Made by a program: the position numbers and the translations under genes. Positions 1 through 64,000 of a stretch of 64,000 nt of DNA are shown here, piece by piece. Source of the DNA: Escherichia coli (lineage in GTDB: Bacteria; Pseudomonadota; Gammaproteobacteria; Enterobacterales; Enterobacteriaceae). The stretch lies in NCBI RefSeq assembly GCF_030013595.1, contig NZ_CP122768.1, one strand, 5' to 3'. The number at the start of each line of letters is the position of its first letter. Positions within the stretch are counted from its first letter, which is position 1. Under the pieces are notes generated by a model, which was given only the letters and a program-made list of their open reading frames with translations, did no database searches and was not told the origin of the DNA.

Positions 1-114
1 GTCAAACGGGCGATATTACGAACCTGCGCCCGGGCGAAATTATGGTGTCGGCATGAATATTGCGTGGCGATTTGAGTAATTACCTTGATGCCCGGTATTT
101 GCCGGGCATTTACT

Positions 115-780
115 TTAACGATTGTATTGCTGGTATAAAATAGCAATATTTTGTTGCATAATTTCAGCAAGACAATGTCTGCATCCCTCTTTGTCTTTTG
201 CTTTTAACGCGGCGAGTAATAGACGATAGTTTTCTATACGCTCCCGTAATTCCGCTGGATTAATCGCTTCATAGAGATAATGTAAACCAGGTCCCATCCT
301 GACCCACAGTTGCTCAATCATCTCACACAGGATGGGCATATTTGAACGATGATAAATTGCTAAGCGAAATAGCCTGTTCGCATTAATGATTTGTTCCATG
401 TCGCCCTTTTCTTGCGCCTGCTGTAATTTCTCGAGCAATTCCTCGAGTTCCGCCAGGTCTTGCGGGGTGAGGTTTTCAACAGCCAGAGTAACTGCCATTA
501 ATTCCAGCTCGTAGCGGATCCGATTGATTTCGTCTAATTGACGTTTCCCCACTTCCGGAACTGTAAATGCTTGCGCTGGTGCGACAGAAAGCGCATTCAC
601 CGAAACCAGACGTAATAATGCTTCACGCACAGGTGTAATACTCATACCTAATTGCTCCGCCAGATTTTTAGTAATCAGGCGTGCGCCAGGTTTTAGTGCG
701 CCAATACTAAGCTGATGTTTCAGGTCATTCTCAACCTGCAGAGTCAAACTGACATGTTTCATTATTTCCGTTCCAGGCAT
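115..780 (-). CDS. mcbR: GntR/FadR-family transcriptional regulator McbR (YncC)
   Basis: ORF 115..837 matches recalled E. coli McbR over its full length; start trimmed to MPGT...; HTH N-terminus plus FCD-like C-terminus. Confidence 0.85.
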   Translation of the reverse strand: MPGTEIMKHVSLTLQVENDLKHQLSIGALKPGARLITKNLAEQLGMSITPVREALLRLVSVNALSVAPAQAFTVPEVGKRQLDEINRIRYELELMAVTLAVENLTPQDLAELEELLEKLQQAQEKGDMEQIINANRLFRLAIYHRSNMPILCEMIEQLWVRMGPGLHYLYEAINPAELRERIENYRLLLAALKAKDKEGCRHCLAEIMQQNIAILYQQYNR

Positions 781-977
781 TTTAATTCCTTCGCGTGTTT
801 TCTGTCCAACCCTGCCTGCATGGCAGAAGGAGTTCACCTGGGGTATTAAAGTGAATAATCATAAACCACTCACCTTTGTTGTTATTAGCAGCAGAACAAT
901 GACGTGGTTAGTTAATTAAAGCTGAAAATAAGCTTTTTGCCTGGATTTTTATGGCGGCTTACGCCGCCGTCGTATCT

Positions 978-2015
978 TTAATCATCACCCGCCACGCGGA
1001 TCACCACTTTGCCGAAGTTTTTACCCTTCAGCAGGCCGATAAATGTCTGTGGCGCATTCTCTAAACCGTCAGTAATTTCTTCGCGGTAGTGGATTTTATC
1101 CTCTTTCACCCATTGCCCCATCTCCTTCTGAAACTCATGGATGCGGTGACCATAATCCTGAGCGATAATAAATCCTTGCAAGCGAATACGTTTTTTCAGC
1201 ACCGTAGCCATCAGCAGAGGTAAACGATCCGGACCGGGTGGTAGCTCTGTAGCGTTATAGCTGCTCACTAAGCCGCAGACGGGAATGCGCGCAGATGTAT
1301 TAAGTAAAGGTAGCACTGCATCAAATACCTTACCGCCCACGTTTTCATAATAGATATCAACGCCTTTTGGGCACGCTTTCGCCAGTTGTTCGGCAAAATC
1401 ATCCGCATGGTGATCAAGGCATACATCGAAGCCTAAAACCTCGGTAGCATGGCGGCATTTTTCCGCGCCACCGGCTATCCCCACCACCCTGCAACCTTTA
1501 AGTTTGCCGATTTGACCCACCGTCGCCCCCACTGGTCCTGTCGCCGCAGCTACCACCAGCGTTTCGCCCTCTTTGGGCTGACCGATATCCAGCAGCCCCA
1601 TATAAGGGGTAAAGCCTGGCATCCCCAGCACACCCAGCGACCACGATGGATTTTGCGGATGATCGCCAAGTTTCACCAAATCATCACCACTGGATATGTC
1701 ATAGTCCTGCCATCCACTGTAGCCCAGCACCCAGTCGCCAGGCTGGTAATCAGGATGATTCGACTCCACGACACGGCTCACCGTACCGCCGACCATCACG
1801 CCGCCAATATCAACCGGCGGTGAATAAGATGGCTCATCGCTCATACGTCCACGCATATACGGGTCCAGGGACAAATAAACTGTGCGCAGTAACACCTGTC
1901 CTTCACTCGGTGTGGCGACATCATCTTCTTCAAGACGAAAGTTCTCCGGAACCGGCGCGCCATGCGGACGCGAGGCCAGAACCCAACGTCGATTACGCTG
2001 CTTTTGTTGCCCCAT
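978..2015 (-). CDS. curA: NADPH-dependent curcumin reductase (medium-chain dehydrogenase/reductase)
   Basis: ORF 978..2108; matches recalled CurA/YncB starting MGQQKQRNRRW; Rossmann GxGxxG-like motif AAATGPVG. Confidence 0.85.
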   Translation of the reverse strand: MGQQKQRNRRWVLASRPHGAPVPENFRLEEDDVATPSEGQVLLRTVYLSLDPYMRGRMSDEPSYSPPVDIGGVMVGGTVSRVVESNHPDYQPGDWVLGYSGWQDYDISSGDDLVKLGDHPQNPSWSLGVLGMPGFTPYMGLLDIGQPKEGETLVVAAATGPVGATVGQIGKLKGCRVVGIAGGAEKCRHATEVLGFDVCLDHHADDFAEQLAKACPKGVDIYYENVGGKVFDAVLPLLNTSARIPVCGLVSSYNATELPPGPDRLPLLMATVLKKRIRLQGFIIAQDYGHRIHEFQKEMGQWVKEDKIHYREEITDGLENAPQTFIGLLKGKNFGKVVIRVAGDD

Positions 2016-2195
2016 AATGCTCTCCTGTGCTTTTGGCATGAATCCATCAATAGTAGCAGGCTCGCAGGAATGGTTTTGTTTGCAGCCGTCACATCCCCTC
2101 TGCAACACGCAATAATTTCATCGAGGAATCCGTTGCTTCGGGCTGTTTTCGATAGTATTGATAACGTCATCATCATTATTTAATCGAGGCCAAAC

Positions 2196-2711
2196 ATGTC
2201 CATCCGTTTTGCCCGCAAAGCCGACTGTGCTGCCATTGCGGAAATTTATAACCACGCCGTGTTGTATACGGCGGCTATCTGGAATGACCAAACGGTGGAT
2301 GCAGATAACCGCATTGCCTGGTTCGAAGCGCGGACTTTAGCTGGTTATCCGGTGCTGGTGAGTGAACAAGATGGCGTAGTGACGGGATATGCCTCGTTTG
2401 GCGACTGGCGTAGTTTCGATGGTTTTCGCCATACCGTGGAACATTCGGTTTATGTCCATCCCGATCATCAGGGCAAAGGTCTGGGGCGTAAATTGTTAAG
2501 CCGATTGATTGATGAAGCGCGGGATTGCGGGAAGCATGTCATGGTCGCCGGGATCGAATCGCAAAACCAGGCTTCGCTGCATCTCCACCAGTCGCTGGGA
2601 TTTGTCGTCACCGCGCAAATGCCGCAGGTAGGCACTAAATTTGGGCGCTGGCTGGATCTGACATTTATGCAGTTGCAACTCGACGAACGCAGTGAACCGG
2701 ACGCAATCTGA
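2196..2711 (+). CDS. mnaT: GNAT L-amino acid N-acyltransferase MnaT (YncA)
   Basis: 171 aa ORF, GNAT acetyl-CoA binding motif QGKGLGRKLL; conserved position next to curA. Confidence 0.85.
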   Translation: MSIRFARKADCAAIAEIYNHAVLYTAAIWNDQTVDADNRIAWFEARTLAGYPVLVSEQDGVVTGYASFGDWRSFDGFRHTVEHSVYVHPDHQGKGLGRKLLSRLIDEARDCGKHVMVAGIESQNQASLHLHQSLGFVVTAQMPQVGTKFGRWLDLTFMQLQLDERSEPDAI

Positions 2712-3160
2712 TGAATCAGTCGCTTACCCTTGCCTTTTTGATTGCCGCCGGGATTGGTCTGGTAGTCCAAAACACGCTGATGGTGCGCATCACTCAGATC
2801 TCCTCAACCATTCTCATCGCCATGTTGCTGAACTCTTTGGTAGGAATTGTGCTGTTCGTTTCTATTTTATGGTTTAAACAAGGCATGGCGGGGTTTGGCG
2901 AACTGGTGTCCAGCGTGCGCTGGTGGACACTTATACCTGGCTTGCTGGGATCGTTTTTTGTCTTCGCCAGTATCAGCGGATATCAGAATGTGGGAGCGGC
3001 GACAACTATTGCGGTACTGGTCGCCAGCCAGCTGATTGGCGGTCTGGTGCTGGATATCTTCCGCAGCCATGGCGTACCACTACGGGCGTTGATCGGCCCA
3101 ATTTGTGGCGCAATTTTACTTGTGGTTGGTGCCTGGCTGGTGGCCAGGCGCACATTTTAA
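2711..3160 (+). CDS. ydcZ: inner membrane protein YdcZ (DMT-like, multi-TM)
   Basis: 149 aa hydrophobic ORF, start overlaps mnaT stop (ATGA). Confidence 0.8.
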   Translation: MNQSLTLAFLIAAGIGLVVQNTLMVRITQISSTILIAMLLNSLVGIVLFVSILWFKQGMAGFGELVSSVRWWTLIPGLLGSFFVFASISGYQNVGAATTIAVLVASQLIGGLVLDIFRSHGVPLRALIGPICGAILLVVGAWLVARRTF

Positions 3161-3394
3161 TCAGAGGATGGTGCCACCTTTGGTTAACTGTTCGTGGCGC
3201 GCTTCCATATCTTCTTTATGCTTGCGACCGTGATGGGCGATCGCTGTGCGCAGACGCTGCTGCTGGGTGTAGCGATCTTCCCGACTTAACTCCGCGTCAT
3301 CGCTCAGGGCGATTAATAATTCGTTCATATGGGCAATGACGCTCTCTTCAATCGCGGCATCCACGCGCGCGATGACTTCATCCAGATGCGACAT
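3161..3394 (-). CDS. ydcY: small protein YdcY
   Basis: 77 aa ORF in conserved K-12 gene order. Confidence 0.7.
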   Translation of the reverse strand: MSHLDEVIARVDAAIEESVIAHMNELLIALSDDAELSREDRYTQQQRLRTAIAHHGRKHKEDMEARHEQLTKGGTIL

Positions 3395-3479
3395 ACTTTC
3401 TCCTTAGCCACTTGTGAAATTTATCGATTCATCCAAATGATATAAGTCTGCGTGGTGCCGTCAAGCCAGTGAGTAAGAT

Positions 3480-3653
3480 TTAAAACAGTGAAAACAACAG
3501 CGCCACCGGGAAACTCATCGGCCATGTTGCCCCCACCAGAAAGGCGCTTAAGAAACGGATGCGTTTCTTATCGTGAGAAAGAAACCAGGTGATAAGAAAT
3601 GCGATTGCTGCCATAACCGCATAAAAAACAAGCATGTGTTGATAGAGAGACAT
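3480..3653 (-). CDS. ortT: small membrane orphan toxin OrtT (YdcX)
   Basis: ORF 3480..3728; trimmed to MSLYQHMLVFYAV... (57 aa, two TM segments) as in recalled OrtT. Confidence 0.7.
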   Translation of the reverse strand: MSLYQHMLVFYAVMAAIAFLITWFLSHDKKRIRFLSAFLVGATWPMSFPVALLFSLF

Positions 3654-4343
3654 GTACGGGCGTCCAGCCAGATGAATAAAACGCGCGCAAATATGCGTCA
3701 TTTTTTGATGTGCATCAAGTTTTTTCACCAGTTTGAGAAAAAATCATCAACAGCAACTTGCCCTTATCCATCTTCAGAATAAGTATTATTGCGGATTTTC
3801 TTAACCCGTACTATACACATAGGGGCAATGATAAAAGGTGGCAAAAATGAATGTTTCCAGTAGAACCGTAGTACTGATAAATGTCTTTGCTGCTGTTGGT
3901 TTGTTTACTCTTATCTCTATGAGATTTGGCTGGTTTATTTGATGTAGTGATTTTGCACGCAGCACGTACTGTCAGAGAAATCAGTGCTCTGACAGTACGC
4001 AAGATCATCTCATACTCTCCAGGTTTACAACATTATCCTTAATATTTACTTCTTTTTCCTGACATCTACATTGAAATAAGTAGAAAACATCCCCCTCCTG
4101 TCGTCTATACAGACAGCTTACTGATTCAAAGGGAACCTTGTTTTCACATTTTTCTATCATCAATACTTTAGACGCGCGGGAGTCTATAAATGCTTTATAC
4201 TTTCAGGGAATAAAGTAAATATAAAAAGATGGCGTAAAGTATATGCATGGCAGGATGATTGCAACCTCCTTGATGACGCTGTCCCATTGAAATTGCAAAC
4301 CCCGCACTGGTTATCTTGCCCATTTATCATGCAGAACAGATAA

Positions 4344-5153
4344 TTATAGGTCTCTAAATATCTCAGAAAGATTGAATTTTTTATAGTCCATCTCTTGAAT
4401 ATTTCCATTTGATATCAATCGATTCATCTCTTCAACAAAATAATTTATATCATCACATTTGTTATTATCCGGAAGATCTGAGTAATTATAATTCCACCAC
4501 TTTATTCTCAACAATTCATCAATAACATTTGAATCAAATCTAAATCTGATTATTTTTGCTGGAACTCCTGCAACTATGGCATATGGGGGCACATCTTTGG
4601 TAACAACGGAATTGGCAGCAATAACAGCACCATCACCTATTGCGATGCCACCTTTCAGTACAACATCATTTCCTATCCAGACATCATTTCCTATAATCGG
4701 ATTTTCAGGTTTGGTAATGAATGGTTTCAATGTCCAGCTACGTTCAAACTCACTCTTAGCAAACTTATCAAATTCACCGTTATAAGTCATCATGTGAGTA
4801 GTAAAACGATTCAAAGGATGATTTCCACCCATTATTTTTACATTTGATGCAATACTACAAAATCGACCTATATGTATATTCCCTGTAAAATGACAGGTCG
4901 GGAATGAAAAAGCGCCGACACTGGAGAAATTTTTTACAGGCATTGTTGAATATTCTTCAGCAATAACATTATCTTCAATTGTTATCTTGTCACCTTTTGA
5001 GAAAAGAAATAAATTTCTTTCTTTATACGACTTCTTCCCCTTATGATTTAAAAAGATTTTATTATCCATACAAAACTCAAAGTGTTTTTTCGCCCACCTG
5101 AAGGTAAGGGTTTTATTTTTATCTTCCGTGAATTTATACAATTGAACTTTCAT
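4344..5153 (-). CDS. hexapeptide-repeat xenobiotic acetyltransferase, Vat/XAT-like (streptogramin A / chloramphenicol acetyltransferase family)
   Basis: 269 aa; C-terminal left-handed beta-helix repeats IGNDVWIGNDVVLKGGIAIGDGAVIAANSVVTKDVPPYAIVAGVPAKIIRFRF followed by LLRIKWWNYN, closely resembling the Vat family signature; very AT-rich codon usage unlike flanking core genes. Confidence 0.7.
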   Translation of the reverse strand: MKVQLYKFTEDKNKTLTFRWAKKHFEFCMDNKIFLNHKGKKSYKERNLFLFSKGDKITIEDNVIAEEYSTMPVKNFSSVGAFSFPTCHFTGNIHIGRFCSIASNVKIMGGNHPLNRFTTHMMTYNGEFDKFAKSEFERSWTLKPFITKPENPIIGNDVWIGNDVVLKGGIAIGDGAVIAANSVVTKDVPPYAIVAGVPAKIIRFRFDSNVIDELLRIKWWNYNYSDLPDNNKCDDINYFVEEMNRLISNGNIQEMDYKKFNLSEIFRDL

Positions 5154-5375
5154 TGTTAATACTTCTACTTATAAATTATTAGGTTAATAACGATACTCTA
5201 AAGCCTTATGCGAATCAACTATGACAGGATGAAAAATCACCAACATACATTTAGATCATAATAACTGCCTAATTTTTCCGCTAGTTATTAATGTAATCAT
5301 TCTGATACTTAATCACCATTACACTCAGAACCTAAAACGATAGTGGCCGCCCTATAACAGCCACTAACATTTAAC

Positions 5376-6800
5376 TTAATGTTTAACCATGACGTGGCGG
5401 ACGACGGTGTAATCCTCCAGCCCATAAAGTGACATATCCTTGCCGTAACCAGAAAGTTTCTGCCCACCGTGCGGCATTTCACTTACCAGCATGAAATGGG
5501 TATTGACCCAGGTACAACCATATTGTAGCCGTGCGCTGACGCGATGCGCCCTGCCCACATCTTTCGTCCATACCGAAGATGCAAGTCCGTACTGGCTGTC
5601 ATTCGCCCAGTTCACCATCTGTTCTTCGTTGTCGAAGAGCGTAACACTCACTACTGGACCAAATACCTCTTTTTGCACGATGGCATCATCCTGTAATGCG
5701 CCAGCCAGCAGCGTCGGCGCATAGTAATAGCCATTACCCTTGCGCTTTTCACCGCCAGTGATCACTTTGATGTGCCCTGTCGCTTTCGCCTCTTCTACCG
5801 CCTTGCTGACGCGTTCGAGATGCGCCAGCGAACTTAAAGGTCCAAGCTCCGTAGAGTCGTCATCCGGCGCACCCGATTTTAACGTTGCCACTGCAGCACC
5901 AAGTTTTTCCACCAGCGTATCGTAAATGCCTTTTTGCGCATAGATCCGACAAGCCGCTGTACAATCCTGTCCGGCATTGTAATAGCCAAAAGTACGTACA
6001 CCTTCGACCACCGCTTCAATATCCGCATCATCAAAAACTATCACTGGCGCTTTGCCACCAAGTTCCATATGAGTACGCTTTATGGACGGCGCGGTATGGC
6101 TGATGATGTGTTCCCCAGTGGCGATAGAGCCCGTCAGCGACACCATCCGCACTTTGGGATGACCGGTCAGCGGATCGCCCACCGTTTTGCCTCTGCCAAA
6201 CAGTACATTAATCACGCCAGCCGGGAAGATATCTTTCGCCAGCTCTGCCAACTTCAACGCTGTCAGCGGGGTAATTTCTGATGGTTTAAGCACTACGCAG
6301 TTCCCTGCCGCCAGCGCCGGAGCCAGTTTCCACGCAGCCATCATCAGCGGATAATTCCACGGTGCGATAGAAGCCACGACCCCCAACGGATCGCGACGGA
6401 TCATCGAAGTATGACCTTCAAGATATTCACCTGCCGCCAGACCATTCAGGCAGCGAGCTGCTCCGGCGAAAAAGCGAAAGACATCGACAATCGCCGGGAT
6501 TTCATCATTGAACGCACTATGCAGCGGTTTGCCACAGTTACGGGACTCCAGTTCGGCTAAAACCTGACCATTTTCTTCGATAACATCAGCCAGTTTCAGC
6601 AGGCATTCCGCACGCGCTTTCGGCGTGGTTTGCCCCCATTCGGCAAATGCTGCATCTGCCGCGCGAACAGCAGCATCCACCTGTTCTGCGGATGCCTCGG
6701 CAATCTCTAGTAAAACGTCCCCCGTTGCCGGATTATAGACAGGCTGTTTTTCCCCTTCGCCGCTAACCAGTTCTCCGTTAATCAGTAACTTATGTTGCAT
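5376..6800 (-). CDS. patD: gamma-aminobutyraldehyde dehydrogenase PatD (YdcW)
   Basis: 474 aa aldehyde dehydrogenase; N-terminus [27 protein letters not shown] matches recalled PatD. Confidence 0.9.
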
Positions 6801-6821
6801 AGCATATTCCTGTATCAGTGG

Positions 6822-7616
6822 TTATTGACCATTGTCGCCTTCGCGGGTTAGCCACCAGGCCCCCAGGATCGGCAAGGTTGTTACCAACATAACCAGCAGT
6901 GCCACCACGTTAGTTACCGGTACATCACGCGGTCGCCCAAGCTGATTGAGCAACCACAACGGTAACGTTCGTTCATGACCTGCCGTAAAGGTCGTCACGA
7001 TGATTTCATCGAACGACAAGGCAAACGCCAGCATTCCTCCTGCCAGTAACGCCGAACTGAGATTCGGCAACACTACGTAGCGGAAGGTTTGCCAGCCATT
7101 GGCCCCAAGATCCATTGACGCCTCAACCAGACTCCACGAGGTGCGGCGAAAACGGGCGATGACATTGTTAAACACCACAACTACACAAAAAGTCGCATGA
7201 CCGACCACGATGGTGAAAAATCCCGGCTCCAGATTGATGGTTTTAAAGGCGGTTAACAACGCCAGACCAGTGACAATGCCCGGCAGCGCAATGGGCAGCA
7301 GCAGTAACAGCGAAATGGCGTTTTTGCCGAAAAAGTCTCGTCGCCACAGCGCGGCAGCGGCCAGCGTCCCTAACACCAGCGCCATTAATGTCGCCAGCGC
7401 CGCCACTTTAAGTGACAGTGTCACGGCATCAAGAATATCACTACGCTGTGCTGCCACGCTAAACCAGCGCAGCGTCAGGCCCTGCGGTGGAAAACTAAAC
7501 GCCGCACCTTCAGTGTTGAACGCATAGGCGGCGATTATCAGGATGGGAAAATGTAGGAAAACAACGCCGCCCCAGGCCGCCAGTTTGAGGAAAAACGGTG
7601 CGCGTTCAGAGTGCAT
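6822..7616 (-). CDS. ydcV: ABC transporter permease YdcV
   Basis: 264 aa multi-TM permease, conserved operon order ydcSTUV. Confidence 0.85.
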
Positions 7617-8547
7617 CGAACGCTCCCAGACGTTTCACGAACGCCAGGTACAGTGCGATAAGAACAATCGGCACCAGGGTGAATGCCGCCGCCATCGGCA
7701 TATTGCCAATCGCCCCCTGCTGGGAATAAACCATATTGCCGATAAAATATCCTGGCGGGCCAACCAGCTGCGGGACGATAAAATCGCCCAGTGTGAGTGA
7801 GAAGGTAAAGATAGAGCCAGCGGCAATACCAGGGATCGCCAGCGGCAGCACCACATAGCGAAAGGTTTGTCGTGGACGTGCGCCGAGATCAGCTGACGCC
7901 TGCAACAATGACGGCGGCAAACGCTCAAGCGCCGCCTGCACGGGCAGGATCATGAACGGCAGCCAGATATAGAGAAACACCAGAAAGCGCCCCAGCCCGG
8001 AAGTTGACAGCGTATTGCCGCCCACCGCAGGTAATGTAAGGAACGCAGTCAGCAGTGGTTCCAGCCCAAGATGTTGTAAAAACCACTGAGCCACGCCATC
8101 TTTTGCCAGCAATAACGTCCAGGCATAGGCTTTAACAATGTAGCTCGCCCACATCGGCAACATTACCGCAATATAAAAAAACGCTTTCATTTTCCCGCTG
8201 GTATAGCGCGCCATATACCACGCCATTGGAAAAGCCAGAATGGCGCTGGCGATAGTGACTGCCACAGCCATAGTCAGCGTGCGGAGAATGATGTCGTAAT
8301 TCGCCGGATTAAACAGCGCACGGATATTCGCCAGCGTCAGTTCCGGCGTTACCGACATGGTGAAATCGTCAAAGGTATAAAATCCCTGCCATAACAGTGT
8401 CAGCAGCGAGCCGAAATAGACAATGCCAAACCACATTAGCGGGCCAAGCAGCAGTAAAAACAGCCCCAGCCCCGGATTACGCCAGAAGAAACCGGACACC
8501 TTACCCAGACCTGGACGTGAAGGTGATTGCAATACATTCATCGCCAT
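7606..8547 (-). CDS. ydcU: ABC transporter permease YdcU
   Basis: 313 aa multi-TM permease, overlaps ydcV start. Confidence 0.85.
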
Positions 8548-9561
8548 TCACCTCTCCTCAACCAGCGGCACCATCACATCACGCGACCAGGAAACCATCA
8601 CCTGTTGTCCGGGCGTGAGCGTGGCAGGCAGTTCTTCGCCTGTCATATTGGCCTGACTCACAAGCAGTTTTTCACCGCCGTTCAATTTCAGTTCAAAACG
8701 TGTTGCCGCGCCCTGATATTGCACCGCCTGGATCGTGCCATTGGCCTGCAGTTCACCAGGGGTGTTGAGGCGGATATGTTCCGGTCGCAGGGCGAAGCTT
8801 CCCGTCATGCCACAAAGTTTCTCTGCCATCAGTCCATCAAAAACATTCGATGTACCAACGAACCCGGCAACAAACGGCGTGCGCGGGCGCATATAGAGAT
8901 CGCGCGGGGAATCGACCTGCTCAATGCGTCCATTATTGAAAACCGCAACACGATCAGACATCGATAACGCTTCGCCCTGATCGTGGGTAACGAAGATAAA
9001 AGTGATACCGAGAGACTGTTGCAGCTTTTTTAGTTCCAGTTGCATCTGCTCACGCAATTTGAGATCCAGTGCGCCGAGCGGTTCATCCAACAGCAATACG
9101 CGCGGTTCATTCACCAGTGCTCTGGCGATGGCGACTCGCTGGCGCTGACCACCAGAAAGTTGTGACGGTTTGCGTTGCTGAACAAAACCCAGCGCCACTT
9201 TCTCCAGCGCCTCTTGCGCCATCGCATGCCGCTGTTTTTTATTCACGCCTTTGACCATCAGACCATAGGCGACGTTGTCAAGAATCGACATATGCGGAAA
9301 TAGTGCGTAGTCCTGGAAGACAGTATTCACGTCCCGCTCCCACGGTGGCAGATTGCTGGCGGGTTTACCAAAGATAGAGATAGCCCCGCCGGAAAGCTGT
9401 TCGAAGCCAGCAATCAGGCGCAGGCAGGTGGTTTTGCCGGAGCCGGACGGCCCCAGCATAGAGAAGAACTCACCATCTTTTATCGCAATACTGACGCCAT
9501 CTACTGCGCGAACGTCACCGTACAACCGCGAGACGTTGTCAAACTCCACTGCGTACGTCAT
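8548..9561 (-). CDS. ydcT: ABC transporter ATP-binding protein YdcT
   Basis: Walker A GPSGSGKTT, ABC signature LSGGQRQR, Walker B LLLDEP. Confidence 0.9.
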   Translation of the reverse strand: MTYAVEFDNVSRLYGDVRAVDGVSIAIKDGEFFSMLGPSGSGKTTCLRLIAGFEQLSGGAISIFGKPASNLPPWERDVNTVFQDYALFPHMSILDNVAYGLMVKGVNKKQRHAMAQEALEKVALGFVQQRKPSQLSGGQRQRVAIARALVNEPRVLLLDEPLGALDLKLREQMQLELKKLQQSLGITFIFVTHDQGEALSMSDRVAVFNNGRIEQVDSPRDLYMRPRTPFVAGFVGTSNVFDGLMAEKLCGMTGSFALRPEHIRLNTPGELQANGTIQAVQYQGAATRFELKLNGGEKLLVSQANMTGEELPATLTPGQQVMVSWSRDVMVPLVEER

Positions 9562-9578
9562 AAAACACCCCAGCGAAG

Positions 9579-10724
9579 TTAGCGACCGCCCATAATGGCA
9601 ATGTAATCCTGCGTCCAGCGACTGTAGGGAACAAACTTGCCCCCTTCTGCTATAGGCGTTTTCCAGAAGGCGATTTTATCGAAATAGTTAAAACCGTTGG
9701 TTTCACAACCTTTTTCGCCTAATAACGGACTGGCTTTACACCCTTCCGGCACTACCGGTAACGAGCCAAACCAGGCCGCCACATCGCCCTGCACTTTTGG
9801 CGTTAATGACCAGTTCATCCATTTGTAGGCGCAAACCGGATGTTTCGCTTCACTATGTAGCATGGTGGTGTCAGCCCAACCGGTAACGCCCTCTTTCGGG
9901 AATACGGTCGCGACAGGCTGGCCTTCGGCTTTCAGGGCGTTGGCCTGATAGGGCCATGCACTGGAAGCAACCACACCCTCGTTTTTGAAATCGCTCATTT
10001 GCACGGTAGTGTCATGCCAGTAGCGATGGATCAAACTATGTTGATCGCGCAGCACTTTCAGCACCGCCTGGTACTGTTCTTCGGTGAGTTGATACGGATC
10101 GCTGATGCCCAACTGCGGCTGAGTGGCTTTAACGAACAACGCAGCGTCCGCAATGTAGATAGGGCCATCATAAGCCTGGACGCGGCCTTTATTGCTCTTG
10201 CCGTCCGGCAGATTCTGCTCAACAAAAACCACTTGCCAGCTATCCGGCGGCGTCGGGAAGGTTTTAGTGTTGTACATCAGCAGGTTCGGCCCCCATTGGT
10301 AAGGTGTGCCGTAAACTTTGCCGCCAACGTTAAACCAGTCGCCTTTAACCACGCGCGGATCGAGCGCTTTCCAGTTGGGAATCAAGGCAGTATTAATCGG
10401 CTGCACGCGTTTGCCCATAATCAAACGCAGCGAGGCATCGCCAGATGCCGTAACCAGATCGTAACCCCCTTTGGTCATCAGACTGACCATTTCATCGGAA
10501 GTCGCGGCGGTTTTCACATTCACCGCGCAGCCTGTCTCTTTTTCGAATTGCGTTACCCAGTCGTATTGTTTATCAGTTTGTCCGCGTTCGATGTATCCCG
10601 GCCAGGCGATAATATCCAGTCGCCCTTCCGGTTTATCTAAATTGGTAGGCGGTTCGGCGGCGTGAGCGGTCATTATTGTCATGGTGAGCGCACACAGGCT
10701 GCTGCGGGCAAATGTCTTGCTCAT
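9579..10724 (-). CDS. ydcS: periplasmic substrate-binding protein YdcS (polyamine-type SBP)
   Basis: 381 aa with N-terminal signal peptide; operon position. Confidence 0.85.
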   Translation of the reverse strand: MSKTFARSSLCALTMTIMTAHAAEPPTNLDKPEGRLDIIAWPGYIERGQTDKQYDWVTQFEKETGCAVNVKTAATSDEMVSLMTKGGYDLVTASGDASLRLIMGKRVQPINTALIPNWKALDPRVVKGDWFNVGGKVYGTPYQWGPNLLMYNTKTFPTPPDSWQVVFVEQNLPDGKSNKGRVQAYDGPIYIADAALFVKATQPQLGISDPYQLTEEQYQAVLKVLRDQHSLIHRYWHDTTVQMSDFKNEGVVASSAWPYQANALKAEGQPVATVFPKEGVTGWADTTMLHSEAKHPVCAYKWMNWSLTPKVQGDVAAWFGSLPVVPEGCKASPLLGEKGCETNGFNYFDKIAFWKTPIAEGGKFVPYSRWTQDYIAIMGGR

Positions 10725-10968
10725 AAGGTCTTACTCCTGTCGTAATTAATTGTTCAGCCGCCGTGCCGTAAAAATATCTCCTTGTTTAACCATAGACGGC
10801 GGCTTGCAGGCACACCTTCGCCCCTGAGAAAATTTAATCAGGTTGTGAGCTACCGTGCATTATGCCGTCTGTAAGGTTATCTTCTGGAGTATAGACAAGG
10901 AGTTAGGAAATATGACTGCTATTCGAAATTCATATTACTTAACCTGAGAGGAATTAAATTAAACGCTA

Positions 10969-12375
10969 TTACAGCCGTTCTTGAATAAGTTTGCCTAATT
11001 GTTTAACCGCCTGTTCTTCACGTTCTCCCCACTGCCACGCGGTATTAAAACGGAAAAAACGTGACCAGTTTTCACCGGTAGAAAACATTTTACCCGGCGC
11101 AATACTGATATGATGCGCCAGTGCCGCCAGGCTTAATTCGCCCGCATCTAACGGTTCGGGAAGCTCCAGCCAGAGAAAATAACCGCTGTCATTATGATGA
11201 ATTTTCACTTCCGCAGGCAGATAACGCAGCAGTGCTTGCCAGGCACGTTGTTTACGTTCCGCAAGCTGGCGACGCAGGCGACGAAGATGGGCGTCGTATC
11301 GGCGCGTGGAAAGGTAATCCACCAGAGCAAGCTGCATCGGTGAGCTGGTGGAAAGCGTACTCATCAACTGCAAGCGTTGAATTTTACGTGCATGTTTTCC
11401 GGCGGCGACCCAACCAATACGAAAACCAGGCACCAGACATTTCGAAAACGAAGAGCAATGCAAAACACCATCGTGGTGATCCCACGCTTTCGCAGGCAGC
11501 GGTTTTTCCCGTCCAAAATAAAGTTCGCTGTAAACGTCATCTTCAATCAGCGTTACGTTGTACTGATTGAGCAACGCTACCAGCCGCGCTTTTTTCTGCG
11601 GCGTTAAGGTAAATCCGAGTGGATTCTGGCTATTAGTCATCAGCCAGCACGCTTTCACTGGATACTCCTGCAACGCCAGTTCCAGCGCCTTGAGATCAAT
11701 CCCTTCTTTAACGTCCGTCGCCACCGATAACGCCTTCAGCCGTAACCGCTCCAGCGCCTGCAACGCGCCGTAGAAACAAGGATTCTCTACTATCACCCAA
11801 TCGCCCGGTTCAGTGACCGCTTGTAAACTGAGGTTTAATGCCTCTAACGCCCCGGCGGTAATGACAATTTCATCAGGAGAAATAGTGATGCCCTGTAAGG
11901 CATAGCGACGAGCAATAGCCTGACGCAGTTCTGCGTTTCCTGGCGGTAAGTTTTCAATCACGCTCATCGCCGTGGCGGTTTTGCTTACCTGCGCCAGCGA
12001 GCGGTTTAGTTGTTGGAGGGGGAAAAGTCGCGGGTCGGGAAAGGCCGAGGCAAACGGAACTACCGACGGATCGCGACTGGCCTGCAACATATCAAAAATA
12101 TAGGTGTTGATATCGACTGCTTCATCTCGAGTGACAGGAATGACTGGCGCTTTCGGCATTTTTATTGCCTGTGGCGCAACGTAATAACCCGACTGCGGTC
12201 GAGCGATAATATGTCCCTGACTTTCGAGCAACTGATAGGCATGGCTGACAGTCATAAAGCTCATGCCAGAAAGCGCCACCTGGTCACGCAACGAAGGCAA
12301 ACGATCGCCAGGTTGCCAGATACCCGACGCAATCTGCTCGCGTAATTGTTCTGCAAGCTGCTGGTATTTTTTCAT
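10969..12375 (-). CDS. ydcR: MocR/GntR-family regulator with fused aminotransferase domain YdcR
   Basis: 468 aa; N-terminal wHTH plus PLP-aminotransferase-like domain. Confidence 0.85.
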   Translation of the reverse strand: MKKYQQLAEQLREQIASGIWQPGDRLPSLRDQVALSGMSFMTVSHAYQLLESQGHIIARPQSGYYVAPQAIKMPKAPVIPVTRDEAVDINTYIFDMLQASRDPSVVPFASAFPDPRLFPLQQLNRSLAQVSKTATAMSVIENLPPGNAELRQAIARRYALQGITISPDEIVITAGALEALNLSLQAVTEPGDWVIVENPCFYGALQALERLRLKALSVATDVKEGIDLKALELALQEYPVKACWLMTNSQNPLGFTLTPQKKARLVALLNQYNVTLIEDDVYSELYFGREKPLPAKAWDHHDGVLHCSSFSKCLVPGFRIGWVAAGKHARKIQRLQLMSTLSTSSPMQLALVDYLSTRRYDAHLRRLRRQLAERKQRAWQALLRYLPAEVKIHHNDSGYFLWLELPEPLDAGELSLAALAHHISIAPGKMFSTGENWSRFFRFNTAWQWGEREEQAVKQLGKLIQERL

Positions 12376-12453
12376 TATCGAATCGTAATTATGTGCAGAT
12401 GATTCGGCAGTCTATATCAGTTGTTAAAAATGACAACTTTTCGTTAACTGTAA

Positions 12454-12567
<114 letters not shown>

Positions 12568-12609
12568 CCCTAATATAATGCCCCCACAATAACACGAGGG
12601 GGTACAACA

Positions 12610-12996
12610 ATGTTCAATATCATGATTCGTAAATTTGGCGAGATGACTTTCGAGAAAGCTGGTGTTGCTCGTACCGAAGAAGAAGCAATGGCCTTAGTTC
12701 TGGTAGCACTGAGATCATCACCTGAGATTATCGACGCTGAATATGTAGCTGCTGAGGGTGAGATTAAAGAGATTAAAGCGGTGGCTAAGGAATTAGGTGT
12801 TAAAGGTTTCCGTAAGCTGAGATTGAATCGTGAGACTTATGTAATTGGACAGCAAGGACAATACCTAGATGAGAATACCGTGATTGTTCTACTGAATAAG
12901 ATTACCCGCTACGGTTGGAAGATTGAGCAATATAAAACGTGTTTCGAATTATACGAAAAAGGTTTGCTGGATACTCTGACCATCGTTCGCGCTTAA
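12610..12996 (+). CDS. hypothetical protein (prophage attL-proximal)
   Basis: 128 aa ORF with RBS GAGGGGG upstream; no recognisable family. Confidence 0.5.
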   Translation: MFNIMIRKFGEMTFEKAGVARTEEEAMALVLVALRSSPEIIDAEYVAAEGEIKEIKAVAKELGVKGFRKLRLNRETYVIGQQGQYLDENTVIVLLNKITRYGWKIEQYKTCFELYEKGLLDTLTIVRA

Positions 12997-13304
12997 TTAA
13001 TTTCTAATTTGGTGGGTGTAATTCCCACCGCTTTTTAAACTGGAGAATCAAACATGTTAGCTTTTATCTCATTCGTGGGAGGTAGTCTCACAACTATGAT
13101 TAGTCTTTCTTATCTTGTCGTTAGTATGGGGTGAGCAATGAAACAATTTCATGATGGCATTTCATCTAAGACATTCAAGAAAGAATATAGCGGATTGTGT
13201 ATTAACTGGATTGATTTGATTGGTGCGGTTGTGTTTGGTCTGGTAATTAGCATCAATTTTTAACGATATAAATATATCGTAATTCATTCAAAGAGGATTC
13301 AATT

Positions 13305-13646
13305 ATGAAAAAGACTATCTACGCAATTATTGTTTCTGTGTGTGTTGGTGGCATCGGTGGATTTGTTTGTGGGTATGACTATTCCGATACTCAACATCAA
13401 GAGACTATCCGGTCAAATAAGGCCGAGATTAAGGATCTGAATCAGGAGATTAGCCAGTTAGAAAATGCTCTCTCACTCAAAGACAGTGAATATAGCGAGG
13501 TTTATGCAGATAAACAAAAATATTGGAAAGAGAAAGATAATCTCGTTGTTTACGGGATGAAATTGTGTAAGAGCATGAAGGACGAGCGCAGTTGTTTAAT
13601 GGAACTTGCCCTTAAAGGTAACGTGACCATCGACTTCAAAGACTAA
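13305..13646 (+). CDS. membrane-anchored coiled-coil protein (moron-like)
   Basis: 113 aa; N-terminal hydrophobic anchor IYAIIVSVCVGGIGGFVCG then coiled-coil; RBS AAGAGGATTC. Confidence 0.5.
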   Translation: MKKTIYAIIVSVCVGGIGGFVCGYDYSDTQHQETIRSNKAEIKDLNQEISQLENALSLKDSEYSEVYADKQKYWKEKDNLVVYGMKLCKSMKDERSCLMELALKGNVTIDFKD

Positions 13647-13675
13647 TTAATTCAAATAACAAAGAGGATTCTATT

Positions 13676-13921
13676 ATGAAAAAGATTATCGCTGGTATCG
13701 TTCTTGCTCTGGGTTTGGTTGGTGCTGCAAATGCCGAACAATATGTACAGGGTGATAGTGTCAAGCGTGCTGCCGTTGCACCTTCTTTAAATCAACTGTG
13801 TACTGAATTAGCACAGGTTGCCGGAGTTGGTGACGATGACGACTTTATTACTGCGTGTGTGTGGAGTCATATCGAGGATATTAATAAACGTGATGCAAAA
13901 CTAACTGGAAAGAAATATTAA
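13676..13921 (+). CDS. small secreted protein (moron-like)
   Basis: 81 aa; Sec signal peptide MKKIIAGIVLALGLVGAANA with AxA cleavage site; two Cys in mature part; RBS nearly identical to that of the preceding gene. Confidence 0.55.
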   Translation: MKKIIAGIVLALGLVGAANAEQYVQGDSVKRAAVAPSLNQLCTELAQVAGVGDDDDFITACVWSHIEDINKRDAKLTGKKY

Positions 13922-13971
13922 TGACTTACTAACCAATGCCCCTATCGTTATAATACACGGTAGGGGCGTTT

Positions 13972-15666
13972 TTGTTTGGAAATGGTATGAAAACTAAACT
14001 ATATTCGTATATTCGCTTCTCGTCTATGCGTCAGAATGATGGTTCGAGTTATGAACGGCAAATCAGGATGGCGAGAGAGGTTGCGGCAAAGTATGACCTT
14101 GAACTGGTAAATGATTATCAGGATCTGGGTGTATCTGCGTTTAAGGGTGCTAACTCTAAAACAGGGGCGCTATCTCGTTTCCTTGATGCAATTGGTAGAT
14201 CCGTTCCTGTTGGTAGCTGGCTATTCATTGAAAACTTGGACCGCTTATCCCGTGCCGATATTGTCAGTGCGCAGGAGTTATTCCTTTCAATCATCCGTAG
14301 GGGAATAACCATTGTTACTGGCATGGATAACAAGATCTACTCGCTGGATACTGTTACCGCTAATCCGATGGACCTGATGTTCTCCATCCTTCTATTCATC
14401 CGTGGTAATGAGGAAAGTCAGACTAAGCGCAATCGTACTAACTCAAGCGCATTGATTAAGATTAAAGCTCATCAAGAAAATCCCCAGAATCCGGCAGTGG
14501 CAATCGAGGAAGTTGGAAAGAATATGTGGTGGACTGATACCACATCTGGTTATGTGCTTCCTCATCCGGTCTTCTTCCCTATTGTTCAGGAAGTTGTGGA
14601 ATTACGCAGGAATGGACGGTCAACCGCCGAGATACTGGATCACCTTAACGCGACATACACACCACCACCAGCCGCAAGTCACAAGAGGCATTCAAACTGG
14701 TCACGGGCAATGATTGAAAGGTTGTTCCATACCCGCGCTTTGATTGGTATCAAGGAAATCTCTGTAGATGGCGTTAAGTATGAGTTAAAGGATTATTATC
14801 CTCGTGTGCTAGATGACGCTGAGTTTTATCACCTTAAGAAAAGCATTGGTGTTAGAGCATGTAACTATGGAGACAAGGAAGAAGTTAAACCGATCCCCCT
14901 GCTTAGTGGTGTTAATCTGCTGAAATGTGATCATTGCGGTTCCGCTATGGTTAAGGTGAAAGGAACAAACAGACGGCCTAACCAATATCGTTATTCATGC
15001 GATGCAATGCGCTCTAGTCGTATTGAATGTGTGCATACAAACTGGAGTTTTCGCGGCGACCAATTAGAGAAAGCTGTATTGCAATTGCTGGCTGATAAAA
15101 TCTGGATTGCTGAAGATAAGGCTAATCCGGTTCCGGCTTTGAAAGTACAGATTGATGAAATATCACGCAAGATTGATAACCTGATTGCCCTTTCTGCTAT
15201 GACAGGAGCAACGAAGGAGCTAGCCGATCAGATTACTACCCTCAATAGCGAGCGTGAAACACTCTACAATCAGATCAAGATGGCAGAAGAGGAAATGTAT
15301 TCTGTGGACTCTCAAGGCTGGGAGAAGCTCGCAGAATTTGATTTAGAAGATGTTTACAACGAGGATCGCATTAAGGTCCGGTTTAAGATTAAGCAAGCTC
15401 TAAAACGGATCGGGTGTAGCAGGATTGACAAGTACAAAAACTTGTTTGTACTGGAATACATCGATGGCAAGACCCAGAGAGTTGTAATAGAAAATTCAAG
15501 AGGACCGAGGAAAGGCCGGATCTTCGTTGATTTGAAGACTATCAATGATAGGCAGATTCTGGAGAGTAACGGGCTTGTTCTGCATCCATGTTTAGACATG
15601 CTGACAGATAAGAACTGGAAACCAGAAGAGGAAATACCAGGTCCATTACAGGAATTTGGAATTTAA
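13972..15666 (+). CDS. large serine recombinase (putative prophage integrase)
   Basis: 564 aa; resolvase-type catalytic motif YIRFSSMRQ at N-terminus, Cys-rich zinc-ribbon segment CDHCGS...YRYSCDAMRSSRIEC and coiled-coil, typical of large serine integrases. Confidence 0.8.
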   Translation: MFGNGMKTKLYSYIRFSSMRQNDGSSYERQIRMAREVAAKYDLELVNDYQDLGVSAFKGANSKTGALSRFLDAIGRSVPVGSWLFIENLDRLSRADIVSAQELFLSIIRRGITIVTGMDNKIYSLDTVTANPMDLMFSILLFIRGNEESQTKRNRTNSSALIKIKAHQENPQNPAVAIEEVGKNMWWTDTTSGYVLPHPVFFPIVQEVVELRRNGRSTAEILDHLNATYTPPPAASHKRHSNWSRAMIERLFHTRALIGIKEISVDGVKYELKDYYPRVLDDAEFYHLKKSIGVRACNYGDKEEVKPIPLLSGVNLLKCDHCGSAMVKVKGTNRRPNQYRYSCDAMRSSRIECVHTNWSFRGDQLEKAVLQLLADKIWIAEDKANPVPALKVQIDEISRKIDNLIALSAMTGATKELADQITTLNSERETLYNQIKMAEEEMYSVDSQGWEKLAEFDLEDVYNEDRIKVRFKIKQALKRIGCSRIDKYKNLFVLEYIDGKTQRVVIENSRGPRKGRIFVDLKTINDRQILESNGLVLHPCLDMLTDKNWKPEEEIPGPLQEFGI

Positions 15667-15942
15667 GCGGCCTAAATCGACGTATAACGAGCTAAAACAG
15701 TTAAGGGGTACAGATGTACCCCTTTTTAATTTAATTGCGTTAGGCAGCGTAAGCAAGTTTCATAGTAGTTTCCTCTAAAATAATAAGTTCACTACTATTT
15801 ATCAGAGAAAATTGTCTTACTATTGCATTCTCTATCTGGATGTGGGTATAGGCGGGATTGAATACGGCAAAACTGAAACATTCCACTACTGCAATAAATC
15901 ACTAAACAATATAAAGAATATTGCAAGTGTGGAGTGGAACTA

Positions 15943-16254
15943 ATGCAAGATATTAAAATTCATTTTCAAGATTACAGTTTCGTTAAGGTTGATTGCTCTC
16001 CTTCTATCGGAATGGAATTAAGAGATTATTTCTCGTTTGAGGTTGAAGGGGCTAGGTTTAGCCCCCGTTACAAGTATTCTGGCTGGGATGGACGAATAAG
16101 ACTGTTTACGCATGAAAACACCCTACCAATTGGACTATTAAAAACGTTGGGTGTCTTCGTTAAAAATATGGGCTATTCAGTCTGGATTGACCCCAGATTG
16201 CTTGAGAAGGAAGATGTAACCAAAGACGCGATTAATGAATGGATTGATTCCTTA
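15943..16254 (+). pseudogene. UvsW-like SF2 helicase, N-terminal fragment (interrupted by IS1)
   Basis: MQDIKIHFQDYSFVKVDC... runs in frame into the IS1 left end; the frame continues on the other side of IS1. Confidence 0.7.
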
Positions 16255-16309
16255 GGTGATGCTGCCAACTTACTGATTTAGTGTATGATGGTGTTTTTGA
16301 GGTGCTCCA

Positions 16310-16585
16310 GTGGCTTCTGTTTCTATCAGCTGTCCCTCCTGTTCAGCTACTGACGGGGTGGTGCGTAACGGCAAAAGCACCGCCGGACATCAGCGCTATC
16401 TCTGCTCTCACTGCCGTAAAACATGGCAACTACAGTTCACTTACGCCGCCTCTCAGCCCGGTACGCACCAGAAAATCATTGATATGGCCATGAATGGCGT
16501 CGGATGTCGCGCCAGTGCACGCATTATTGGCGTTGGCCTCAACACGATTTTCCGCCACTTAAAAAACTCAGGCCGCAGTCGGTAA
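16310..16585 (+). CDS. insA: IS1 InsA
   Basis: 91 aa [43 protein letters not shown]..., zinc finger plus HTH. Confidence 0.9.
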
Positions 16586-17007
16586 CCTCGCGCATACAAC
16601 CGGGCAGTGATGTGATTGTCTGCGCTGAAATGGACGAACAGTGGGGCTACGTCGGTGCTAAATCACGTCAGCGCTGGCTGTTTTACGCGTATGACAGGAT
16701 GCGGAGGACGGTTGTGGCGCACGTCTTCGGTGAACGCACTCTGGCCACACTGGAGCGTCTTCTGAGCCTGCTGTCGGCCTTTGAGGTCGTGGTATGGATG
16801 ACGGATGGCTGGCCGCTGTATGAATCACGCCTGAAGGGAAAGCTGCACGTTATCAGCAAGCGTTATACTCAGCGCATTGAGCGGCATAACCTGAATCTGA
16901 GACAACATCTGGCAAGGCTGGGACGGAAGTCACTGTCGTTCTCAAAATCGGTGGAGCTGCATGACAAGGTCATCGGGCATTATCTGAACATAAAACACTA
17001 TCAGTAA
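16504..17007 (+). CDS. insB: IS1 InsB reading frame (expressed as InsAB' by -1 frameshift)
   Basis: 167 aa frame overlapping insA 3' end; DDE transposase core. Confidence 0.85.
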
Positions 17008-17022
17008 GTTGGAGTCATTACC

Positions 17023-18210
17023 GATTCCTTAGAAGTGTATTCCGGTAGCAATAAAATCAATCCTTATTGGTATCAAAGGGAGGCAGTCTTTCAGGGTATC
17101 CACAATCGCCGTAGAATGCTGGTTCTTCCTACCAGTGCCGGAAAGTCATTGATTGCTTGTATGCTGTCTCGTTGGTACTTAGAGAACTACACCGGAAAAG
17201 TGTTAATCATTGTTCCGACTACATCGCTAGTGGTTCAAATGAGGGATGATTTCATCGATTATAGGCTATTCCCTTATGAAGCAATTCATACAATGATGAG
17301 TGGTAGCGGGAAACATCCGGGAGACAGGTTAATCACGGTTAGTACCTGGCAATCAGCTTGCAAGATGCCTCCTGAATGGTTCCGACAATATGGAATGTTG
17401 ATAGTTGATGAATCGCATAAGGCTAGTGCCAAAAATATTACCAATATCATCAATGGAATGAATCATTGCCAATTTAAGATCGGCATGACTGGTTCCCCGA
17501 AAGAATCAAAGTGCCATTTAATGCAGTATGTCGGGCTTTTCGGTGATATTTCTAAGATCGTGAGTATTGACCGCCTGATGGAAGAAGGGCAGGTGACAAA
17601 ACTGAAAATTAACTGTCTTTTCCTTCGTTATACAGATGAGGAATGTAGCGCGGTTAAGGGGCGAGAATATGCGGAAGAGATCAAGTATATTACGTCTAAC
17701 CCACGACGAAATAAGTTTGCTTGTAATTTGGCGCTAAAACTAGCTAAGAAGGGCGAAAACGTATTCCTGATGTTCCGCAATACTAAGCACGGAAAACTTA
17801 TGTATGATGCGTTACAGAAGGTACACGACAAGGTTTATTATATTGACGGTGGAGTTAAGACAGAAGAACGTGATGAATTTAAGAAAATGGCGGAGGGTGA
17901 CACCGGGATCATTTGCGTTGCATCCTATGGTGTGTTCTCTACTGGTGTTTCAATTAAGAATTTGCATCATGTTATTTTCGGTCATCCAGTGAAGGAATCA
18001 ACTATCGTTCGTCAGAGTATCGGTCGTGCATTGCGTAAACATGGTTCTAAGGATATTGCAACGGTCTGGGATCTTATAGATCATCTGTGTATATTCGGTC
18101 GTAACGGAAAAGTCAAGCATAAAAATTATGCGGTAAAACATGCACTTGAGAGAATCCGCTATTATCTAACCGACAAGTTCAGCTATGCAACTAAAACAAT
18201 TGCTATATAA
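17023..18210 (+). pseudogene. UvsW-like SF2 helicase, C-terminal fragment
   Basis: Walker A LVLPTSAGKSL, DExH box IVDESHKA, helicase C-terminal motifs VASYGVFSTGVSIKNLHHVIFG and GRALRKHGSKDIATVWDL; in frame with the N-fragment across the IS1 target duplication. Confidence 0.7.
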
Positions 18211-18211
18211 C

Positions 18212-18240
18212 AAAAAAGCGCCCACTAGAGGCGCTTTAAT
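18212..18240. terminator. bidirectional rho-independent terminator between convergent helicase and lysis/structural operons
   Basis: stem AGCGCC/GGCGCT with 7-nt loop, A-run upstream and T-rich tract downstream. Confidence 0.45.
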
Positions 18241-18241
18241 T

Positions 18242-18595
18242 TTATCCATTCCATCGTGATTTTTTCGATCTGGAATCGATATGCGTAAAGGTTTTATATT
18301 TGCCTAAGCCGTATTGAGTAGGATATTTCCCATCAAGATAAGCATGGACAATATCAGGGGAGACACCCTTGATCACAATGTCAGCCGCACGGCCTCGAAC
18401 GTGATAGCTGTTGGTTGCACCGCCTACATTCTTGTTATGAGTCGGGCAACGGTTGCCACTGTTAATAATCACTGGTTTACCGAAGTGCTCTCGTACATCC
18501 TCAAGAATTACCAGTAATTCAGCGTCGATTGTATCATAATCACATTTTCCGCATTTACATTTAAATTCCTTGCGAGAAAAATGCTTACTTAACAT
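18242..18595 (-). CDS. endolysin, peptidase M15 family (L-alanyl-D-glutamate peptidase type)
   Basis: 117 aa; zinc-binding signature SYHVRGRAADI ... FTHID typical of VanY/M15 phage endolysins. Confidence 0.75.
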   Translation of the reverse strand: MLSKHFSRKEFKCKCGKCDYDTIDAELLVILEDVREHFGKPVIINSGNRCPTHNKNVGGATNSYHVRGRAADIVIKGVSPDIVHAYLDGKYPTQYGLGKYKTFTHIDSRSKKSRWNG

Positions 18596-18604
18596 ATTAC
18601 CCCC

Positions 18605-18952
18605 TTAGATCATTTCGAAGATATAACCAATAAAGCGCATACCCTTGATATAATAAGGAGCAGTGCCTACACACACCGCGCGTGCATCGCCCAGACAGTT
18701 AAAGCTATAAGGATTAACTACATCGACTTCTTGCCCTACACGAAAACGATATTTAGGACGTTTAGCCAATGTAGCGACACAAAACACGGTCCCTTTTTCA
18801 TGATCGCGGATACATTCTTTATATTGTTTATGTTTAACTCTCTTCGCCTCAAAATCATGTGTCATGGATTCTGGGCTAATGCCATTGATAAAAATACCGG
18901 AAAGCTGGTCGACCGGATAAGTAGGAAATTCAGTAAAAATATTTTTAGCCAT
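18605..18952 (-). CDS. hypothetical protein (lysis cassette)
   Basis: 115 aa ORF tightly packed between endolysin and next gene. Confidence 0.45.
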   Translation of the reverse strand: MAKNIFTEFPTYPVDQLSGIFINGISPESMTHDFEAKRVKHKQYKECIRDHEKGTVFCVATLAKRPKYRFRVGQEVDVVNPYSFNCLGDARAVCVGTAPYYIKGMRFIGYIFEMI

Positions 18953-18990
18953 GTTATACCCCCATAAGATTCTATGAGGGTATTTATTGA

Positions 18991-19674
18991 TTAAACGTAT
19001 TTCATGCGCGATTTAATGTGCTTATTGATGTTTTCAAGCATCATTGCTTCGTTGCTTTCCCACGATCCTAGCGTCGAATAACGAGTAGAAATTTTATCCG
19101 ACTTAACGGCAACAATTCGCTTACTCTGTTTCTGTATGCGTTTCTCTAAGCGACGTTTTGCCACCGCCGATCCATTCTTAGCGCGTTTGGTTCGGGATTT
19201 CTTAGGCTTGTACTTCTTCATGATAAAAGTCCCTTCCTGGTTCTCTACCTTGATGAAGTTGCCATTTTCGATGTTACGCATCATCTTACCGCCTTTGATG
19301 GCCTTAATGTTCCCGTGGGCGTCTAAGACCTTACCGTTGGCAATTGGCACTAGCTTATTGATTTTGCCACCATCGAAATAGTGTTTCAGATAGTCATCCT
19401 GACTGCCGATCTTCTTGTCCTTATCCCTTGCGCCCTTGATGAAGATTTGGTGTCTCGTCCCTGAACGGTTCTTGTAGTTGGTATTACCTACAGCTTGTTG
19501 AGTCCAGCGAGTAGGTCTATCAACATTCTTGTTAATCTTCTTCTGGAGTGCTCTGGAAGCAAAGATCGCCCCTTCCCCTATCGCCTTTTCGAATGTATCG
19601 GTTGCTTTATCAGACCATTGGCGTAACGCTTTCTTAGTCCTTAGAGCGTTTCGTTTATTGGTACTGGTTGCCAT
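18991..19674 (-). CDS. hypothetical highly basic protein
   Basis: 227 aa, Lys/Arg-rich throughout. Confidence 0.45.
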   Translation of the reverse strand: MATSTNKRNALRTKKALRQWSDKATDTFEKAIGEGAIFASRALQKKINKNVDRPTRWTQQAVGNTNYKNRSGTRHQIFIKGARDKDKKIGSQDDYLKHYFDGGKINKLVPIANGKVLDAHGNIKAIKGGKMMRNIENGNFIKVENQEGTFIMKKYKPKKSRTKRAKNGSAVAKRRLEKRIQKQSKRIVAVKSDKISTRYSTLGSWESNEAMMLENINKHIKSRMKYV

Positions 19675-19675
19675 G

Positions 19676-19846
19676 TTAGCCCCCTAATAACGAAAAGACC
19701 CCCGCCAGTGTCCTTAGCAATTGTTCATCCACGGTCATAGCCGGGAGTTCAAGCCCAAAGGACGTTAGCAGAGGTCTAATTGCTACGTTATAAGTGAGGG
19801 CGACAATCAAGAGATAACCAAAATATTTCTTAAGTTTATTCTTCAT
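19676..19846 (-). CDS. small transmembrane protein (holin/spanin-like candidate)
   Basis: ORF 19676..19918 trimmed to MKNKLKK...; hydrophobic segment YFGYLLIVALTYNVAI; start codon choice uncertain. Confidence 0.35.
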   Translation of the reverse strand: MKNKLKKYFGYLLIVALTYNVAIRPLLTSFGLELPAMTVDEQLLRTLAGVFSLLGG

Positions 19847-19865
19847 ATATTCACCCCTTTTATTA

Positions 19866-20144
19866 TTATTTTTGTCTGAGTAAATCGATAACTTGGTCAA
19901 ATTTAGCGTCCATCGCAACCACTTTCTTTTCTATACCGTGAAGGGTTTGTTCCATGCGATAAACTCTCTCGGCGATCTGGTCGTGGTTATTCTGCATTGT
20001 TTCAAACTTCTGATTAAACAATGCATCATTGGACTCTAATTTCGACAATCTATTTTCTGTGGCTAATTGATTTCGGTGAAGTCTCCATAATCCACCACAA
20101 ATTAAGGCGATAACACCGATACCGCCATATATAATTTCAGTCAT
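19866..20144 (-). CDS. membrane-anchored coiled-coil protein (holin or i-spanin candidate)
   Basis: 92 aa; N-terminal TM IIYGGIGVIALICGGLW followed by coiled-coil. Confidence 0.4.
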   Translation of the reverse strand: MTEIIYGGIGVIALICGGLWRLHRNQLATENRLSKLESNDALFNQKFETMQNNHDQIAERVYRMEQTLHGIEKKVVAMDAKFDQVIDLLRQK

Positions 20145-20249
20145 TACGCCCCCGATATTTTTATATAGTTTAATGGCAAAATTATTTAGATAAAAATAAT
20201 CCCGCCTAACTCAAAAGAATTAAGCGGGATTTATTATTAAAATTAAATT

Positions 20250-23200
20250 TTAAGAAACAGTAATACCGGTAGTTGCTTTTTTAGTTACCATTACCGTTAA
20301 ATCACTGATCCATGTGCTAGGCGTCCAGTTGTTGATTGCGCTTGATTGCACTTCAAAGGTCAAGGTCACAGCACCCTTACCCGCTGGCATATCAATAACA
20401 CCTGAGTAAAGACCAGTATTACCGCCATACGCCCTATTATACAACTCTGACCCATTCTTACGAACAATCAGGCGACAGGTGTCGTAATAGGTATTATTGT
20501 TCGACCCTTCACGCGCTCGCAATCCACCAAAACTAACAGCCGGAATAACGATTTGACGATCGAACTTGTGATCATCTTCAACGCGAACAGTGACCGTACC
20601 TTGTGGATAGCCAGCATAACCATTATCAACGTTAACATCACGATGCGGGAACTTACGTCCAATCACCTTAACGAAATCACCCTTAACCTGAGTAGCTTCA
20701 AGCATACCCTTAATAACACAGCTAGAGTTAATCGTGACGTTGTTCAGAGTACCAGAATCGGCAGTGATATTACCTTTAACGGTTGCATTCATGAACGTAG
20801 CGGACCCGTTCTTGTTGATATGCCATCCGGTAGATCCGTTCCAGTCGGAAGACTGGATATAGTTACCAATTTTAGCGTTATCAATTGCGCCATTTACAAT
20901 CTTGGCGTTGGTGATCGCGCCGTCTTGGATTTTCGCTGAATTGATCGCAGCATTGCCAATTTTAGCCGTGGTGATACTAGCATCAGTAATCTGTGCTGAT
21001 CCGATTGAGGCATTACGAATCATGGCACTGTCGAGATAAACCTTGTTACCTTCGATACCAAACGGGCATACTTCCGATCCGTTCTGTGGAGCTACCGCGA
21101 TTTTATCAGCATTAAAGATGATTCTCGTCGGTTGCGCCGGATCGTTGGTTGCGCTCATGTGAATACCAGCCACGCGACCATCTGCATTAACTGCCAGATT
21201 ATATTTGCTGTTAATGGTTCCTTTCAAAGCATCGATTTTTACATCTGCTTCCTGATTCACGCCAGCAATCTTGCCATCCATTTCTACCCGAACTTGATCA
21301 ATCTTGCTTGCGCTTGCTGCCTCACTGGTAGCAATTGCTTGTTTCAGGGTAGTAGCAGATGCGCTGACTTCGGATTTAATATCGCCTTTCAGTTCAGCTT
21401 TAACCTGATCAATCTTAGTGGAGCTAGCTTGCTCGCTGGTAGCAATCAGACTCTTTAAGGTATTGGCTGAGGCTTGGACCGTCTGCCCTGTTTCGGTAGT
21501 GATTTGCTTATGCATTGCATCAATTTTAGCATCGGCATTAGCGCCAGCTTGAGCAATAGCATCCGCGATAGTTTCATCTAAGCGGTCTTGTAAACCAATC
21601 AGGTCTTCCAGTGCTTCTTTGTCCTGATCGTCCCAGCTAATTGTAGATCTCATTTGCATGAAATAAGGTTCAGACCAAACAGCATCATCCATACCGAAAA
21701 TATCGTAGTGAGCACCACGGATATAATAATCACCGTCAGCAATATCAAAGGAAGTATGGCTAACACTATTCGTGCTTACTGCCCTTGCATCGGAGAAAGT
21801 GTTATCGGTTGCATACTGGATGATTGACCCTGCATAATCATGTTCTACGTCATCTGCCCAGCTAACAAACACACTATTAAAGCCACCACGCGCACTAAAA
21901 CCTTTCATTGGCTTATGTTGTGGGTTGATAGCCACTAAACGCGCTGGGGCGCTCTCTGAGTTGTTATAGCCCTTAGCCGATACTTCTACCGTCAGTTGAC
22001 GCGAAAGGCCGTTAAACTGGTTCATATCAAGCGTATAAGTCCATGATTCAGGATCGCGGGTACGGTACTGAATAGACTTACCAGCCTTGTTAGTCACCTT
22101 GATAATGTATGCTTCAAACAGGTCACTAAACTTGTTAGTTTCACCGTTGATCTCAACATCTAATTGTTGCTGATTTTCCCATTCGATAATCAGATCATTA
22201 CCTTCGAAAGTTCCTGGCGTGCTACCCTGATTTTTGATTCGAATAACCGGAGTCGGCAATTCATAGGTAACAGTCGGATTCTGGTTAATCAGTTCTACCC
22301 ACTCGGAACGAGCAATAATACCGAAAGCACAAACTCGGTAATCATAAGAGCGATCTTTCGCCAGTGCATTGACACTGAAAATTTGCTGTGAAGTCTGTCC
22401 CAGCTTAATCCAGTTAGGCGATCCGCTTACACGGTAATCAATCTGGAAACCATAACGGTTAAAATCTTCCGGTGCATCCCATGTCAAAGTAACGTTTTTA
22501 CCGTAAATCGTCTCACCAGTTGCCTTAATCCTGAAATTAGTAGGCTTCTGTACTGTCATTGAATCCGGTAAACCACTTGGTCTATTGTCTGGAGTTGCCG
22601 CATAGTTCAGGTCAGTATAAACCTGAGAATTATATTCTGTGGCGGTGATAGTCATCATCCCAGCAATACCAGAATCAATCGAGCGATCAATTGCAGTAAT
22701 ACGCCATAAGGAATTATTCAGCTTCAATTCATCATAGGTTACGCTGATAACGTCCCAAACTTCGGCAGTGAATGCGTCAGTAGTCATAAAGCTGATAACC
22801 TGAGTGATACGAGATTTATTTCGCTCAATGCTCGCGAGTTTATCAATCTGATCTTTAGACTTAACAAAACGATATTCAATATCTTTAGCGATAATTCGAC
22901 CATCTTGACGAATAGTAGCATCGTTTTCAGCATCAGCCGGATAACGTAGCATTTGCTCTGAATAGTCAATTGATGGTTCTTGATACATCGCGTTAATGGT
23001 ATTGAAATAACCGTTAGTGCCACCTGTTTTCAGTGATACCTTACCCATCATGATATTGTCTTCATTGAAGGTATGCTTAACAATATCAGGAGCATCCAGT
23101 TTCAGCGTAATACGTCCAAAGGATTCGAACATCACCCCGCCGAAAGTCTGCATAAGATTAGTCAAGTTCTCTTTAAAGCTGGCGTTCGGATCACATGCAC

Positions 23201-24026
23201 CGTTTGAATGTAGATCCATCTGGCGTACTTGTTTACGTACTTTCAGGAATGAATCAACGTTAATGTTTTCAATTGGTACAGATAAGCCATATTTTTCATT
23301 TGTTAGGTAGTGGAAAATCTGGTCCACGCCGTTAGTGCTAGCCTCAATAGCATTAGTTTCAAGGTTACGAATCTTTAAGCCCATAACATCGACTGCTACC
23401 TGGCTATTTGGCTGGAGAATATCAACACCAGCAGCAAGAGATTTGTCATCACGACGTAACACAATACACATGGTTGCAATACCATTGCCTTTGTAGTTGT
23501 CGTTCCAGTCTGATCCTAAATGACGTTTTGCCAGTGACAAAGCGGTGTTAGGATTCTTACCCGTGCGAAACTCAACTTCTAAAACTTTCCGGTATTCTTC
23601 TTTAATGTTGCCTTTGTCCAGTACACCATCACGGATCGTCATGTTCTTACCAACAAGAACATTTTTGTTATCGATAAACAGTGCTTTGTAATGGTCGATT
23701 TCACCCTCGGCAATTGCGAAGATTTGCACTAACTTATTGTTTTCTTGCTTAGAAATTGCTTTGTAAACGCAGATTGCACCCGTGCGGGTAGTACCAAAAA
23801 GAACGGGTAATACTGTCTTCGGATCGTTTGATGTTCCTAGTGTCACCGCATTATCTGGGCTTTGTACTTTCGGTGTTTTTGGTGCGCCTACAGTGGAAGC
23901 GATCAAGGTCATTGCACCAGCAGCCATACCGATAGCGACTGCGGTCATAACCGAAAATGTTGCGGCTGCCGCCATCCCCGCCGAAGCACCAGCAATAACC
24001 GCGCCTACCAATACTTCAAATCCCAT
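20250..24026 (-). CDS. central tail fiber / host-specificity (J-like) protein
   Basis: 1258 aa; hydrophobic N-terminus, large beta-rich body and C-terminal Ser/Thr-rich fiber region; positioned after the distal tail genes. Confidence 0.65.
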   Translation of the reverse strand: MGFEVLVGAVIAGASAGMAAAATFSVMTAVAIGMAAGAMTLIASTVGAPKTPKVQSPDNAVTLGTSNDPKTVLPVLFGTTRTGAICVYKAISKQENNKLVQIFAIAEGEIDHYKALFIDNKNVLVGKNMTIRDGVLDKGNIKEEYRKVLEVEFRTGKNPNTALSLAKRHLGSDWNDNYKGNGIATMCIVLRRDDKSLAAGVDILQPNSQVAVDVMGLKIRNLETNAIEASTNGVDQIFHYLTNEKYGLSVPIENINVDSFLKVRKQVRQMDLHSNGACDPNASFKENLTNLMQTFGGVMFESFGRITLKLDAPDIVKHTFNEDNIMMGKVSLKTGGTNGYFNTINAMYQEPSIDYSEQMLRYPADAENDATIRQDGRIIAKDIEYRFVKSKDQIDKLASIERNKSRITQVISFMTTDAFTAEVWDVISVTYDELKLNNSLWRITAIDRSIDSGIAGMMTITATEYNSQVYTDLNYAATPDNRPSGLPDSMTVQKPTNFRIKATGETIYGKNVTLTWDAPEDFNRYGFQIDYRVSGSPNWIKLGQTSQQIFSVNALAKDRSYDYRVCAFGIIARSEWVELINQNPTVTYELPTPVIRIKNQGSTPGTFEGNDLIIEWENQQQLDVEINGETNKFSDLFEAYIIKVTNKAGKSIQYRTRDPESWTYTLDMNQFNGLSRQLTVEVSAKGYNNSESAPARLVAINPQHKPMKGFSARGGFNSVFVSWADDVEHDYAGSIIQYATDNTFSDARAVSTNSVSHTSFDIADGDYYIRGAHYDIFGMDDAVWSEPYFMQMRSTISWDDQDKEALEDLIGLQDRLDETIADAIAQAGANADAKIDAMHKQITTETGQTVQASANTLKSLIATSEQASSTKIDQVKAELKGDIKSEVSASATTLKQAIATSEAASASKIDQVRVEMDGKIAGVNQEADVKIDALKGTINSKYNLAVNADGRVAGIHMSATNDPAQPTRIIFNADKIAVAPQNGSEVCPFGIEGNKVYLDSAMIRNASIGSAQITDASITTAKIGNAAINSAKIQDGAITNAKIVNGAIDNAKIGNYIQSSDWNGSTGWHINKNGSATFMNATVKGNITADSGTLNNVTINSSCVIKGMLEATQVKGDFVKVIGRKFPHRDVNVDNGYAGYPQGTVTVRVEDDHKFDRQIVIPAVSFGGLRAREGSNNNTYYDTCRLIVRKNGSELYNRAYGGNTGLYSGVIDMPAGKGAVTLTFEVQSSAINNWTPSTWISDLTVMVTKKATTGITVS

Positions 24027-24445
24027 TATTCACCCCCGAATCTATAAACTTGTTCATAGTCAATGTCTGAAACAGGAATGGTCATCCAGATACCATCTTC
24101 TTCAACGAGGCCATAACCGGAATAATGAGGAACTACGGAATAATAATTACGGTTTCCTAATTTGTGGGCTGTGACCAGTAAGTCGCCGTCCTGTAAATCA
24201 TCAGTGACTAATTTGAAATGTTTCTTAATTGGTTGAAGGATATTTGAATACCCGCTTAATTCTTTGCAGATTTTCAAACCTTCTTCTTTAGTTGAATATT
24301 TTTTATAAAGAGAATTATATAGGTCAGTACCAGCGAGAATATCGATGATCTTACATGCAATTAGATTGCAATCATTCTCACCCTGAACGAACTCCTGACC
24401 TATTAAAGAATTGATGTAATCGGTGATAAGCCTAGTTTTTAGCAT
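24026..24445 (-). CDS. tail assembly protein (I/K-like candidate)
   Basis: ORF 24026..24601 trimmed to the internal ATG with GGAGG RBS (MLKTRL...) to remove overlap with the upstream gene. Confidence 0.4.
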   Translation of the reverse strand: MLKTRLITDYINSLIGQEFVQGENDCNLIACKIIDILAGTDLYNSLYKKYSTKEEGLKICKELSGYSNILQPIKKHFKLVTDDLQDGDLLVTAHKLGNRNYYSVVPHYSGYGLVEEDGIWMTIPVSDIDYEQVYRFGGE

Positions 24446-24491
24446 GTTGAATACCTCCATGCTGTTATTTACTAGGCTTAGGGAGAAGGGA

Positions 24492-25145
24492 TTATTTCTT
24501 CGATGAATGCCACTTGCTTTCGCTATTCCACTTCCCGGCTCGGGAGAAGAATAGATCGTTCTCGTTTCCGGCATAGGAACGGTGGATACCATCGGAGGCA
24601 TGACTACGAGCGTTTTTATCTAGAACTTCCCAGATACTATTAAGCTGAAATTCTGATTCGTTTTTACACTCATCATCTTCATGTTCGATGTTAATCCCGA
24701 TGGAATCGACTACCCCACGGAAAACAGGGTAAGTAGTTTCAACCTTGCCCGTGTTGGGGTTAAGGAAAACCATCTCGATTTTCACATCAGATTTATCGAA
24801 TTGCTTGTTTCGAATTAGGGTAATGTATTCTTCGCGAACGTTAGAAACGGTTACGTTAATCCCGTTGTTGTTGATCTCCTTCTCTTCGGTATTCGATGAG
24901 ATTTGAAGAAAATCACCCGTTGCGAGATACGTAAATCCGTTATAGTCCAAATCGAAATACCCATCTGTAAGCCGTAGAACGTCCCCTGACGCTGTTATCA
25001 CTTCGATAATGTGAAACATCGATCCAGTGGAAAAAAGCTGCGGTAGCGTCAATCTAGACACGTTCTGACCTGTCTGGTCGTTGTAGACCTCGATGAAGTC
25101 CAGATTAGTGCATAGTTTGCTGAATGATTCTTGAATAGTTGCCAT
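24492..25145 (-). CDS. minor tail protein
   Basis: 217 aa, start abuts stop of the upstream gene, tail module context. Confidence 0.45.
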   Translation of the reverse strand: MATIQESFSKLCTNLDFIEVYNDQTGQNVSRLTLPQLFSTGSMFHIIEVITASGDVLRLTDGYFDLDYNGFTYLATGDFLQISSNTEEKEINNNGINVTVSNVREEYITLIRNKQFDKSDVKIEMVFLNPNTGKVETTYPVFRGVVDSIGINIEHEDDECKNESEFQLNSIWEVLDKNARSHASDGIHRSYAGNENDLFFSRAGKWNSESKWHSSKK

Positions 25146-25720
25146 TATACATTCTCCACTAATTCAAATTTCATCTTGCCAATCTGGGCGATCTTCCAAT
25201 CGATATTTTCAGTTTTGAGAACAAATTCACCTTCTACGTTTTGATACTTGATCACCTCACCCGCCAGGACGTTTTGACGCAAGTTAGGGAAGAGTTTCAT
25301 TTCACCACCTGATTTCACGTCTTCGGTGATCGTGTAGATTTTCTTGTGGTTCTCAAACTGGATGATAGTTCCTGCTTTCAGTGTTCCGGTGAAGTTGGAG
25401 AGTCTCACCTTACGCCCACCGCGAGCAGTACCAGCAGCAGCCGTTACCATCTGGCGTACATCACCTGTATATTTTGAAAAGTAAGACAGTGGCACATTGA
25501 AAGGACGACCAAAAAGGTGACGTGCTACAAATTCTTTTACTTCGTTAATATCCTGAGCCATGTAATTCGCGGTAAATTCTGCTTCGTAAAAATGGATGCC
25601 AGTAAAGCGACGCTGGAACTTACCAGAAATAGATTGCGCCTTAAAGAAAGGCTGTTTTGATTTAAGAGTAAAATCTGTGATTTTAATATTCTTGGATTTG
25701 AACATAGAAAAGCCCCCCAT
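25145..25720 (-). CDS. distal tail protein candidate
   Basis: 191 aa immediately downstream of the tape measure gene. Confidence 0.45.
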   Translation of the reverse strand: MGGFSMFKSKNIKITDFTLKSKQPFFKAQSISGKFQRRFTGIHFYEAEFTANYMAQDINEVKEFVARHLFGRPFNVPLSYFSKYTGDVRQMVTAAAGTARGGRKVRLSNFTGTLKAGTIIQFENHKKIYTITEDVKSGGEMKLFPNLRQNVLAGEVIKYQNVEGEFVLKTENIDWKIAQIGKMKFELVENV

Positions 25721-25756
25721 AGTTTTATGATTATTTATGACTATGGGGGCTTTTAA

Positions 25757-28111
25757 TTACATCTTACGGCGTTGTGCGTCTTCTACCGCCTGAGCAACTA
25801 ACTTAGCGTGACGTTTGATAGCATCCATGACCATCTTGTCTGAGCTATTAACGTTGCCGTTAATGTTCAAAGGCGCATTAACTTCAATCGGTTGAGAGTT
25901 GCCACCGCCTGATTTTTGAGCAGCAAGGAAGTCTTTCAAATCACCGTTAGTACGCTGATCAACTACTCGTTCACCCTTATCAAGCAACCATGTACCCTCA
26001 CGAGGGATGTTATCAATACCATCATGAGCCATACCGCTAACGTTAGTAGACTTGATGTTGGCGATGCTCCCCATGTTCTGAGAAACAGCCAATGCAGCAG
26101 CCGCGATTTTTTGACCTGTGGTTACGTTGGTCGGATCGTTCCATGCATCGGTAGCAGCCGTCCACATGTTCACCGTCGCTTGTCCAATAGAGAATGCTTT
26201 ATGAGCAGTGAAAGCCATCTGCATAGCTTTAGTGTTTTCCTGCCCGAAGAGAGTCATTGCAGCAGCAAAACCGCCATACATATCATCAGCTATTGACTGA
26301 CGAGCATCAGCATATTTCTTCTCAATTGCAGCCATTCGTTTTTGATGGTTTTCATTGAGTTTTTCTAATTCTTCCATCCGTTTAGCCGGATCGGTGATCC
26401 CATCAATCTTGATTTTACCGGTCTTATAATCTTGTTCCGCTTCCGATTTCTCTTTATCGATTGCATTAAATTTAGCAAACGGATCATTTGGATCTTGATA
26501 GTCTAAGCTATTGGTCAACTGATTGGTTTTAAAACCATCCATTCCATGCAAAGAATCTTCAATCTGTGAATAACTTTGCTCGGTATCATTCACACGACGC
26601 ATATATTCTTCGTAGGAGATAGCTTTACCATCAAGTAACCGTTTATGGCTTTCTAACTCGTTGTCCCTGATTTGTTGCAAAACTGTTAAGGCATTCAAAG
26701 CATCAACCGGATCAGCACCCAGCATCATTTTATAGATGTTTTCTGCGTTCTGGTCTAACAGTTGCTGACGTTTAGCGGCTGCGTCTTGCTGTGAGATTAA
26801 GCCCAGATCTAAAGCAGTGTCCAAATCTTTCAAGCTGGCTTCTAACTGCTTGTTTTGAGAAGCAATAGACGCGGCTGTCTGTCCTTGCAATTTAACATCA
26901 AGAGCATTCAGTCGCTTGATTGCATCCTCGCGTGCTTTCTGTGCTTTTTCTGCGGCTTCCTTAGCCTTTTTAGCTGCCTCTTCCGCTTTCTTCTTGGCTT
27001 CTTCTTGTTCTTTTTTTGTTGGACCAGTGACGCCTCCACCTTGACCCGTTGGGGTAAATCCAGTATCCGATTTATTTCCAGTGATAGTAATTACCGGATC
27101 GCCGTTTTTATCACGGGTAACTCCTTCACTATCCACCCAACGATCAGGATAATTTGGTTTATTGTTGAAGCTGGCTTGTCCACCTGCTAGACCAGTAGAA
27201 CTATAACCATGCTTGTTAATAAAACCACCGTTAGCCATAGCCATATTCTGGCGAGCTTTTTCAAACCTTTCATTAAACGTCTTTAATGCGTTGAATAAAG
27301 CGGTCTTTTCCCAATCTTTATCAAACCAGTTGTATAACTTGTTCATCCCTTCAACAACTGGATTTAGCGCATTTGCTGCCATACCCTTTAAGTTATCGGT
27401 AAGGGTATCCATATTTTTAGAGAATTTATTATATTCTTCGGCTGTATCATTGGTGATTTTAACAGTTTGCTGATTAATGGCGTTTACAGCTTCCTGATAA
27501 GATCCGTATTTCTGCAATTCATCAGCCATATGACTTGAATCACTGGCTAACGATTCCATCATAAACTTAACATCAGCGATAGACGCACCAGCCTTGCGCA
27601 TATCATAGAAGACCTTGATTGCCGCTTTCATCCCGCCTTGTGGATCGTTCATAAACTCGGCATAATCTTTAATCTTCAAACCTACACTTTCTAGGTCGTC
27701 TTCAATACCGCCACCGTTACGCCATGCATCAGCCAGTTTATCTAAGGTGTCTTTGTTAATATCACCAAATTTCTCAACGGTTAAGCCAGTGCCAGAGAAT
27801 TGCTTCTCTAATTTCTGGAGTGTTTCGACGGTTAAACCAGTTGCTTTTGAAACTTCGCTGTATTCCTTTACATAATCACCGATGGCATTTGCAGCAGAGA
27901 CAGCACCAGCAGCCAGACCAACAAAACCACCAGCAGCCAAAGCAAGCGATCCACCAGTTCCGCGAAGGGTTCCACTTAAACTAGATAAACCACCAGACAA
28001 ATCAAGATTCATTGCCCTTTCTGAAAGGTTATCAAGCATGTCAATCGCTTGGTTGGTACTTCTCCTTAGACCGTCGTTATTCCCTTCTATTGTTACTATA
28101 TGTCTTGTCAT
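25757..28111 (-). CDS. tail tape measure protein
   Basis: 784 aa, long alpha-helical/coiled-coil regions, Gly-rich segments, lysine/glutamate-rich stretch; canonical position after the chaperone pair. Confidence 0.75.
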   Translation of the reverse strand: MTRHIVTIEGNNDGLRRSTNQAIDMLDNLSERAMNLDLSGGLSSLSGTLRGTGGSLALAAGGFVGLAAGAVSAANAIGDYVKEYSEVSKATGLTVETLQKLEKQFSGTGLTVEKFGDINKDTLDKLADAWRNGGGIEDDLESVGLKIKDYAEFMNDPQGGMKAAIKVFYDMRKAGASIADVKFMMESLASDSSHMADELQKYGSYQEAVNAINQQTVKITNDTAEEYNKFSKNMDTLTDNLKGMAANALNPVVEGMNKLYNWFDKDWEKTALFNALKTFNERFEKARQNMAMANGGFINKHGYSSTGLAGGQASFNNKPNYPDRWVDSEGVTRDKNGDPVITITGNKSDTGFTPTGQGGGVTGPTKKEQEEAKKKAEEAAKKAKEAAEKAQKAREDAIKRLNALDVKLQGQTAASIASQNKQLEASLKDLDTALDLGLISQQDAAAKRQQLLDQNAENIYKMMLGADPVDALNALTVLQQIRDNELESHKRLLDGKAISYEEYMRRVNDTEQSYSQIEDSLHGMDGFKTNQLTNSLDYQDPNDPFAKFNAIDKEKSEAEQDYKTGKIKIDGITDPAKRMEELEKLNENHQKRMAAIEKKYADARQSIADDMYGGFAAAMTLFGQENTKAMQMAFTAHKAFSIGQATVNMWTAATDAWNDPTNVTTGQKIAAAALAVSQNMGSIANIKSTNVSGMAHDGIDNIPREGTWLLDKGERVVDQRTNGDLKDFLAAQKSGGGNSQPIEVNAPLNINGNVNSSDKMVMDAIKRHAKLVAQAVEDAQRRKM

Positions 28112-28114
28112 AAA

Positions 28115-28465
28115 TTACCCCGTTTGTGCGCTTCTGAGTTTCTCAAGCAAAGATGGATCGAACATGTTCAGCATTGCCGCTTTACGTTCTTCTTCTTTCT
28201 TGCGTGCAATTTCTTCCAGTTCTTCTTTAGTTTTAAAGAGTTTTTCTTCTCTAATTAATTGGAATTGGCTAGGCTTGAGTTTGCGTGCAGTTTCGCGAGT
28301 CATTCCTTGTGACGTCATATACATGGAATATTGCAACATCGCATTCTGCATATCATGAAACGCGGGGCTTTGTGGTTCTAAGTAGGTGTCGAAAATGTAT
28401 AATTTCCAAAACAGAGTGATTGGCATATTATCCATTTCATCTTTACTAAGCCCCGATCGCATCAT
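28115..28465 (-). CDS. tail assembly chaperone, T-like ORF (probably expressed as frameshift fusion)
   Basis: 116 aa frame immediately upstream of the tape measure gene; its frame is open back to the stop of the preceding ORF. Confidence 0.5.
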   Translation of the reverse strand: MMRSGLSKDEMDNMPITLFWKLYIFDTYLEPQSPAFHDMQNAMLQYSMYMTSQGMTRETARKLKPSQFQLIREEKLFKTKEELEEIARKKEEERKAAMLNMFDPSLLEKLRSAQTG

Positions 28466-28494
28466 TTGCCGGAAATAGAAATTCAGAAGCGGGT

Positions 28495-28803
28495 TTACTT
28501 TACCTCGTTTTCAATTACTGCCGGATCTTGCATCAATGACGCTTGAGCAACCAAACCGATTAATTCACTACGGACGTTAGTATACAGTGCCTTAACTTGT
28601 TCCATAGATTCAAATACTGGTTTACCGTCTTCATCTTCAATACAACGAAGAATAGAACGTTCATCACGGTCTTCTTTATCAGTATTGAAAACATGTTCGT
28701 TAAATTCTTTTACTGACATAGGGCGAGCATAGAACGTGAATCCGCCGATGGTCAGAGATTCACGTTTCGGAGAAAGAGCTTTCAGCATTTCATTAATATT
28801 CAT
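28495..28803 (-). CDS. tail assembly chaperone, G-like ORF
   Basis: 102 aa; ends ...EVK with codons GTA AAG TAA where the -1 frame is open. Confidence 0.5.
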   Translation of the reverse strand: MNINEMLKALSPKRESLTIGGFTFYARPMSVKEFNEHVFNTDKEDRDERSILRCIEDEDGKPVFESMEQVKALYTNVRSELIGLVAQASLMQDPAVIENEVK

Positions 28804-28845
28804 TCTTGTTTCCTCTTAAGTTAATTCGATATGTTTATTTAGAAT

Positions 28846-29352
28846 TTAAGAGATTTTCAAAGTCTGCTTAGTGCCAGTCTTCTTAATGTTGGTAAGGAAA
28901 GCAGCCGGAGGATTGCTTAACCAGTAATAATGAAAACCACTTTGCATACTGTTATAAGGAACAGTGACAGCAGCACCACCCAAATTAACGGTTATATTCC
29001 CCGCTCTACCGTTCTGGAGATATACAGCCATAGTAGGAGTACCACCATTGAATTGACCAACGATAACGCCAATCAGACGCCCTACGCCCACGTTTTCGGG
29101 GTTCTCCATAGATCCTTTACCGCGCATGTCAGTTACTGGATAGTTTGAAGCAGTTACACCCCAGTTATTACCCAATGAAGTAGACCACGCAGCAGTAGCT
29201 ACAACCGTATCCATACCACGACCACACATCGCGCTCATATTACCAGGTACACCAACTTTTAACGCTTGCATAGCCTCACGCATCCATCTCTTGCCAGTTA
29301 CAGAAACAGCCGATGATCCGACCCAGCCGGGCTTATTAACGACATTTGCCAT
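28846..29352 (-). CDS. hypothetical tail protein
   Basis: 168 aa, RBS GGAG before the ATG, tail module context. Confidence 0.45.
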   Translation of the reverse strand: MANVVNKPGWVGSSAVSVTGKRWMREAMQALKVGVPGNMSAMCGRGMDTVVATAAWSTSLGNNWGVTASNYPVTDMRGKGSMENPENVGVGRLIGVIVGQFNGGTPTMAVYLQNGRAGNITVNLGGAAVTVPYNSMQSGFHYYWLSNPPAAFLTNIKKTGTKQTLKIS

Positions 29353-29365
29353 TTTTATTACTCCA

Positions 29366-29397
29366 ATAAAAAAGCCCCACCATTAAGGCAGGGCTTA
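29366..29397 (-). terminator. rho-independent terminator (copy 1 of a triplicated element)
   Basis: minus strand AAGCCCTGCC-TTAAT-GGTGGGGCTT followed by TTTTTT. Confidence 0.5.
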
Positions 29398-29403
29398 TAA
29401 TTA

Positions 29404-29526
29404 ATCTTTAGCCTTGCGGCTTCGTTTAGCTGTGGCTTTCGCCGTAACAACCTCTAATTCTGGAATCACCACCGCTTCATGTTCCGGCTGTGGTTCCGGT
29501 TCTATTAAAGGAAGTTCTTCGTTAGT
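29404..29526 (-). other. in-frame post-TGA extension ORF (41 codons) downstream of putative major tail gene
   Basis: translation continues in frame after the TGA stop: TNEELPLIEPEPQPEHEAVVIPELEVVTAKATAKRSRKAKD, ending TAA just before the terminator. Confidence 0.3.
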
Positions 29527-30003
29527 TCATCCGGCAGTATTGAAGATTTCCTGTTTCAGCGGTTTGCCGTCCACTGCAAAGGTAAACTCTTTAGTTACCA
29601 CTTCTTCATCGCCACCGTTCATAGCAACTTTAGAAATAAAGCCGTTGAAAGCGGTGCGAATACCAGTCTGTTTTCCGGCGTCAACATAATACTCTATTTT
29701 GATTTGTACTCTTGTGCCGTCTTCGGCAGCTTTGATCAATTTTTCGTGGACACTATCCCCGGGGATGTAATTCACCGTAAGAGTCAGATCAGGAACATTC
29801 AGTTTACCTACTAGTTTACGGTTATACTGAGAAGAGAAGGATTTAACTTCTACAGTACCGCGCTCGATACCAGTTTCAGGAAAACCAGCACACTCTTTAA
29901 TTTCTTCATAGCCCTCATGGTTGAGAGTGGTGTTAGTGGTATCGGCGTGATAGAACAGACTTACCAGACCACCAGTAAAAATATCTTTAAATTGCTGAGA
30001 CAT
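29527..30003 (-). CDS. putative major tail (tube) protein
   Basis: 158 aa, followed by a strong terminator as expected for an abundant structural protein; assignment by size and context only. Confidence 0.45.
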   Translation of the reverse strand: MSQQFKDIFTGGLVSLFYHADTTNTTLNHEGYEEIKECAGFPETGIERGTVEVKSFSSQYNRKLVGKLNVPDLTLTVNYIPGDSVHEKLIKAAEDGTRVQIKIEYYVDAGKQTGIRTAFNGFISKVAMNGGDEEVVTKEFTFAVDGKPLKQEIFNTAG

Positions 30004-30058
30004 AGAATTACCCCTTAATTAAATTGTTATTACGGGGGAACTAGTCCCCCGACTTTTA

Positions 30059-33000
30059 TTATTTAGTTGCTTTGAGTTCGGCAATTTCTTTCTGTAATGC
30101 TTCGATCTGGGCTTTATATTTGGCGTCCATTTCCTGAATAGCTTTAATAATCAAGGCATTAACAGCGGAGTTAGAAATAGTCTTAATTGCTTCTGGATTT
30201 TCTGGATCTTCGGTGGATTGAATACCTACTGCTTCCGGCAACACTTCTTCCAGATCCTGAGCAATAATACCTACTTCGCGTTTAATCACTGTGTCATCAG
30301 AAAGAGATTTAACTTTATCGTAGGTGTAGACTTTCAGGGAGTTTACTTTCTCTAATGCGCCGTCCTGTAATTCTTCCTTGTTGATTTTAAGGCGAGCATC
30401 AGAACGAATGTACACATCGTTAAAGCTACCGTTTCTGGATGCGCTTAAATCACCAGCCGCGTTAAAGTCAAACGTTGCATCGTGTACGTGCATACGCACC
30501 ATAGCATTTCCGATAGTACCGCTAGGAACATGTACACCCATTGCTGCGATATGATATTTACCTTGATGGGTTGCTTTCCATACGTTATGAGCGGAATCGG
30601 TTGATTGTTGACAGTCGACCTGAATACCAGAAGCACGATCACGCCAGCTAGTCCAACTACCACCAGCAACGCTACCACGAATAAGACCATTACCGCCACC
30701 GGATACAGTGCCCGTTTCAAGGTGAATCATCTTACCGCCGAATTTCCAGACTTCGGTTTGTTTCTCACCACGGAAGCGAATAACACCAGCGTCATCGCAA
30801 TACATCAAGCCCAACTCTAAACCGTTTGGATCTCTAAACCAGATGTGCTTATTGCCAGCGCGTTTAAACGTAATATCAGCACCAGTTGTTGTGATATTGC
30901 TAGCAACGTTTAGACTACCCGCCATAGAGAACAGAATAGGTCCAGTGCCACCCTGAGTACGTTCAGTATACCAGTGATAACTTGTAGCATCCTTACATTC
31001 AAAAACCTGTTTGCGTTGCTCGTTACCCCATGTATGGAGACTAAATTGCGAAGAAGAACCACGGTTAGCATCAAATGCAATTTCACCAGATTCTACACGT
31101 ACAAAGCCTCTAAAACGTGTTGTTATGTTACCAGTACCCATAGCACGTTCAGTGATAAAATGTGCGCCCTGACTGTCTTCAATCTGTAGGATGTTATCGC
31201 GACCGTTATTGCTATCGCCCCAATGGTTAAACCGGAAGTAATCGCGGGAATTTAATCGCCCAGCGTCGAAAGTCAAATGCCCTTTCTTAATGTAAACGTC
31301 ATTACTAAAGCGAGCGGCTTTGCTTGCACGTTCTAAGACTAATGCACCTTCGTTACCATCACCACCCAAAGTAACATTACCGCTACCAAGATGGTAAATG
31401 AACGGACGATAGCCGTTCCAACTACCAAGTTTATCATTTTCGGCAGTAGACAGAAGATATACGTTTTGACCATCATTACGCCAGAATGCACCATAATTAC
31501 CGTAGATCATGCGGTAAGCGTCGCTATTCATTGAGATGAATTGAGCGTTAGTATAAACTCGTTTTGTGTTACCGGTTGCAAGTTCGATCTGTCCGTCTAT
31601 GTGGTGACGAATAGAAGTACCACCTACATCACTATACCATTCAAAAACGTTAGTATCAGCATTACCATAACCGATCCACCCTTGACGGGTAATAGATCCA
31701 GTCCGATTATCTTGAAACGTAATATGGTTGGATTGACCAGCAGGACGCCGCAAGGTAATAACATTACTACCGCCACCCAACATCATTCGACCAGAAAGAA
31801 TATTACCTTTATGAGTCCCAGCAATAGAGCTACTAGATTCAACGGTTAGAATCTCCTGAGCATCTGTACTACCCGTGGCGAGTCGATAAGTAGAACCCTG
31901 AACCGTCTCATGCCAGATCATTTCATTATAGTTACTGCGGAATTTACGAATATATTTCCGACCAGTACCCCTATCATTACTCAAGTGAACAATATCATAA
32001 CTATTTTGTGTGTTATCGTCAAAACTCAACACACCTCGTTTGTTTTCGGTGTTGAAAAGAGTAATGATGCGCCCATCAATAACACCAACAGAAGGTTTAA
32101 TTAACGTGGCTTCCGGTGTATCGTGAACAGTCAGATTAACATAAACACTTTTACCAAATTCAACAATAACGTTATCAGTGTAACGCTGATATTTCACATA
32201 AATGTCATAGTTATCACCGGATGTATTGACGGCAAATACATCAAAATCTTTGACGGTATTTCGACGATATGCAACTACGTTAAGTCCTTTAGGTCTATCG
32301 TTACCACTACGGAGAAGAATTTCTACTACATCAACTTGGTCATATGCCGTAACGTTGTAACCATTACCACCATGAATACGGAAAAACACACTACGCCCGT
32401 TTTGTGGAATTGTTGCGGTTGCCAATTTGAAATATGCAGATACGTTTTCGCTAGAATTGGGAACAGACATAACGACGTTTTTAACAAACATCTTATCAAC
32501 TTCGGCTTTGGTGTATGCACCAATCTCGCCAGGAGTCGGCTTATCACCTTCGTGATACATCTTATAGCTAAAGTTCTTCTGTCCTTCTCTATCAAAACCA
32601 TAGGTTTCAACACGAGATCCACCAGACGCATAACGGAAAGTAAATCCGCGACCGTGAGCTTTACCGGCAGAGTGAGGAACGTTAAGAGTTAGATCCATGA
32701 GTCCATCTTGACCATTGGTACGGAAAGCACCAAAGTAGTTAAGATCTCTCGCTGTCTGGTCTTCCAAATAGTTAGCTGTTTTGGTTAACAGATACCCGCC
32801 ATGCTTAGTGTTGGTATTCTTCTTGATGTAAAGAGCATCGTTACTACCTTCAATACCATCAATTCGACGGTTAGCGGCTGCGATCGCTGAATCAGTATCA
32901 GTTTTGTTTTTGTCAACCTTTGCGTTAATAGCGGTATGGTTGCTATTCACCGTCCCTGTAAGGTTACTGATTTTAGTATCAACATCTTTCTTGTTGTCGG

Positions 33001-33520
33001 AAACGACCTTTTCAATCGCTGTTTTGTTAGCTGCAACCGTGCTAGTTAAGCTAGAAATTTTGTTATCTGCATCGGTTTTATTTGCAGTAACAGTTTTAGT
33101 CAAGTTGCTAACGTTGGTGTTAGTGGTATTAACTTTGTTGTTAATCGCGGTGTTATTGTCATTAACCGTCGTGGTTAAAGCTGCGATTTTATTGTCCGCA
33201 TCTCGTTTATTATTTGCTACAGTAGTTTCTATAGCTGATTTGTTAGATGCAACTGTCCCCGTAAGGTTATTGATCTTAGTATCAGCATCGGTTTTATTTG
33301 CCGCGATAGTCGCATCAGTAGTTTTCTTGTTATTGTCTACTTTTGTGTTTAAAGCATTATGACTTTCAGGAGAAACACTTACTTGAACTACTGCGTTATT
33401 TTTATCTTTGGTATAAATTACATGGTCTGCCATCTGAATAGCGATTTCACCGACCTGTAATTGTTCCGGCGTTGGCTTTTTACCAGCCGTCTGTGTGCGT
33501 TTAAATTGGATCGACTGCAT
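30059..33520 (-). CDS. side tail fiber with tandem repeats and C-terminal intramolecular chaperone (S74-like) domain
   Basis: 1153 aa; conserved fiber N-terminus (KPTPEQLQVGEIAI...YTKD), about five 28-29 aa repeats (ANKTDADTKINNLTGTV...), C-terminal DVYIRSDARLK ... GIIAQDLEEVLPEAV chaperone signature. Confidence 0.75.
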   Translation of the reverse strand: MQSIQFKRTQTAGKKPTPEQLQVGEIAIQMADHVIYTKDKNNAVVQVSVSPESHNALNTKVDNNKKTTDATIAANKTDADTKINNLTGTVASNKSAIETTVANNKRDADNKIAALTTTVNDNNTAINNKVNTTNTNVSNLTKTVTANKTDADNKISSLTSTVAANKTAIEKVVSDNKKDVDTKISNLTGTVNSNHTAINAKVDKNKTDTDSAIAAANRRIDGIEGSNDALYIKKNTNTKHGGYLLTKTANYLEDQTARDLNYFGAFRTNGQDGLMDLTLNVPHSAGKAHGRGFTFRYASGGSRVETYGFDREGQKNFSYKMYHEGDKPTPGEIGAYTKAEVDKMFVKNVVMSVPNSSENVSAYFKLATATIPQNGRSVFFRIHGGNGYNVTAYDQVDVVEILLRSGNDRPKGLNVVAYRRNTVKDFDVFAVNTSGDNYDIYVKYQRYTDNVIVEFGKSVYVNLTVHDTPEATLIKPSVGVIDGRIITLFNTENKRGVLSFDDNTQNSYDIVHLSNDRGTGRKYIRKFRSNYNEMIWHETVQGSTYRLATGSTDAQEILTVESSSSIAGTHKGNILSGRMMLGGGSNVITLRRPAGQSNHITFQDNRTGSITRQGWIGYGNADTNVFEWYSDVGGTSIRHHIDGQIELATGNTKRVYTNAQFISMNSDAYRMIYGNYGAFWRNDGQNVYLLSTAENDKLGSWNGYRPFIYHLGSGNVTLGGDGNEGALVLERASKAARFSNDVYIKKGHLTFDAGRLNSRDYFRFNHWGDSNNGRDNILQIEDSQGAHFITERAMGTGNITTRFRGFVRVESGEIAFDANRGSSSQFSLHTWGNEQRKQVFECKDATSYHWYTERTQGGTGPILFSMAGSLNVASNITTTGADITFKRAGNKHIWFRDPNGLELGLMYCDDAGVIRFRGEKQTEVWKFGGKMIHLETGTVSGGGNGLIRGSVAGGSWTSWRDRASGIQVDCQQSTDSAHNVWKATHQGKYHIAAMGVHVPSGTIGNAMVRMHVHDATFDFNAAGDLSASRNGSFNDVYIRSDARLKINKEELQDGALEKVNSLKVYTYDKVKSLSDDTVIKREVGIIAQDLEEVLPEAVGIQSTEDPENPEAIKTISNSAVNALIIKAIQEMDAKYKAQIEALQKEIAELKATK

Positions 33521-33597
33521 CGAATCACCTCACTATAAAACAGGAATAAGGGAGGCGTTAACCTCCCAACGTTCATGTTTTATTTAGGTACGCAATC

Positions 33598-34431
33598 TTA
33601 ATACTCACCGAAATCGATCCGGTCCGTCTTAGCCACTGCGCCAATTTCGGCTGGCGTAGGCTTCTCGTTTGTTGTATAGACTTTAATCCATTCCGATTTT
33701 CCGTTGTCCTGAATATTTCGTACCCGCAAACGTGGAGCACCGGAAGTATTACACGTTAATTGCCATGCGCCATGCTCATTAGCTTGAAGATGAATTAACG
33801 ATGTATCAGCACCATAAGGGTTAGTGCTAGCCGTTCCTTTGTAGGTTACAAAGCGGTTTCCTGTCAGAGATTCACTATCAATAGGTCCGGTGAATGGGCT
33901 AACGCCTGAGCCTACGCCAAAATCCCCTTGTCGGATGAGTTTTCCCTCGGTCGCTATACCCCTTGCTAGAATCCCGCCATCTGGTTCAAGTTTAAATTCC
34001 AGTGTTACAGCTTTGTTATCACTACCACGGGTTTTATGTGATGTGACGTAAGCATCGAATATACAAAAGTACCCTGTGTTAGCAGCACTATAGCCAGAGT
34101 TCACAACATAGAACATACGGAAGCGTAAAGGTGTTTTATCCTCTACCGCTTTCATCAACATTGCTTGATGTTCGTCATCCAGAACACGGTTTAACGTGAG
34201 TGTCGTCGGTTCCAGTCTACGATAACCAGCAAGTTTCCCCGTAGCGTCCTGATCGTACTCTTCCAGAGTTTCAATCTCTGTGGATTCTGTTAGCGTAGGG
34301 AATGCTGCGACGTTCTCAATAGAACTAAAGCTAGGATCGAAAAAGTCGACCTGATTGTCTAGCTGGTTAGAGATCGACACTTCAACATGCGATCCCGTAA
34401 AAATATCTAAGTTATCTTGTGTAATATTCAT
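33598..34431 (-). CDS. hypothetical structural protein
   Basis: 277 aa; C-terminal EKPTPAEIGAV motif echoes the fiber N-terminus. Confidence 0.4.
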   Translation of the reverse strand: MNITQDNLDIFTGSHVEVSISNQLDNQVDFFDPSFSSIENVAAFPTLTESTEIETLEEYDQDATGKLAGYRRLEPTTLTLNRVLDDEHQAMLMKAVEDKTPLRFRMFYVVNSGYSAANTGYFCIFDAYVTSHKTRGSDNKAVTLEFKLEPDGGILARGIATEGKLIRQGDFGVGSGVSPFTGPIDSESLTGNRFVTYKGTASTNPYGADTSLIHLQANEHGAWQLTCNTSGAPRLRVRNIQDNGKSEWIKVYTTNEKPTPAEIGAVAKTDRIDFGEY

Positions 34432-34440
34432 TATTACCCC

Positions 34441-34911
34441 TTAAAAACGCGCTAGATAAGAAAATTTAAGGCTAAGTGTCCCAACGATACCCCCATCACT
34501 AGAATCATCGTCATAATCGGTATTAGAAGCTACTGGAGTGATATCTGAAATTGAGAAGCCCAAATCTTTAAAACGTGGGTTATCCGGCTGAATCTGGATT
34601 ATCTGGCAAATACCCTCATGAATTTTGGTTTCATGAATCTGAGAATACAATTGCATTTCGATAACGCATTCAGCTTGCATTGCATTACCGCCACGGACCC
34701 TATTGTAAGTCTCATTCATTCCGGTGATCCAACAAACCACGTCATCACTAAAGCCTTGCTGAGTTTGTTCTACGTTTAAAGCCAGACCTAAATCTTGTTC
34801 GATAATATCCTGCAAGGCGCGTTTGATTTTCAGTCTAGGCATATTATTAACGGTAGCGAGCATGTGTACCCCCTGCCAGAGTGATAAAGCAATCAGTTGT
34901 ATTGTCACCAT
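34441..34911 (-). CDS. head-tail joining protein candidate
   Basis: 156 aa ORF in head-to-tail junction region; true start may be the internal Met. Confidence 0.35.
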   Translation of the reverse strand: MVTIQLIALSLWQGVHMLATVNNMPRLKIKRALQDIIEQDLGLALNVEQTQQGFSDDVVCWITGMNETYNRVRGGNAMQAECVIEMQLYSQIHETKIHEGICQIIQIQPDNPRFKDLGFSISDITPVASNTDYDDDSSDGGIVGTLSLKFSYLARF

Positions 34912-35137
34912 TGCGCTTAACGTATTGAACTTTGAAACGCTGATTTTCTACAGTGACAATATCACCCTGCTTTAAGTCTCCCTCACGACAAAATAGAAAT
35001 TCTGTCTCTGTCATTACCCCTGATTCGTCGGTAGTAGTAATTTCATGATAAGCACGAATTGATTTACCACCTTCCACCGAAAATACAGGAGCACTTCGGA
35101 ACATTCTTGATAATTGTGATTCTGATAATTTGAACAT
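34847..35137 (-). CDS. head-tail connector/completion protein candidate
   Basis: 96 aa with RBS GGGGG before the ATG, directly downstream of the capsid terminator. Confidence 0.4.
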   Translation of the reverse strand: MFKLSESQLSRMFRSAPVFSVEGGKSIRAYHEITTTDESGVMTETEFLFCREGDLKQGDIVTVENQRFKVQYVKRNGDNTTDCFITLAGGTHARYR

Positions 35138-35167
35138 AGTTACCCCCTTTATGGAGTATTTACATAC

Positions 35168-35196
35168 AAAAAAGCCCCACCGTTAGGCAGGGCTAA
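35168..35196 (-). terminator. rho-independent terminator (copy 2)
   Basis: minus strand AGCCCTGCC-TAAC-GGTGGGGCT followed by TTTTTT. Confidence 0.5.
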
Positions 35197-35202
35197 TTAT
35201 TA

Positions 35203-35286
35203 TTTTGCTTTCGGTGGACGTCCCACCTTTTTAGCTGTGGCTTTCGCCGTAACTACCGGAATTTCTTCCGGCAATTCTTCGTTATT
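35203..35286 (-). other. in-frame post-TGA extension ORF (28 codons) downstream of capsid gene
   Basis: NNEELPEEIPVVTAKATAKKVGRPPKAK after the TGA; shares NEELP and VVTAKATAK with the extension at 29404..29526. Confidence 0.3.
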
Positions 35287-37293
35287 TCACTCTTCGCCAA
35301 TTTTCAGAACTTTCAGAGCTTCCGGCTGTGCTACAACGTAGTCCAAATCTACAAAGATACGAGGCACTACCGCACCACGGTCACGGTATGTAGTTAGATC
35401 CATATCCAGTTCCAGACCGCCCCACTCACCGATGGTAATACCGGAGAAGTCACCCAGAACGATGTGGTCTGCCGGAATAACGCCAGAAGTAACTACTTCG
35501 TAACCAGCCAGTTTGCCGTTTTCGATGATATAACCGGAAACGCCGTTATCTTTCAGGGTAGATTCCAGTTCGGCAGCAGTTGCACCGCTCATTGCAAACT
35601 TGATCGCCTGAGCAGGAACGCCAGCGTCGGTCAGTGCTGCAATTTCTTTCAGGAAGTCTTTATAAGAGAAAGCAGCTTTCTTGGTAACGCGGCTAGCGTC
35701 TACCAGTTGCTTAACCAGACCAGCCGGACCACGAGCATTTTCTTTATCAGACAGAATCAGTTGTTCCAGTTTGATACGAACAGCTTTGTTAATGTGATCA
35801 GTGATCAGGGTAGCGATGCCCGGAACGGTTTTCAGCGACTGACGGCTGATCGGGTTGCCACCAGCAAAAGTTTTCGGAGACAGTTTCACGTTCGCAAATT
35901 CAGCTTTGCTTTCCGGTGCAGCACCGTTTTCATCAACGAAGCCGAAAGCGTCAACGCTGGAAGCGGTCATTTTTGGAATAGCGGTCGGGGAGTTCAAGCC
36001 ACTGTAAACAGTCACACCCAGACGACCCAGACACGAAGCAGGAAGCAGCATTTCGATGTAGGATTCAGTCATCAGTTTTTCGTCAGTGATAGCGGTCAGG
36101 TCGGCTTTGGTGTTACCAGCAGAAGCAGCACGCAGAGCAGCAGCCGGAACGAATACAGAGCCACCACGAGCAGCACGACCACGCTGCATAGTTGCAGTAG
36201 CAGCCATTGCGGAATATTCAGCTTCGTTAGCGCCGAGCACGTCGCCATCTACCAGGGAGCGGATTACGTTATTAAGATCGAAAGTTTTTTCCATGATTTG
36301 TTCCTTATTAATTTGTTCGTTATTACGTTGAGCATTGGTAATGTTATTTAGTGCCTTAGTGCGGAATGCTTCCGGCGTCATGTCTTTAATTGCCAATGCG
36401 CGTGCTAATTCAGAGTCATCAATATTTAGTTCGCGTGCAATTTCGCGAATTTCTAATTCGTCTTCTTCGGAACGTTCAGCCACTTCCTCGGTTTTTTCTT
36501 CTTCAACCGGAGCGGCTTCACGTTCTTCTTTTACTTCTTCTGTTTCCCGAACAGTTGAACTATCATCATCAACACTTTCAGGATGTTCAGCGTCTTTTCC
36601 GTCTTCGAGATTTTCATCTTCTTTATTCTCTTCAACTTGGCGCTCTTGAGTTTCTTCAACTTCCGGTTCTTTATTTTCTTCTACCGGAGTTTCTTCAACC
36701 TGAGCGGCTTCTTGTTCTTCTTTGATTTCTTCGATTTGTTCTTTAGTCATATCGCGTTTAGCCCCCAAATTAACTGTGATAGTATTTAGAGAGCGATTTA
36801 AACCGACCGTATCGTCTGCGGGCACCGACACCCATGAAATCTCGTGAGGAATCCATTTAGAAACAATGAGTTGCGATTTAGCGTAGTCGATGTGATATTC
36901 TTTAATGTCATAACCGACAGAAATTTTTTCCATCGTACCTTCAATGACTTTATTGCGAATATCATTAGCCAAAGTGCCATGCTTAGAGAATCTAACGGTC
37001 GCACGGCCTACGTTATCCGCATCGATTCGAGCGTTACAAACGACACCAATGTGATTATCGAAATTGTGATTGAACAGCAACGGAGCGTTATTATTCAGAC
37101 GAGACAGATCAACCGCTTCCGGTGTATGTACCAGAATTTCATCTAATACCACCATTTCTTGATTTTGCTCATCCCAAAATTGGCGCTGATAAGGCTGTGT
37201 ACTTGAGAAAGCAATTTCAAATTCGTATTGATCGTTATGCCCTTCATTAATAACTCCACCGTAACCGTTAAGATCGCGGCGAAATTTAAGCAT
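35287..37293 (-). CDS. prohead protease - scaffold - major capsid protein fusion
   Basis: 668 aa; N-terminal protease-like domain, central Glu-rich acidic linker (scaffold/delta-like), C-terminal HK97-like capsid region; directly downstream of portal. Confidence 0.65.
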   Translation of the reverse strand: MLKFRRDLNGYGGVINEGHNDQYEFEIAFSSTQPYQRQFWDEQNQEMVVLDEILVHTPEAVDLSRLNNNAPLLFNHNFDNHIGVVCNARIDADNVGRATVRFSKHGTLANDIRNKVIEGTMEKISVGYDIKEYHIDYAKSQLIVSKWIPHEISWVSVPADDTVGLNRSLNTITVNLGAKRDMTKEQIEEIKEEQEAAQVEETPVEENKEPEVEETQERQVEENKEDENLEDGKDAEHPESVDDDSSTVRETEEVKEEREAAPVEEEKTEEVAERSEEDELEIREIARELNIDDSELARALAIKDMTPEAFRTKALNNITNAQRNNEQINKEQIMEKTFDLNNVIRSLVDGDVLGANEAEYSAMAATATMQRGRAARGGSVFVPAAALRAASAGNTKADLTAITDEKLMTESYIEMLLPASCLGRLGVTVYSGLNSPTAIPKMTASSVDAFGFVDENGAAPESKAEFANVKLSPKTFAGGNPISRQSLKTVPGIATLITDHINKAVRIKLEQLILSDKENARGPAGLVKQLVDASRVTKKAAFSYKDFLKEIAALTDAGVPAQAIKFAMSGATAAELESTLKDNGVSGYIIENGKLAGYEVVTSGVIPADHIVLGDFSGITIGEWGGLELDMDLTTYRDRGAVVPRIFVDLDYVVAQPEALKVLKIGEE

Positions 37294-37338
37294 TTAATCA
37301 CCTTTAATTAATTGGGGGCATTGCGCCCCCGTTGGTTA

Positions 37339-38850
37339 TTAGGGATCGGCTGGGGAATTTTTTTCTTCACCCTCGCCATCAACGATAATATTTAGTGCGC
37401 TCTTTTCGGCTTGAATCTCTGAGAATACTTTTTCAGGATCATCACCACGTTCAAGAATAACGGCAGTACGTGATTTAAGTCCTTTATCAATTAAAGCAAT
37501 CTCGGCGCTTACGTCTTTAAATGGATCGACGGATTCAAAACGAGGACGAATAATAGTAGTGTTGTCGATAATATGCGGAATTGCAGTAATACGAATCGGA
37601 ACAATACCACGCGCGGAATAATGGCGTAGATATGCTTCGAAAATTGGCAATACCACTGTTTCAATCAATTTGTTTTGCAGTGCTTTAACTCGTGTGCGCT
37701 GGGTTAATTCACCGAAACGTGCGGCTGAGTAGTTGATCTGGCTAGTATCACCAGTCAAGCCCTGTTTAAACACGCCTAAGCCCATTGATACGCTAGTAAA
37801 CATCGCATCATTGAAGCTGTTAAAGTCATCACCGCTTTGCGTCGCCTGGATGCTCTTGATCGTTGCCCCTTCCGGCAATTCCTGAATAGTACCCGGTGCA
37901 AAATCCTGTACTACTTCCGGCGCTTGATATTGTTCATCCTCTTCACCAGTATCAAAATCGTCACCAGAATCTTTCGGACGTTCGATAAAGCCCATAGAAC
38001 TAGCCGCAATACGTTTCTGGACGATCGCAGTTTCGCGGAATGCGTCTTGATGTGCGATATCCTTAATCACTGGCAGGAAATCAGTCACACCACGCAGGGA
38101 TTCAGACGCAAGTGGTTGATAATAATGGAATACTTGCGAAGCATCGACGCGATAGTTATCACCTGTGTAAGTCTGAGTCAGTAGGTTGATTTTACGAAAC
38201 CAATATGCAACAGGGCGCATTGTTTCTACGTCATACTCGATCCCCTGATAGATAGCACGTTCTTTGCTTATTTCACGGTTTAGCGACCAGTCGCACTTAT
38301 CAGCAGACAGGATGGAAACATTTAACTCATTGTTTTCTTTGGTTAAAACGATGAAGCACTCACCACCCATAACGCGCTCACGTTCAGCCATTACCAGCAG
38401 TTCACGGAAGTTAAAGCGACCGTTACGAGAGAAGCGTTTAGCGTTCTGCGCCCACTTCCAGAAAGCATTCTCGATCTGCTTATTCAGTGCGCTATCAAGT
38501 TTGCCATTTGATTTAACGATTGACGGCTTCGGATCTAGGCCAGTACCTACCACCATATCGGTGATGTATTGCGTGTAGCGACTGCCAACGGAAGTGTTTA
38601 AGGCCAGAGTACGACCCTGATCATAAAGGCGCTCACCGTTCGATTTGAGAGCCTTATTGAAGGTTCCTGTAATGGTGTCTTGTTGAAGTGATCCATCAAT
38701 ACGATCACCAACCAGTCCTAAACTACGAGTCGCCAGAGATTTCTGGTATCTTTCTATAGATTTGTCGATGAAAATTTTTGGTTGTTGCTGGCGGTGATTA
38801 GTTTTAACTGGAGTTTCTACCGCCTTTTTGCGTCGAAAAAGATTAAACAT
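37339..38850 (-). CDS. portal protein
   Basis: 503 aa, size and position between terminase and capsid. Confidence 0.65.
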   Translation of the reverse strand: MFNLFRRKKAVETPVKTNHRQQQPKIFIDKSIERYQKSLATRSLGLVGDRIDGSLQQDTITGTFNKALKSNGERLYDQGRTLALNTSVGSRYTQYITDMVVGTGLDPKPSIVKSNGKLDSALNKQIENAFWKWAQNAKRFSRNGRFNFRELLVMAERERVMGGECFIVLTKENNELNVSILSADKCDWSLNREISKERAIYQGIEYDVETMRPVAYWFRKINLLTQTYTGDNYRVDASQVFHYYQPLASESLRGVTDFLPVIKDIAHQDAFRETAIVQKRIAASSMGFIERPKDSGDDFDTGEEDEQYQAPEVVQDFAPGTIQELPEGATIKSIQATQSGDDFNSFNDAMFTSVSMGLGVFKQGLTGDTSQINYSAARFGELTQRTRVKALQNKLIETVVLPIFEAYLRHYSARGIVPIRITAIPHIIDNTTIIRPRFESVDPFKDVSAEIALIDKGLKSRTAVILERGDDPEKVFSEIQAEKSALNIIVDGEGEEKNSPADP

Positions 38851-38860
38851 GATTTACCCC

Positions 38861-39355
38861 TTATCGCGTAAGACGTAATTTGATATTTTTAATCGGACTA
38901 ATTCCCTGTTTACGTCGTTCGGCTTGAATTAATTTAGATAACTGACGTTCATAATCAGTCTTCAATTGCTGGAGAACACCCAATGACTCATAGGCGAAAG
39001 TATTCCCTTTCACGGTCATTTGAGATAATGCGGCTTCGTCCCCAGATAGCCTGGCGAAAATAACTTGCTCGATTACAGAAATCGTTTCGCGCAGATGTTC
39101 TTTTTTGGATTGTTTGGCGAATACTGGCAAAACAGTTAATTCCTGCATTGATACCAGTTCTTCATCAAGAGTAATAACAATGGTCATCTTCCCTTCTGGA
39201 AAGTCTAACGTTTTAATCTCGTGATTTTCCGGTGCATCATCGACCTGATAGACAATGCCTTTGCTATTACCTACCTGAATTGTTACACCCTCTTCATTCG
39301 CAAGCGTGACTTTTTCGCCTTTACGAATTACTAAGGGAATTAGTTCTAAACTCAT
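38861..39355 (-). CDS. hypothetical protein between terminase and portal
   Basis: 164 aa ORF. Confidence 0.45.
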   Translation of the reverse strand: MSLELIPLVIRKGEKVTLANEEGVTIQVGNSKGIVYQVDDAPENHEIKTLDFPEGKMTIVITLDEELVSMQELTVLPVFAKQSKKEHLRETISVIEQVIFARLSGDEAALSQMTVKGNTFAYESLGVLQQLKTDYERQLSKLIQAERRKQGISPIKNIKLRLTR

Positions 39356-39427
39356 AATTACCCCTTATTTAATTGTTATTGGATTAACAATATTTAGGAG
39401 TAAGCCGCCCCGAAGGACGGCGAGTTA

Positions 39428-41332
39428 TTAGAACGATGTTACCCAGCTACGGCCTCTATTTGGGCGTCTGACGATGTTTTGACGTTGTGGTCGTGTGATT
39501 GGCTTAGTTTCTTCGATTTGCTCGTCAGATTGCGATTTAGGAGCTTCTACAGGTTCTTCTGGTTCACGGTTCAAACTATCTTTGATGGCTTCGAGTTTTT
39601 CCCATGACATTTTATTGAGTACATGACGAGAAGCAGCATAGGAATAAGCCAGGCAGTCCAACGCTTCGTTTCGTGTTTGTCCAACTTTTACCCAACGTGT
39701 GGTATTACCCTGCCGTTTCAACTGTTCAGAAAGCAATTGCTCGCAATAGTCATCAGGAACGTCACCAATCTGGAAGACAGTGTGAGGATCGCCATCTCTC
39801 AAGTTCCGGTTAATCATTTCACGGATCATCGTTTTAAGGTTGTTTACGCCCAGAATTTTAAGGGTAAAACCACCCGTTCTTGTGTCTTTTACCGGAAGGA
39901 TTGGTGCATCAACATTGCTTGCGCCTTTAATGGCGGTTAGATTTTGCCACCGACTACAGAATCGATAGATCACGTTTGTAGCTCGTCCGTTCGATGAGTC
40001 CACGAAAGCAGATAACATCGGGATTCGTTCACCGGATCGGGTATAGAATTTAGCTTTCAGGAAGTTGTAAAGCTGGTTATATGCTGGTGATTCGTGGCGT
40101 TCGCAGTTCACATCATAGAATGATCGGTGATCAACTACGCATAGCCCTTTACGAGAAATACCCAGCAAGGTAGATTCCAGACGGTCTTTTTGCTGGTCAA
40201 CTCCACCTACCAGAGCCAGTACATCATCAGGAATATTGTCTAGGCTAATATCAGTTTTCAGCGTTTCTAATTCGTCGGCTGTGCGGTCTTCGTTAAGATC
40301 ATCGAAGGTTTCACCGAGGACTGTATTGTAGAACGTTGCCAGGGACATATTCGCGTAGCTATCAGCAAAGTCCACCACACACGCACGGATAGAACTAAAC
40401 GGAGACATAAGGCGGTTAGCATGAAAACCGATTACTTCCGCGTTTGGTTCGGTGGCGACCCATTCTCCCTGTCCAACAGCACGTAGGCGATCACCCTCGG
40501 TCCAATCGGTTTCACATTCAGGGCAACGGTAAACGGCTGTATCTGGGTTGGGTAATGATTTACCGTTAATCGTATGCCAATCGAAATGTACGTTACTCCA
40601 TTCCATTACGTGCTTGTGTCCGCAATGCTGGCAAACGACATGATATTTTCTCTTATCCGAGAGTTCCCATTGTTGGTTAATCGCCCCATCACGAGCGGTT
40701 GGAGTGGAAGCAATTACGATCCTTGCATCTTCCCCGAAAGTGGTTGCGCGTTGTTCCGCTAGTTGGATCGGGTTCCCTTCGTCTGACTCATCAGCCGCAT
40801 CAACTTCATCAAGAATAATCAAAGGGAGTGTTTTACCGCGAAGATGTGACGGACTATTCAACGACATGAAATACATAAACGATCCGTTACGAAGCTGAAT
40901 AATCGATGAGTTGTTAACGGCATTGCGATCTGATTTGTCGGTGATCATCGCCTTTAATTCTGGTGTTGCCTCTAATACTGGCTTCACCTTACCAGCGATC
41001 CAAGAATTTAGTTCTCTAACGTTACTTTGCAACACCCCAATATTAGTAGGGTTACTCGCGATCCGATGGAAGATAATTCCGTTAAGAATCATGGTCTTAC
41101 CCAACTGTGCCGAACATTTAAACACAATTTTTCTACGGTCTTCGGTGATCGCGTCCATCATTCCACGTTGGAAGGGATGCAATTTAATTAGCGATCCGGC
41201 TTTAACACCATCGGTTGCAACTACATTAGCCTCTACCCATTCGCTAGGTTTCATCGTTTTAGGTGGGCGAATTGCCGCAGAGATATTTTTAAGAATCTTT
41301 TTTAATTTTGCCTTGTTCGAAATCAGTTTCAT
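39428..41332 (-). CDS. terminase large subunit (GpA-like)
   Basis: 634 aa; Walker A-like FKCSAQLGKTMILNG, acidic DE-rich nuclease region at C-terminus. Confidence 0.8.
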   Translation of the reverse strand: MKLISNKAKLKKILKNISAAIRPPKTMKPSEWVEANVVATDGVKAGSLIKLHPFQRGMMDAITEDRRKIVFKCSAQLGKTMILNGIIFHRIASNPTNIGVLQSNVRELNSWIAGKVKPVLEATPELKAMITDKSDRNAVNNSSIIQLRNGSFMYFMSLNSPSHLRGKTLPLIILDEVDAADESDEGNPIQLAEQRATTFGEDARIVIASTPTARDGAINQQWELSDKRKYHVVCQHCGHKHVMEWSNVHFDWHTINGKSLPNPDTAVYRCPECETDWTEGDRLRAVGQGEWVATEPNAEVIGFHANRLMSPFSSIRACVVDFADSYANMSLATFYNTVLGETFDDLNEDRTADELETLKTDISLDNIPDDVLALVGGVDQQKDRLESTLLGISRKGLCVVDHRSFYDVNCERHESPAYNQLYNFLKAKFYTRSGERIPMLSAFVDSSNGRATNVIYRFCSRWQNLTAIKGASNVDAPILPVKDTRTGGFTLKILGVNNLKTMIREMINRNLRDGDPHTVFQIGDVPDDYCEQLLSEQLKRQGNTTRWVKVGQTRNEALDCLAYSYAASRHVLNKMSWEKLEAIKDSLNREPEEPVEAPKSQSDEQIEETKPITRPQRQNIVRRPNRGRSWVTSF

Positions 41333-41498
41333 GTAATTACCCTCATTACGAAATATGAAGGTATTTATTAAATTGTTGATATTTTGATAAATATGGGTAT
41401 TAAGGCAGAGTTCTTTATGTCGGTTGACGATGGAGAACTTTTTCCGATAAAATGTAAGTCCTCTAAATAAAGGTGAACATTCACTTTAATTTGGAGAA

Positions 41499-41732
41499 AT
41501 GACTATGACTACTAAAGCTACTCGCGGTCGCCCTGCCCGTTATACTCGTGAACAGATGGCTGATATTGCCTACGCTTACTATACAGCGGATCGCGGGAAG
41601 GAAGCGAAAGAACAGATTCTTAGTGAACATGGGATTTCAGTAGCCCAATTCTATAAGAATATGAAGAAGTTAGACATTAAATTCTATGTTCAGATCGATG
41701 ACGGTCAGATCGTAGAAGCAACAGGTTTTTGA
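41499..41732 (+). CDS. small DNA-binding protein (paralog of 45446..45628)
   Basis: 77 aa; RGRPARYTRE ... pattern shared with MARPVKFTRE... of the paralog; own terminator downstream. Confidence 0.5.
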   Translation: MTMTTKATRGRPARYTREQMADIAYAYYTADRGKEAKEQILSEHGISVAQFYKNMKKLDIKFYVQIDDGQIVEATGF

Positions 41733-41740
41733 TTCTCTTT

Positions 41741-41765
41741 GCCACTCTTCGGAGTGGCTTTTTTG
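41741..41765 (+). terminator. rho-independent terminator
   Basis: GCCACTC-TTCG-GAGTGGC followed by TTTTTTG. Confidence 0.6.
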
Positions 41766-41844
41766 TATCTAAGTTATTGATTTTCTCGAACTTCACAATT
41801 TGTGGGAGTCGGGAAACATCCACAATTTGTGGGAGTTGGATAGT

Positions 41845-41872
41845 AAAAAGCCCCACCATTACGGCAGGGCTT
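41845..41872 (-). terminator. rho-independent terminator (copy 3)
   Basis: same AGCCCTGCC...GGTGGGGCT-TTTT element as at 29366 and 35168. Confidence 0.45.
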
Positions 41873-41876
41873 CTAA

Positions 41877-42428
41877 TCAGATTCCGAAGATGTCACATAG
41901 GTCGGCTGTGTGGCGTTCTTGTTTTGAATAGTAAATCCGTTCAGCTTCATATAACGTGATAGAATCATCATTAACGACGGTTTCAAACTCCCCTTCTATT
42001 ACCCTTTCTGTGTGCGCTTTACTGCGTAATTCGGCCTCTTCCATGCGATATAAGCCAATACAGATACTACCATATACACCATATTTTTTCTCGTCGAGAT
42101 GGCGACGACCTTTGCGTTGTTCGAACGGAAGATCGTAAGCGGTTATCTTTTTGCGGCGAACTCGATCATATCCACTCTCTTTGGCATCAATCATCATACT
42201 AATCAACATCCCACATTTAACAAGGGATTCAAGGCACTGACGAATAGAATTAGTTCTTGATTGTTTTAATTCTGGGTTAGGATCGTAATATGGATTATCT
42301 ATCCATGATTCATGAATAAGGAAATGTACGTCATCAGCCGTTAAAGGCCAACCACCAACACTTTCAACATCGGTCTTAGTACAATCAAACAGATCCAGAA
42401 TGAATTTCTTTTTGTGCGTCATTTTCAT
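41877..42428 (-). CDS. hypothetical protein
   Basis: 183 aa ORF. Confidence 0.45.
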   Translation of the reverse strand: MKMTHKKKFILDLFDCTKTDVESVGGWPLTADDVHFLIHESWIDNPYYDPNPELKQSRTNSIRQCLESLVKCGMLISMMIDAKESGYDRVRRKKITAYDLPFEQRKGRRHLDEKKYGVYGSICIGLYRMEEAELRSKAHTERVIEGEFETVVNDDSITLYEAERIYYSKQERHTADLCDIFGI

Positions 42429-42523
42429 AATGTTCTATCCTCAAAATACTTAAAAAGTACCATGCCGATTTTCGCGGCATGGTCAAAAAATCACCATACA
42501 CCCAATGGGCGTTTGGTTAAAAA

Positions 42524-43363
42524 TTAGATACCAAAGACAGCAAGTGATCCGGCGTTCTTACGAATCAATGCGGCGGTATTATTAACGATTGCACGAGCAT
42601 TGTTAGGCTGCGGTAATTTCAAAGTTGCTATCGTCTCTTCCTCAATCAAGCCCAATTCAACCAGCACTGGTAAACAGTCAGTTGTGAACTCAAGCTGACC
42701 ATGTGCTGATTGTCGGGCATACATGTAAGCAGGAGGAAGAACATCATAGCCACAAGGCTTACCAGAAGCATCCAGACGGCGCTCAATGTGTTTAGCCTCA
42801 CACAATCCCTTAAGAATACGTTGTACCTTCGTAGAGCCTCGTTTTTCGCCCAATAAGCGGGTTAAGCTGTGCCCGTCAATGGCACGGCGAACATGAAGAT
42901 CAATTAATTGTTCTTTTTCTTCCGCTAAAGTCAGAGCCTTACGAATCCAATCAACTTCGGTCATCTTGCTTGCGTCTGGGAAAGCGTTATTCTTTAATTC
43001 TTCATTTTCTTTCTTCAAACGCTGCCATTCATCAACCAGCATTGCGGTATAAACCGGATCGGTCTGTGCGATAACAATGTAGCTATCACGTTCAGTCAGA
43101 AGATAAACTTCAATTGGTTTGCCTTTACGGCCTAAACGGTCAGTTTTTGACCAAAACGCCACTGGCGGTTTGGTTACAATTTGAGCTTCAACCAGACGAT
43201 CAACCGTTCTCATAATATCGGTGTGACGGTTTTCACGCCCCATTAGTTCAGCAATACGCCAGGTAGAAATTGATAATTCTTTCTCTACAGAGTCATTTGC
43301 AGCAGTCAGGTCAACAGAAGAAGCAGTTTTAACAGCAGTATTCATAGTAGTAACAGTATTCAT
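42524..43363 (-). CDS. Rha-family phage regulatory protein (antirepressor-like)
   Basis: 279 aa; N-terminal segment STWRIAELMGRENRHTDIMRTVDRL fits the Rha domain pattern (recalled signature, unverified). Confidence 0.45.
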   Translation of the reverse strand: MNTVTTMNTAVKTASSVDLTAANDSVEKELSISTWRIAELMGRENRHTDIMRTVDRLVEAQIVTKPPVAFWSKTDRLGRKGKPIEVYLLTERDSYIVIAQTDPVYTAMLVDEWQRLKKENEELKNNAFPDASKMTEVDWIRKALTLAEEKEQLIDLHVRRAIDGHSLTRLLGEKRGSTKVQRILKGLCEAKHIERRLDASGKPCGYDVLPPAYMYARQSAHGQLEFTTDCLPVLVELGLIEEETIATLKLPQPNNARAIVNNTAALIRKNAGSLAVFGI

Positions 43364-43451
43364 AGTAGTAATTCCCCTTTCGGTTTAGTGATATTGATCC
43401 TCCTAGTTCCGGCATCACCACCGGAACATTTTTATTTATGATAGAAATTTA

Positions 43452-43784
43452 TTACCAATCGATTTCTACTTGGTCTTCTTCATAATAAGGAATCGCATAT
43501 TCATAACGCCAATTTTCGATGATTTCACGTTCTTCATTAGTAAGAAGGTGATTGTTAACTGGAGTCGCATTGTGATTACCAGCTTCGAATTGCTCGCGAA
43601 CTTCCAGCATTGCATGAATACCAGTTAAGGACATCAGATCAAACGGAACATGCATACTACGGGAGATTGTTTCACGGGATACGCCCCAATCATTTTCTAC
43701 ATGGCTAGGGGTTACAGAAACGGTTTTGCCGGAGATTTTAACAGTCCAGTCATACAGGGATTTAGTGATGGTAAATTCTTTCAT
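43452..43784 (-). CDS. hypothetical protein
   Basis: 110 aa ORF. Confidence 0.45.
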   Translation of the reverse strand: MKEFTITKSLYDWTVKISGKTVSVTPSHVENDWGVSRETISRSMHVPFDLMSLTGIHAMLEVREQFEAGNHNATPVNNHLLTNEEREIIENWRYEYAIPYYEEDQVEIDW

Positions 43785-43905
43785 GTTACATCCTCTTTAC
43801 AAATCTAGGTCAAATAGGTTCAAAGTTGTCAAGTGCGATAATCATAAAAAAGTTTGAAGATATTGTCAAATACCACTTGACAAGACACCAAAGGGTTGAC
43901 CTAAC

Positions 43906-44094
43906 TTACAGCATATCTAAGCCTTCATCGTAACCGTAGAAGCCATTCTGAGAAGAGAAGCAGATTGGTGCGTAGTCGTCGTCATCTTCGTCTTGTTCAT
44001 CTTGTTCTGGGGCTTCCTGAGCGGTTTCTTTGCCGTAGTTAAACATGGCTTCATCCAGTTCATAGTGGAAATCCTCTAAAAGAAAGTGAATCAA
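43906..44094 (-). CDS. small acidic protein
   Basis: 62 aa with EQDEQDEDDDD tract; first gene after the control region on the minus strand. Confidence 0.35.
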   Translation of the reverse strand: MIHFLLEDFHYELDEAMFNYGKETAQEAPEQDEQDEDDDDYAPICFSSQNGFYGYDEGLDML

Positions 44095-44743
44095 TCTAAT
44101 ATTATTTATAAAGAGAAAATTCTTGTTATTATGAAAGGAGTGATCTGGTAGAGTCCAAAACTGGTCTGTACTTGAAAGGTGATTGGATTCAGTCGGGCAA
44201 AGCCCTCCTTCATGTTTTGATTAAATCATCATCAAAACGAAGAAGTATCTTTAGAATATAAGATCTTTCTTTTGGAGAAATAATAATCAGGAAGCAATTT
44301 GGCAACCGAAGGTTGCAATCCCGAAGGGATAACCAATACCTTTCTAGAAAGTGATTGTTACTCACTTCGTTCGTTTACTAGAATCAGTTATCATCTGGTA
44401 TTAAATCCCTTTCTAAGAAAATCCTTTCAAAAGTGATTCTCGATGCCACGCAGTGGCGTCGCAGACGTTTGGGAGTGAGCGAAGCGAGCGAGCAAACTAG
44501 TTAATTCCTTCTAAGACCATCTAGTATCATCTAGTTTAAATTAGTTGTTACTAGAAGCAATTGGTTGGCGCTTCGCGCAGTCGGGCTAAAGCCCTCCTAA
44601 TTATCTTTTTGGTTATTTGTTGTTTTTAGTTTTACACATGAGCGTAGCGAATGTGTTATATAATATCTATGCACGCCCAATCCCCCGCTTTTTCCCCTCA
44701 CTAAGTTAATGTTTTATAAAGAGTTTTTCTCACCAATCCTTTT

Positions 44744-44931
44744 CGGGGGCAAATTTCAGGGGCAAAAATTAGATTTTCAGGGGCAAAAATAGTGGGTTTC
44801 AGGGGCAAAAATGAGGGGCAAAATCACTGTTTCCCAGAATTTCAGGGGCAAAAATAGTGGGTTTCAGGGGCAAAAATGGGATGTGGAATCTAGGGGATTT
44901 TGGTTCAGGGGCAAAATTCAGGGGCAATTTT
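44744..44931. repeat. iteron-like direct-repeat array, about 9 copies of TTCAGGGGCAAAAAT at mostly 21-22 bp spacing
   Basis: copies at 44757, 44777, 44799, 44842, 44864, 44905, 44918 plus degenerate copies at 44745 and 44813; two 22-bp units AGTGGGTTTCAGGGGCAAAAAT are identical. Confidence 0.65.
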
Positions 44932-44968
44932 CATAGTGTAGGGCTAGTGTAGGTTTGAAAATCCTTTG

Positions 44969-44997
44969 TTGACACTGTGTAGGATCGGTGGTATACT
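44969..44997 (+). promoter_or_regulatory. consensus sigma70 promoter (TTGACA-17 bp-TATACT)
   Basis: perfect -35 hexamer, 17-bp spacer, near-consensus -10; points toward the plus-strand right-arm genes. Confidence 0.5.
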
Positions 44998-45445
44998 TGA
45001 AAATTCGAGATAAATATGTTATAATATTTGTATTGAAAGTGAAAATTTACCGATTTTCCTTCCTATTGTTATCACCGTGTTAAATTGTTATATGTCTGTG
45101 AAGATTTGGATCTGAGAGAAAATCTTGTAACAAATCTTTACAATTCATAGCTCAATTAATGCTCACCGCTTTAGCAAAAAGTGCTATGCCTTTTTCTAAA
45201 TTGATTGAATATACATCAATTTGGTTAAATCGTGTTCTTCGCTTTAGCAATTCGTGCTGTGGTTTAACACATTTAACACGTCTGATAACATCTGAATAAC
45301 ATTTTAACATATCTCTGTTATAAATACATATATAAGAGATAAATGTGAGGGGTTGAAAAATAAAATACAATCCCATATAAATAATAGTGAGCGGTTAACG
45401 CTCTTTTTTAAGAAATCATTAATCCACATTGTAGGAGGATTCGAG

Positions 45446-45628
45446 ATGGCACGACCTGTTAAGTTCACTCGCGAAATCATCTTAGAAATGGCTAAACGCT
45501 ACTTTGAGTTAACGCCGGGTGTGAGAATTGAAGAGTGGTTTAAAAATGAGGGCATCGATAAATCAACCTTTCATAAACTGCTAAAACGATATGACATTAA
45601 AGTGAAGATTGAAGCTACCGTTTGGTAA
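45446..45628 (+). CDS. small DNA-binding protein (paralog of 41499..41732)
   Basis: ORF 45353..45628 trimmed to the ATG with TAGGAGG RBS (MARPVKFTREIIL...); 60 aa. Confidence 0.5.
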   Translation: MARPVKFTREIILEMAKRYFELTPGVRIEEWFKNEGIDKSTFHKLLKRYDIKVKIEATVW

Positions 45629-45742
45629 TCAACTTTGACTGAGAATTATATGATGGCTTTAAAAAAGAAAAAGCCTCCTTTGCTGCAACAAGGGAGGCTT
45701 GAAATGAACAATTAAAACTAACTTTCCATAGGAGTATTTATA

Positions 45743-46684
45743 ATGTTATTTTCCGCTAACTTTTTCACTAACGAAGTAACCAACGCTAAAGCAGTTATCA
45801 AATTTGGCACCGAAGCAAACAAGAAGATTCAGCCGAAAGTTGTTGCTCATGTTTCCTTTGCGCAGCAGAAATCCGCTTTCGCTGGCTTTAAAGCACATCG
45901 TGAAGCACTGATCGCGGCTGGCTTTGGTGTTGACGGTAAACTGCCTAACGGCATTCGTAAAGCAATCGACCGCGTTAAACCAGTTAAAGACGTTGCAGTA
46001 GACCACATCGTTACTTTTACCGTTAAGAACTCTTCTGAACTGTTCCACCTGGTTATTGCTGGTGATACTGCTATCGTTTCCGCTCCTAACATGGATTTTC
46101 AGGATACCGCTGATTGCCAGATCACCTTCGGTCGTCGTAAAGAAGTTACCGGAAAAGCTAAACTGAACTTCACTAAATCCGGCAATCCTTACTTTGCTGT
46201 ATTCTTTAACAGCCACGCTACCGAAAAAGAAGTTGTAGAACTGGTTGCTTATGAAGGTGAAGAGAAAGAACGTATTGAATCTTGCGAAGCATTTCTGGAA
46301 CTGGAAGCACAGGTGAATGCTGTTTCTCCGGTTGTTGAAGATCGCTTTGCTGCACTGGAAGCACAGATCGCAGAACTGAAAGCTGCACTGGAAGAAAAAG
46401 ACCAGATTATCGAAGCACAGAAAGCTGAGATTGAAGAACTGAAAGCTAAAGAAGTTGCTCCGGTGGCAGTAGTTGAAAACGCGGCTGATGAGGCCGCAAA
46501 TGATGAAGTAGAAGTGAAAATCGATGTGATGCGTGATCCGATGGCTGCACTGCAATTACTTCGTTCTTTTAAGGGCAAATCTCATTTTTCTAGTGATGTA
46601 GAAGATGAGGAAGAAGAACAGAAACGCAATGCTGCAATGCTTCATGATGAAATGTACGGTACTAACTTTTCTTACTGCCAATAA
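45743..46684 (+). CDS. hypothetical protein with central coiled-coil and acidic C-terminus (moron-like)
   Basis: 313 aa; AGGAG RBS; codon usage (CTG, CGT, GGT, AAA, GAA, AAC, TTC) resembles highly expressed E. coli genes and differs from the rest of the prophage. Confidence 0.6.
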   Translation: MLFSANFFTNEVTNAKAVIKFGTEANKKIQPKVVAHVSFAQQKSAFAGFKAHREALIAAGFGVDGKLPNGIRKAIDRVKPVKDVAVDHIVTFTVKNSSELFHLVIAGDTAIVSAPNMDFQDTADCQITFGRRKEVTGKAKLNFTKSGNPYFAVFFNSHATEKEVVELVAYEGEEKERIESCEAFLELEAQVNAVSPVVEDRFAALEAQIAELKAALEEKDQIIEAQKAEIEELKAKEVAPVAVVENAADEAANDEVEVKIDVMRDPMAALQLLRSFKGKSHFSSDVEDEEEEQKRNAAMLHDEMYGTNFSYCQ

Positions 46685-46712
46685 AAAAAGGGACTCCGAA
46701 GAGTCCCTAGTA
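46684..46712 (-). terminator. rho-independent terminator (reads as terminator on minus strand)
   Basis: GGGACTC-CGAA-GAGTCCC with A-run on the plus strand (T-run on minus). Confidence 0.5.
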
Positions 46713-46968
46713 AGTTTAGGTTAGGTTTGCACAACAAAGATGAGGTTATAATGAATATAATGCTACATTATTCTTTAAAGCCAGAAAAATAACCGCCCCC
46801 TTCGGGGCGGGAGGATTAATACTCAATCTATACTTGTTATGTTTTTATGTTGTATAGTCACTGACTATGAAAACACTGTACTGAATGTGTTTTATGGCTT
46901 TTAATCGGGAACTCTCTTTCGAAAATTCCCTGTTAAAACCACATAAGGAGAAAAGGCAGATTACAATA

Positions 46969-47253
46969 TTATTTAGTCTGTTTGAAAACGAACGTTAAAA
47001 ATTCGATTAAGCAATATACCCAAAGTACGGTCAGCATCAAATGCATAGCAATAGTTGGATGGAAGTTAAAAAGTGTCATACTAACTAGGCCAACAATATA
47101 AGAAATTCCTTCGACAATTAACGCAAGGCTAGCAAATGCAACAAACGCACCTAAGAATAATTCGCCTCGTTCTTTCGGTTCGGTTCCGAGTTTATAAGCA
47201 GAGATAGCAGCCAGAATAGTAATGATGACAGCATAGGTAATAAAAGTAGCCAT
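46969..47253 (-). CDS. small inner-membrane protein (2-3 TM)
   Basis: 94 aa, almost entirely hydrophobic. Confidence 0.5.
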   Translation of the reverse strand: MATFITYAVIITILAAISAYKLGTEPKERGELFLGAFVAFASLALIVEGISYIVGLVSMTLFNFHPTIAMHLMLTVLWVYCLIEFLTFVFKQTK

Positions 47254-47345
47254 AGTTTTATATCCTCTTAAAAGTTAAGCGGGGGATGTTCTCCCCCGTA
47301 GACGTTGACCATCAACATCTTTCATACATTTATTTATAACGCGTT

Positions 47346-47903
47346 TTAAGACACATCAAATTCATCGTCTTCTTCTGGTTCTTGTTCTTCCGGTTCATCC
47401 ATTAATGGTAATTCTTCTTCCTCGTCTTCTCCCAAATCTGCATTTTCGAACAAGTCCCCTACTTCATTTAAACGACGCTCGATGATCTCCCTTAGCTTAT
47501 TCTTTAATGTTTTCTGGTCATTGGCAGATTCGAGAATTTCTAGGGCATCGATCGTACAAATCTGCAAAATAGTCTGCTTCACTTTCCCGCAATATTCCGC
47601 TAGTTGCTGTTCTACATAACCGACAGGAATCAGGAGGTTCATTTTTTCCTGATTCTCTCGTTCGGCTGCATCTGCCATTGCTCTTTCTCTGCGGAGACGT
47701 TCTTGATCAATCGCTTCTTTGATTGAAGTTTGTTTAAGTGGGTTAATTACGTTCTTTAGCACCCAATCGCAACCTTCCTTTGCCGGAACACGCCTCTTAT
47801 TGGTATTGTAAGGTAGTCCCCTTTCTAACCATCGCTTACCGCCACCATTCAATGTATAGCCATATAAACGGGAAATTTCTGTAAGGGTTAATTCTTCTTT
47901 CAT
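47346..47903 (-). CDS. wHTH DNA-binding protein, Nu1-like (terminase small subunit candidate or regulator)
   Basis: 185 aa; N-terminal LTEISRLYGYTLNGGGKRWLERGLPY resembles the recalled lambda Nu1 LADIFGASIRTIQNWQEQGMP...GGGKG region; acidic C-terminal tail. Confidence 0.4.
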   Translation of the reverse strand: MKEELTLTEISRLYGYTLNGGGKRWLERGLPYNTNKRRVPAKEGCDWVLKNVINPLKQTSIKEAIDQERLRRERAMADAAERENQEKMNLLIPVGYVEQQLAEYCGKVKQTILQICTIDALEILESANDQKTLKNKLREIIERRLNEVGDLFENADLGEDEEEELPLMDEPEEQEPEEDDEFDVS

Positions 47904-48394
47904 TGGTTATCCTCCATTAAATTTGCGTAATTTTATTTATTGGTTTTACGCAAAATCTAAGCGCCTAAATCGCATTCTAACGAAGGGAAAGATCCAGTAA
48001 TGGTAAGGGCTAGGAAGTGGGTTAATAGTCGCGTAGCGACCGCGCTAGGACTGCACTGATCACGTTTTAAAATCTCACACGCACATCAAAAACCGGGGTG
48101 CCGAAAACTCGCTTTATCTGACCCCGATCCAGAACCTAAATCATTTGTCAAGTCTTTCCGATTCAGTAAAGGGGAACATGCATCTAAGCTAGAGAAGCTC
48201 ATAAAGACTAAGTATGAATGCGGTGTTGTTAGTCGGGATGATATGCGAGACGGTTACACTGAAACGCTACCATTTGAAGCATTGCCGGAGATCATCACTA
48301 TCACCAACAAAATGATAAGCGAAAGCATCCTCGTAAGTAATTGATTCCTAAGCCCTGTCCTTGTGATGGGGCTTTTTTATTGGAAAAATTTTAG

Positions 48395-48745
48395 TTATTG
48401 GGGTTTACAACATTTAGGTTTGCCAATTCGTCTGGCTAACTCTTGCTGAGTGATTTCTGACTGTAAAAAAGCATTTAACAGCAATACCTTAGAGGCGACA
48501 CTCAAAGGCACTTCAATAAAGTGATCGTGACTATTTAATGGCGAAGGTAACGGGATAAGCTCGTTATCTTCAAAATAAAAATCAAATGCGGTCAGTAAAG
48601 CATCTTTTGCCGCTTCCATCGCTTCAGCAACTGTTTCGCCCTGGGTCAACGCTTCAGGGATATCCACAAAAGAAACCATATAACCGCCTTCCGGCGCGGG
48701 TGTAAGAGTGACGGGATAACGCATAATTTCGACTGTCTCTCGCAT
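48395..48745 (-). pseudogene. hicB: hicB 5' part (truncated antitoxin, toxin-binding domain retained, DNA-binding domain replaced by 5 phage-derived codons)
   Basis: matches recalled HicB up to ...ARRIGKPK then diverges to CCKPQ* at the attR core. Confidence 0.8.
48413..48421. repeat. attR core (TTTAGGTTT)
   Basis: identical to 12559..12567. Confidence 0.5.
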
Positions 48746-48768
48746 GTCATTAACCTTTTTAATTGGCG

Positions 48769-48945
48769 ATTAACTCAAACCGAGTTGCTTCAGGATTGCT
48801 TTACGCAATGGTTCTTTAATCTCATCGCAGGGGTGACGCGGCATGACACTGCGCCTCCCGTGAAACCTGAGTTTTAAATGGTTGCTGCCATTCGCTACAT
48901 CGACGCCCTGAGATTCGAGCCAACGTCTGAACTCGCTTTGTTTCA
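48769..48945 (-). CDS. hicA: HicA mRNA interferase toxin
   Basis: 58 aa from GTG start: VKQSEFRRWLESQGVDVANGSNHLKLRFHGRRSVMPRHPCDEIKEPLRKAILKQLGLS; below the ORF-track size cut-off. Confidence 0.8.
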
Positions 48946-49167
48946 CATCGCCTCCCTGCCGCTGAGTATATCAACAAAGTAAACATTAGTGTTTACCTCC
49001 GTGTGTAATTTGCTCGAAAATAGCACTAAATCGCCGCAACGGCAGAATGCAATGCAAAATCAGGAAGGAAGATTCCAGAATTTCTTTGCGCTAATTTGCA
49101 AAACTGAATAATAACCTCAAGAAACTATCGGCATCATAGCGGCAAAAGGTGAGAAAAAGGTGGCGGG

Positions 49168-49398
49168 ATGTTTACGAAGGCGTTATCGGTTGTCTTATTA
49201 ACGTGTGCGCTGTTCTCAGGACAACTCATGGCAGGGCACAAAGGACATGAATTTATGTGGGTAAAGAATGTGGATCATCAGCTACGTCATGAAGCGGACA
49301 GCGATGAATTGCGTGCCGTGGCGGAAGAGTCGGCGGAAGGTTTGCGCGAGCATTTTTACTGGCAAAAATCGCGCAAACCAGAAGCGGGACAACGTTGA
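49168..49398 (+). CDS. yncJ: small secreted protein YncJ
   Basis: 76 aa with signal peptide; matches recalled YncJ. Confidence 0.8.
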   Translation: MFTKALSVVLLTCALFSGQLMAGHKGHEFMWVKNVDHQLRHEADSDELRAVAEESAEGLREHFYWQKSRKPEAGQR

Positions 49399-49489
49399 GT
49401 CATTTATTGCCGGATGCGGCGTGACGCCTTACCCGGCCAACAATATCATGCAGATTCAATAAGTTGTGAGTAACCAGAAAACTGGCGTT

Positions 49490-51493
49490 TTACCCTTTTC
49501 GCTTCGGCAATGTTTTCAGCAGCTCATCCGGACTTACGGAGGCGACAACACTTCCCGGTAACGGCATTTTCAGAATGTGATTTTTAATTTTGCCGATGAC
49601 GTGCATCTCGCATGGGCGGCAATCAAACTTTAGCGTTAATACTTCATCGCCGTTAACCAGTTGCATTGGCGTCGCCTTCCAGCTTTTGATATTGCCTTTC
49701 GCCTGTTTCGGGCACAGATTGAAGGCAAAGCGCAGACAATGCTTAGTGATCATCACCGGGACTTCGCCCTTCTCTTCATGTGCCTCATACGCCGCGTCAA
49801 TCAGCTGCACACCGTAGCGATGATAAAATTCACGCGCTTTCTGGTTGTATACGTTCGCGAGGAAACTCAGATGCGTTTGCGGATAAACCGGCGCAGGATC
49901 AGCAACCGGTTTACGGCTGCCCCGCTGGTAACCGGCAAGACGTGCAGCATCCAGCATGTCGGCGGCTTCACGGCGGAACTGGTTTAACAGACTGTTTGGT
50001 ACAAACAGCGCACCCGGCAAATTAATTTGCACATCGCGGGCGTAATAGATGGTTTGCCCCAGTTTTGCCAGACCATCCTTTAGATTGTTCATTGCTTTTT
50101 CGGCGTTATTGGCTTCGTCGAACTGCCCGTCCAGCGTATGCATGATGCTGACACCCTCTTCACTGGTGAGGGTCAGAATCAGTTGTTCCTGCCAGCCGCC
50201 CAGTTCAATGTCTACCGCCACCCGACGTTCGCTGGATGTTTTGGTCAGTGCCTGCTGCCAGTTATGATCAAGATTACGGTTTAGTGGGTGATGCGGGCGA
50301 ATTTTGTGCAACTCTGCTGGCATTTCATTGGGCCAGACGCGGTACTGATTTTCTCCGGTTTTCTCGACCGTATTGGCACGAAAGCCGACGACTTCACGTT
50401 TAATCATCACGTTCAGGCCATCGCCATTTGCCAGTGGTTCGGAAACGGCAACATCGAGATGATCTTTCGCCACTTTCAATACTTCACCCACCGGCAGGCC
50501 GATAAATTTCGGCGAATCGAACGCGCCAATATCGCCTTTACGGGCATTCACAAAATAATCTGTGCTACCACGGTGGAAAGTCTTTTCCGTCGATGGAACA
50601 AAGAAATGTTCAGTACGACCTGATGAAGCACGCGTCAGATCGACACGTTCTTCAATAATGGCATCCAGCATCTGGCGATAATGGGCGGTGATATTCTTCA
50701 CGTAGCTCATATCTTTGTAACGCCCTTCAATCTTGAAGGAGCGTACGCCAGCATCAATCAGCGCGCCGAGGTTGGCAGTCTGATCGTTATCTTTCATCGA
50801 CAGCAGATGTTTTTCATAGGAAACCACCCGCCCCTGATCGTCTTTCAATGTGTATGGCAAACGGCACGCCTGCGAGCAATCGCCACGGTTGGCGCTACGC
50901 CCTGTTTGCGCATGAGAAATGTAGCACTGACCCGAATAGGCCACGCACAGTGCGCCATGAATAAAGAATTCAATGGTCGCGTCCGTGGCCTGGTGAATCG
51001 CGCGGATCTGCTCAAGATTCAGTTCTCGCGCCAGCACAATCTGCGTGAAGCCAACATCAGAGAGGAACTTCGCTTTTTCTACTGTACGAATGTCGCACTG
51101 CGTACTGGCGTGCAGTTCAATCGGCGGAATATCAAGTTCCAGAATCCCCATATCCTGAACAATCAGCGCATCGACGCCGGTCTGGTAGAGGTCAGTAATC
51201 AGCCGTTGCGCGGGTTCCAGCTCATCATCATGCAAAATTGTGTTAAGCGTGACGAAAATTTTTGCACCATAACGATGGGCAAACGGCACCAGCTCGGCAA
51301 TATCTTTCAGGCTATTACTGGCATTATGACGGGCACCAAAACCAGGGCCGCCGATATAAACAGCATCGGCACCGTGCAAAATAGCTTCGCGGGCAATGGC
51401 GGCATCGCGTGCCGGACTTAACAGTTCAAGACGATGAGAAGATACAGTCACTTTCTTATCCAGTAGCTGAAAAATGGCGGCTATTTTAGCCAC
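49490..51493 (-). CDS. rlhA: U32-family peptidase-like protein YdcP / RlhA (23S rRNA hydroxycytidine synthesis)
   Basis: 667 aa ORF; U32 family features with Cys-rich C-terminal region; conserved neighbourhood; start codon uncertain. Confidence 0.75.
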   Translation of the reverse strand: MAKIAAIFQLLDKKVTVSSHRLELLSPARDAAIAREAILHGADAVYIGGPGFGARHNASNSLKDIAELVPFAHRYGAKIFVTLNTILHDDELEPAQRLITDLYQTGVDALIVQDMGILELDIPPIELHASTQCDIRTVEKAKFLSDVGFTQIVLARELNLEQIRAIHQATDATIEFFIHGALCVAYSGQCYISHAQTGRSANRGDCSQACRLPYTLKDDQGRVVSYEKHLLSMKDNDQTANLGALIDAGVRSFKIEGRYKDMSYVKNITAHYRQMLDAIIEERVDLTRASSGRTEHFFVPSTEKTFHRGSTDYFVNARKGDIGAFDSPKFIGLPVGEVLKVAKDHLDVAVSEPLANGDGLNVMIKREVVGFRANTVEKTGENQYRVWPNEMPAELHKIRPHHPLNRNLDHNWQQALTKTSSERRVAVDIELGGWQEQLILTLTSEEGVSIMHTLDGQFDEANNAEKAMNNLKDGLAKLGQTIYYARDVQINLPGALFVPNSLLNQFRREAADMLDAARLAGYQRGSRKPVADPAPVYPQTHLSFLANVYNQKAREFYHRYGVQLIDAAYEAHEEKGEVPVMITKHCLRFAFNLCPKQAKGNIKSWKATPMQLVNGDEVLTLKFDCRPCEMHVIGKIKNHILKMPLPGSVVASVSPDELLKTLPKRKG

Positions 51494-51523
51494 AAGCGCG
51501 ACGTTGCGAAATAGTTTTCCCGC

Positions 51524-52060
51524 TTAACTGCGCGGGTAATGGATGAGGGAATGAAAATGTACGGTTTGCTCCCCTCCATTACGATAGACATGCGTGACGT
51601 CTGCAGCAAATCGAGCGCCTTCCCCACAATTAAGGCTCTGCCATTCACCATCAACGCACAGATCAAGTTGTCCATCAATGACGACGACATGTTCGATTAC
51701 CCCCTTCTCATGGGGCGTCGATTCGCTTATTGCACCGGGTGCCATCTGAATCGAGAAGTGTTCAAAGCAGAGTTGTGGATCATAAGGAAACAGCGAAGTG
51801 ATCACCATCGCCTGCCGTTGTGGATCATAAACTGAAGGCGTAGCGGACTGCGGCGGAGAAATAAATGTTGAAAATGGCACGTTCAACCCGGTGGCAATTT
51901 TCCATAATGTCGCGACCGTCGGGCTGGATTCATTACGCTCAATCTGCCCTAACATCGCTTTAGAAACGCCCGTCGCTTCTGCCAGTCGCGAAAGACTCCA
52001 GCCGCGCTGCTGACGTAGTTGTTTAAGTGTGGTGGATAAAAAGCGAGCGAGATTTTCCAT
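51524..52060 (-). CDS. sutR: XRE-HTH plus cupin regulator SutR (YdcN)
   Basis: 178 aa; N-terminal HTH LRQQRGWSLSRLAEATGVSKAMLGQIERNES then cupin domain. Confidence 0.8.
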   Translation of the reverse strand: MENLARFLSTTLKQLRQQRGWSLSRLAEATGVSKAMLGQIERNESSPTVATLWKIATGLNVPFSTFISPPQSATPSVYDPQRQAMVITSLFPYDPQLCFEHFSIQMAPGAISESTPHEKGVIEHVVVIDGQLDLCVDGEWQSLNCGEGARFAADVTHVYRNGGEQTVHFHSLIHYPRS

Positions 52061-52151
52061 GCGACTCCTCCGGCAAAACGGAAGTTTATCACTTGTGCGT
52101 TATAACGGACAAATGCTACGGTACCTGTACGTTATAACGCACGAGGTGACT

Positions 52152-53324
52152 ATGCGTCTGTTTTCTATTCCTCCACCCACGCTACTGGCGGGGTTTCTGG
52201 CGGTATTAATTGGCTACGCCAGTTCAGCGGCAATAATCTGGCAAGCAGCGATTGTCGCCGGAGCCACCACTGCACAAATCTCTGGCTGGATGACGGCGCT
52301 GGGGCTGGCAATGGGCGTCAGTACGCTGACTCTGACATTATGGTATCGCGTACCTGTTCTCACCGCATGGTCAACGCCTGGCGCGGCTTTGTTGGTCACC
52401 GGATTACAGGGACTAACACTTAACGAAGCCATCGGCGTTTTTATTGTCACCAACGCGTTAATAGTCCTCTGCGGCATAACGGGACTCTTTGCTCGTCTGA
52501 TGCGCATTATTCCGCACTCGCTTGCGGCGGCAATGCTTGCCGGGATTTTATTACGCTTTGGTTTACAGGCGTTTGCCAGTCTGGATGGTCAATCTACGTT
52601 GTGTGGAAGTATGTTGCTGGTATGGCTGGCAACCAAGGCCGTTGCGCCGCGCTATGCGGTAATTGCCGCGATGATTATTGGGGTCGTGATCGTTATCGCG
52701 CAAGGTGACGTTGTCACAACTGATGTTGTCTTTAAACCCGTTCTCCCCACTTATATTAGCCCTGATTTTTCGTTTGCTCACAGCCTGAGCGTTGCACTCC
52801 CCCTTTTTCTGGTGACGATGGCATCGCAAAACGCACCGGGTATCGCAGCAATGAAAGCCGCCGGATATTCAGCTCCTGTTTCGCCATTAATTGTATTTAC
52901 TGGATTGCTGGCACTGGTTTTTTCCCCTTTCGGCGTTTATTCCGTCGGTATTGCGGCAATCACCGCGGCTATTTGCCAAAGCCCGGAAGCGCATCCGGAT
53001 AAAGATCAACGTTGGCTGGCAGCTGCCGTTGCCGGCATTTTCTATTTGCTCGCAGGTTTGTTTGGTAGTGCCATTACCGGGATGATGGCTGCCCTGCCCG
53101 TAAGTTGGATCCAGATGCTGGCAGGTCTGGCGCTGTTAAGTACCATTGGCGGCAGTTTGTATCAGGCGCTGCATAATGAGCGTGAGCGAGACGCGGCGGT
53201 GGTGGCATTTCTGGTAACGGCAAGTGGATTGACGCTGGTCGGGATTGGTTCTGCGTTCTGGGGATTAATTGCCGGAGGCGTTTGTTACGTGGTGTTGAAT
53301 TTAATCGCTCACAGAAACCGATAA
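52152..53324 (+). CDS. ydcO: BenE-family benzoate transporter-like membrane protein YdcO
   Basis: ORF 52029..53324 trimmed to MRLFSIPPPTLLAG...; multi-TM. Confidence 0.8.
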   Translation: MRLFSIPPPTLLAGFLAVLIGYASSAAIIWQAAIVAGATTAQISGWMTALGLAMGVSTLTLTLWYRVPVLTAWSTPGAALLVTGLQGLTLNEAIGVFIVTNALIVLCGITGLFARLMRIIPHSLAAAMLAGILLRFGLQAFASLDGQSTLCGSMLLVWLATKAVAPRYAVIAAMIIGVVIVIAQGDVVTTDVVFKPVLPTYISPDFSFAHSLSVALPLFLVTMASQNAPGIAAMKAAGYSAPVSPLIVFTGLLALVFSPFGVYSVGIAAITAAICQSPEAHPDKDQRWLAAAVAGIFYLLAGLFGSAITGMMAALPVSWIQMLAGLALLSTIGGSLYQALHNERERDAAVVAFLVTASGLTLVGIGSAFWGLIAGGVCYVVLNLIAHRNR

Positions 53325-53358
53325 TAAAAAGCGCCATCTTACGATGGCGCGGCTGGAA

Positions 53359-54027
53359 TTACTTTTTGTTAACGTCAAACATAGTGGCATCGGTCGCCAT
53401 GTCATCAATAACTTGTTTAATATTTTCGAAAGCCATTGGCGTACTTTCGTTATTCAGGTCTTTACCTTCGCCCTGACGAACGACTTTGATAACCGGTTTA
53501 TTAGTCGCTGCATCAATCAGCTCACCTTCAAAATAGAGGCGAGTATCCATGGTACGGTGGCCCGTCGCCATTTGCGTCCCCGCGACCACTAATGCGACAG
53601 GAACCACTTCATAGAATTGCAGCCCTTCTTTGCTGGTATCAACACCGGTAATGGCCCCACGGAAAATCAGACTACGCGGCCCAGCGGTGGTAACCAGTGG
53701 TTTACGCTGCGCTATCGCTTCTTTCATTTCGGTGTTGGTATAGTTCAAAATTTTATCCAGAACTTTCTGCCCTACCTGGGTTGAAGGTTTCGGTACCGGA
53801 TAATAAGTGATTGGGTTCCAGACGATGCTGTCATATTTGCTTTGATCAAAACTCGGGTCTACCCAACGTAAAACAGGTTTACCTGTTGCTGAGGTTGTTT
53901 CTTTTAAATCAGAGTAATTGTTTAAAAAACCAGAATATTTATCTGGCTGGGTGATTTTAGAGGCACAACCAGACAGAGCCAACAAGCCGCATAAAGCTGC
54001 AACTTTCGCAAATGATGTGGTACGCAT
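53359..54027 (-). CDS. ydcL: lipoprotein YdcL
   Basis: 222 aa with lipobox LALSGC. Confidence 0.8.
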   Translation of the reverse strand: MRTTSFAKVAALCGLLALSGCASKITQPDKYSGFLNNYSDLKETTSATGKPVLRWVDPSFDQSKYDSIVWNPITYYPVPKPSTQVGQKVLDKILNYTNTEMKEAIAQRKPLVTTAGPRSLIFRGAITGVDTSKEGLQFYEVVPVALVVAGTQMATGHRTMDTRLYFEGELIDAATNKPVIKVVRQGEGKDLNNESTPMAFENIKQVIDDMATDATMFDVNKK

Positions 54028-54329
54028 GAATAGTTTCCTGAGATGATTATATTACTTTCTAAGTTATAGCAAAAAGCGCCGCTTCGTGTTGTGGCAAAAA
54101 AAGTGTTGGTGAAAATAAATTTTTTAGCCCCTTTTCAGACGACATAGTCAATGCCGAAAAAGGGGCTAAGTCAATCATCAGTAGTTAAATTTCAGTAAGT
54201 TAAGCGGCTAAAAAACTTCGACTACTGTGATTAATTTCACATCCCTTCGATAAAAAATATGCTTACCGAAAAGAAGAACAGTAAACCATCTCAGCGTGGG
54301 GAATTTTCACGCGCTTTGTTCTTACCGGA

Positions 54330-54923
54330 TCATTTTTTACGTGCCAGCATCGTGGCGAAACGCAGTTTAATACGATTACCGTTGGCGTCGGTACGGTGCA
54401 GCTCGCCGACGTCTTCATTGTATTTCACCCTCTCCCAGCCTTCGTAATATCGACGTAATTCTCCCTCTTTGAATGCAAACGGGAAGCCGACGGTACATGG
54501 ATAATCAGCGGTATCCATCGCCGCCACAATCAGGTTGTAACCGCCAGGTTTAGTGCAACGTTGCATATTGGCAATCAGCCCTGGGATGGTTTTAGCCTCA
54601 AGGAACATCAGCACCACAGTCGAAATAATAAAATCGTACTGTCCATCAAATGTGAGGTTATTCAGATCAACGACCCGGGTGTGTAAATTATCCAGATTTT
54701 CAATGGACTTAATGCGCTCGACGTTGGCGATACTCATGGCATTTTTATCCCATGCGTCAACATCATAACCATTGGCTGCCAGGTAAAGACTGTTACGACC
54801 ATTGCCACAGCCCAGATCCAGCGTTTTGCCCGGTTTAACCACTTTCACCGCTTCCAGCACTTCAGAGTGTGTGCGGGTTAATTCATATTTATCAGTAAAA
54901 TAGTTTTCATCACGAATGATCAT
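54330..54923 (-). CDS. tehB: tellurite methyltransferase TehB (SAM-dependent)
   Basis: 197 aa; SAM-binding motif [15 protein letters not shown]. Confidence 0.85.
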
Positions 54924-55912
54924 TCTTTGTCCTCTGCTTTCATTAAAACGGCGCGCTCGGTTCTGACTAACAATTTTCCCTGCATCAGAAGCGCAAAAGT
55001 ACGGATGAGCAGTATTGCAATAATAAAATTGGTAAAGATAAACAGCGGCACCGCCAGCGTATGAAAAAATCCATTATCGCTGCCACTCCCCATATGCAAA
55101 CCGGTGGTTGCCAGTGCAGATACGCCGAACGAGAAACTCCAGAATGAAGCATTAAATGGCTGGGAGAGATACCATGGCATCAGACGTAGCATAAACAGCA
55201 GTTGCAGCAGCCCATAACCGAAAAGCATTTTCGCCAGCGTGTCACCCTCGCCGCCGTTGACGCTTAGCCAGGCACTACAGGCCACCAGCGCAGGAGCGAG
55301 CTGAATGCCGAGTGATGTCCGCAGTGCCGTGGGTAATTCTCCCGAACTGCGCAGACGCTGCAAGATCACCGGTTCAAGGCTTAGCCATGAGAAAACGCCT
55401 GCGCCTAAAAACACCAGACCGGCGTCGGTGTAGCCCAACGCACCACAGGCCATTGCGCTGATAAAGTTGTTGGCAACTGTCGGCAGATACAGTCCAGGCG
55501 TGGTAGCTTCTTCAGGGTGAGATCCGCGCCATAATCCCGCAGTTTGCCATGCGGCATAAGCCAGTTGCACCACGACACCAAAACTGAACAGGCACACCGC
55601 CAGTGGGCGAAACCACGGAACAAAACCAATCGCCACCAGCATCGTCGTTGCCGGAAACAAACTCACAAAACTGCTCAGCACTGGATGGCGCACTTCCGCC
55701 AGCACGCTATGCGGAAAGCGTATGAGTCGGGTAATAAATGCGCTAGTTAATAATCCCCAGATGATCATCGCCAGAATCACCAGCCCATCCCCTAACCAGT
55801 GGCTGACCTGCCAAACCTGGCTGGCATAGCGCCAGGCAAATCCCATCCCTATCGTCCCCAACACAATACCAAAGTAGCCTGCCGGCAAATTGAGCACTTT
55901 ATCGCTCTGCAT
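54920..55912 (-). CDS. tehA: tellurite resistance / dicarboxylate-type transporter TehA
   Basis: ORF 54920..56020 trimmed to [15 protein letters not shown]... (330 aa, 10 TM); overlaps tehB start. Confidence 0.85.
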
Positions 55913-56035
55913 CTTCTTACTCATTTTGTTTAATTTATAAAGTATATTTGAAATGCATTTTATGGAATTTTCTCGAGCATAGCCAGAGCCGCAGAATTTG
56001 CTACGGTTATAGTAAGTCACCTGTGGGAAAACGCT

Positions 56036-57016
56036 ATGCGCAAATATCGTCTAAGTGAAGAACAGCGAGCCTTTAGTTATCAGGAAGATGGCACTAAAAA
56101 AAGTGTGTTATTACGGCAGATTATCGCCATTAGCGATTTTAACGATGTGATAGCAGGAACCGCTGGCGGCTGGATCGATCGCGAAACGGTGTTAGCACAG
56201 GAAGGAAATTGCTGGATTTACGACCAGAATGCTATTGCGTTCGGCGGAGCGGTGATTTCCGGTAATACGCGTATCACCGGCACCAGCGTGCTGTGGGGAG
56301 AGGTTTACGCAACGGATAACGTCTGGATCGATAATAGTGAAATCAGCCAGGGTGCATATATAAGTGACAGCGTCACCATTCATGACTCATTAGTTTACGG
56401 GCAATGTAGAATATTTGGTCACGCCTTAATTGATCAACATTCTATGATCGTCGCCGCACAAGGCTTAACGCCCGACCATCAACTCCTGCTCCAAATTTAT
56501 GATCGCGCAAGGGTTAGCGCCTCGCGTATTGTCCACCAGGCACAAATTTATGGCGATGCCGTCGTCCGGTATGCTTTTATTGAACATCGCGCCGAAGTTT
56601 TTGATTTTGCCAGCGTTGAAGGTAATGAAGAGAACAACGTCTGGCTATGCGATTGCGCTAAAGTCTACGGTCACGCGCAGGTGAAAGCTGGCATAGAAGA
56701 AGATGCCATTCCGACGATTCATTACAGTTCGCAGGTGGCGGAATATGCCATTGTGGAAGGTAATTGTGTGTTAAAACATCATGTCTTGATTGGCGGAAAT
56801 GCCGTGGTATGTGGCGGACCGATTCTGCTCGACGAGCACGTTGTCATACAAGGTGAGAGCCGTATTACAGGTGCGGTGATAATTGAAAACCATGTGGAGT
56901 TAACCGACCACGCCGTCGTTGAAGCCTTTGATGGCGACACGGTTCATGTCCGTGGTCCAAAAGTCATTAACGGCGAGGAACGCATTACTCGAACGCCACT
57001 GGCAGGGTTATTGTGA
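56036..57016 (+). CDS. ydcK: hexapeptide-repeat protein YdcK
   Basis: 326 aa with repeated beta-helix turns. Confidence 0.8.
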
Positions 57017-57547
57017 ATCGATAATAAGCGCGTATAAGTTCACATCATCATAGGCATCATTCAGGAACTCAGCCTGTTTCAGGCAACCTTCAAGGATAAA
57101 ACCATTGCGCAAAGCGACCTGGTTGCTTTGCGCATTGTCCACCCGACATTTGATCACGAAGCGTCTAAGTTCACCAGACTGAGCGTAATGATGAATCAAT
57201 GCCTGCAGCGCCTGAGAAATGATCCCCTGCCCCTGATGAGATTCGTCCAGCCAGTAGCCGATTTCAGCGGTTTTATTCAGTGGTTCAATACGATTAAACG
57301 AGATAACGCCGATAAGTTCATCTTCTTTGAAAATCATGAACATTTTGGCATAGCCGCGTTGATGCAACATCACATTACCCTGCACCGTTTTTCGCGTGTC
57401 CTCTTCACTCTGAACAAACTGCGGCCAGTTTAGCGACTGCTGTAACCAGGTTTTATTTTTACAGATTAACTGATAAAGAGGTATGACATGACTTTCTGCA
57501 ACAGCATGTAATTCAAGTGATTCACTTACTTTTATCGTTTCAGTCAT
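57008..57547 (-). CDS. rimL: ribosomal-protein-serine acetyltransferase RimL
   Basis: ORF 57008..57562 trimmed to [13 protein letters not shown]...; GNAT fold. Confidence 0.85.
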
Positions 57548-57609
57548 CTTATCTCCAGTCAATCCATGCAGTTGTTAAAAAAGCCGCCTGGCTGGCGGCT
57601 TAGGAAAGT

Positions 57610-57834
57610 TTACACCTCTTTGACGCTCTCCTGCTGCAGGATTTTGAGCATCTCATCTTTTAACTGTAACTTTTGTTTTTTCATGCGGACCACTTCCGCA
57701 TTGTACCCTCGACCGTCGGAACCTTCCTTTCTGGCAATTTCATGATCAAGTTTATTGTGTTTATCGAACAAGGACATAAAGCGAGGATTTTCGTTTTTCA
57801 GACGGGATATTAAATCTCGGTATTCTGGAAACAT
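57610..57834 (-). CDS. ydcH: DUF465-type small protein YdcH
   Basis: ORF 57610..57840 trimmed to MFPEYRDLISRLKNENPRF...; 74 aa. Confidence 0.75.
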   Translation of the reverse strand: MFPEYRDLISRLKNENPRFMSLFDKHNKLDHEIARKEGSDGRGYNAEVVRMKKQKLQLKDEMLKILQQESVKEV

Positions 57835-57973
57835 ACGCACTCCCTGTTAGTGGCTGACAAGGTGTATCTGAAATACACACTATCAGATTACTCATTTAAC
57901 TTAGGGAAAAATGCGAGCGGGATCGTGTTTAACCAGACGGCACCTCCCGAAGAAGGTGCCGAAGAAAAAACGA

Positions 57974-59629
57974 TTAACTCATCACGCGGTCGTCAACATA
58001 CTGACGTTTATCCGGCGCTGGCGGGAAATACTGATACAGCCATGTTTCACTGATAGCGTCGCCCTGACAACGCAGATACATCCGCATATCGACCGGATCA
58101 GTGGAGTCCGAAGTCGGATACCAGTCAAACTGAATACGATAACCATCAATGGGTTCAATATAGAGAATTTCGATTTGCTTCGCTTCCCCACTGGAAAGCG
58201 TAATCACCGGCTCAATGCCTTTTGGTGCGGCAGCTTTCAGATCACCACCAACGAAATCGACGGCAAAACGACGCGCCCATTTTTCGGGATAGTGTTCACC
58301 TGGCGCCCAACCTTCCGGGAAACCGCCCATGCCGGTACGCGTCGCCATAACGCGCGCTAATGGGCAATGAACAGGCGGTTGCGCACTCCAGTACAGACGA
58401 TACTGGAATGCAAACTCATCACCCGCTTTTACAGCTTTTTCTGGCTGCCAGAAGCAGACAATGTTATCCAGCGTTTCACCCGTAGTTGGGATTTCCATCA
58501 GGCCGATGGTGCCCTTACCCCACTTGTTACGCGGTTCCACCCACAGACTTGGGCGTTTGTTATACCAGCCCATAATGTCCTGATAATGAGAGAAATCACG
58601 ATCCAGTTGCAATAAACCAAACCCTTTCGGGTTGTTGTCGGTGTAAGCATTGAACTGCAATTTTTGCGGATTGCTCAGCGGACGGCAAATCCACTCGCCG
58701 TTGCCCCGCCACATGGACAGACGATCAGAGTCATGGATTTGCGGATGAATGGTGTCGCACATCCGACGTTCATTAGTACCGCAGCTGAACATGCTGGTCA
58801 TCGGCGCAATGCCCAGCTGTTTAATGTCTTTGCGCGCATACAGGTGATTTTCCACATCCATAATCACCTGACTTTTCTCACAATGGATAGTGAACTTATA
58901 GGCACCAGTAATGCTGGTGCTATCGAGCAACGCATAAACGGTAAAGGTGGTTGCCCCCGGTTTTACCGTATCAAACCAGAAGGCGGTAAAGTCGGGGAAC
59001 TCTTCTTTACTGTCGGTGTAAGTGTCGATCGCCAGGCCGCGAGCCGATAGACCGTATTGATATGTGTCGTCAACGGCGCGGAAATAACTCGCACCGAGGA
59101 ATGATACTACATCACGGCGCGCCAGTTCGGGGGCTTTAAACACGCGAAAACCGGCAAAACCGAGATCGCTTTGCCCTTCTAATTGTTTGGTATCAACACC
59201 CGCATCGTTGTATTTGAACAACTCCGGGCGAAAGTGAATTTCACGCGCCAGATGTGTTGCGGGATCAACAGAAAACATACGAACGCGGCGACGGAAACCC
59301 ATTCCCATATGGAAGAACTGAGCGTCCAGTTGACGGTTCTCAACGTTATGCCAGAGCGATTTTTCGGCGTCGTATTGAATACTGTTATAAGCCTGCGGCG
59401 TCATTGTCGCCAGAGTGTCAGGTAACGGACGCGGCGCACCACGCCACGCGGTTTGCGCTAAGTCGTGCGCCATTGACTGTAGAATGGAGAAGTCAAAACG
59501 CTGGGTTTGCCCGTCGGCAATATCAGAATCTGCCGCGAATGCCGCCTGAGAAAAAAGAGAAGCAATGCCGCTGGTACCGCACACGGCGGCCATAGCCATT
59601 GAACCTTTAATAAATCGTCTACGATCCAT
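57974..59629 (-). CDS. opgD: periplasmic glucan biosynthesis protein OpgD (MdoD)
   Basis: 551 aa with Tat signal [32 protein letters not shown]. Confidence 0.85.
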
Positions 59630-59853
59630 ACCTGAAAGTGAGTCCTTCTGGTGTTGTGAATGGTCCCGCGCTGGTCGTTTTCAGCGGCAAGAAAGTGCTT
59701 ATTTATGACCGCTCACTCTAGACAATATTTATTAATAATCCAATTGTTGAACTCAGAGAATATGCATTAATCGGCAATTTTTTTATGTCGATGGGATGAG
59801 CCTGATTCGTTTGTAAAATCAGGCAAATTTTTGCAAAGGCGGATGGTCAGAAT

Positions 59854-61197
59854 TTAAAGCAAACCACAGCGACGTTTACTGCGATCTTCCGCTTCCTGAT
59901 AAAGCTGGAACTCATCCAAAACCGGGCAGCCCAACGCCTGCTCAAATGTTTCGCGACTGGCATTACCGTGACTGCGTGCCTGCGTTTCATTACCCAGATT
60001 TGACTGGAAGATCCCCGCCGCGCTAACGGGCAAGAAATCTTCATAGGTAATGGGTTGCGCCACTACCCAACCACGTTCAATTAAGGGCTGTGGATCGTCT
60101 CCGGGATGAATCGCCTGACGATGCGCCTCACCCGAAGGCGTCAGACGGTACCGGAACCATGCCAGCCCTTGCTGACGCATTAAAAACTCACTGTCAGGAA
60201 AAGCGCGGAAGGTTTCCTGTAAATGCATTTGGTGAGTGAGATTATCCTGCCCGGTTCCAGCGTTCCGCAGTAGATCATCATACAGTTGTCGTCCTTTCGG
60301 CGTTAATGCCACGCCACGCTGCTCTATTTCACCAAAGCGCGCGGTATGCGTGCCCTGTTTCTGCCCTGCAAACAACACCGTCTCTTCCAGTGCTTTAAAG
60401 CTGGTCTGGCGTAGTAAAATAGGTACCTCGCGGCGCGGCGGCCCTTCGATCAGAATTTTGGGTTCAATCCCGCATTCAGGCATCATCGACTGCACCCGGT
60501 CAATATCCAGCGTGCGTGGCGTCAGGTGGTTGATATGGCATCCAGGAAAACAGACCACATCAGCAATCAGCCGATGTTCGTTATGCAAGGCGCGATAGGT
60601 TACTTCATCCACCGTTGCTGACTGGTGCCAGCGAAACGTTTCCAGGGCTTCCTGCACAAACTCCTGTGCCTGTGTTTCGTTAAAACCGCCCCGCTGCTCA
60701 TATTCCTCTAACAGTTGTCGACAACGTGGGGTGAAGATATCGCGCTGACGCAGAATCTCCGCTGCTTTCTGGCGCAAAAATTCGTTCTCGATAAGCTCAA
60801 GGCGGAGTAATGAGGTAAAAATGCGGAAGGGATTACGCGCCAGAGAAGCATCATCAATGGGCCGAAATGCTGTGGAATGTACCGGCACTCCCGCCTGCGA
60901 GAGATCGTAATAGCTCACCGGGTACATCCCCATAATGGCAAACATCCGCCGAAGAGTAGCAAGCTCTTGTGCAGTCCCAACGCGAATCGCCCCATGACGT
61001 TCAACATTCAGTCGCGCCAGCTCGTCTGCATTTACCATTTTTTCGTGCAGTTGAGGATTGTTTTCCAGCACAGCCAGATTCACATCAGCTACCAGTTCCA
61101 GCAGCGTGCCGTACTGCGGAACTTCTTGCTGGTACATGGCTGACATTGCCTGCGAAAACTGTTCCCGAATCTCATCCGCCGTGATGCTGTTCGCCAT
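59854..61197 (-). CDS. ydcJ: DUF1338-family protein YdcJ
   Basis: 447 aa, conserved neighbourhood. Confidence 0.75.
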   Translation of the reverse strand: MANSITADEIREQFSQAMSAMYQQEVPQYGTLLELVADVNLAVLENNPQLHEKMVNADELARLNVERHGAIRVGTAQELATLRRMFAIMGMYPVSYYDLSQAGVPVHSTAFRPIDDASLARNPFRIFTSLLRLELIENEFLRQKAAEILRQRDIFTPRCRQLLEEYEQRGGFNETQAQEFVQEALETFRWHQSATVDEVTYRALHNEHRLIADVVCFPGCHINHLTPRTLDIDRVQSMMPECGIEPKILIEGPPRREVPILLRQTSFKALEETVLFAGQKQGTHTARFGEIEQRGVALTPKGRQLYDDLLRNAGTGQDNLTHQMHLQETFRAFPDSEFLMRQQGLAWFRYRLTPSGEAHRQAIHPGDDPQPLIERGWVVAQPITYEDFLPVSAAGIFQSNLGNETQARSHGNASRETFEQALGCPVLDEFQLYQEAEDRSKRRCGLL

Positions 61198-61413
61198 AAT
61201 GTCTGCCTCCAGTGGTCAGTAATCTGGAGTGTAGGTAACCGCATTCACTCTGGCGGGAAGAATTTGCAAACTGTGATCTCGCCGCGAAAACATTAATATT
61301 ATCCATTTTGATGTAATACAATTGCTTTAATTGTTAATAATATTTTGCAATCAAGTTATCATAATCAAACAACTTCACTTGTCAGCGACACCGCTTCGTT
61401 TTTAACATCGCTT

Positions 61414-62337
61414 ATGGAAAAAAATAGTCTGTTTAGTCAGCGCATCCGTTTGCGCCACCTTCATACATTCGTAGCTGTCGCACAACAAGGAACTTTGGGG
61501 CGCGCGGCTGAAACCCTTAATTTGAGTCAACCTGCGCTCTCTAAGACATTGAATGAACTGGAGCAACTGACGGGCGCTCGCTTGTTTGAGCGTGGTCGTC
61601 AGGGGGCGCAACTTACCTTACCCGGCGAACAATTTTTAACGCATGCAGTCAGAGTTCTTGACGCCATCAACACTGCCGGACAGTCGCTTCATCGTAAAGA
61701 AGGTCTTAATAATGATGTCGTCAGGGTTGGTGCACTACCTACTGCGGCACTGGGGATATTACCTTCGGTTATAGGTCAGTTTCATCAGCAACAAAAAGAG
61801 ACGACCTTGCAAGTTGCGACAATGAGTAACCCTATGATTCTGGCGGGTTTGAAAACCGGGGAAATCGATATCGGCATTGGTCGGATGTCAGATCCTGAAC
61901 TGATGACCGGGCTTAATTACGAACTGCTGTTTCTTGAATCGCTGAAGCTGGTTGTCCGCCCTAATCATCCGCTACTTCAGGAGAACGTAACGCTAAGCCG
62001 GGTGCTGGAATGGCCGGTCGTTGTATCACCAGAAGGCACTGCGCCACGCCAGCATTCAGATGCATTAGTGCAGAGCCAGGGATGTAAAATTCCTTCGGGT
62101 TGTATCGAAACGCTGTCTGCTTCGCTATCTCGTCAACTTACGGTTGAATACGATTACGTGTGGTTTGTCCCTTCTGGCGCTGTAAAAGACGACCTGCGTC
62201 AAGCCACGCTGGTGGCCCTGCCTGTTCCTGGACATGGTGCAGGCGAACCGATTGGAATACTGACCCGCGTAGATGCAACGTTCTCTTCTGGTTGCCAGTT
62301 GATGATTAACGCTATTCGAAAATCAATGCCGTTCTGA
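61414..62337 (+). CDS. ydcI: LysR-family transcriptional regulator YdcI
   Basis: ORF 61345..62337 trimmed to MEKNSLFSQRIRLRHLHTFVAVAQQG... (307 aa); LysR HTH. Confidence 0.8.
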   Translation: MEKNSLFSQRIRLRHLHTFVAVAQQGTLGRAAETLNLSQPALSKTLNELEQLTGARLFERGRQGAQLTLPGEQFLTHAVRVLDAINTAGQSLHRKEGLNNDVVRVGALPTAALGILPSVIGQFHQQQKETTLQVATMSNPMILAGLKTGEIDIGIGRMSDPELMTGLNYELLFLESLKLVVRPNHPLLQENVTLSRVLEWPVVVSPEGTAPRQHSDALVQSQGCKIPSGCIETLSASLSRQLTVEYDYVWFVPSGAVKDDLRQATLVALPVPGHGAGEPIGILTRVDATFSSGCQLMINAIRKSMPF

Positions 62338-62374
62338 AAGGTGAAGGGATCTGTCGATCCCTCCTTTAACATTT

Positions 62375-64000
62375 TCACACCGTAGCGAAACTAACTGGTT
62401 TACCAACTCCGCGAGGTTCTGCCGACACAGAATGTTTGTTCAGACGGAATACGTCCACCGCCTCAGTTAATCGTGCAGCCTGTTCTTCAAGGGACACCGC
62501 CGCCGCTGAGGCCTCTTCTACCAGAGAAGCATTCTGTTGCGTCACCTTATCCATTTCAGAAATCGCCTGGCTAACCTGAGTTATGCCTCTACTTTGTTCA
62601 TCCGAGGCGGCGGCGATTTCCTGCATGATATGTGTGACACTCGCGACGGCATCAACAATAGTGCTCATGGTTTTCCCTGCCGTTGCCACCTCATCCGACC
62701 CCAGGTCAATTAACCTGACTGATTCACTGATCAAGCCTTCAATCTCTTTCGCCGCCTGAGCGCTGCGGCTTGCGAGTGTCCGTACTTCGCTGGCGACAAC
62801 GGCAAATCCACGCCCTTGCTCACCCGCTCGCGCGGCTTCAACGGCAGCATTCAGTGCCAGAATATTCGTCTGGAAAGCAATACTGTTGATGACGGCGGTG
62901 ATCTCAGAAATTTTCTTCGAACTCGTGGAGATAGCGCCCATCGTTTTTACTACACCGGAAACCGTCTGCCCGCCATCGCTGGCTTTAATAGAAGCCTCTT
63001 GCGCCAGTTTGCTGGCATGATGCGCGTTATCCGCATTCTGTTTCACCGTCGCAGTAAGTTGCTCCATGCTGGCGGCAGTTTGTTCGATAGCCGCCGCTTG
63101 TTCTTCGGTGCGAGATGACAGGTCCGCATTGCCAGCTGAAATTTCGCTGGTGCCACGATAAATCTCTTCCGCACCCTGTCGAACAGTCCCTACTGTCATC
63201 CCCAGTGAATGCTGCATTTGCTGTAAATGACGACTTAAGCGACCGATTTCATTACGACCCGCCGGTTCATCATTCATCGTCAGATCGCCACTGGCGATTT
63301 TTTCAATCCGTTGTGCGGCATGTTGCAGTGGACGAATGACGATCCGACGTAGCACTATAAATGTTATCAGCGTCATGACCAGGGCAAGCACAAACGCGCC
63401 AATCATGAACATCCCACCCAGGCGGGTGCGCTGATGGGCCAGTTCCGCCAGTTGGTTGGCTCTGGCGCTACGTATCTTAACGGCTTTGCTCAAAATATCG
63501 GTATAAGCATTATCCAGCGGTCGGATCTGCTCACTTTCATGATTGATAATCGCTTCAAACATGCCATTTTTGGCATATTTCAACATCGGTTGCATACCCG
63601 TGATATAAGCCTGGAAGCGTTGATTTAATTCAGTGTCGAGGGCTTCATCAGCAGGTGTTTTCACCGACCGATTCTGATAAGCACGATAACCTTGCTGCGA
63701 CTGTTTAATCTCCGATTCGGCTTGCGCAATATTTCGCTTCATTGCTTCCAATTCCGCAATACGACTCGCAGCACCGGCCTGAATCATATTGATCCGGGCT
63801 GAACGCAAAAAATCTGAACTGTTCGCTAACCCGGTCCGAATCTCAATCTCCGCAGTAACATCCCGCTGATCGCGATCGGCCTGCCAAAGGAAATAGCCGG
63901 CCAGGGCTGAACTTAATGCGAATAGAACTAAGATACCGCCAAGAATGCAGGCAAATAACGGAACCAGCCTGATGTGATGCAAAAAACCTAATCGCTGTGA
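62375..64000 (-). CDS. trg: methyl-accepting chemotaxis protein III (ribose/galactose sensor) Trg, 5' end beyond window
   Basis: two TM segments, HAMP and highly conserved MCP signalling domain; frame remains open at the window edge (N-terminal residues missing). Confidence 0.85.

Follow-up and report, generated by a model that had tools for sequence, protein, structure and literature searches.

The question raised by this locus is what kind of element a hairpin is that recurs almost unchanged within one prophage of Escherichia coli, and what it does there. In the window (the whole stretch of 64,000 nucleotides from contig NZ_CP122768.1 that was analyzed), the prophage carries a family of four near-identical hairpins, each followed by a run of U's:

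29368..29396, minus strand: T1, AAGCCCTGCC-TTAAT-GGTGGGGC-TTTTTT (U6); dG −17.6 kcal/mol, z −3.85
35168..35195, minus strand: T2, TAGCCCTGCC-TAAC-GGTGGGGC-TTTTTT (U6); dG −17.2 kcal/mol, z −3.81
41845..41872, minus strand: T3, AAGCCCTGCC-GTAAT-GGTGGGGC-TTTTT (U5); dG −18.3 kcal/mol, z −3.97
48350..48378, plus strand: T4, AAGCCCTGTC-CTTGT-GATGGGGC-TTTTTT (U6), then ATTGGA

The three repeated elements of the original prediction (T1 to T3) were all recovered, and all share the minus strand with the coding sequences of the structural genes; T4 is a fourth family member that had been overlooked. Read on the coding strand, T1 to T3 conform to (A/T)AGCCCTGCC, a loop of 4 to 5 nt, and GGTGGGGC, followed by T5 or T6. 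A 4-nt loop and an initial AAG in every copy, both part of the earlier description, had to be corrected: the loops of T1, T2, and T3 are 5, 4, and 5 nt long, and T2 opens with TAG. The stem of T4 carries a compensatory C-G to T-A pair, and its tail, TTTTTTATTGGA, is common to T1, with ATTGGA following the U-tract in both. In dinucleotide shuffles of the window, 0.00 chance matches were expected to the 24-mer pattern with up to two mismatches; a looser 21-mer with up to three mismatches was observed 4 times, against 0.21 expected, and no shuffle reached 4. True copies of the hairpin are confined to the prophage part of the window, and the sole match in host DNA, a loose one with three mismatches at 53091-53111, forms no hairpin.

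With a stem of 9 to 10 pairs that includes six G-C pairs and a loop of 4 to 5 nt, the hairpins fall within the limits for the stem-loop of an intrinsic terminator (at least 5 pairs, at least 3 of them G-C, and a loop of 3 to 8 nt). The U-tract, T6 in T1, T2, and T4 and T5 in T3, comes directly after GGGGC. RNA folding gave the gene strand a stability of −17.2 to −18.3 kcal/mol (z −3.8 to −4.0), with equally stable folds in 0 to 1 of 200 shuffles. The opposite strand has no U-tract and reaches only −11.6 kcal/mol, because two G·U pairs within the stem of 9 to 10 turn into A/C mismatches there. Each of T1 to T4 begins 4 to 5 nt past the stop codon of an ORF on the same strand. A terminator scan placed T1 and T2 among its top minus-strand matches and also found T4; it did not call T3, which has only five U's, two or three of them able to pair with upstream A's. 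Across the family alignment, 92.7% of cells are paired and 6 of the 10 pairs never vary (shuffle control, 8/500). Only one pair is altered on both sides (C-G to U-A, in T4) and one on a single side (G·U to G-C, in L006, L146, and L335), which is too little variation for covariation to prove the structure; the case for the structure therefore comes mostly from thermodynamics and placement.

We consider it likely, on this sequence evidence, that T1 to T4 are ordinary intrinsic (Rho-independent) terminators of the host RNA polymerase that form one small sequence family, and that the family spread within the prophage lineage by duplication and gene conversion. Anatomy, strand specificity, placement, and the terminator slots kept among relatives lend good support to the terminator identity originally proposed. 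From these features we infer that transcription terminates at the hairpins, and it is by the same reasoning that an efficiency of termination and any effect on protein ratios are proposed here. The hairpins share with E. coli-type intrinsic terminators a GC-rich stem of 9 to 10 pairs, a loop of 4 to 5 nt, a U-tract of 5 to 6, a short A/T run before the stem, a co-directional position a few nucleotides past a stop codon, and G·U pairs that make the fold strand specific. There is no structural difference from that class, and what is unusual is one stem sequence at four sites of one 36-kb element. The kind of terminator is thus textbook, and its function in this prophage is putative. A scan of positions 11000 to 50000 against Rfam 15 (E ≤ 1) gave nothing at any hairpin; the lone near-match, to the REP-derived family naRNA4, was sub-threshold and lies in host DNA at 49399-49438. 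REP/BIME identity was rejected, the true copies within the window being limited to the prophage and each having a U-tract, and Chi-like identity was rejected on inspection, GCTGGTGG being absent.

T1 and T2 sit within a late gene block of roughly 23 kb, behind the following two genes, and two unrelated terminators occur further on:

29527..30003, minus strand: tail tube gene, 158 aa, ending in TGA (Pfam Phage_TTP_11/12, phrog_158)
35287..37293, minus strand: gene for a prohead protease/major capsid fusion, 668 aa, ending in TGA (Pfam Peptidase_S78 and Phage_capsid, phrog_617)
20198..20231: unrelated terminator after the gene for a 1258-aa fiber
18215..18237, minus strand: unrelated terminator behind the endolysin gene, where the late gene block ends

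T2 begins 92 nt past the capsid TGA (35287), and the ATG of orf96 (35137) lies 30 nt past its U-tract. T1 begins 131 nt past the tube TGA (29527), and the ATG of a gp38-like adhesin gene (29352) lies 15 nt past its U-tract. The tube gene is upstream of the tail assembly chaperone and tape measure genes, and about 20 more tail, baseplate, and lysis genes follow downstream on the same strand. No promoter-like site was found between T1 or T2 and the next gene, so RNA polymerase must pass both hairpins, whether by leakage or by antitermination, and the genes downstream depend on read-through, as they do at leaky terminators. Promoters further downstream than these next genes may exist. The proposal that the hairpins attenuate late transcription and do not fully stop it is therefore a sound inference for T1 and T2, and for these two only. 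Its extension to protein stoichiometry is about half adequate. A terminator behind the capsid gene cannot explain why less portal and terminase should be produced, and because the genes for these low-copy proteins lie upstream of T2, terminators alone cannot set virion stoichiometry. Moreover, because the abundant tube protein is encoded downstream of T2, this terminator should not be very efficient in lytic growth unless it is compensated.

In the proposed mechanism, transcription of the minus strand would yield a nascent RNA that folds into the stem of 9 to 10 pairs with 5 to 6 U's directly after it, and the hairpin together with the weak rU:dA hybrid would release the transcript. T2 and T1 would halt only part of the polymerases. 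Terminated messages would thereby gain a stable 3′ hairpin, favoring the capsid and tube mRNAs, and the read-through fraction would serve the genes for head completion, tail, baseplate, and lysis. T3 and T4 would act as end-of-unit terminators, the former shutting the orf110-Rha-orf183 operon off from a convergent gene and the latter ending a small outward-facing gene at the prophage end.

Punctuation of the late operon, the role given to all three copies at the outset, was the wrong description for T3, which closes a separate upstream unit and faces a convergent gene:

41877..42428, minus strand: orf183 (183 aa), ending in TGA, the gene that T3 would terminate; no family match
41741..41758, plus strand: terminator GCCACTC-TTCG-GAGTGGC followed by U6, convergent with T3, at the end of a 77-aa ORF (41499..41732)
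41333..41404, minus strand: 72-nt stretch preceding the terminase ATG and kept among relatives

The unit that T3 ends consists of a promoter-like site (43869..43841) followed by orf110, Rha/Ant, and orf183. From T3, which begins 4 nt past the orf183 TGA, it is 513 nt downstream to the terminase ATG (41332), and the opposite-strand ORF lies in between. The 72-nt stretch is near-identical in the 19 relatives compared upstream of terL, the flanks differing, and contains no strong sigma-70 match; it is a candidate late promoter or regulatory region. T4 lies at the right end of the prophage, pointing outward, with the stop codon (48395) of the host's hicB ORF about 17 nt away. The T4 region is prophage specific (44 of 5,426 E. 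coli genomes), and T4 is kept at the end of a relative that is integrated in ycdX.

The same arrangement could also be produced by efficient terminators that are overridden in lytic growth by phage antitermination, following the logic of lambda Q, their main role then being to silence the late genes in the lysogen and to block stray transcription rather than to tune ratios. The element is a prophage, and several terminators stand along one long co-directional block in which no internal promoters were detected; the abundance of the tube protein encoded downstream of T2 likewise argues against strong termination in lytic growth. As around lambda tR′, a terminator lies upstream of the terminase and structural genes, and the late genes form one long unit. 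However, no Q, N, or other antiterminator family was detected in the ORFs scanned against Pfam and PHROGs, among which several match no family, and Rfam gave no put- or nut-like RNA family between 11 and 50 kb. Many of the ORFs without a family match belong to the early region and could hide a regulator. In contrast to the lambda tR′/Q system, no Q homologue or qut-like arrangement was found in the prophage, T3 is parted from the terminase gene by the opposite-strand gene and its convergent terminator, and no terminator directly follows the candidate late promoter region. We regard the antitermination account as unlikely.

The coding sequences that precede T1 and T2 are themselves unusual, because both genes end in a rare TGA stop that is followed by an open frame:

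29401..29526, minus strand: in-frame extension of the tube gene after its TGA, 41 codons ending in ...VVTAKATAKRSRKAKD, then TAA
35200..35286, minus strand: in-frame extension of the capsid gene after its TGA, 28 codons (NNEELPEEIPVVTAKATAKKVGRPPKAK), then TAA

Two of the copies had been placed right behind a conserved extension peptide, and the T1 and T2 motifs do begin 4 nt past the TAA of the extension; the capsid extension ends in a tandem TAA TAA, with T2 next. The tube extension is open in 22/22 loci (12 distinct peptides of 36 to 41 codons) and the capsid extension in 41/41 loci (20 distinct peptides of 28 to 45 codons), and TGA-A precedes every one of them. Homology between the 3′ regions of the two genes runs from the TGA through the U-tract. 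The TGA stop, the extension, and the terminator are thus a duplicated 3′ cassette, which is unannotated in the records of seven related E. coli loci. Independent initiation and selenocysteine were rejected as origins of the extension, the latter only tentatively, there being no start codon with a Shine-Dalgarno sequence and conservation beginning at the first codon after the TGA.

Among 41 related sequences (the window included), T2 was found in 41/41, its stem and U-tract almost invariant and T6 present in all 41 copies; its loop varies (TAAC, TTAAT, TTAAC, TTAT, or GTTATT), and the adjoining coding extension is highly variable. T1 occurs in 22/41, one of the 22 copies having T5. T3 is found only in the window and in L001, and different terminators fill its slot in the other relatives. 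Behind the tube gene and at the close of the Rha operon, a terminator of one kind or another is always present, its sequence differing from relative to relative; at least 4 different terminators occur at the Rha operon end. A diverged tube allele (58 to 60% identity) ends in TAA without an extension and is followed by a different terminator, AGCCATCC-TTCG-GGGTGGCT-T6, and phage DCP80 has yet another terminator 3′ of its capsid gene (43% identity).

It is possible, though doubtful as the leading explanation, that the near-identity of the copies simply marks a portable 3′ cassette of leaky TGA, common extension, and terminator, its recurrence being a side effect of module exchange, with no coordinated regulation behind it, and the hairpins doubling as short homology patches for mosaic recombination. 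The homology of the tube and capsid 3′ regions from TGA to U-tract suggests as much, as does the presence of the cassette behind no fewer than three diverged alleles of the tube gene and two of the capsid gene. The loop of T2 in L003 and L139 is swapped for that of T1, which suggests gene conversion; T3 and an extra copy in L002 travel with variable cargo genes, and T1 and T4 have their tail in common. Such exchange accounts for the origin of the similarity but not for its function, and it is compatible with the terminator reading. The replaced slots still hold a terminator, and function is therefore selected besides ancestry.

The bearing of the U-tract is best seen beside a second hairpin family in the same genome:

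37313..37331, minus strand: G5/C5 hairpin CGGGGGC-GCAAT-GCCCCCA without a U-tract, between the portal stop codon and the capsid ATG
30033..30051, minus strand: G5/C5 hairpin CGGGGG-ACTAGTT-CCCCCG without a U-tract, between a fiber stop codon and the tube ATG

The first of these is kept in all relatives. Lying just 5′ of the capsid and tube starts, this conserved family (CGGGGG...CCCCCG) brackets the two genes together with T2 and T1, which would suit stable, processed mRNA segments, and T1 to T4 might themselves be only RNA stability or processing elements (3′ exonuclease barriers or RNase sites) that do not terminate transcription. However, every family member and every replacement hairpin keeps 5 to 6 U's after the stem, which pure stability does not need, and the G5 hairpins exemplify, within the same genome, a hairpin that has no U-tract. 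We consider a role in stability alone very improbable.

Searches beyond the related set indicate that the stem itself is nothing special. Among GenBank phages, a nucleotide search produced matches to the gp37-like fiber alone, the best match of the capsid protein was at 43% identity, and a short-query search with T1 gave the weak, scattered matches typical of generic terminators. In IMG/VR, the exact tandem-wobble stem was matched exactly at least 120 times, across no fewer than 59 unrelated contexts, perfect Watson-Crick versions had 51 and 109, and a control stem with the two wobble pairs swapped had 0; a large IMG/VR group with the same stem has no GenBank match. We have no explanation for the slight excess of the tandem-wobble stem over the Watson-Crick forms. 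The swapped tandem G·U arrangement may be an unfavorable one, which would explain the zero for the control. A special, widely spread element was rejected, the tandem-wobble stem being at least as frequent as its Watson-Crick versions, and we read the stem as a generic, favored phage terminator stem.

Comparison with characterized systems bears on the role proposed for T1 and T2. Phages widely balance gene expression with inefficient terminators, T7 being a cited example (PMC9163698). T7 has a single terminator right behind its major capsid gene 10, beyond which transcript levels drop while the tail genes are still expressed (PMC6938266). As with T-phi, T2 stands right after the gene for the most abundant virion protein in a long co-directional structural block. 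Unlike T-phi, which acts on T7 RNA polymerase, the prophage hairpins are of a host-polymerase design, and where T7 has one such site, the prophage has a second copy after the tube gene and two more that end other units. Hairpins that set ratios within operons are also known from the terminator and stable segment after papA, the intercistronic hairpins of Rhodobacter pufBA, and REP in malEFG. In these systems, too, a hairpin follows the gene for a major structural subunit, upstream mRNA accumulates, and downstream genes get less; they act largely through mRNA decay, however, and REP elements have no U-tract. REP sequences are, moreover, host-wide repeats with their own consensus, whereas the prophage hairpin occurs only within the prophage part of the window.

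For the cassette, the closest likeness is to read-through of a coat gene. The A1 protein of Q-beta is made by read-through of the coat gene UGA, and here as well the stop codon of a structural gene is a UGA before an A, and the in-frame extension beyond it opens with a proline-rich linker. Q-beta, however, is an RNA phage with one such gene, whereas the prophage is a double-stranded DNA element in which two unrelated structural genes carry extensions that are homologous while the genes themselves are not. The T7 capsid extension 10B arises by frameshift, in contrast to the putative UGA read-through of the prophage capsid extension. A more speculative idea, which we think improbable, is that the cassette (leaky UGA, extension of 28 to 45 codons, strong UAA, 4 nt, and terminator) couples translational to transcriptional read-through. 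A lead ribosome halting at the UGA would leave 90 to 130 nt of bare RNA, the hairpin would form, and termination would be full; a ribosome that passed the UGA would reach the UAA 4 nt before the hairpin and cover its 5′ arm, and the polymerase would continue downstream. At E. coli tR2, shifting the stop codon from its place 28 bp upstream to one 5 bp upstream lowered termination from about 90% to below 10% (PMC4824070). Such a cassette would also equip a minor share of the capsid and tube subunits with a common basic peptide.

If T1 to T4 are the ordinary terminators that we take them to be, little changes for the biology of this unstudied family of E. coli prophages, which is found in about 1% of complete genomes, counts roughly 55 prophages in E. 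coli, and is carried, for example, by strains MEI003 (NZ_CP071263) and VTB96775v (NZ_CP178634). The hairpins would mark the ends of the capsid and tube messages and set the bounds of a duplicated 3′ cassette that gives two unrelated structural genes a common conserved extension behind a rare TGA. That UGA-extension cassette is more unusual than the terminators and is the feature that merits pursuit: as a case of programmed stop-codon read-through in a double-stranded DNA phage it is a clean candidate, and it offers a natural test of stop-codon position against terminator efficiency.

The three hairpins with U-runs that had been predicted originally (T1 to T3) are real, and all lie on the minus strand, that of the structural genes. 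A fourth family member (T4), overlooked in the original prediction, was found on the plus strand.

29396..29368, minus strand: T1, AAGCCCTGCC-TTAAT-GGTGGGGC-T6
35195..35168, minus strand: T2, TAGCCCTGCC-TAAC-GGTGGGGC-T6
41872..41845, minus strand: T3, AAGCCCTGCC-GTAAT-GGTGGGGC-T5
48350..48378, plus strand: T4, AAGCCCTGTC-CTTGT-GATGGGGC-T6

The chance expectation in shuffled windows was 0.00 to 0.21 matches, depending on the looseness of the pattern. T4 shares ATTGGA after the U-run with T1, and in its stem one C-G pair is replaced by T-A, a compensatory change. On the gene strand, each element forms a stem of 9 to 10 pairs, including six G-C pairs and a tandem U.G/G.U, with a folding energy of -17.2 to -18.3 kcal/mol (z, -3.8 to -4.0 versus shuffles). 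Because the opposite strand folds with only -11.6 kcal/mol, its wobble pairs turned into A/C mismatches, and has no U-tract following, the hairpins are strand-specific RNA signals. Their design is that of textbook intrinsic terminators. A consensus terminator scan placed T1 and T2 among the best minus-strand hits and also detected T4; it did not call T3, which has a shorter U-run, in part paired to A's upstream of it. The hairpins match no Rfam family, and REP elements were rejected as their identity. All sequence-level features of intrinsic terminators were found in the hairpins, which are new members of that known kind, termination itself being predicted.

The prophage occupies about 36 kb (roughly 12.4 to 48.4 kb), with a GC content near 0.42 versus 0.50 in the flanks, and adjoins the host genes hicB, yncJ, and ydcP. 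Relatives occur in 55 of 5426 complete E. coli genomes; no close cultured phage relative was found. The first minus-strand unit runs from a promoter-like site (43869..43841) through orf110, a Rha/Ant-like gene, an unrelated terminator (42483..42459), and orf183 to T3. Next come the genes for the large terminase, head-tail joining protein, portal, and protease-capsid fusion, followed by T2; then orf96, orf156, a 277-aa tube-like protein, a gp37-like fiber, and the 158-aa tail tube protein, followed by T1; and finally a gp38-like adhesin, tail assembly chaperones, tape measure, distal tail proteins, a 1258-aa fiber, and endolysin. Two unrelated terminators accompany the endolysin gene near the end of this late block:

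20231..20198, minus strand: unrelated terminator
18237..18215, minus strand: unrelated terminator

The two tail-tube-like genes (277 aa, 33598-34431; 158 aa, 29527-30003) are paralogous. Between them lies the T-even-type gp37-like fiber gene (30059-33520), with DNA 77-83% identical to that of RB49/Phi1-group phages, and after the second lies the gp38-like adhesin gene (28846-29352); fiber and adhesin resemble the receptor-binding module of a myovirus, inserted into a tail operon of siphovirus type. The integrase is a large serine integrase (13972-15666), and a phage helicase gene (15934-18210) is apparently interrupted by an insertion sequence, whose transposase ORF lies at 16504-17007. About nine copies of TTTCAGGGGCAAAAAT form an iteron-like array (44742-44940) that may serve as a replication origin or an operator array; two strong promoter-like sites on the plus strand (44969 and 44997) follow it closely.

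The window was compared with seven annotated E. coli loci and 33 IMG/VR loci (capsid identity, 89-97%). T2 is present in 41/41 sequences, the window counted, with an almost invariant stem and U-tract, a loop of TAAC, TTAAT, TTAAC, TTAT, or GTTATT, and a highly variable coding stretch just 5' of it. T1 is present in 22 of the 41; in 12 other loci its slot holds a different terminator, AGCCATCC-TTCG-GGGTGGCT-T6, and the ten of those examined have a diverged tube allele (58-60% identity) that lacks an extension and terminates in TAA. The end of the Rha operon, which T3 occupies in the window, holds four or more different terminators across relatives; a T1-like hairpin was found there only in the window and L001. 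Another relative, L002, has an additional family member ahead of the tape measure gene, and in phage DCP80 (capsid identity, 43%) the capsid gene is likewise followed, at a distance of about 130 nt, by a terminator, an unrelated one. The slots thus keep a terminator though its sequence turns over. No other computational evidence argues as strongly that selection maintains termination here, or at minimum a 3' hairpin with a U-tract. Covariation within the stem is sparse: a two-sided change affected one pair and a one-sided change (G.U to G-C) another, and 6 of 10 pairs never vary.

The proposed punctuation of the late operon fails for T3, which most likely ends the preceding operon. Directly after T3 lie two 16-nt direct repeats. 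Beyond them come a plus-strand terminator (41741..41758), present here as its reverse complement, the 77-aa ORF of the plus strand that it closes, and a conserved 72-nt stretch 5' of the terminase ATG (41333-41404, minus strand). Among the 19 relatives compared, this stretch hardly varies, though its flanks differ. From this layout and conservation, the late block most likely starts at the 72-nt stretch. It contains the dyad TATTTAT-N18-ATAAATA and lacks a good sigma-70 match, and is a candidate activator-dependent late promoter. The repeats are two copies of ACTCCCACAAATTGTG, 27 nt apart (41794-41836, minus strand), each holding the dyad CACAA-A-TTGTG; they could be operator-like or packaging-related sites. 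At the far right end of the prophage, T4 comes after a small plus-strand ORF and stands about 17 nt from the hicB stop codon (48395). The reading frame of this host gene apparently runs into prophage DNA, suggesting insertion into the 3' end of hicB. T4 would halt transcription exiting the prophage, and is kept (3100-3128) in L161, a relative integrated elsewhere, at ycdX.

For T2 and T1, the closest functional precedent is T-phi of T7, directly after capsid gene 10, and inefficient terminators are in general use in phage operons (PMC6938266, PMC9163698). The U-tracts end 30 nt (T2 to orf96) and 15 nt (T1 to the gp38-like gene) before the next start codon with no promoter-like site between, so read-through must occur at both. 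Part of the host RNA polymerase on the late block would be released at T2 and a further part at T1, leaving capsid and tube messages with a protective 3' hairpin, and polymerases getting past would supply the downstream genes. The idea that the elements attenuate transcription and so set protein stoichiometry therefore survives only in part: the read-through that it needs is required, but T2 cannot make portal and terminase scarcer than capsid, since both genes lie upstream of it. Because the tube gene lies downstream, T2 cannot be highly efficient during lytic growth without compensation by antitermination or mRNA stability; nothing pointing to lambda-type antitermination was found. Conserved G5/C5 hairpins without a U-tract stand just 5' of the capsid and tube start codons and, with T2 and T1, bracket both genes, the two most abundant of the structural genes, an arrangement suggesting that segmental mRNA stability contributes to their expression. 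The family, CGGGGG(N5-7)CCCCC(G/A), is conserved in relatives and lies 20-30 nt upstream of three starts:

30033-30051, minus strand: G5/C5 hairpin, tube gene
37313-37331, minus strand: G5/C5 hairpin, capsid gene
47280-47298, minus strand: G5/C5 hairpin, 94-aa ORF

Whether the shared stem marks a dedicated element was addressed by counts in IMG/VR.

GCCCTGCC-N4-6-GGTGGGGCTTTT, this stem: at least 120 matching stretches in at least 59 unrelated contexts
Watson-Crick version with GGCAGGGC: 51 matching stretches in 29 unrelated contexts
Watson-Crick version with GCCCCACC: 109 matching stretches, contexts not clustered
Control with the two wobble pairs swapped: 0 matching stretches

A dedicated element was rejected, as the stem is spread over 59 or more unrelated viral contexts, on contigs with GC contents of 0.32 to 0.66; we conclude that it is a generic, favoured terminator stem, the copies in this prophage being alike because of shared ancestry. 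The tandem-wobble form GCCCTGCC...GGTGGGGC with four T's (L008-L127, L162-L292) is at least as frequent as either Watson-Crick version. In one uncultured wastewater phage group, the stem follows a gene ending in ...AAIGVQ, sometimes with the exact T3 loop, GTAAT.

T1 and T2 are nearly identical because both are the ends of one duplicated 3' cassette. TAA is the stop codon of 24 of 27 minus-strand genes, and TGA is used only in the capsid gene (35287..37293, minus strand), the tube gene, and orf183. Past the TGA of the first two, the frame stays open as an extension:

35200-35289, minus strand: capsid extension, same site in L001-L007 and L128-L160
29401-29529, minus strand: tube extension, same site in L001-L007 and L128-L160

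The capsid extension spans 28-45 codons (41/41 loci, 20 distinct peptides) and that of the tube gene 36-41 codons (22/22 loci, 12 distinct peptides). TGA-A precedes it in every case; an acidic, proline-rich linker leads to VTAKATAK and a basic tail, all ending in ...V(T/K)AKAT(A/V)K(K/R), the tail, and TAA, and the hairpin motif usually begins 4 nt further on. The two extensions are mutually homologous from TGA through the U-tract, and the cassette is found on several diverged capsid and tube alleles. These patterns indicate a translated, probably read-through, C-terminal addition, which the records of L001-L007 do not annotate. Gene conversion between the copies is suggested by L003 and L139, where T2 carries the loop of T1 in place of its own.

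Such read-through might also act on the hairpin. E. coli tR2 reaches about 90% termination with the preceding stop codon >30 bp away and <10% with it 5 bp away, where the terminating ribosome masks the hairpin (PMC4824070). Here the TGA lies 92-131 nt upstream of the hairpin and the extension's TAA 4 nt upstream, and by analogy a lead ribosome reading through TGA could suppress termination. We regard this coupling as improbable, and little effect is expected of it, since ordinary leakage at the terminators is probably greater than UGA read-through.

The 24-nt core common to both extensions holds a GNRA-loop mini-hairpin, GGC-GAAA-GCC (35238-35247 and 29433-29442, minus strand). One relative (L002, in its tube extension) has GGA-GAAA-TCC, both changes being non-synonymous yet compensatory, and GGT-GAAA-GCC occurs in a second relative. 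Folding of the capsid 3' region gives a z of -6.5. An RNA-level constraint on the core, over the coding constraint, is possible. The capsid extension also contains a palindrome, GGTGGGACGTCCACC (35205-35232), encoding VGRPP, with paired variants GGCGGGTCGCCCGCC among L128-L160; on the plus strand it reads as a small hairpin followed by five T's, an antisense terminator-like site (35213-35227). Being absent from other extension alleles, it may be incidental. The terminators themselves are of low interest; it is the UGA-extension cassette delimited by T1 and T2, a candidate for programmed UGA read-through putting one shared peptide on two virion proteins, that merits separate follow-up.

Follow-up and report, generated by a model that had tools for sequence, protein, structure and literature searches.

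The locus described here raises the question of why a gene for a side tail fibre should lie between the head and tail-tube genes of an Escherichia coli prophage, and of what would hold such a fibre on the virion. The fastening of side fibres to non-contractile tails is a current question in structural phage biology, and three ways are known: the collar protein of T5, the self-collar of lambda Stf and the adaptor on the distal tail protein of Sf11. The window, by which we mean the whole 64,000-nucleotide stretch analysed (contig NZ_CP122768.1), carries a siphovirus module with a tape measure, G/T chaperones, a distal tail protein and a J-like tip, and its layout suggests a fourth way. From the domain homologies, motifs, gene order and co-variation observed, we think it likely that the product of the gene forms the shaft of a trimeric side fibre, in effect a T-even “distal half-fibre” carried on the non-contractile tail of a temperate siphovirus. 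The gene's odd position probably reflects the one before it, a tube paralogue that ends in a T4-type connector for such fibres; the layout is explained by the gp37 homology of the fibre, a gp38-type adhesin gene and the gp36-like end of this paralogue, taken together. The fibre is ordinary, whereas the proposed anchor would be a new variant.

The first-pass annotation had placed a side-fibre gene between head and tail-tube genes. This holds, in a siphovirus-type module with a J-like central tip, and with the addition that the 277-aa gene upstream of the fibre, missed earlier, is also tube-like. The genes concerned are:

30059..33520, minus strand: side tail fibre gene, an intact ATG-start ORF of 1153 aa
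33598..34431, minus strand: tube277, a tail-tube paralogue of 277 aa, just upstream of the fibre gene
29527..30003, minus strand: tube158, the probable major tail tube protein (PHROG 158, E 6.7e-22)
28846..29352, minus strand: gp38-type adhesin of 168 aa (Pfam Gp38_N), two genes downstream of the fibre gene
20250..24026, minus strand: lambda J-type central tip/attachment protein of 1258 aa (Ig_GpJ_C, E 8e-34; Phage_Tail_Tip, E 9e-19)

The tube277 and fibre genes directly follow the head-tail joining genes and precede the tube gene. The joining genes encode an FII-like 96-aa protein, which Pfam Phage_attach matches weakly (E 3e-5; 24.9 bits, cut-off 26), and a 156-aa protein without family match, the only one left unassigned in the capsid-to-tape-measure interval. 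This layout does not vary among the 27 completely sequenced IMG/VR loci or the two annotated E. coli genomes, and the fibre gene keeps its place in all complete relatives that were examined (E. coli, Proteus and phage DCP80). It had been called unusual, and it does differ from T5 and from lambda, in which stf and tfa come after J at the distal end, but it is fixed in the whole lineage and not peculiar to this prophage. The protein at 20250..24026, previously described as a second fibre-like protein at that distal place, is by its Pfam domains a lambda J-type tip and not a side fibre; NCBIfam lambda_TipJ also matches its C-terminal part (E 7e-61, well under the full-length cut-off). The T ORF lies in the -1 frame of G. 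The tube158 gene is inside an exchangeable cassette, its product being 88-99% identical to that of the window in class A relatives and 58-60% in class B, and it scores just under the cut-offs of both Pfam Phage_TTP_11 (27.6 bits, cut-off 28.4) and Phage_TTP_12 (26.0 bits, cut-off 26.1). In class B, Proteus and DCP80 it stands directly upstream of the G/T chaperone pair; in class A, as in the window, the gp38 gene sits between them.

The fibre can be divided as follows:

33368..33520, minus strand: N-terminal domain (aa 1-51), homologous to the gp37 N-terminus; proposed docking end
32795..33367, minus strand: rod (aa 52-242), a predicted alpha-helical coiled coil of 29-aa (18+11) units
30404..32794, minus strand: gp37-like shaft and tip (aa 243-1039), homologous to Phi1 gp37 and ending in the DVYIR strand
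31394-31663, minus strand: Gp34_trimer-type domain (aa 620-709; Pfam Gp34_trimer, E 5.3e-24)
30386..30418, minus strand: predicted autocleavage site DVYIR^SDARLK (aa 1035-1045), placed by the motif, with the dyad Ser1040 and Lys1045
30062..30403, minus strand: intramolecular chaperone Peptidase_S74 (aa 1040-1153; Pfam PF13884)

The fibre matches PHROG 1699 (“long tail fiber protein distal subunit”) at E 2.9e-148, and its aa 243-1150 share 77% identity with gp37 of the Krischvirus Phi1 over 917 aligned positions; at the DNA level identity to Krischvirus g37 is about 80% (79.3% over 2721 nt by blastn, 83.0% in the megablast pieces). The N-terminal domain aligns with Phi1 gp37 aa 4-54 (41% identity, E 1e-10) and with T4 gp37 aa 4-50 (38%, E 1e-10), and is kept in both cassette classes, DNA similarity to relative L003 restarting at 33360. 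Sequence matches to gp37 cover both the shaft and tip and the N-terminal domain that joins gp36. The shaft and tip region, which includes the Gp34_trimer-type domain, also matches the gp34 chains 5nxf and 4uxe in the PDB (E about 1e-14), and NCBIfam gave no match for the fibre, the adhesin, tube277, tube158 or their small neighbours. On these matches the fibre is a mosaic protein of the gp37 type (the distal subunit of the T-even long tail fibre), of a common kind that reflects routine tail-fibre mosaicism. It acts like gp37, yet it is no component of a T-even long tail fibre, because it belongs to a siphovirus module in which only the C-terminal ~70 residues of a gp36-like protein are present, fused to a tail-tube domain. 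The locus does not encode the four-protein kinked fibre (gp34-gp35-gp36-gp37) of a contractile-tail baseplate, and no family match to gp34 or gp35 was found among the late-module proteins scanned. Krischvirus gp37 (Phi1, RB49, JSE) further resembles the fibre in its C-terminal self-cleaving chaperone, its DVYIR^SD.R.K site and a paired gp38 with the same attachment domain; the two differ in that the fibre here comes from a temperate siphovirus prophage and has a rod of ~190 aa where Phi1 gp37 has about 16 residues.

This rod, predicted to be a coiled coil, is inserted between the gp37-like N-terminus and the gp37-like shaft, and as a spacer it would set the reach of the fibre. The 28-29-aa tandem repeats reported earlier are real at the protein level, and the count of “about five” is fair: BLOSUM autocorrelation over aa 41-235, judged against 300 shuffles, peaks at lags 29 (z 8.7), 72 (z 9.3), 18 (z 6.9) and 43 (z 5.6) and also at lag 11, and an 11-aa sub-motif occurs in five copies. 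Four full units (aa 74-101, 102-130, 145-173 and 174-202) are accompanied by one truncated 14-aa unit (aa 131-144) and by degenerate units on the flanks, the repeat core spanning 32915-33301. Hydrophobic residues are spaced 11-3-4-7-4, which sums to 29 and is the coiled-coil-type pattern behind the prediction. The units have 16-20 of 29 residues in common and are 58-69% identical as DNA, the longest exact common run being 17 nt, and Tandem Repeats Finder (minimum score 30) reported no array in the rod. The further proposal that repeat number varies by recombination, to be seen by comparing copy number among related prophages, survives in part. Rod length does differ, at 164 aa in the window and 151, 183, 206 and 211 aa in relatives (the search with the fibre N-terminus returned mostly truncated proteins, which served for rod lengths only), but it does so through block indels that stay in register and through swaps of segments, not through a varying count of one unit, and easy slippage or homologous recombination between units is disfavoured because their DNA identity is so low. 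The 164-aa rod of the window is a private in-register deletion of 47 aa; a clean 141-nt indel separates it from the rod of relative L002, and no long exact microhomology was found at the junction.

At the other end of the fibre, the C-terminal intramolecular chaperone signature is borne out by Pfam Peptidase_S74 (E 1.6e-14; 54.4 bits, cut-off 22), which aligns at aa 1040-1098 with positions 1-57 of its 58-position profile, and by the Ser-Lys motif, so that the absence of an S74-like domain, named earlier as what would refute the reading, is not what was found. The motif DVYIRSDARLK lies at aa 1035-1045 and its SDARLK part at aa 1040-1045, so that the last 114 residues begin with Ser1040; SDxRxK stands 111-117 aa before the C-terminus in 27 of 27 related fibres, and no other part of the fibre is as well conserved among relatives as the chaperone (89-95%). 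It also matches by sequence PDB 6F45 chain A, “Long tail fiber distal subunit” (S16 gp37), at E 0.0016. For the gp37-gp38 complex of Salmonella phage S16 (Dunne et al. 2018, summarised in PMC7917993), the chaperone is of the S74 type and about 113 residues long, and the chain is cut before SD.R.K; the aligned site is DLNVS^SDRRIKK, that of the T4-like fPS phages is DVYIR^SDGRLKI, and in both cleavage exposes the docking surface for gp38 (PMC7917993). The gp37 of RB49-like phages similarly has a self-cleaving chaperone and is afterwards capped by a gp38 monomer (PMC9569957). In the proposed order of events, three chains would trimerise with the S74 domain as nucleus, and the chaperone is predicted to cut itself between Arg1039 and Ser1040 by means of the Ser1040/Lys1045 dyad and to be released, which would bare the DVYIR strands at the tip.

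The bared tip would be capped by one copy of the 168-aa adhesin through its Gp38_N domain, with the head making the receptor contact:

29209-29352, minus strand: adhesin N-terminal gp37-tip attachment domain, with Trp10 and Trp23
28849-29208, minus strand: adhesin head domain, of a fold without assigned family

The attachment domain matches PF21721 (Gp38_N) at E 3.5e-15, has both conserved tryptophans and is 64% identical to the N-terminus of RB49 gp38, and the adhesin gene co-varies with the fibre, being present at all 15 loci whose fibre is gp37-like and at none of the 12 with the other fibre type. The nearest full-length relatives, at 44% identity, are annotated adhesins of the Stx phages P13374, phi191 and 75/02 Stx, which are paired with fibres that share the S74 region but come from another phage type and gene context. 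A PDB sequence search with the adhesin gave no match, and its head, unlike that of S16, matched the polyglycine-rich S16/T2-type head in neither sequence nor fold and lacks the receptor-binding domain with hypervariable loops of that type.

The shaft might instead hold the receptor-binding site, the 168-aa protein being an assembly factor or a cap without a role in specificity. The adhesin is 90-99% identical among class A relatives while the fibre falls to 49-66% at aa 561-640 and 761-880, which is unusual for a specificity determinant; L002 has no detectable DNA similarity to the window at 30433-30917 (fibre aa about 868-1029) though its gp38 gene is in a 91.7%-identical stretch; and the head is unlike known receptor-binding gp38 heads. 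The first and last of these points count against the reading that we prefer, as does the tube gene that separates the adhesin gene from the fibre gene. Nonetheless, the 168-aa protein has the adhesin-type Gp38_N domain with both tryptophans (PMC7917993), a note in the T4 record itself describes the T4-type gp38 chaperone as unrelated to it, and the head is predicted to be compact and folded (pLDDT above 90) in a protein whose Stx-phage homologues are annotated as adhesins. We therefore regard binding by the shaft as unlikely and retain the adhesin-capped fibre.

As for how the fibre would be held, the gene just upstream encodes three parts:

33946-34431, minus strand: tube277 tube-fold domain
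33817-33945, minus strand: tube277 Gly-rich linker
33601-33813, minus strand: tube277 gp36-C-terminus-like connector, ending IDFGEY

The last 72 residues of tube277 are homologous to the C-terminus of gp36 (family HMM, E 3.7e-11), the T-even protein that binds the gp37 N-terminus. Because the order of connector and then fibre mirrors that of g36 and then g37, we infer that fibre aa 1-51 would dock on this connector, tube277 forming a tube-fold ring in the tail whose connectors presumably trimerise in pairs per hexamer. A tube paralogue that has acquired the gp37-binding end of gp36 would make a ring of connectors, by which a whole T-even distal half-fibre, from gp36 end through gp37 shaft to gp38-type cap, is plugged into a non-contractile tail, an arrangement not described in a limited literature search, and one to which we give an even chance. 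If the gp36/gp37 junction is a portable socket and plug between virulent myoviruses and temperate siphoviruses, this would account for the order of the genes as well as for their DNA resemblance (~80% identity of the fibre gene to Krischvirus g37). Counting against it, the family HMM misses T4 gp36 and the knob of tube277 is predicted at pLDDT 44-57. The tube277 C-terminal HMM matched none of T4 gp34-37, T4 gp36 resembling tube277 by eye only in its terminal DFGYY, and a PDB sequence search gave no match for Phi1 or T4 gp36, no gp36 structure being in the PDB.

Precedent comes from T5, in which the apparatus consists of the S74-bearing fibre pb1, the collar p132 and the tube paralogue p140, so that a duplicated tube protein is part of a fibre-anchoring ring; here too a duplicate with the tail-tube fold stands beside the major tube protein. 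T5 differs in that its ltf gene is at the distal end of the tail module and that it has a separate Ig-like collar, for which no gene is evident among those with an assignment between the capsid and tape-measure genes of the window; here the tube paralogue carries the gp36-like connector and the fibre gene comes directly after. Ur-lambda, also a temperate siphovirus of E. coli, combines a central fibre of the J type with side fibres related to gp37, and the latter accelerate adsorption; the fibre here would speed or broaden adsorption beside the J-like tip. In Ur-lambda, unlike in the layout here, the Stf N-termini form a dodecameric collar at the gpV/gpM junction, and Stf uses a Tfa-type chaperone and not an S74 domain.

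The gene order invites the idea that the fibre is head-proximal, forming neck or collar whiskers on a tube277 ring beneath the tail terminator, since tube277 and the fibre come right after the head-tail joining genes in all relatives; T4 fibritin whiskers, moreover, feature a long coiled-coil segment. We consider this improbable. The fibre has the complete gp37 and gp38 receptor-binding end, which contacts the cell surface in all characterised cases, and the known siphophage side fibres (T5, Ur-lambda) are anchored at the junction of tube and distal tail protein. Gene position does not dictate ring position, for T5 p140 is located at the tip though encoded beside the tube gene.

It is quite unlikely, in our judgement, that tube277 is the major tail tube with a decorative knob and tube158 a minor one, the gp36-like end taking no part in docking and the fibre being attached elsewhere, for example by a collar of its own as the fibre N-termini of Ur-lambda make. 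Both tube proteins match PHROG 158, and since this profile is 376 positions long, long tube proteins with a C-terminal domain seem normal there, which counts against the docking model; homologues have one to several knob domains, in the manner of variable decorations. However, tube158 holds the site upstream of the G/T chaperones and tape measure, and of all terminators in the operon the two strongest come after tube158 and after the capsid gene. The terminal IDFGE(Y/F) keeps its D and G invariant despite inserted extra domains, and it is the gp37-binding end of gp36 that this module matches. A pseudogene or remnant is rejected, the fibre ORF being intact here and in 27 of 27 relatives with complete sequence.

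If the gp36-like end of tube277 is indeed the socket for the half-fibre, the gp36/gp37 junction is a natural, transferable interface, and T-even receptor-binding fibres, the specificity of which is well studied, could be grafted onto siphovirus or tailocin scaffolds. It would also mean that a fibre segment of roughly 2.7 kb was recently swapped between virulent T-even phages and E. coli prophages.

Apart from the tail genes, ARAGORN called a “tRNA-Gln” of 91 nt within the 156-aa gene, in antisense orientation (34586-34676), which we set aside as a likely false positive; Rfam gave no match in 28-36 kb of the window at E up to 1. The capsid and tube158 genes each end in UGA followed by mutually homologous in-frame extensions (capsid-side element 35168-35286). 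A codon-position test gave 8/18/21 variable sites at positions 1/2/3, a weak signal with an indel-misregistered control and too small a tube sample, and purifying selection is for this reason not claimed; extension length has no clean null among other genes, as abutting genes inflate it. The element after tube158 is:

29369..29526, minus strand: tube158 3' element, comprising an in-frame extension, TAA and a terminator hairpin

It reads through 41 in-frame sense codons after the UGA (29404-29526), then the TAA and a strong terminator hairpin (29372-29396).

The side tail fibre is encoded by a single ATG-started ORF of 1153 aa on the minus strand (window 30059..33520), lying within a block, at roughly 12-50 kb of the window, in which G+C content is ~38-46% vs ~47-55% in the flanks. 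This low-G+C block, together with a flank segment that matches pig E. coli isolates near opgD/rimL at 100% identity, indicates a prophage in E. coli. Its late genes are arranged as follows.

Late genes of the prophage in transcription order, with window coordinates for items 7-10.
1. Large terminase
2. Head-tail joining protein, 164 aa
3. Portal
4. Capsid-family protein, 668 aa
5. FII-like protein, 96 aa
6. 156-aa protein
7. 33598..34431 (-), tube277, a tail-tube paralogue of 277 aa
8. 30059..33520 (-), gp37-type fibre
9. 29527..30003 (-), tube158, a tube protein of 158 aa
10. 28846..29352 (-), gp38-type adhesin, 168 aa
11. G and T chaperones, T in the -1 frame of G
12. Tape measure
13. Distal tail protein
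14. Hub-like proteins
15. Tip protein of 1258 aa with a lambda J C-terminal domain

Much of the fibre is that of a T-even gp37, the distal subunit of the long tail fibre. Residues 544-1151 are assigned to "long tail fiber protein distal subunit" in PHROGs (E 2.9e-148), and Pfam and PDB searches both identify aa 620-709 as a trimerisation domain of the T4 gp34 type. Over about 70% of its length the gene is ~80% identical at the DNA level to gene 37 of RB49-like T-even phages, with matches from the Krischvirus phages Phi1, RB49, JSE and others (megablast pieces against Krischvirus gene 37 average 83.0%; blastn gives 79.3% over 2721 nt). At the protein level, aa 243-1150 share 77% identity with Phi1 gp37 aa 71-978, and the N-terminus is also matched, with aa 1-51 being 41% identical to Phi1 gp37 aa 4-54 (E 1e-10) and residues 1-47 being 38% identical to T4 gp37 aa 4-50 (E 1e-10). 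The fibre thus has a complete gp37 architecture. Phi1 gp37 has about 16 residues where the prophage fibre has a repeat rod of ~190 aa. The first-pass annotation had recognised a C-terminal intramolecular chaperone signature, and this is confirmed by Pfam, in which Peptidase_S74 is matched in full (E 1.6e-14; 54.4 bits, cut-off 22), with DVYIRSDARLK at aa 1035-1045. The predicted cleavage site reads DVYIR/SDARLKI followed by 114 residues, while the aligned cleavage site of T4-like fPS phages is DVYIR^SDGRLKI (PMC7917993). The only solved-structure match to the last 200 residues is 6F45 chain A ("Long tail fiber distal subunit"), from the gp37-gp38 complex of phage S16. We hold the identity of the fibre and the chaperone assignment with high confidence, and the earlier description and interpretation of the fibre is supported overall. 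The tip-plus-chaperone module is very common, being found by tblastn in 1514 phage records that include T-even gp37, T5-like L-shaped fibres, Stx phage fibres and PblB proteins. As a gp37/S74 fibre it is ordinary, and it clearly documents exchange of a temperate siphovirus with virulent T-even phages.

The position of the fibre gene had been considered unusual, which is fair given that in T5 the S74-bearing side-fibre gene lies distally in its tail module, as does the lambda side-fibre gene. The order is not peculiar to the window, however. It recurs in two annotated E. coli genomes, in 27/27 IMG/VR relatives with the whole region, in a Proteus mirabilis prophage whose fibre is divided between genes of 198 aa and 675 aa, and in the sequence deposited for Escherichia phage DCP80; the prophage family itself is rare, with matches in 54 of 5426 complete E. 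coli genomes. The DCP80 record (PQ671644.1) is 141 kb long and classified as T4-like Gaprivervirus, with a siphovirus-type module at 1-18560 (gpA-like terminase, portal, capsid, 698-aa tube-connector, fibre, tube protein, chaperones and tape measure), and may be a chimeric assembly or misclassified.

The explanation for this order probably lies in tube277. This protein is a paralogue of tube158 (28% identity, E 9e-14) with a Gly-rich linker after the tube domain, and its final 72 residues align from end to end with the C-terminal 71 of Phi1 gp36 (32% identity, E 1e-5), the common ending being ...KPTPA(E/D)(I/V)GAV...IDFG(E/T)(Y/F). A profile of 16 tube277 homologues matches gp36 aa 432-499 (E 3.7e-11 with the search space set at one million sequences), and gp36 is its best non-family match among 1447 ORFs from Phi1, RB49, T5, the window, DCP80 and Proteus. 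The same profile search does not reach T4 gp36, whose ending ...QDFGYY shows a short resemblance by eye. Homologues of tube277 carry one to several knob domains (275-282, 474-482 or 698 aa), and in all of them the D and G of the terminal IDFGE(Y/F) peptide are invariant. In T-even fibres it is through its C-terminal end that the gp36 trimer binds the gp37 trimer, at the N-terminal end of the latter (PMC9603124). A ..DFGxx-ending protein is encoded directly upstream of the fibre gene in T4, in Phi1, in the present prophage, in its Proteus counterpart and in DCP80, and in each the fibre gene begins ..(Q/K)F(K/R)R..GE(L/I)..IN..TKD. From the gp36-like end of tube277 and this conserved pairing of connector and fibre, we infer that the fibre would plug into gp36-like connectors of a tube277 ring, a docking that we favour by a modest degree. 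The connector-then-fibre order would then be the g36-then-g37 order brought into a siphovirus tail module. Tube158 is probably the major tube protein, since it lies directly upstream of the G/T chaperones in class B relatives (those with another fibre type), Proteus and DCP80, and since a strong terminator follows it, as after the capsid gene; these two hairpins are the strongest of the operon. The proposed socket differs from known anchors of side fibres or spikes, namely the tube paralogue p140 of T5, surrounded by a separate collar protein p132, the collar of Ur-lambda, made of the Stf N-termini themselves, and the adaptor domain on the distal tail protein of Sf11. In limited, non-exhaustive literature searches, no fusion of a tube protein with gp36 was seen described. 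Such a gp36-type socket on a tube paralogue would explain the gene order and be a new variant of siphovirus side-fibre attachment.

The cassette exists in two classes among 27 complete loci, with perfect co-variation of fibre, tube158 and gp38-type gene. The 15 class A loci, with a gp37-like fibre, have fibres 65-88% and tube158 88-99% identical to those of the window and carry the gp38-type gene, whereas in the 12 class B loci these identities are 38-42% and 58-60% and the gp38-type gene is absent. Flanking genes are highly conserved in both classes (96-99% identity for the 156-aa protein), and SDxRxK is kept 111-117 aa from the fibre end throughout. The class A fibre is itself mosaic, with the chaperone most conserved (89-95%) and the rod, aa 561-640 and aa 761-880 most variable.

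The 168-aa ORF passes Pfam Gp38_N (E 3.5e-15), has both N-terminal tryptophans and shares 64% identity with RB49 gp38 across aa 7-48; judged on these features, it is the probable prophage-encoded partner of the fibre. RB49 gp37 has a self-cleaving domain of the S74 kind and is then capped by one gp38 monomer, the C-terminal domain of which recognises the receptor (PMC9569957). A comparable gp38-type capping of the fibre tip is likely here. The adhesin might also be seen as the main determinant of specificity, but its 90-99% conservation within class A argues against this and favours a rival view, in which the receptor-binding site would be on the fibre shaft itself. In RB49 (AY343333.1, 4992-5768) the gene for the gp38 adhesin is found in the early region, a long way from g37, and Phi1 has no g38 annotated adjoining g37 either, so fibre and adhesin are unlinked in the likely donor lineage. 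In the prophage they are likewise apart, with a tube gene between them.

The N-terminal tandem repeats of 28-29 aa noted at first pass are real. Similarity autocorrelation over aa 41-235 peaks at lags of 29 (z 8.7), 72 (z 9.3), 18 (z 6.9) and 43 (z 5.6) against 300 shuffles, a periodicity well beyond chance. Parsed by hand, an 18-aa motif xNKxDxDxKIxxLTxTV alternates with an 11-aa motif xxNxxAIxxxV, giving four full units (aa 74-101, 102-130, 145-173 and 174-202), one truncated 14-aa unit and degenerate flanking units. Large hydrophobic residues follow a repeated 11-3-4-7-4 spacing (sum 29), a coiled-coil-type pattern with hendecad insertions, and for this reason the segment can be read as a putative trimeric alpha-helical rod.

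It had also been suggested that variation in repeat number could change fibre length. If the rod is taken as the stretch from one conserved anchor, VSPExH, to the other, RIDGIEG, class A rods have 183 aa (8 loci) or 211 aa (7 loci) and class B rods 206 aa (11 loci) or 151 aa (1 locus), and the 164 aa of the window were seen at no other locus. Close matches in complete E. coli genomes all span 962 or 878 bp vs 821 bp for the window query. Compared with its closest relatives, the window rod has a single clean 141-nt gap (47 codons, 18+29) with both ends at equivalent positions of two units and no long exact repeat at the junction. Such in-register block differences indicate that fibre length is evolvable by block changes, in line with the first-pass idea that it could vary. 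Frequent slippage, however, is argued against by the diverged DNA of the units, which are just 58-69% identical with a longest exact shared run of 17 nt; Tandem Repeats Finder detected no repeat array in the rod DNA. In the Proteus prophage (9882-12516) the 198-aa proximal gene comprises a gp37-type N-terminus and a short rod and the 675-aa gene is distal, which makes the rod/shaft boundary a natural module junction in this lineage.

Several smaller features of the late region were also observed.

28465-28510 (-): junction of the G-like (28495-28803) and T-like (28115-28465) chaperone ORFs, with a 4-codon overlap and the sequence GGTAAAG immediately ahead of the G stop, an arrangement that would fit the G/GT -1 frameshift conserved in long-tailed phages
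34586-34676 (+): 91-nt tRNA-Gln (anticodon ttg) called by ARAGORN, antisense inside the 156-aa structural gene and, from its length and position, likely a false positive
30033-30051, 33550-33567 and 37313-37331: G+C-rich short hairpins without a good T-run after the fibre, tube277 and portal genes, respectively, which may be mRNA stabilisers or act as weak attenuators from one late gene to the next
35168-35289 and 29369-29529 (-): homologous post-stop sequences after the capsid and tube158 genes, respectively

The capsid and tube158 genes both end UGA-A, in a late module where 21/24 genes have a TAA stop, and the homology between their 3' sequences starts exactly at the stop. The frame stays open for 28 codons (capsid) and 41 codons (tube158), ends Lys/Ala-rich (...VVTAKATAKKVGRPPKAK and ...VVTAKATAKRSRKAKD) and closes with TAA just ahead of the strong terminator. 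Related capsid genes have TGA-A and an open extension in 33/33 cases (28, 42, 43, 44 or 45 codons), with lengths differing by whole codons only. Tube genes of class A carry TGA and then 36-41 open codons in 15/15 cases, and those of class B end in TAA without an extension in 12/12. Amino-acid conservation of the extensions is weak, and their regions have no Rfam match. This arrangement could reflect programmed readthrough of the UGA, separate translation of a small peptide, or an RNA element in the 3'UTR. A non-exhaustive literature search turned up no report of readthrough in the capsid gene of a dsDNA phage; Listeria phages PSA, A118 and A500 and Lactobacillus phage A2 are known to recode their capsid and tail genes as a pair, by frameshifting (PMC5009743). 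The separate peptide is suggested by the layout in Proteus and DCP80, where a similar peptide is encoded by its own small ORF with an ATG overlapping or abutting the capsid stop.

Follow-up and report, generated by a model that had tools for sequence, protein, structure and literature searches.

Readthrough of the stop codon of a structural gene in a bacterial virus is, to our knowledge, a textbook case only for the RNA phage Qβ, and the C-terminal tails that are added to phage capsid or tail proteins by recoding are otherwise known to us only as products of frameshifting. The coat gene of Qβ ends in UGA followed by A. In T7 the stretch that encodes the 10B extension lies between the main stop codon and the Tφ terminator after the capsid gene, and the extension is displayed at the surface of the capsid. 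In the Listeria phages PSA, A118 and A500, in which two structural proteins are extended, the two extensions are as far as we know not copies of one cassette. The UGA of the Qβ coat gene is read by near-cognate tRNA-Trp at a few percent, and the virion incorporates a few copies of the longer form of the coat protein (PMC5289835). The same source, citing Engelberg-Kulka (1981), states that in E. coli tRNA-Trp misreads UGA especially readily when position +4 is an A (PMC5289835). Recoding at the end of the capsid gene, 10A/10B, of T7 (and of T3) produces a minor form of the capsid protein that is longer by about 50 amino acids at its C-terminus, and in the three Listeria phages both the capsid (Cps) and the tail shaft (Tsh) genes yield C-terminally longer recoded products (PMC5009743).

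In an E. coli prophage located in the window, i.e. the whole stretch of 64,000 nucleotides of DNA that was analysed, a C-terminally longer product is encoded at the 3' ends of both the capsid and the tail tube genes (Table 1). This anatomy, the product itself being predicted, fits the class of the frameshift-derived long forms. The capsid fusion protein belongs to PHROG 617 'major head protein' (E 7.6e-90) and also matches PHROG 4523 'major head and protease protein'. RefSeq lets this gene stop at its TGA and leaves the extension unannotated. From the sequence alone it had been noticed that the capsid gene ends in TGA-A and continues in frame for 28 codons before a TAA, and this was confirmed, peptide included. 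Among the relatives the extension of every capsid copy is closed by TAATAA or TGATAA, and the terminator of the capsid cassette is nearly invariant (nucleotide diversity 0.014). The tube domain was modelled by AlphaFold with a pLDDT above 90 and has the tube domain of lambda gpV as its best match in the PDB; residues 159-200, which form the tube extension, are coil in the same model. Large C-terminal additions follow this tube domain in 104 of 150 representative homologues. No Pfam domain was found in the extension, which is 27-45 amino acids long and of low complexity.

Table 1. Position of the capsid and tail tube genes, the two cassettes and the associated elements in the window.
Feature	Position	Strand	Basis or remark
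Protease-scaffold-major capsid fusion gene, 668 codons	37293..35290	-	ORF list and translation
Putative leaky stop signal TGA-A after the capsid gene	TGA 35289-35287, +4 A 35286	-	Sequence and translation
Capsid extension NNEELPEEIPVVTAKATAKKVGRPPKAK, 28 in-frame codons, acidic linker and basic tip	35286..35203	-	Translation
Tandem strong stops TAA TAA closing the capsid extension	TAA 35202-35200 and TAA 35199-35197	-	2 nt 5' of the terminator stem
Intrinsic terminator of the capsid cassette, AGCCCUGCC-UAAC-GGUGGGGCU and U6, G+C-rich hairpin	35194..35167	-	
RNA hairpin AAUUGCCGGAA-GAAA-UUCCGGUAGUU	35276..35251	-	Starts 10 nt after the UGA; fold z -5.9 (extension without terminator)
Small hairpin GGUGG-GACGU-CCACC	35227..35213	-	Within the codons for VGRPP
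Exact 24-nt core GTTACGGCGAAAGCCACAGCTAAA	35253-35230 and 29448-29425	-	Codes for VTAKATAK and includes the mini-hairpin GGC-GAAA-GCC
Tail tube gene, 158 codons, lambda gpV-like tube domain	30003..29530	-	PHROG 158; Pfam Phage_TTP_12/11
Sister cassette: TGA-A, 41 codons TNEELPLIEPEPQPEHEAVVIPELEVVTAKATAKRSRKAKD, TAA	29529..29401	-	TGA 29529-29527, extension 29526..29404, TAA 29403-29401
Terminator of the sister cassette	29396..29366	-	Stem 29396..29372, T-run to about 29366
Third copy of the same terminator, no extension	41877-41845	-	Adjoins the TGA of an unrelated ORF of 183 aa (42428..41877)

The capsid and tube cassettes have the first ~17 nt after the TGA in common (A.TAACGAAGAA.T.CC) and share the 24-nt core, which gives two matches even with three mismatches allowed and none in 100 shuffles. 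The C-termini of the proteins 5' of the two stops are unrelated (..VLKIGEE in the capsid and ..EIFNTAG in the tube protein), so the similarity of the copies starts at the stop codon, exactly as the sequence-only reading had held. An open run after the stop is by itself not improbable, the probability by chance alone being about 0.26 for 28 codons and 0.14 for 41 codons. The significance of the cassette lies in its homology and in the comparative data, not in the length of the open run.

Stop, extension and terminator had been taken together as one portable module. For the stop and the extension this is supported. A second capsid allele with 36-37% protein identity carries the same cassette, and some capsid copies have a tube-type 3' end, which shows that segments are exchanged between capsid and tube copies. 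Capsid allele 1, capsid allele 2 and the tube gene thus provide three different ends in front of the cassette, each stopping at the cassette's own TGA. Comparison of these sequences supports the view that the cassette is portable between genes in frame. The terminator, however, is separable. Its near-identity in the two copies, also part of that reading, was borne out (the stems are identical and the loops 1 nt apart), but a third copy lacks any extension and in the relative L126 the extension is paired with a different terminator. This indicates that the terminator is not an obligatory part of the module but a separate, reusable element. The third terminator, which adjoins an ordinary stop, also shows that coding ends in this phage lie within a few nucleotides of their terminators: the distance from stop to terminator stem is 2-5 nt for the extensions and likewise for the ordinary ORF at 42428..41877.

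For the comparison 113 copies from prophages of E. coli were used, 53 of them distinct. They all belong to a single E. coli prophage lineage, so the 53 variants cannot be counted as independent. The first in-frame stop 5' of the core was in 113/113 copies a TGA-A ending a capsid or tail-tube ORF, and TGA-A was also present in four RefSeq genomes picked among the more divergent matches, one of which has a diverged core (TEKSTKK). The leak-prone UGA with A at +4 is thus conserved among the relatives, as readthrough would demand, and no lineage was found with a sense codon in place of the stop. On this strand 25 of the 28 prophage genes end in TAA; TGA occurs at three gene ends, and TGA-A at those of the capsid and tube genes only. 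Tube alleles of ~81-99% identity have the extension in 24/24 loci, with 36-41 codons; in the allele of ~59% identity it is absent from 12/12 loci, all of which end in TAA-T.

This E. coli prophage is common and occurs in about 1% of complete genomes. A wide occurrence of the 24-nt motif in non-coding contexts or in other frames, which had been named as evidence against the proposal, was not seen: the motif is confined to the E. coli prophage family and to frame 0. All of its 19 exact matches in IMG/VR are on contigs of this family, and the three matches in 100,044 species-representative genomes are chance matches inside ordinary genes of unrelated taxa. A protein-pattern scan of species-representative genomes, based on the capsid alignment, gave no matches. 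The peptide VTAKATAK returned in a degenerate search of IMG/VR 16 unrelated matches, consistent with chance bar one, and among 5.8 billion protein clusters no readthrough product or long extension peptide was present, only truncated capsid fragments. No close relatives were found in 50,697 GenBank phage records. The nearest phage, Escherichia phage DCP80 (capsid 43% and tube 45% identity), uses ordinary TAA stops and has no extension.

Frame 0 stays open through the extension of every copy, and eleven lengths occur (27, 28, 33, 36 and 39-45 codons). When the copies were aligned without regard to codons, 8/8 gap blocks within the extension were multiples of 3; in the next 55 nt after it 4/4 were of 1-2 nt. 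Frame 0 is therefore kept open among the relatives despite indels, as expected for readthrough. Each variant has no stop in frame 0 versus one to seven in the other frames, and the chance of finding no frame-0 stop after about 100 random substitutions is about 0.012. Codon usage in frame 0 of the extension, expressed as log2 odds per codon, is 0.358 compared with 0.357 for the real genes of the phage and with -0.40 and -0.27 for the other frames. Frame 0 scores best in 43/43 variants, and for the present capsid extension it reaches 0.40 versus -0.78 and -0.08. The substitutions in the extension fall on the three codon positions as 14, 8, 18 and 17, 22, 21, without third-position bias; in the upstream coding ends the counts are 14, 12, 37 and 13, 10, 38. 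Their even distribution implies that the amino-acid sequence of the extension is barely constrained. An acidic-then-basic composition is kept across variants that differ in sequence, with 62% E/P/K/A/T and no W, C, Y or M. At 0.10-0.17 the nucleotide diversity of the extension is no higher than in the coding gene, and the 24-nt core shows almost no synonymous variation and is nucleotide-identical in both copies.

Programmed UGA readthrough, which would give minor, C-terminally extended isoforms of the capsid and tube proteins and place an acidic linker with a basic tip at the surface of the virion, is in our view the probable explanation. The evidence that favours readthrough at the TGA, as had been proposed from the sequence, is comparative, i.e. 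the frame-preserving indels, the absence of stops, the codon usage and the choice of stop codon. Evidence on the other side consists of the even spread of substitutions over codon positions, the changes that compensate for one another in RNA hairpins, the near lack of synonymous variation in the core, the absence of the long peptide from the protein clusters and of any lineage with a sense codon at the stop, and the origin of all copies in one lineage.

The same segment also has properties of a structured RNA. Compared with shuffles the extension folds with z-scores of -4.8 and -3.0 when the terminator is included and of -4.4, -5.9 and -2.7 without it, and the covariation score of 0.076 versus 0.033 was reached by 0/500 shuffles. 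In each of the three sequence types the predicted structure sets in 10 nt 3' of the UGA, and covariation at that place is confined to the short variant (4 sequences). The hairpin at 35276..35251 shows one compensatory and two pair-preserving changes among the four distinct short variants, the mini-hairpin of the core a compensatory C-G to A-U change in the relative L142, and the hairpin at 35227..35213 a compensatory U-A to C-G change in the variants with GGCGG...CCGCC. Because several changes compensate for one another in hairpins, and some of these are non-synonymous, selection may act on the RNA. The hairpins differ between the short capsid, long capsid and tube variants. A consensus fold computed for the tube-type RNA gave no support for the long-range stem, several pairs being broken. 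The distance from the core to the terminator is fairly constant and that from the core to the TGA variable. No Rfam family was found in the whole window, nor was a complementary sRNA target of at least 10 nt within these 64 kb.

The extension could accordingly be regarded as a structured 3' untranslated RNA, either an end that stabilises the mRNA or an Hfq-type sRNA released from the two most abundant late mRNAs, with the core as seed or protein-binding site. We consider this rather unlikely. It would account for the folding far better than shuffles, the compensatory changes in the three small hairpins, the identity of the core at the nucleotide level, its steadier distance to the terminator than to the TGA and the missing third-position bias. 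An intrinsic terminator with a U-tail, preceded by a conserved single-stranded segment, is present as well, and the A-rich stretches together with this U-tail resemble an Hfq-binding architecture. An untranslated RNA leaves unexplained, however, why all eight indels are multiples of 3, why only frame 0 is free of stops and has gene-like codon usage in every one of the 43 variants, why three unrelated upstream ends all stop at the cassette's TGA, and why the leaky TGA-A is invariable in a phage that otherwise uses TAA. The lack of an Rfam match and of a target in the window, the variability of the hairpins between variants and the unsupported long-range fold of the tube type also argue against it.

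It might also be that the passage of the ribosome matters and not the peptide. A ribosome that has read through would mask the 5' arm of the terminator, so that readthrough would be linked to terminator override or to protection of the 3' end and would adjust the expression of downstream genes. An ORF that is open and in frame with no constraint on its amino acids would be understandable on this basis, as would the constant and very short spacing between the extension stop and the terminator and the position of internal terminators exactly after the two genes needed in highest copy number. Only the leading ribosome affects termination, so that readthrough of a few percent would shift terminator efficiency by a few percent at most; the effect on the terminator would be small. 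Besides, the conserved acidic-then-basic composition would not be needed, the same terminator lies directly after an ordinary stop at 41877, and the extension of one relative has a different terminator. This explanation seems improbable.

That the extension is a functionless remnant, a longer ancestral C-terminus cut by a nonsense mutation whose leftover was copied with the terminator, would fit its coding-like codon usage, the neutrality of substitutions as to codon position, the frequent C-terminal additions of tube-protein relatives and the short natural E/P-rich tail of a DCP80-like homologue, but it is very improbable, as decay predicts frameshifts and stops instead of the in-frame indels and zero stops seen next to indels of 1-2 nt just downstream, and as TGA-A is kept in all copies of both genes, the extension was transferred in frame to a capsid allele of 37% identity and its diversity does not exceed that of the coding gene.

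Other forms of recoding were ruled out. Selenocysteine insertion, which requires a conserved SECIS hairpin at a set distance from the UGA, is contradicted by the sequence after the UGA and its hairpins, which differ completely among the short capsid, long capsid and tube variants and have no Rfam match. Reassignment of TGA to Trp or Gly does not agree with ORFs that are intact under the standard code, with TGA at three gene ends only and with E. coli as the host. A suppressor tRNA (UCA anticodon) borne by the phage was not found, the sole tRNA call being a doubtful tRNA-Gln(ttg). Frameshifting is incompatible with an extension in frame 0 and with the one to seven stops in the other frames, and no conserved slippery site exists; the last sense codon before the TGA varies (GAG, GAA, GAC, GGA, TCT, GGT and GCT). 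Internal initiation is dismissed in view of the absence of an in-frame ATG or GTG at the start of the extension; those overlapping the stop (A-ATG-A.., GTG-AAA-TAA) open very short ORFs only.

According to the readthrough explanation, in both the capsid and the tube gene most ribosomes would end translation at the UGA. As UGA-A is the context most readily misread by the tRNA-Trp of E. coli, a small fraction of the ribosomes, which we infer to be ~1% (range 0.1-10%), would insert an amino acid at the UGA, most likely Trp. RF2 of natural E. coli strains is more efficient than that of K-12, and readthrough would therefore stay low. The ribosomes that read through would add 28 codons to the capsid or 41 codons to the tube protein and halt at the tight TAA(TAA) just before the terminator. 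With Trp at the UGA the junctions would be VLKIGEE-W-NNEELPEEIPVVTAK in the capsid and ..QEIFNTAG-W-TNEELPLIEPEPQPEHEAVVIPELEVVTAK in the tube protein. The product would be a minor isoform with a disordered C-terminal tail, in which an acidic linker rich in Glu and Pro is followed by a tip rich in Lys and Arg (..VTAKATAKK/R..). This tail would exit the tube domain where lambda gpV bears its outward-facing Ig-like domain, and on the capsid it would be attached to the C-terminus, the end used by T7 to display 10B. Given these positions on the capsid and the tube, each head and each phage tail would bear a few such extensions pointing outward from the particle. The hairpins may protect the 3' region, which would be mostly free of ribosomes, and/or stimulate readthrough, the latter being suggested by the start of predicted structure 10 nt after the UGA. 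The tail could provide weak adhesion to anionic polymers of the cell surface or of mucosa, or a docking site for another part of the virion.

Going further, the cassette can tentatively be pictured as a self-contained recoding unit that is portable by recombination and could be joined to the 3' end of any structural gene. This would be the first programmed readthrough of a stop codon known to us in structural genes of a tailed dsDNA phage. The cassette would allow a sparse display, at a fixed ratio, of one cationic peptide on head and tail as a handle for adhesion or docking (e.g. to anionic surface polymers or to the phage's own gp37-like fibre), and one RNA segment would be selected for frame, fold and leakiness together.

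In a full-text search of the literature, the coverage of which is incomplete so that absence is unproven, no report was found of a tailed phage whose capsid or tail-tube gene undergoes stop-codon readthrough. If our interpretation is correct, readthrough of the Qβ type would extend to tailed dsDNA phages, and readthrough signals would be able to travel between genes as a unit. It would also mean that current annotation wholly misses these virion components and that a natural low-copy display site is available on head and tail. The cassette is directly testable in culturable lysogens such as E. coli 14EC007 or O55:H7 DEC5A.

Of the known systems, the A1 protein of Qβ resembles the prophage cassette in the type of recoding proposed and in the context of the stop. 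However, Qβ is a ssRNA phage in which a single gene receives a folded domain of ~196 amino acids that is needed for infectivity, whereas the prophage belongs to a tailed dsDNA phage, two of its genes are involved, the tail of 27-45 amino acids is predicted to be disordered and readthrough is proposed from the sequence. With T7 10B the cassette shares a candidate recoded C-terminal extension that lies between the stop of the capsid gene and a terminator. T7 makes use of a -1 ribosomal frameshift; in the prophage the extension follows the stop in frame 0 and a conserved slippery sequence is missing. The Listeria phages PSA, A118 and A500 are similar in that both the major capsid and the major tail gene are affected at their 3' ends, but there the host is Gram-positive and the products arise by a +1 or -1 frameshift, as opposed to the putative readthrough into homologous extensions that exchange segments. 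SPP1 gp17.1/gp17.1* and lambda gpV likewise carry C-terminal additions on a lambda-type tube domain, which in their case face outward, and in the structural model the tube extension begins where the Ig-like domain of gpV begins. These additions are folded FN3 or Ig-like domains, in contrast to the short coil without predicted fold of the prophage; gp17.1* is made by a +1 frameshift and the domain of gpV is constitutive. CpxQ and SroC, Hfq-dependent sRNAs of enterobacteria that derive from 3'UTRs, have in common with the cassette a conserved segment and small hairpins immediately 5' of the intrinsic terminator in which an abundant mRNA ends. Unlike the prophage element they have no reason to keep a reading frame, and the element is without an Rfam match or a target in the window. 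Proposed readthrough, together with one cassette common to two genes, sets the prophage apart from T7 10B, PSA Cps/Tsh and Qβ A1, which it otherwise resembles.

The late genes of the prophage are on the minus strand of the window. According to the ORF reading, the sequence-only reading was right, coordinates included, that the capsid gene ends in TGA-A and runs on in frame for 28 codons to TAA and a terminator. Its claim that the likeness begins at the stop codon was also borne out: immediately downstream of the TGA the 3' regions of the capsid and tail-tube genes agree over ~17 nt, and they share an exact 24-mer, the core (two matches; none expected in shuffles), and the terminator, while the C-termini encoded upstream are unrelated. 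The TAA of the tube extension is 5 nt ahead of a terminator with the same stems. This design recurs at a third place in the prophage (41845-41877, -), directly 3' of an unrelated ORF of 183 aa that ends in TGA-T and has no extension. The extension stops are 2-5 nt from the terminator stem, and ordinary ORF 42428..41877 stops similarly close to the third copy; the terminator would thus mark the end of the extension, rather than the TGA, as the end of coding.

Late genes and extension features of the prophage
Feature	Position	Strand	Remark
Terminase	41332..39428	-	
Portal	38850..37339	-	
Protease-scaffold-capsid fusion	37293..35290	-	668 aa
Capsid stop TGA	35289-35287	-	next base A
Capsid extension	after 35289-35287 TGA	-	28 open frame-0 codons (NNEELPEEIPVVTAKATAKKVGRPPKAK)
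Capsid extension end	35202-35197	-	TAA TAA
Capsid-side terminator	35194-35167	-	
Three small/medium ORFs	between capsid fusion and gp37-like fibre in gene order	-	
gp37-like fibre	33520..30059	-	
Tail tube protein	30003..29530	-	158 aa
Tube stop TGA-A	29529-29526	-	
Tube extension	after 29529-29526 TGA-A, up to TAA	-	41 codons
gp38-like adhesin, chaperones, tape measure, tip proteins	after tail tube gene in late order	-	

A 277-aa ORF (33598-34431, -) directly upstream of the T4 gp37-like fibre gene (30059-33520, -) has a second tail-tube-like domain at its N-terminus (PHROG 158, E 8e-10). Because distant tube-domain homologues are mostly fused to long fibres, its product may form a tube-like ring to which the fibre is anchored. 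The gp38-like adhesin gene (28846-29352, -) is downstream of the tube gene, and at 28115-28803 (-) a 102-aa tail assembly chaperone ORF precedes one of 116 aa that shares its frame with the tape-measure gene; a G/GT-type frameshift would be expected here. A 91-nt tRNA-Gln(ttg) called by ARAGORN at 34586-34676 (+) lies inside ORF 34441..34911 in antisense orientation; the call is probably spurious, and the tRNA is no UGA suppressor. Four closely spaced TTTCAGGGGCAAAAAT(A/G) copies in an A+T-rich stretch separating divergent genes (44749-44878) resemble the iterons or operators of a prophage replication/immunity region. Outside the late operon, two adjacent small genes have in common a 63-nt start region (13289-13351 and 13660-13722, +; 75% identity). 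It spans the ribosome-binding site and an N-terminus resembling a signal peptide (MKKTIYAIIVSVCVGG / MKKIIAGIVLALGLVG), and the pair has the appearance of paralogues encoding small lipoproteins or secreted proteins.

Of the complete E. coli genomes (5,426), 53-54 carry the region as a chromosomal prophage, and further loci of the family were drawn from IMG/VR and metagenomes. RefSeq annotation of the capsid and tube genes stops at the TGA, and the extensions carry none. A search for the motif elsewhere, as the sequence-only reading had proposed, restricted the 24-mer to this E. coli prophage family: 100,044 species-representative genomes held three matches only, all chance ones within ordinary genes. 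The extension peptide was absent from database proteins; therefore, no lineage has fused the extension to its gene. Among GenBank phages no close relative was found, the best being DCP80 (43% capsid identity), which has ordinary stops. The record of this Escherichia phage (PQ671644.1, 141 kb) is classified as T4-like Straboviridae; its positions 1-19765 carry a lambda-like terminase, portal, fused protease-capsid and lambda-type tube module homologous to the prophage, and it may be chimeric or misclassified.

From the core as anchor, its reading frame was traced back towards the gene in 113 copies (53 distinct). Every copy had TGA followed by A as the first stop met, always at the end of a capsid or tube ORF. 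Four RefSeq genomes picked from more divergent matches had the same TGA-A at the capsid or tube end, one of them with a diverged core (..VVTEKSTKKVGRPPKAK) and 27 codons. The cassette, i.e. TGA-A plus extension, was found after three upstream ends, those of the tube gene, of capsid allele 1 and of another capsid allele with only 36-37% protein identity to it; in each the gene's own stop is the cassette's TGA. The last codon before the TGA varies (GAG, GAA, GAC, GGA, TCT, GGT, GCT), and therefore there is no slippery site. A second tube allele (~59% identity) is without the extension and ends in TAA-T in 12 of 12 loci. TAA ends 25 of the 28 genes of the window prophage, in which TGA-A occurs only at the capsid and tube stops. 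Exchange between capsid and tube copies can account for the near-identity of their cores; capsid copies of three relatives (L102, L120, L134) have a 3' end of the tube type (AKRGRKPKE). In another relative (L053 3001-4999; IMGVR_UViG_2877285697_000006) the capsid frame closes after 393 codons, by an internal frameshift or sequencing error, and TGA-A, extension and terminator are intact downstream. The Qβ coat/A1 stop is likewise UGA with +4 A. This is the context most readily misread by E. coli tRNA-Trp, according to the statement in PMC5289835 that cites Engelberg-Kulka 1981.

Eleven extension lengths occur among relatives. In a nucleotide alignment made codon-blind, all eight gap blocks within the extension were multiples of 3 (3, 3, 3, 6, 6, 15, 27, 48 nt); the four in the 55 nt after it were of 1, 1, 1 and 2 nt. 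No extension variant had a frame-0 stop; in the other frames each variant had 1-7. If substitutions were random, 4.4% of them would create a stop, and the probability that ~100 changes yield none is then ~0.012. With the late genes of the phage itself as reference, codon usage gave 0.358 log2 odds per codon in frame 0 (0.357 for real 40-codon windows) and -0.40 and -0.27 in the off-frames (-0.34 and -0.30 in real genes), frame 0 scoring best in 43 of 43 variants. Together with the choice of stop, these signals would be hard to explain without ribosomes reading the extension in frame 0. They suggest a portable UGA-readthrough cassette that yields minor extended capsid and tube isoforms, which we consider rather probable. 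For this module, already put forward by the sequence-only reading, the stops, frame, codon usage and three upstream contexts provide comparative support; readthrough itself is unproven.

Substitutions in the extension were not concentrated at third positions (14, 8, 18 by codon position in the tube type; 17, 22, 21 in the capsid type), and over the final 30 codons of the genes upstream they numbered 14, 12, 37 and 13, 10, 38. Nucleotide diversity of the extension (0.10-0.17) was similar to that across the whole gene, and the terminator with the spacer after it was nearly invariant (0.014). The gene-like diversity without a third-position excess implies that the peptide sequence is under apparently loose constraint. 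Its composition was kept in seven sequence-different versions: an acidic Glu/Pro-rich part, then ..(V/K)TAKAT(A/V)K.., then a basic tip with 5-6 Lys/Arg per 8-10 residues. Without the terminator, the RNA fold of the three sequence types had z = -4.4, -5.9 and -2.7, and in all three the predicted structure starts 10 nt after the UGA. Compensatory double changes were present in three small hairpins: the short variant's 11-bp hairpin and GGUGG...CCACC (U-A to C-G in both) and the core mini-hairpin GGC-GAAA-GCC (C-G to A-U). Some of these changes are non-synonymous. In a small sample of 10 distinct, related sequences, 99.4% of the cells of the named structure were paired, and the covariation score was 0.076 vs 0.033 in shuffles (reached by 0 of 500). 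This covariation shows apparent selection of the extension RNA for its fold as well.

A 3' element acting as RNA only would fit this fold and would leave the frame-0 signals hard to explain; we consider it unlikely. A regulatory role of ribosome transit would share those signals and would not need the retained peptide composition; it is quite improbable. That the extension is a decaying remnant, as its loose constraint might suggest, is less credible still, all variants being open in frame 0. Rare translation of the extension by readthrough would reconcile the frame signals with selection on the RNA fold. The 3' segment would be mostly ribosome-free and need its own nuclease protection through structure, and structure just beyond the terminating ribosome may additionally promote readthrough. 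RNA constraint on all codon positions, with a peptide needing only a flexible, acidic-then-basic character, would erase the third-position signature. The capsid of phage R4C, homologous to that of the prophage (30% identity), has 415 subunits (PMC10276861); ~1% readthrough of such a number would give each head a handful of tails, and each phage tail a few.

The tube protein has a lambda-type tube domain (Pfam Phage_TTP_12/11). Its AlphaFold model (pLDDT >90 across most of the tube domain, residues 11-150) matched best in the PDB the lambda gpV tube domain (2.2-2.6 Å, ~146 columns), residues 159-200 being coil. On this model the extension is predicted to start at the same point as the outward-facing Ig-like domain of gpV. 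An N-terminal tube domain followed by large additions was found in 104 of 150 representative homologues; one of these, inspected individually, proved to be a fibre that carries a Peptidase_S74 chaperone. The C-terminus of T7 10B is surface-displayed, and by analogy the capsid tail would be placed likewise. In a Bacillus TP21-L-like phage (L104 1789-2631, -; IMGVR_UViG_2630968595_000002), an unrelated major capsid protein of 280 aa ends in ..AHAKAEVTAKATAKK and its stop, the same peptide as the extension core, and Bacillus phage TP21-L gp7 (L135 301-1137) ends in ..AHAGKVEKATAKN and its stop. The AHAKAEVTAKATAKK ending may be chance in low-complexity sequence; alternatively, it may be a sign of short basic KATAK-type tails recurring on capsid C-termini.

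A literature search of incomplete coverage returned no report of readthrough in tailed-phage capsid or tube genes. Qβ A1 is of the same recoding type as proposed for the cassette. The proposed outcome, a C-terminally longer form, is like that of T7/T3 10B, Lactobacillus phage A2 and SPP1 gp17.1*. Nearest in outcome are the Listeria phages PSA, A118 and A500, in which long forms of both the capsid and the tail genes are made by frameshifting (PMC5009743). Since the cassette failed the defining frameshift test and has no Ig-like domain, it is not a member of this frameshift group, yet it would work alike.

Follow-up and report, generated by a model that had tools for sequence, protein, structure and literature searches.

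The protease and the capsid protein of phage HK97 are the products of two genes, gp4 and gp5. Packaging of the protease occurs through its own C-terminal tail and is sub-stoichiometric, and gp5 carries a removable helical delta domain directly before the capsid fold. In the herpesvirus UL26/UL26.5 and lambda gpC/Nu3 systems, an internal start additionally gives rise to a nested scaffold free of protease; the protease family of lambda gpC is a different one. Minor capsid forms with a C-terminal extension are known from several phages and are produced by UGA read-through (Qbeta A1), by -1 frameshifting (T7/T3 10B) or by +1 frameshifting (Cps of Listeria phage PSA). To our knowledge, UGA read-through at the 3' end of a capsid gene has not been described for any tailed dsDNA phage.

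The joining of protease and capsid protein in one chain has already been named in database records and in papers. The term 'capsid and protease fusion' is routinely used to annotate actinobacteriophages (PMC6606914), and the 'major capsid and protease fusion protein' of SEA-PHAGES is of the same kind as the protein studied here. Among cultured phages, the same fusion is carried by R4C, Rhodobacter phage RcCronus, RcRhea, phiHAP-1, VP882 and the Xanthomonas FoX phages, as well as by Murka (where it is called 'major capsid protein and protease'), by ECO1230-10-like coliphages and by Burkholderia phage Mica. We analyzed a window of 64,000 nucleotides from an Escherichia coli genome (contig NZ_CP122768.1), in which an earlier note had pointed out a protein of this type.

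Genomic context and distribution of the fusion

The 668-aa single ORF is present exactly as the earlier note had described it (35287..37293, on the complementary strand, as are all features given below). The complete CDS starts at an ATG (position 37293), located 4 nt downstream of a Shine-Dalgarno sequence, AGGTGA (37298..37303), recognized by direct reading of the sequence, and ends at a TGA stop (35287-35289). The encoded polypeptide, of 73.5 kDa and pI 4.6, comprises in order a protease, a tether, a proposed scaffold and a capsid region. The head module consists of a gpA-type large terminase gene (39428-41332), a gene for a 164-aa protein, a lambda-family portal gene (37339-38850) and the 668-aa ORF. 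The last two are separated by a gap of 45 nt, and in the cultured-phage fusions the gene likewise directly follows the portal gene. The genes on the 3' side code for a head-tail attachment-like protein of 96 aa, a protein of 156 aa and two tail-tube-like proteins, and further for a long tail fibre with its adhesin, a tape measure protein and a distal tail protein. Searches with Pfam and PHROG profiles revealed no second protease or scaffold gene in the head or tail module, which bears out the statement that no stand-alone gene of either kind lies between portal and capsid.

The G+C content is about 42% inside the element and about 50% in its flanks. Because of this contrast and of the homology matches, the element carrying the ORF is identified as an E. 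coli prophage. It is known only as a prophage: a nucleotide search of a phage collection gave no match to this element, whereas among 5426 complete E. coli genomes 54 contain prophage DNA at 80-99% identity, with at least 80% of the query covered in 43 of them.

The earlier note had regarded such fusions as uncommon, and here the data contradict it. The protein matches PHROG 617 from end to end (aa 23-664 against positions 26-622 of a 626-position profile, E 8e-90), and it also matches PHROG 4523, which is annotated 'major head and protease protein'. Members of this family resemble the query in domain order, in being a single chain and in full-length homology. In a homologue library clustered at 50% identity, the query matched 423 clusters at E<1e-30; with the threshold at E<1e-10, the number of matching clusters was 2989. 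The lengths of the best 150 clusters are nearly all between 570 and 700 aa, and 150 of 151 representatives reach at least 550 aa. When representatives were scanned with Pfam, Phage_capsid was detected in 73 of 75 and S78 in 59 of 75 (E<=0.001). The fusions of cultured phages share 27-31% identity with the query over 68-78% of its length. NCBI already lists the exact 668-aa protein, where it is named 'phage major capsid protein' and carries precomputed annotations of the two Pfam domains. The fusion is thus real, common and already catalogued, and most members of a very large phage family normally have this architecture in a single chain; the description given in the earlier note was correct, for a protein that is ordinary and of a known kind.

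Two apparent natural splits were considered and rejected. A 297-aa 'stand-alone protease' relative (P0150) proved to be a copy truncated by an insertion sequence, and the split copy of strain FXCREC043 is caused by an IS1 insertion.

The protease domain, the tether and the helical region

The N-terminal domain (aa 21-165, 36799..37233) matches Pfam Peptidase_S78 (PF04586) over aa 40-162 with a score of 39.1 bits (cut-off 21); both this score and that of Phage_capsid exceed the Pfam gathering thresholds. In an AlphaFold2 (AF2) model of the N-terminal domain the pLDDT values are above 90, and the top Foldseek match of this model is T4 gp21, with a probability of 0.99 and marginal E-values (best 9e-3). 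A profile search of the PDB with the sequence of the domain returned only noise, and the protease fold is therefore demonstrated through structure comparison. Alignment with HK97 gp4 by hhalign was weak overall (probability 8%, E 0.004), with the motifs in exact register: LLFNH76 faces FFNH65, ISVGY (containing Ser125) faces MSVGF (containing Ser114), and HEISWVSVPAD faces REISVCTFPAN. Despite the low overall probability of this alignment, His76, Ser125 and Glu151 are thereby placed opposite H65, S114 and E141 of gp4, of which His65 and Ser114 are the catalytic pair.

Conservation was assessed in alignments of the query with 150 representatives of the clustered library (151 sequences). None of the alignments shows any variation at His76, Ser125 or Glu151, in up to 151 representatives sharing about 25-45% identity. 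At Glu52 and Gly83 conservation is complete or almost complete (150/151 in the largest set), and Tyr128 is found in 149 of 151. His76 (codon 37066..37068) is consequently the putative catalytic histidine, Ser125 (36919..36921) the putative nucleophile, and Glu151 (36841..36843), an invariant acidic residue within the motif E-x-S-x-V-x-x-P-A-D, a candidate for the third active-site residue. By these comparisons the domain is a serine protease of the HK97 gp4 type (S78 in MEROPS and Pfam), with a herpesvirus-assemblin or T4 gp21-like fold. The earlier note's protease-like reading of this region, which it had made dependent on finding such a fold, is supported by Pfam, by AF2 with Foldseek, and by the invariant His/Ser pair.

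The center of the protein is as rich in glutamate as had been noticed, with 34% Glu, 8% Asp and a net charge of -37 between aa 181 and 300. Two distinct regions can be recognized here. The first is an acidic tether (aa 169-270, 36484..36789; 11.8 kDa, pI 4.1), predicted to be disordered save for one short helix (aa 184-196) in a full-length AF2 model built from 100 sequences (mean pLDDT 82). It is the least conserved part of the protein, the gap frequency among the 151 relatives averaging 0.54, and both its length and its sequence differ widely from one family member to another. Counted from R167 to E275, the linker measures 12 to 149 aa in these relatives, with a median of 53. That of the query is 107 aa long, about twice the family median, and with 38% Asp+Glu it ranks 14th of 151 in acidity, so that the E. 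coli lineage stands out from the rest of the fusion family by a tether that is both long and among the most acidic. Weak tandem repeats are visible at 36629-36741 and fit with a tether growing by duplication.

The second region (aa 271-390, 36124..36483) is predicted with pLDDT values of 74-96 and contains confident helices at aa 276-288, 293-301, 307-336, 340-349 and 355-370. Its conserved columns include E275, R278, I282, G304, F310, E331, S339, E357 and E359, and further S361, G372, G377, P383 and R388. Since the Glu-rich stretch is hypervariable and predicted to be disordered and the helical block is conserved, we read the former as a lineage-specific, expandable spacer or tether rather than as the scaffold proper, and the latter (aa ~271-390) as the more likely scaffold candidate, resembling a delta domain. 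The earlier note was thus right about the extreme glutamate content, whereas the scaffold role that it gave to the Glu-rich center is better placed in the adjacent helices.

Capsid domain, predicted cleavage and assembly

The C-terminal part of the protein (aa 408-668, 35290..36072) was correctly taken for an HK97-like capsid domain. Pfam Phage_capsid (PF05065) matches aa 440-665 (E 1e-25), and a sequence search of the PDB gave a single match, 8gta_A (E 4e-24), which Foldseek also identified (E 7e-19) and which is the capsid of roseophage vB_DshS-R4C. After R4C, the Foldseek matches were the capsids of phiXacJX1, RcGTA, SaPI1, HK97, D3 and T5, with E-values from 7e-19 to 1e-11 and target TM scores of 0.6-0.75 for R4C, RcGTA and HK97. 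Alignment of the capsid part with HK97 gp5 by hhalign reached a probability of 96%. In the AF2 model, aa 408-668 adopt the HK97 fold with its N-arm, E-loop and P and A domains, preceded by a hinge of low confidence (aa 394-407). By its sequence matches and predicted structure this part is an HK97-fold capsid protein, and homology to the solved R4C capsid points to a role in the shell. The position of the cross-linking Lys169 of HK97 is occupied in the query by Ala459 (hhalign), and chainmail cross-linking of the HK97 type is therefore not expected in this capsid.

The R4C structure also bears on the junction between scaffold and capsid regions (aa 391-407, 36073..36123; modelled with low confidence), in which the maturation cleavage is predicted to occur. 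Gene 006 of R4C encodes a 629-aa fusion with 28% identity to the query over the full length, protease included (E 1e-45). The deposited chain, 8gta_A, consists of 268 aa corresponding to residues 362-629 of this protein; the N-terminal 361 residues are absent. Its first residue is equivalent to query aa ~399 in a multiple alignment or aa ~404 in a BLAST alignment, and both positions fall inside the AF2 hinge. The R4C paper contains no mention of a protease or of cleavage and no N-terminal data, so that the 268-aa extent may reflect what could be modelled rather than a measured N-terminus. The start of the R4C chain is consistent with processing and does not prove it. Literature searches on experimental N-termini in the fusion family, on phiXacJX1 and on fusions of the HK97 delta domain returned nothing directly relevant, and no experimental work on the present protein or on close relatives of it came to light.

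The comparisons above establish the domain identities, their order and the invariance of His76, Ser125 and Glu151. In our view the ORF very probably encodes a self-processing head polyprotein of a siphovirus-type prophage, made of an S78 protease, an acidic tether, a helical scaffold and an HK97-fold capsid protein. By analogy with the HK97 gp4/gp5 and herpesvirus UL26 pathways, the chains would form a procapsid together, starting from the lambda-type portal, with a shell built by the capsid domains. The scaffold, tether and protease parts would point inwards, with one protease per subunit (1:1 stoichiometry), the helical segment serving as internal scaffold and the tether retaining the protease in the interior. 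Closure of the shell would crowd the proteases locally and thereby activate them, and cleavage in trans would then take place at the hinge, near aa ~395-405. The approximately 400 N-terminal residues would be degraded to fragments that exit the shell, leaving a mature shell protein of about 28 kDa, and the shell would expand upon DNA packaging. Cleavage at the hinge would give a mature product of 28.0-28.6 kDa (about 265-270 aa) from the 73.5-kDa precursor, the proteolytic activity and the cleavage site being predictions as well.

Such a pathway would share with HK97 the protease family, as seen from the aligned His/Ser motif, the capsid fold, and a helical scaffold segment immediately N-terminal of the capsid fold, whose removal is established for HK97 gp5 and proposed here for the query. 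It would differ in that the HK97 protease and capsid protein come from two genes, whereas here the protease is covalently tethered to each capsid subunit. In contrast to the query, the herpesvirus UL26-type and lambda gpC/Nu3 systems have the capsid protein as a separate polypeptide.

Alternatively, the gene might give rise to two products, in the manner of lambda C/Nu3 or herpesvirus UL26/UL26.5: the full fusion, and a capsid protein that starts at Met334 and has no protease, the protease then being present on only a minority of subunits. An in-frame ATG does exist at this position (36292..36294), with TAAGGA 7 nt upstream, and a 1:1 ratio of protease to shell protein is far above that of HK97. 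However, Met334 lies within a lineage-specific insertion of three residues, which is a gap in 127-131 of the 151 relatives, and a product initiated there would be without the conserved helices that span aa 276-336. Internal initiation at Met334 was accordingly rejected as a family feature, and for the present gene we consider the second product unlikely and the ATG of little importance.

We give still less weight to the idea of a degenerate pseudo-protease at the N-terminus, contributing only scaffold mass to a head that matures without cleavage or with the help of a host or other phage protease. The modest S78 score of the query (39 bits) and the detection of S78 at E<=0.001 in only 59 of the 75 family representatives could be taken in this sense. 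Yet strict invariance of His76, Ser125 and Glu151 across 151 representatives at about 25-45% identity is not expected of a dead enzyme; these residues align with the catalytic pair of HK97 gp4, the module contains no other protease gene, and the first 361 residues are missing from the virion chain of R4C, all of which makes this idea very improbable. Finally, HK97 has two separate adjacent genes and split versions occur in some genomes, but the suspicion that the single ORF is an artefact, due to a sequencing error or to a pseudogene fusion of a protease-scaffold gene with a capsid gene, is already refuted by the comparative data, as the frame is unbroken in at least 43 complete E. coli genomes and in hundreds of 50%-identity clusters (570-700 aa) and the split copies are due to IS1 or IS3-type insertions.

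If the self-processing polyprotein is the correct reading, the protein found in virions should be of about 28 kDa and not of 73.5 kDa. The RefSeq name, 'phage major capsid (family) protein', hides the predicted maturation-protease and scaffold functions, and the annotation has a bearing on virion proteomics, on studies of capsid-sensing defence and on which constructs are chosen for structural work. The fusion family also offers a test case for how a protease covalently tethered at 1:1 stays silent until the shell closes.

The reading frame beyond the capsid-gene TGA

A more unusual feature than the fusion is the conserved reading frame that follows the TGA of the capsid gene. In the window, 28 sense codons continue in frame after the stop (35203..35286), encoding the candidate read-through extension NNEELPEEIPVVTAKATAKKVGRPPKAK. 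An 11-bp hairpin with a GAAA loop (35251..35276; z -3.8) begins 10 nt after the TGA, tandem TAA TAA stops close the frame (35197..35202), and a strong intrinsic terminator with a 9-bp stem and a T-run follows directly (35166..35194).

We compared 24 loci of the E. coli type, comprising the window, 18 E. coli chromosomal loci and five IMG/VR contigs; the first 19 of these sequences represent 11 distinct nucleotide versions. The stop is TGA-A in all 24. Frame 0 remains open for 27, 28, 42, 43 or 44 codons after it, all length changes being multiples of three, and it is always closed by TAATAA, while the other two frames hold 1-7 stops. The predicted extension, of 27-44 aa, looks disordered, first acidic and proline-rich and then ending in a basic tail rich in Lys and Ala. 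Its pN/pS is about 0.4-1.0, as estimated from very few sites. The hairpin of the window is shared by loci with the same type of sequence; relatives of the long type have a different one, located 23 nt after the TGA and with a GAUUU loop. Both E. coli extension types thus possess a stable hairpin soon after the TGA, unlike in sequence and distance. A scan of the post-TGA region with Rfam gave nothing near threshold.

More distant relatives were also inspected. A locus whose capsid protein is 42% identical (L028) has TGA-A followed by the in-frame sequence NNEESPEEIEPLPVVTAKATAKKAGRPSKTAK. At another (L027, 43% identity), the stop is TGA-T and frame 0 is closed, and A_AAA_AAG in frame 0 ends two codons before the stop; a hairpin (-18.2 kcal/mol) follows after a spacer of 7 nt, and the -1 frame encodes VSVIPPVTDGDGEVSVKKAKKAKAE and stops just ahead of a terminator. 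No match to this frameshift-type relative was found in a search of E. coli genomes. Short Lys/Ala-rich tails are encoded constitutively at three further loci (L011, L037 and L038). The more distant members of the fusion family lack the extension, in contrast to the E. coli lineage with its TGA-A and conserved continuation.

Two other explanations of the frame were rejected. Selenocysteine at the TGA is very unlikely, the GAAA and GAUUU loops being unlike the E. coli SECIS loop and the Rfam scan being blank. An independent small ORF is not supported either, since no ATG, GTG or TTG is conserved; where the window has a TTG, locus L019 has CTG.

The earlier note had called this gene a hotspot of non-standard expression. 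The conserved, open, in-frame continuation in the 24 loci and in L028 agrees with this, while expression of the extension is a prediction. Our tentative reading, which we place just short of probable, is that the TGA may be a programmed recoding site, read through by few ribosomes so that a tail of 27-44 residues would be added to a few capsid subunits per head. Insertion of Trp at UGA-A would most simply account for such read-through. Relatives appear to reach an equivalent tail by other means, either a -1 frameshift (L027) or constitutive encoding. A literature search for read-through in the capsid genes of tailed phages found no precedent, which limits this reading, as do the pN/pS values and the blank Rfam scan. 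Recoding at the point where the capsid gene ends gives a short additional C-terminal segment in Qbeta A1, T7/T3 10B and PSA Cps, and the present locus is a candidate, seen in sequence, for recoding of this kind. If true, the arrangement would be a counterpart of Qbeta A1 and T7 10B in tailed dsDNA phages, with two recoding mechanisms leading to the same capsid appendage. If the frame is translated, it would provide a simple and testable example of a stop codon being read through in a tailed phage of E. coli, for which the frameshifting relative would serve as an evolutionary control. Read-through with Trp at the UGA would yield a product larger by about 3.2 kDa and the tryptic junction peptide IGEE-W-NNEELPEEIPVVTAK.

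Open frame past the stop codon of the fused capsid gene

The window's fused protease-capsid gene, which encodes the 668-aa query protein, ends at a TGA stop with A as the next base, and beyond this stop the reading frame stays open up to a closing TAATAA (window 35197-35289, minus strand). Such a frame-0 extension, of 27-44 codons and likewise ending at TAATAA, was found in the window and in the homologous loci L001-L005, L013-L025, L028 and L032-L036. The frame is retained in at least 13 distinct sequence versions, whose indels are exclusively of 3n nucleotides, and it is present too in a relative of 42% identity. The post-TGA frame is a candidate for programmed read-through, which would yield a C-terminally extended minor form of the capsid protein.

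Possible alternative tails and a small ORF in relatives

On a Logan contig (ERR4405785, locus L027) whose capsid protein is 43% identical to the query, positions 2476-2575 carry a canonical -1 slippery heptamer, A_AAA_AAG, in frame 0, which ends two codons 5' of the stop. Downstream of the heptamer, a 7-nt spacer precedes a hairpin of -18.2 kcal/mol, and the -1 frame offers 25 open codons, VSVIPPVTDGDGEVSVKKAKKAKAE, ending at the terminator. This tail resembles that of the window and would be reached by another recoding route. In an IMG/VR contig (L039, positions 3389-3470; 38% identity) the capsid gene stops at TAA, and the -1 frame runs on as RKAKAKAKAKAETAE to end just 5' of the terminator. 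The canonical heptamer is absent here, with GAA AAA C only; the -1 frame is a possible third variant of the tail.

The capsid gene of L006 (PQ671644.1, Escherichia phage DCP80, positions 858-12765) is followed on its 3' side by a small ORF of 21 codons, MSLGAEALDAAPVKKSKSASG, with its own Shine-Dalgarno sequence. This module, composed of a lambda-type terminase, a portal and a fused protease-capsid 43% identical to the query, lies in a record classified as a 141-kb Straboviridae (T4-like) phage; either chimeric assembly or an uncommon kind of mosaicism could account for this.

Possible signals, natural disruptions and cross-linking

An in-frame ATG (Met334; window 36292-36294, minus strand), with TAAGGA 7 nt upstream, could be the start of a 335-aa protease-free product; Met334 falls within a lineage-specific insertion. 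The 45-nt gap from the portal stop to the Shine-Dalgarno sequence of the fusion gene contains a G+C-rich hairpin, GGGGGCGCAATGCCCCC (window 37314-37330). On the coding strand no T-run goes with it, and it might serve to stabilise or process the mRNA.

The fusion gene also occurs in naturally knocked-out form. In L005 (NZ_CP195866.1) the linker region is interrupted by IS1A, and because of this insertion the halves appear separately in RefSeq, as 'HK97 family phage prohead protease' and 'phage major capsid protein'. At L008-L010, the loci of the truncated relative P0150, IS3-type insertions cut off the related gene after aa ~297.

Lys169 of HK97 gp5, which donates the chainmail cross-link, aligns with Ala459 in the query (window 35917-35919) and with Thr in the family consensus, so that, judging from this alignment, HK97-type covalent cross-linking would not be expected. 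No decoration-protein gene was seen adjoining the capsid gene in the window.

Order of the tail genes

A gene for a 1153-aa T4 gp37-like long tail fibre (window 30059-33520) sits between two tail-tube-like paralogues of PHROG 158, of 277 aa (33598-34431, minus strand) and 158 aa (29527-30003, minus strand), and a gp38-like adhesin gene (28846-29352) comes after. Tail modules of the siphovirus type do not usually show this order. The paralogue of 277 aa bears a fibre-like extension at its C-terminal end.
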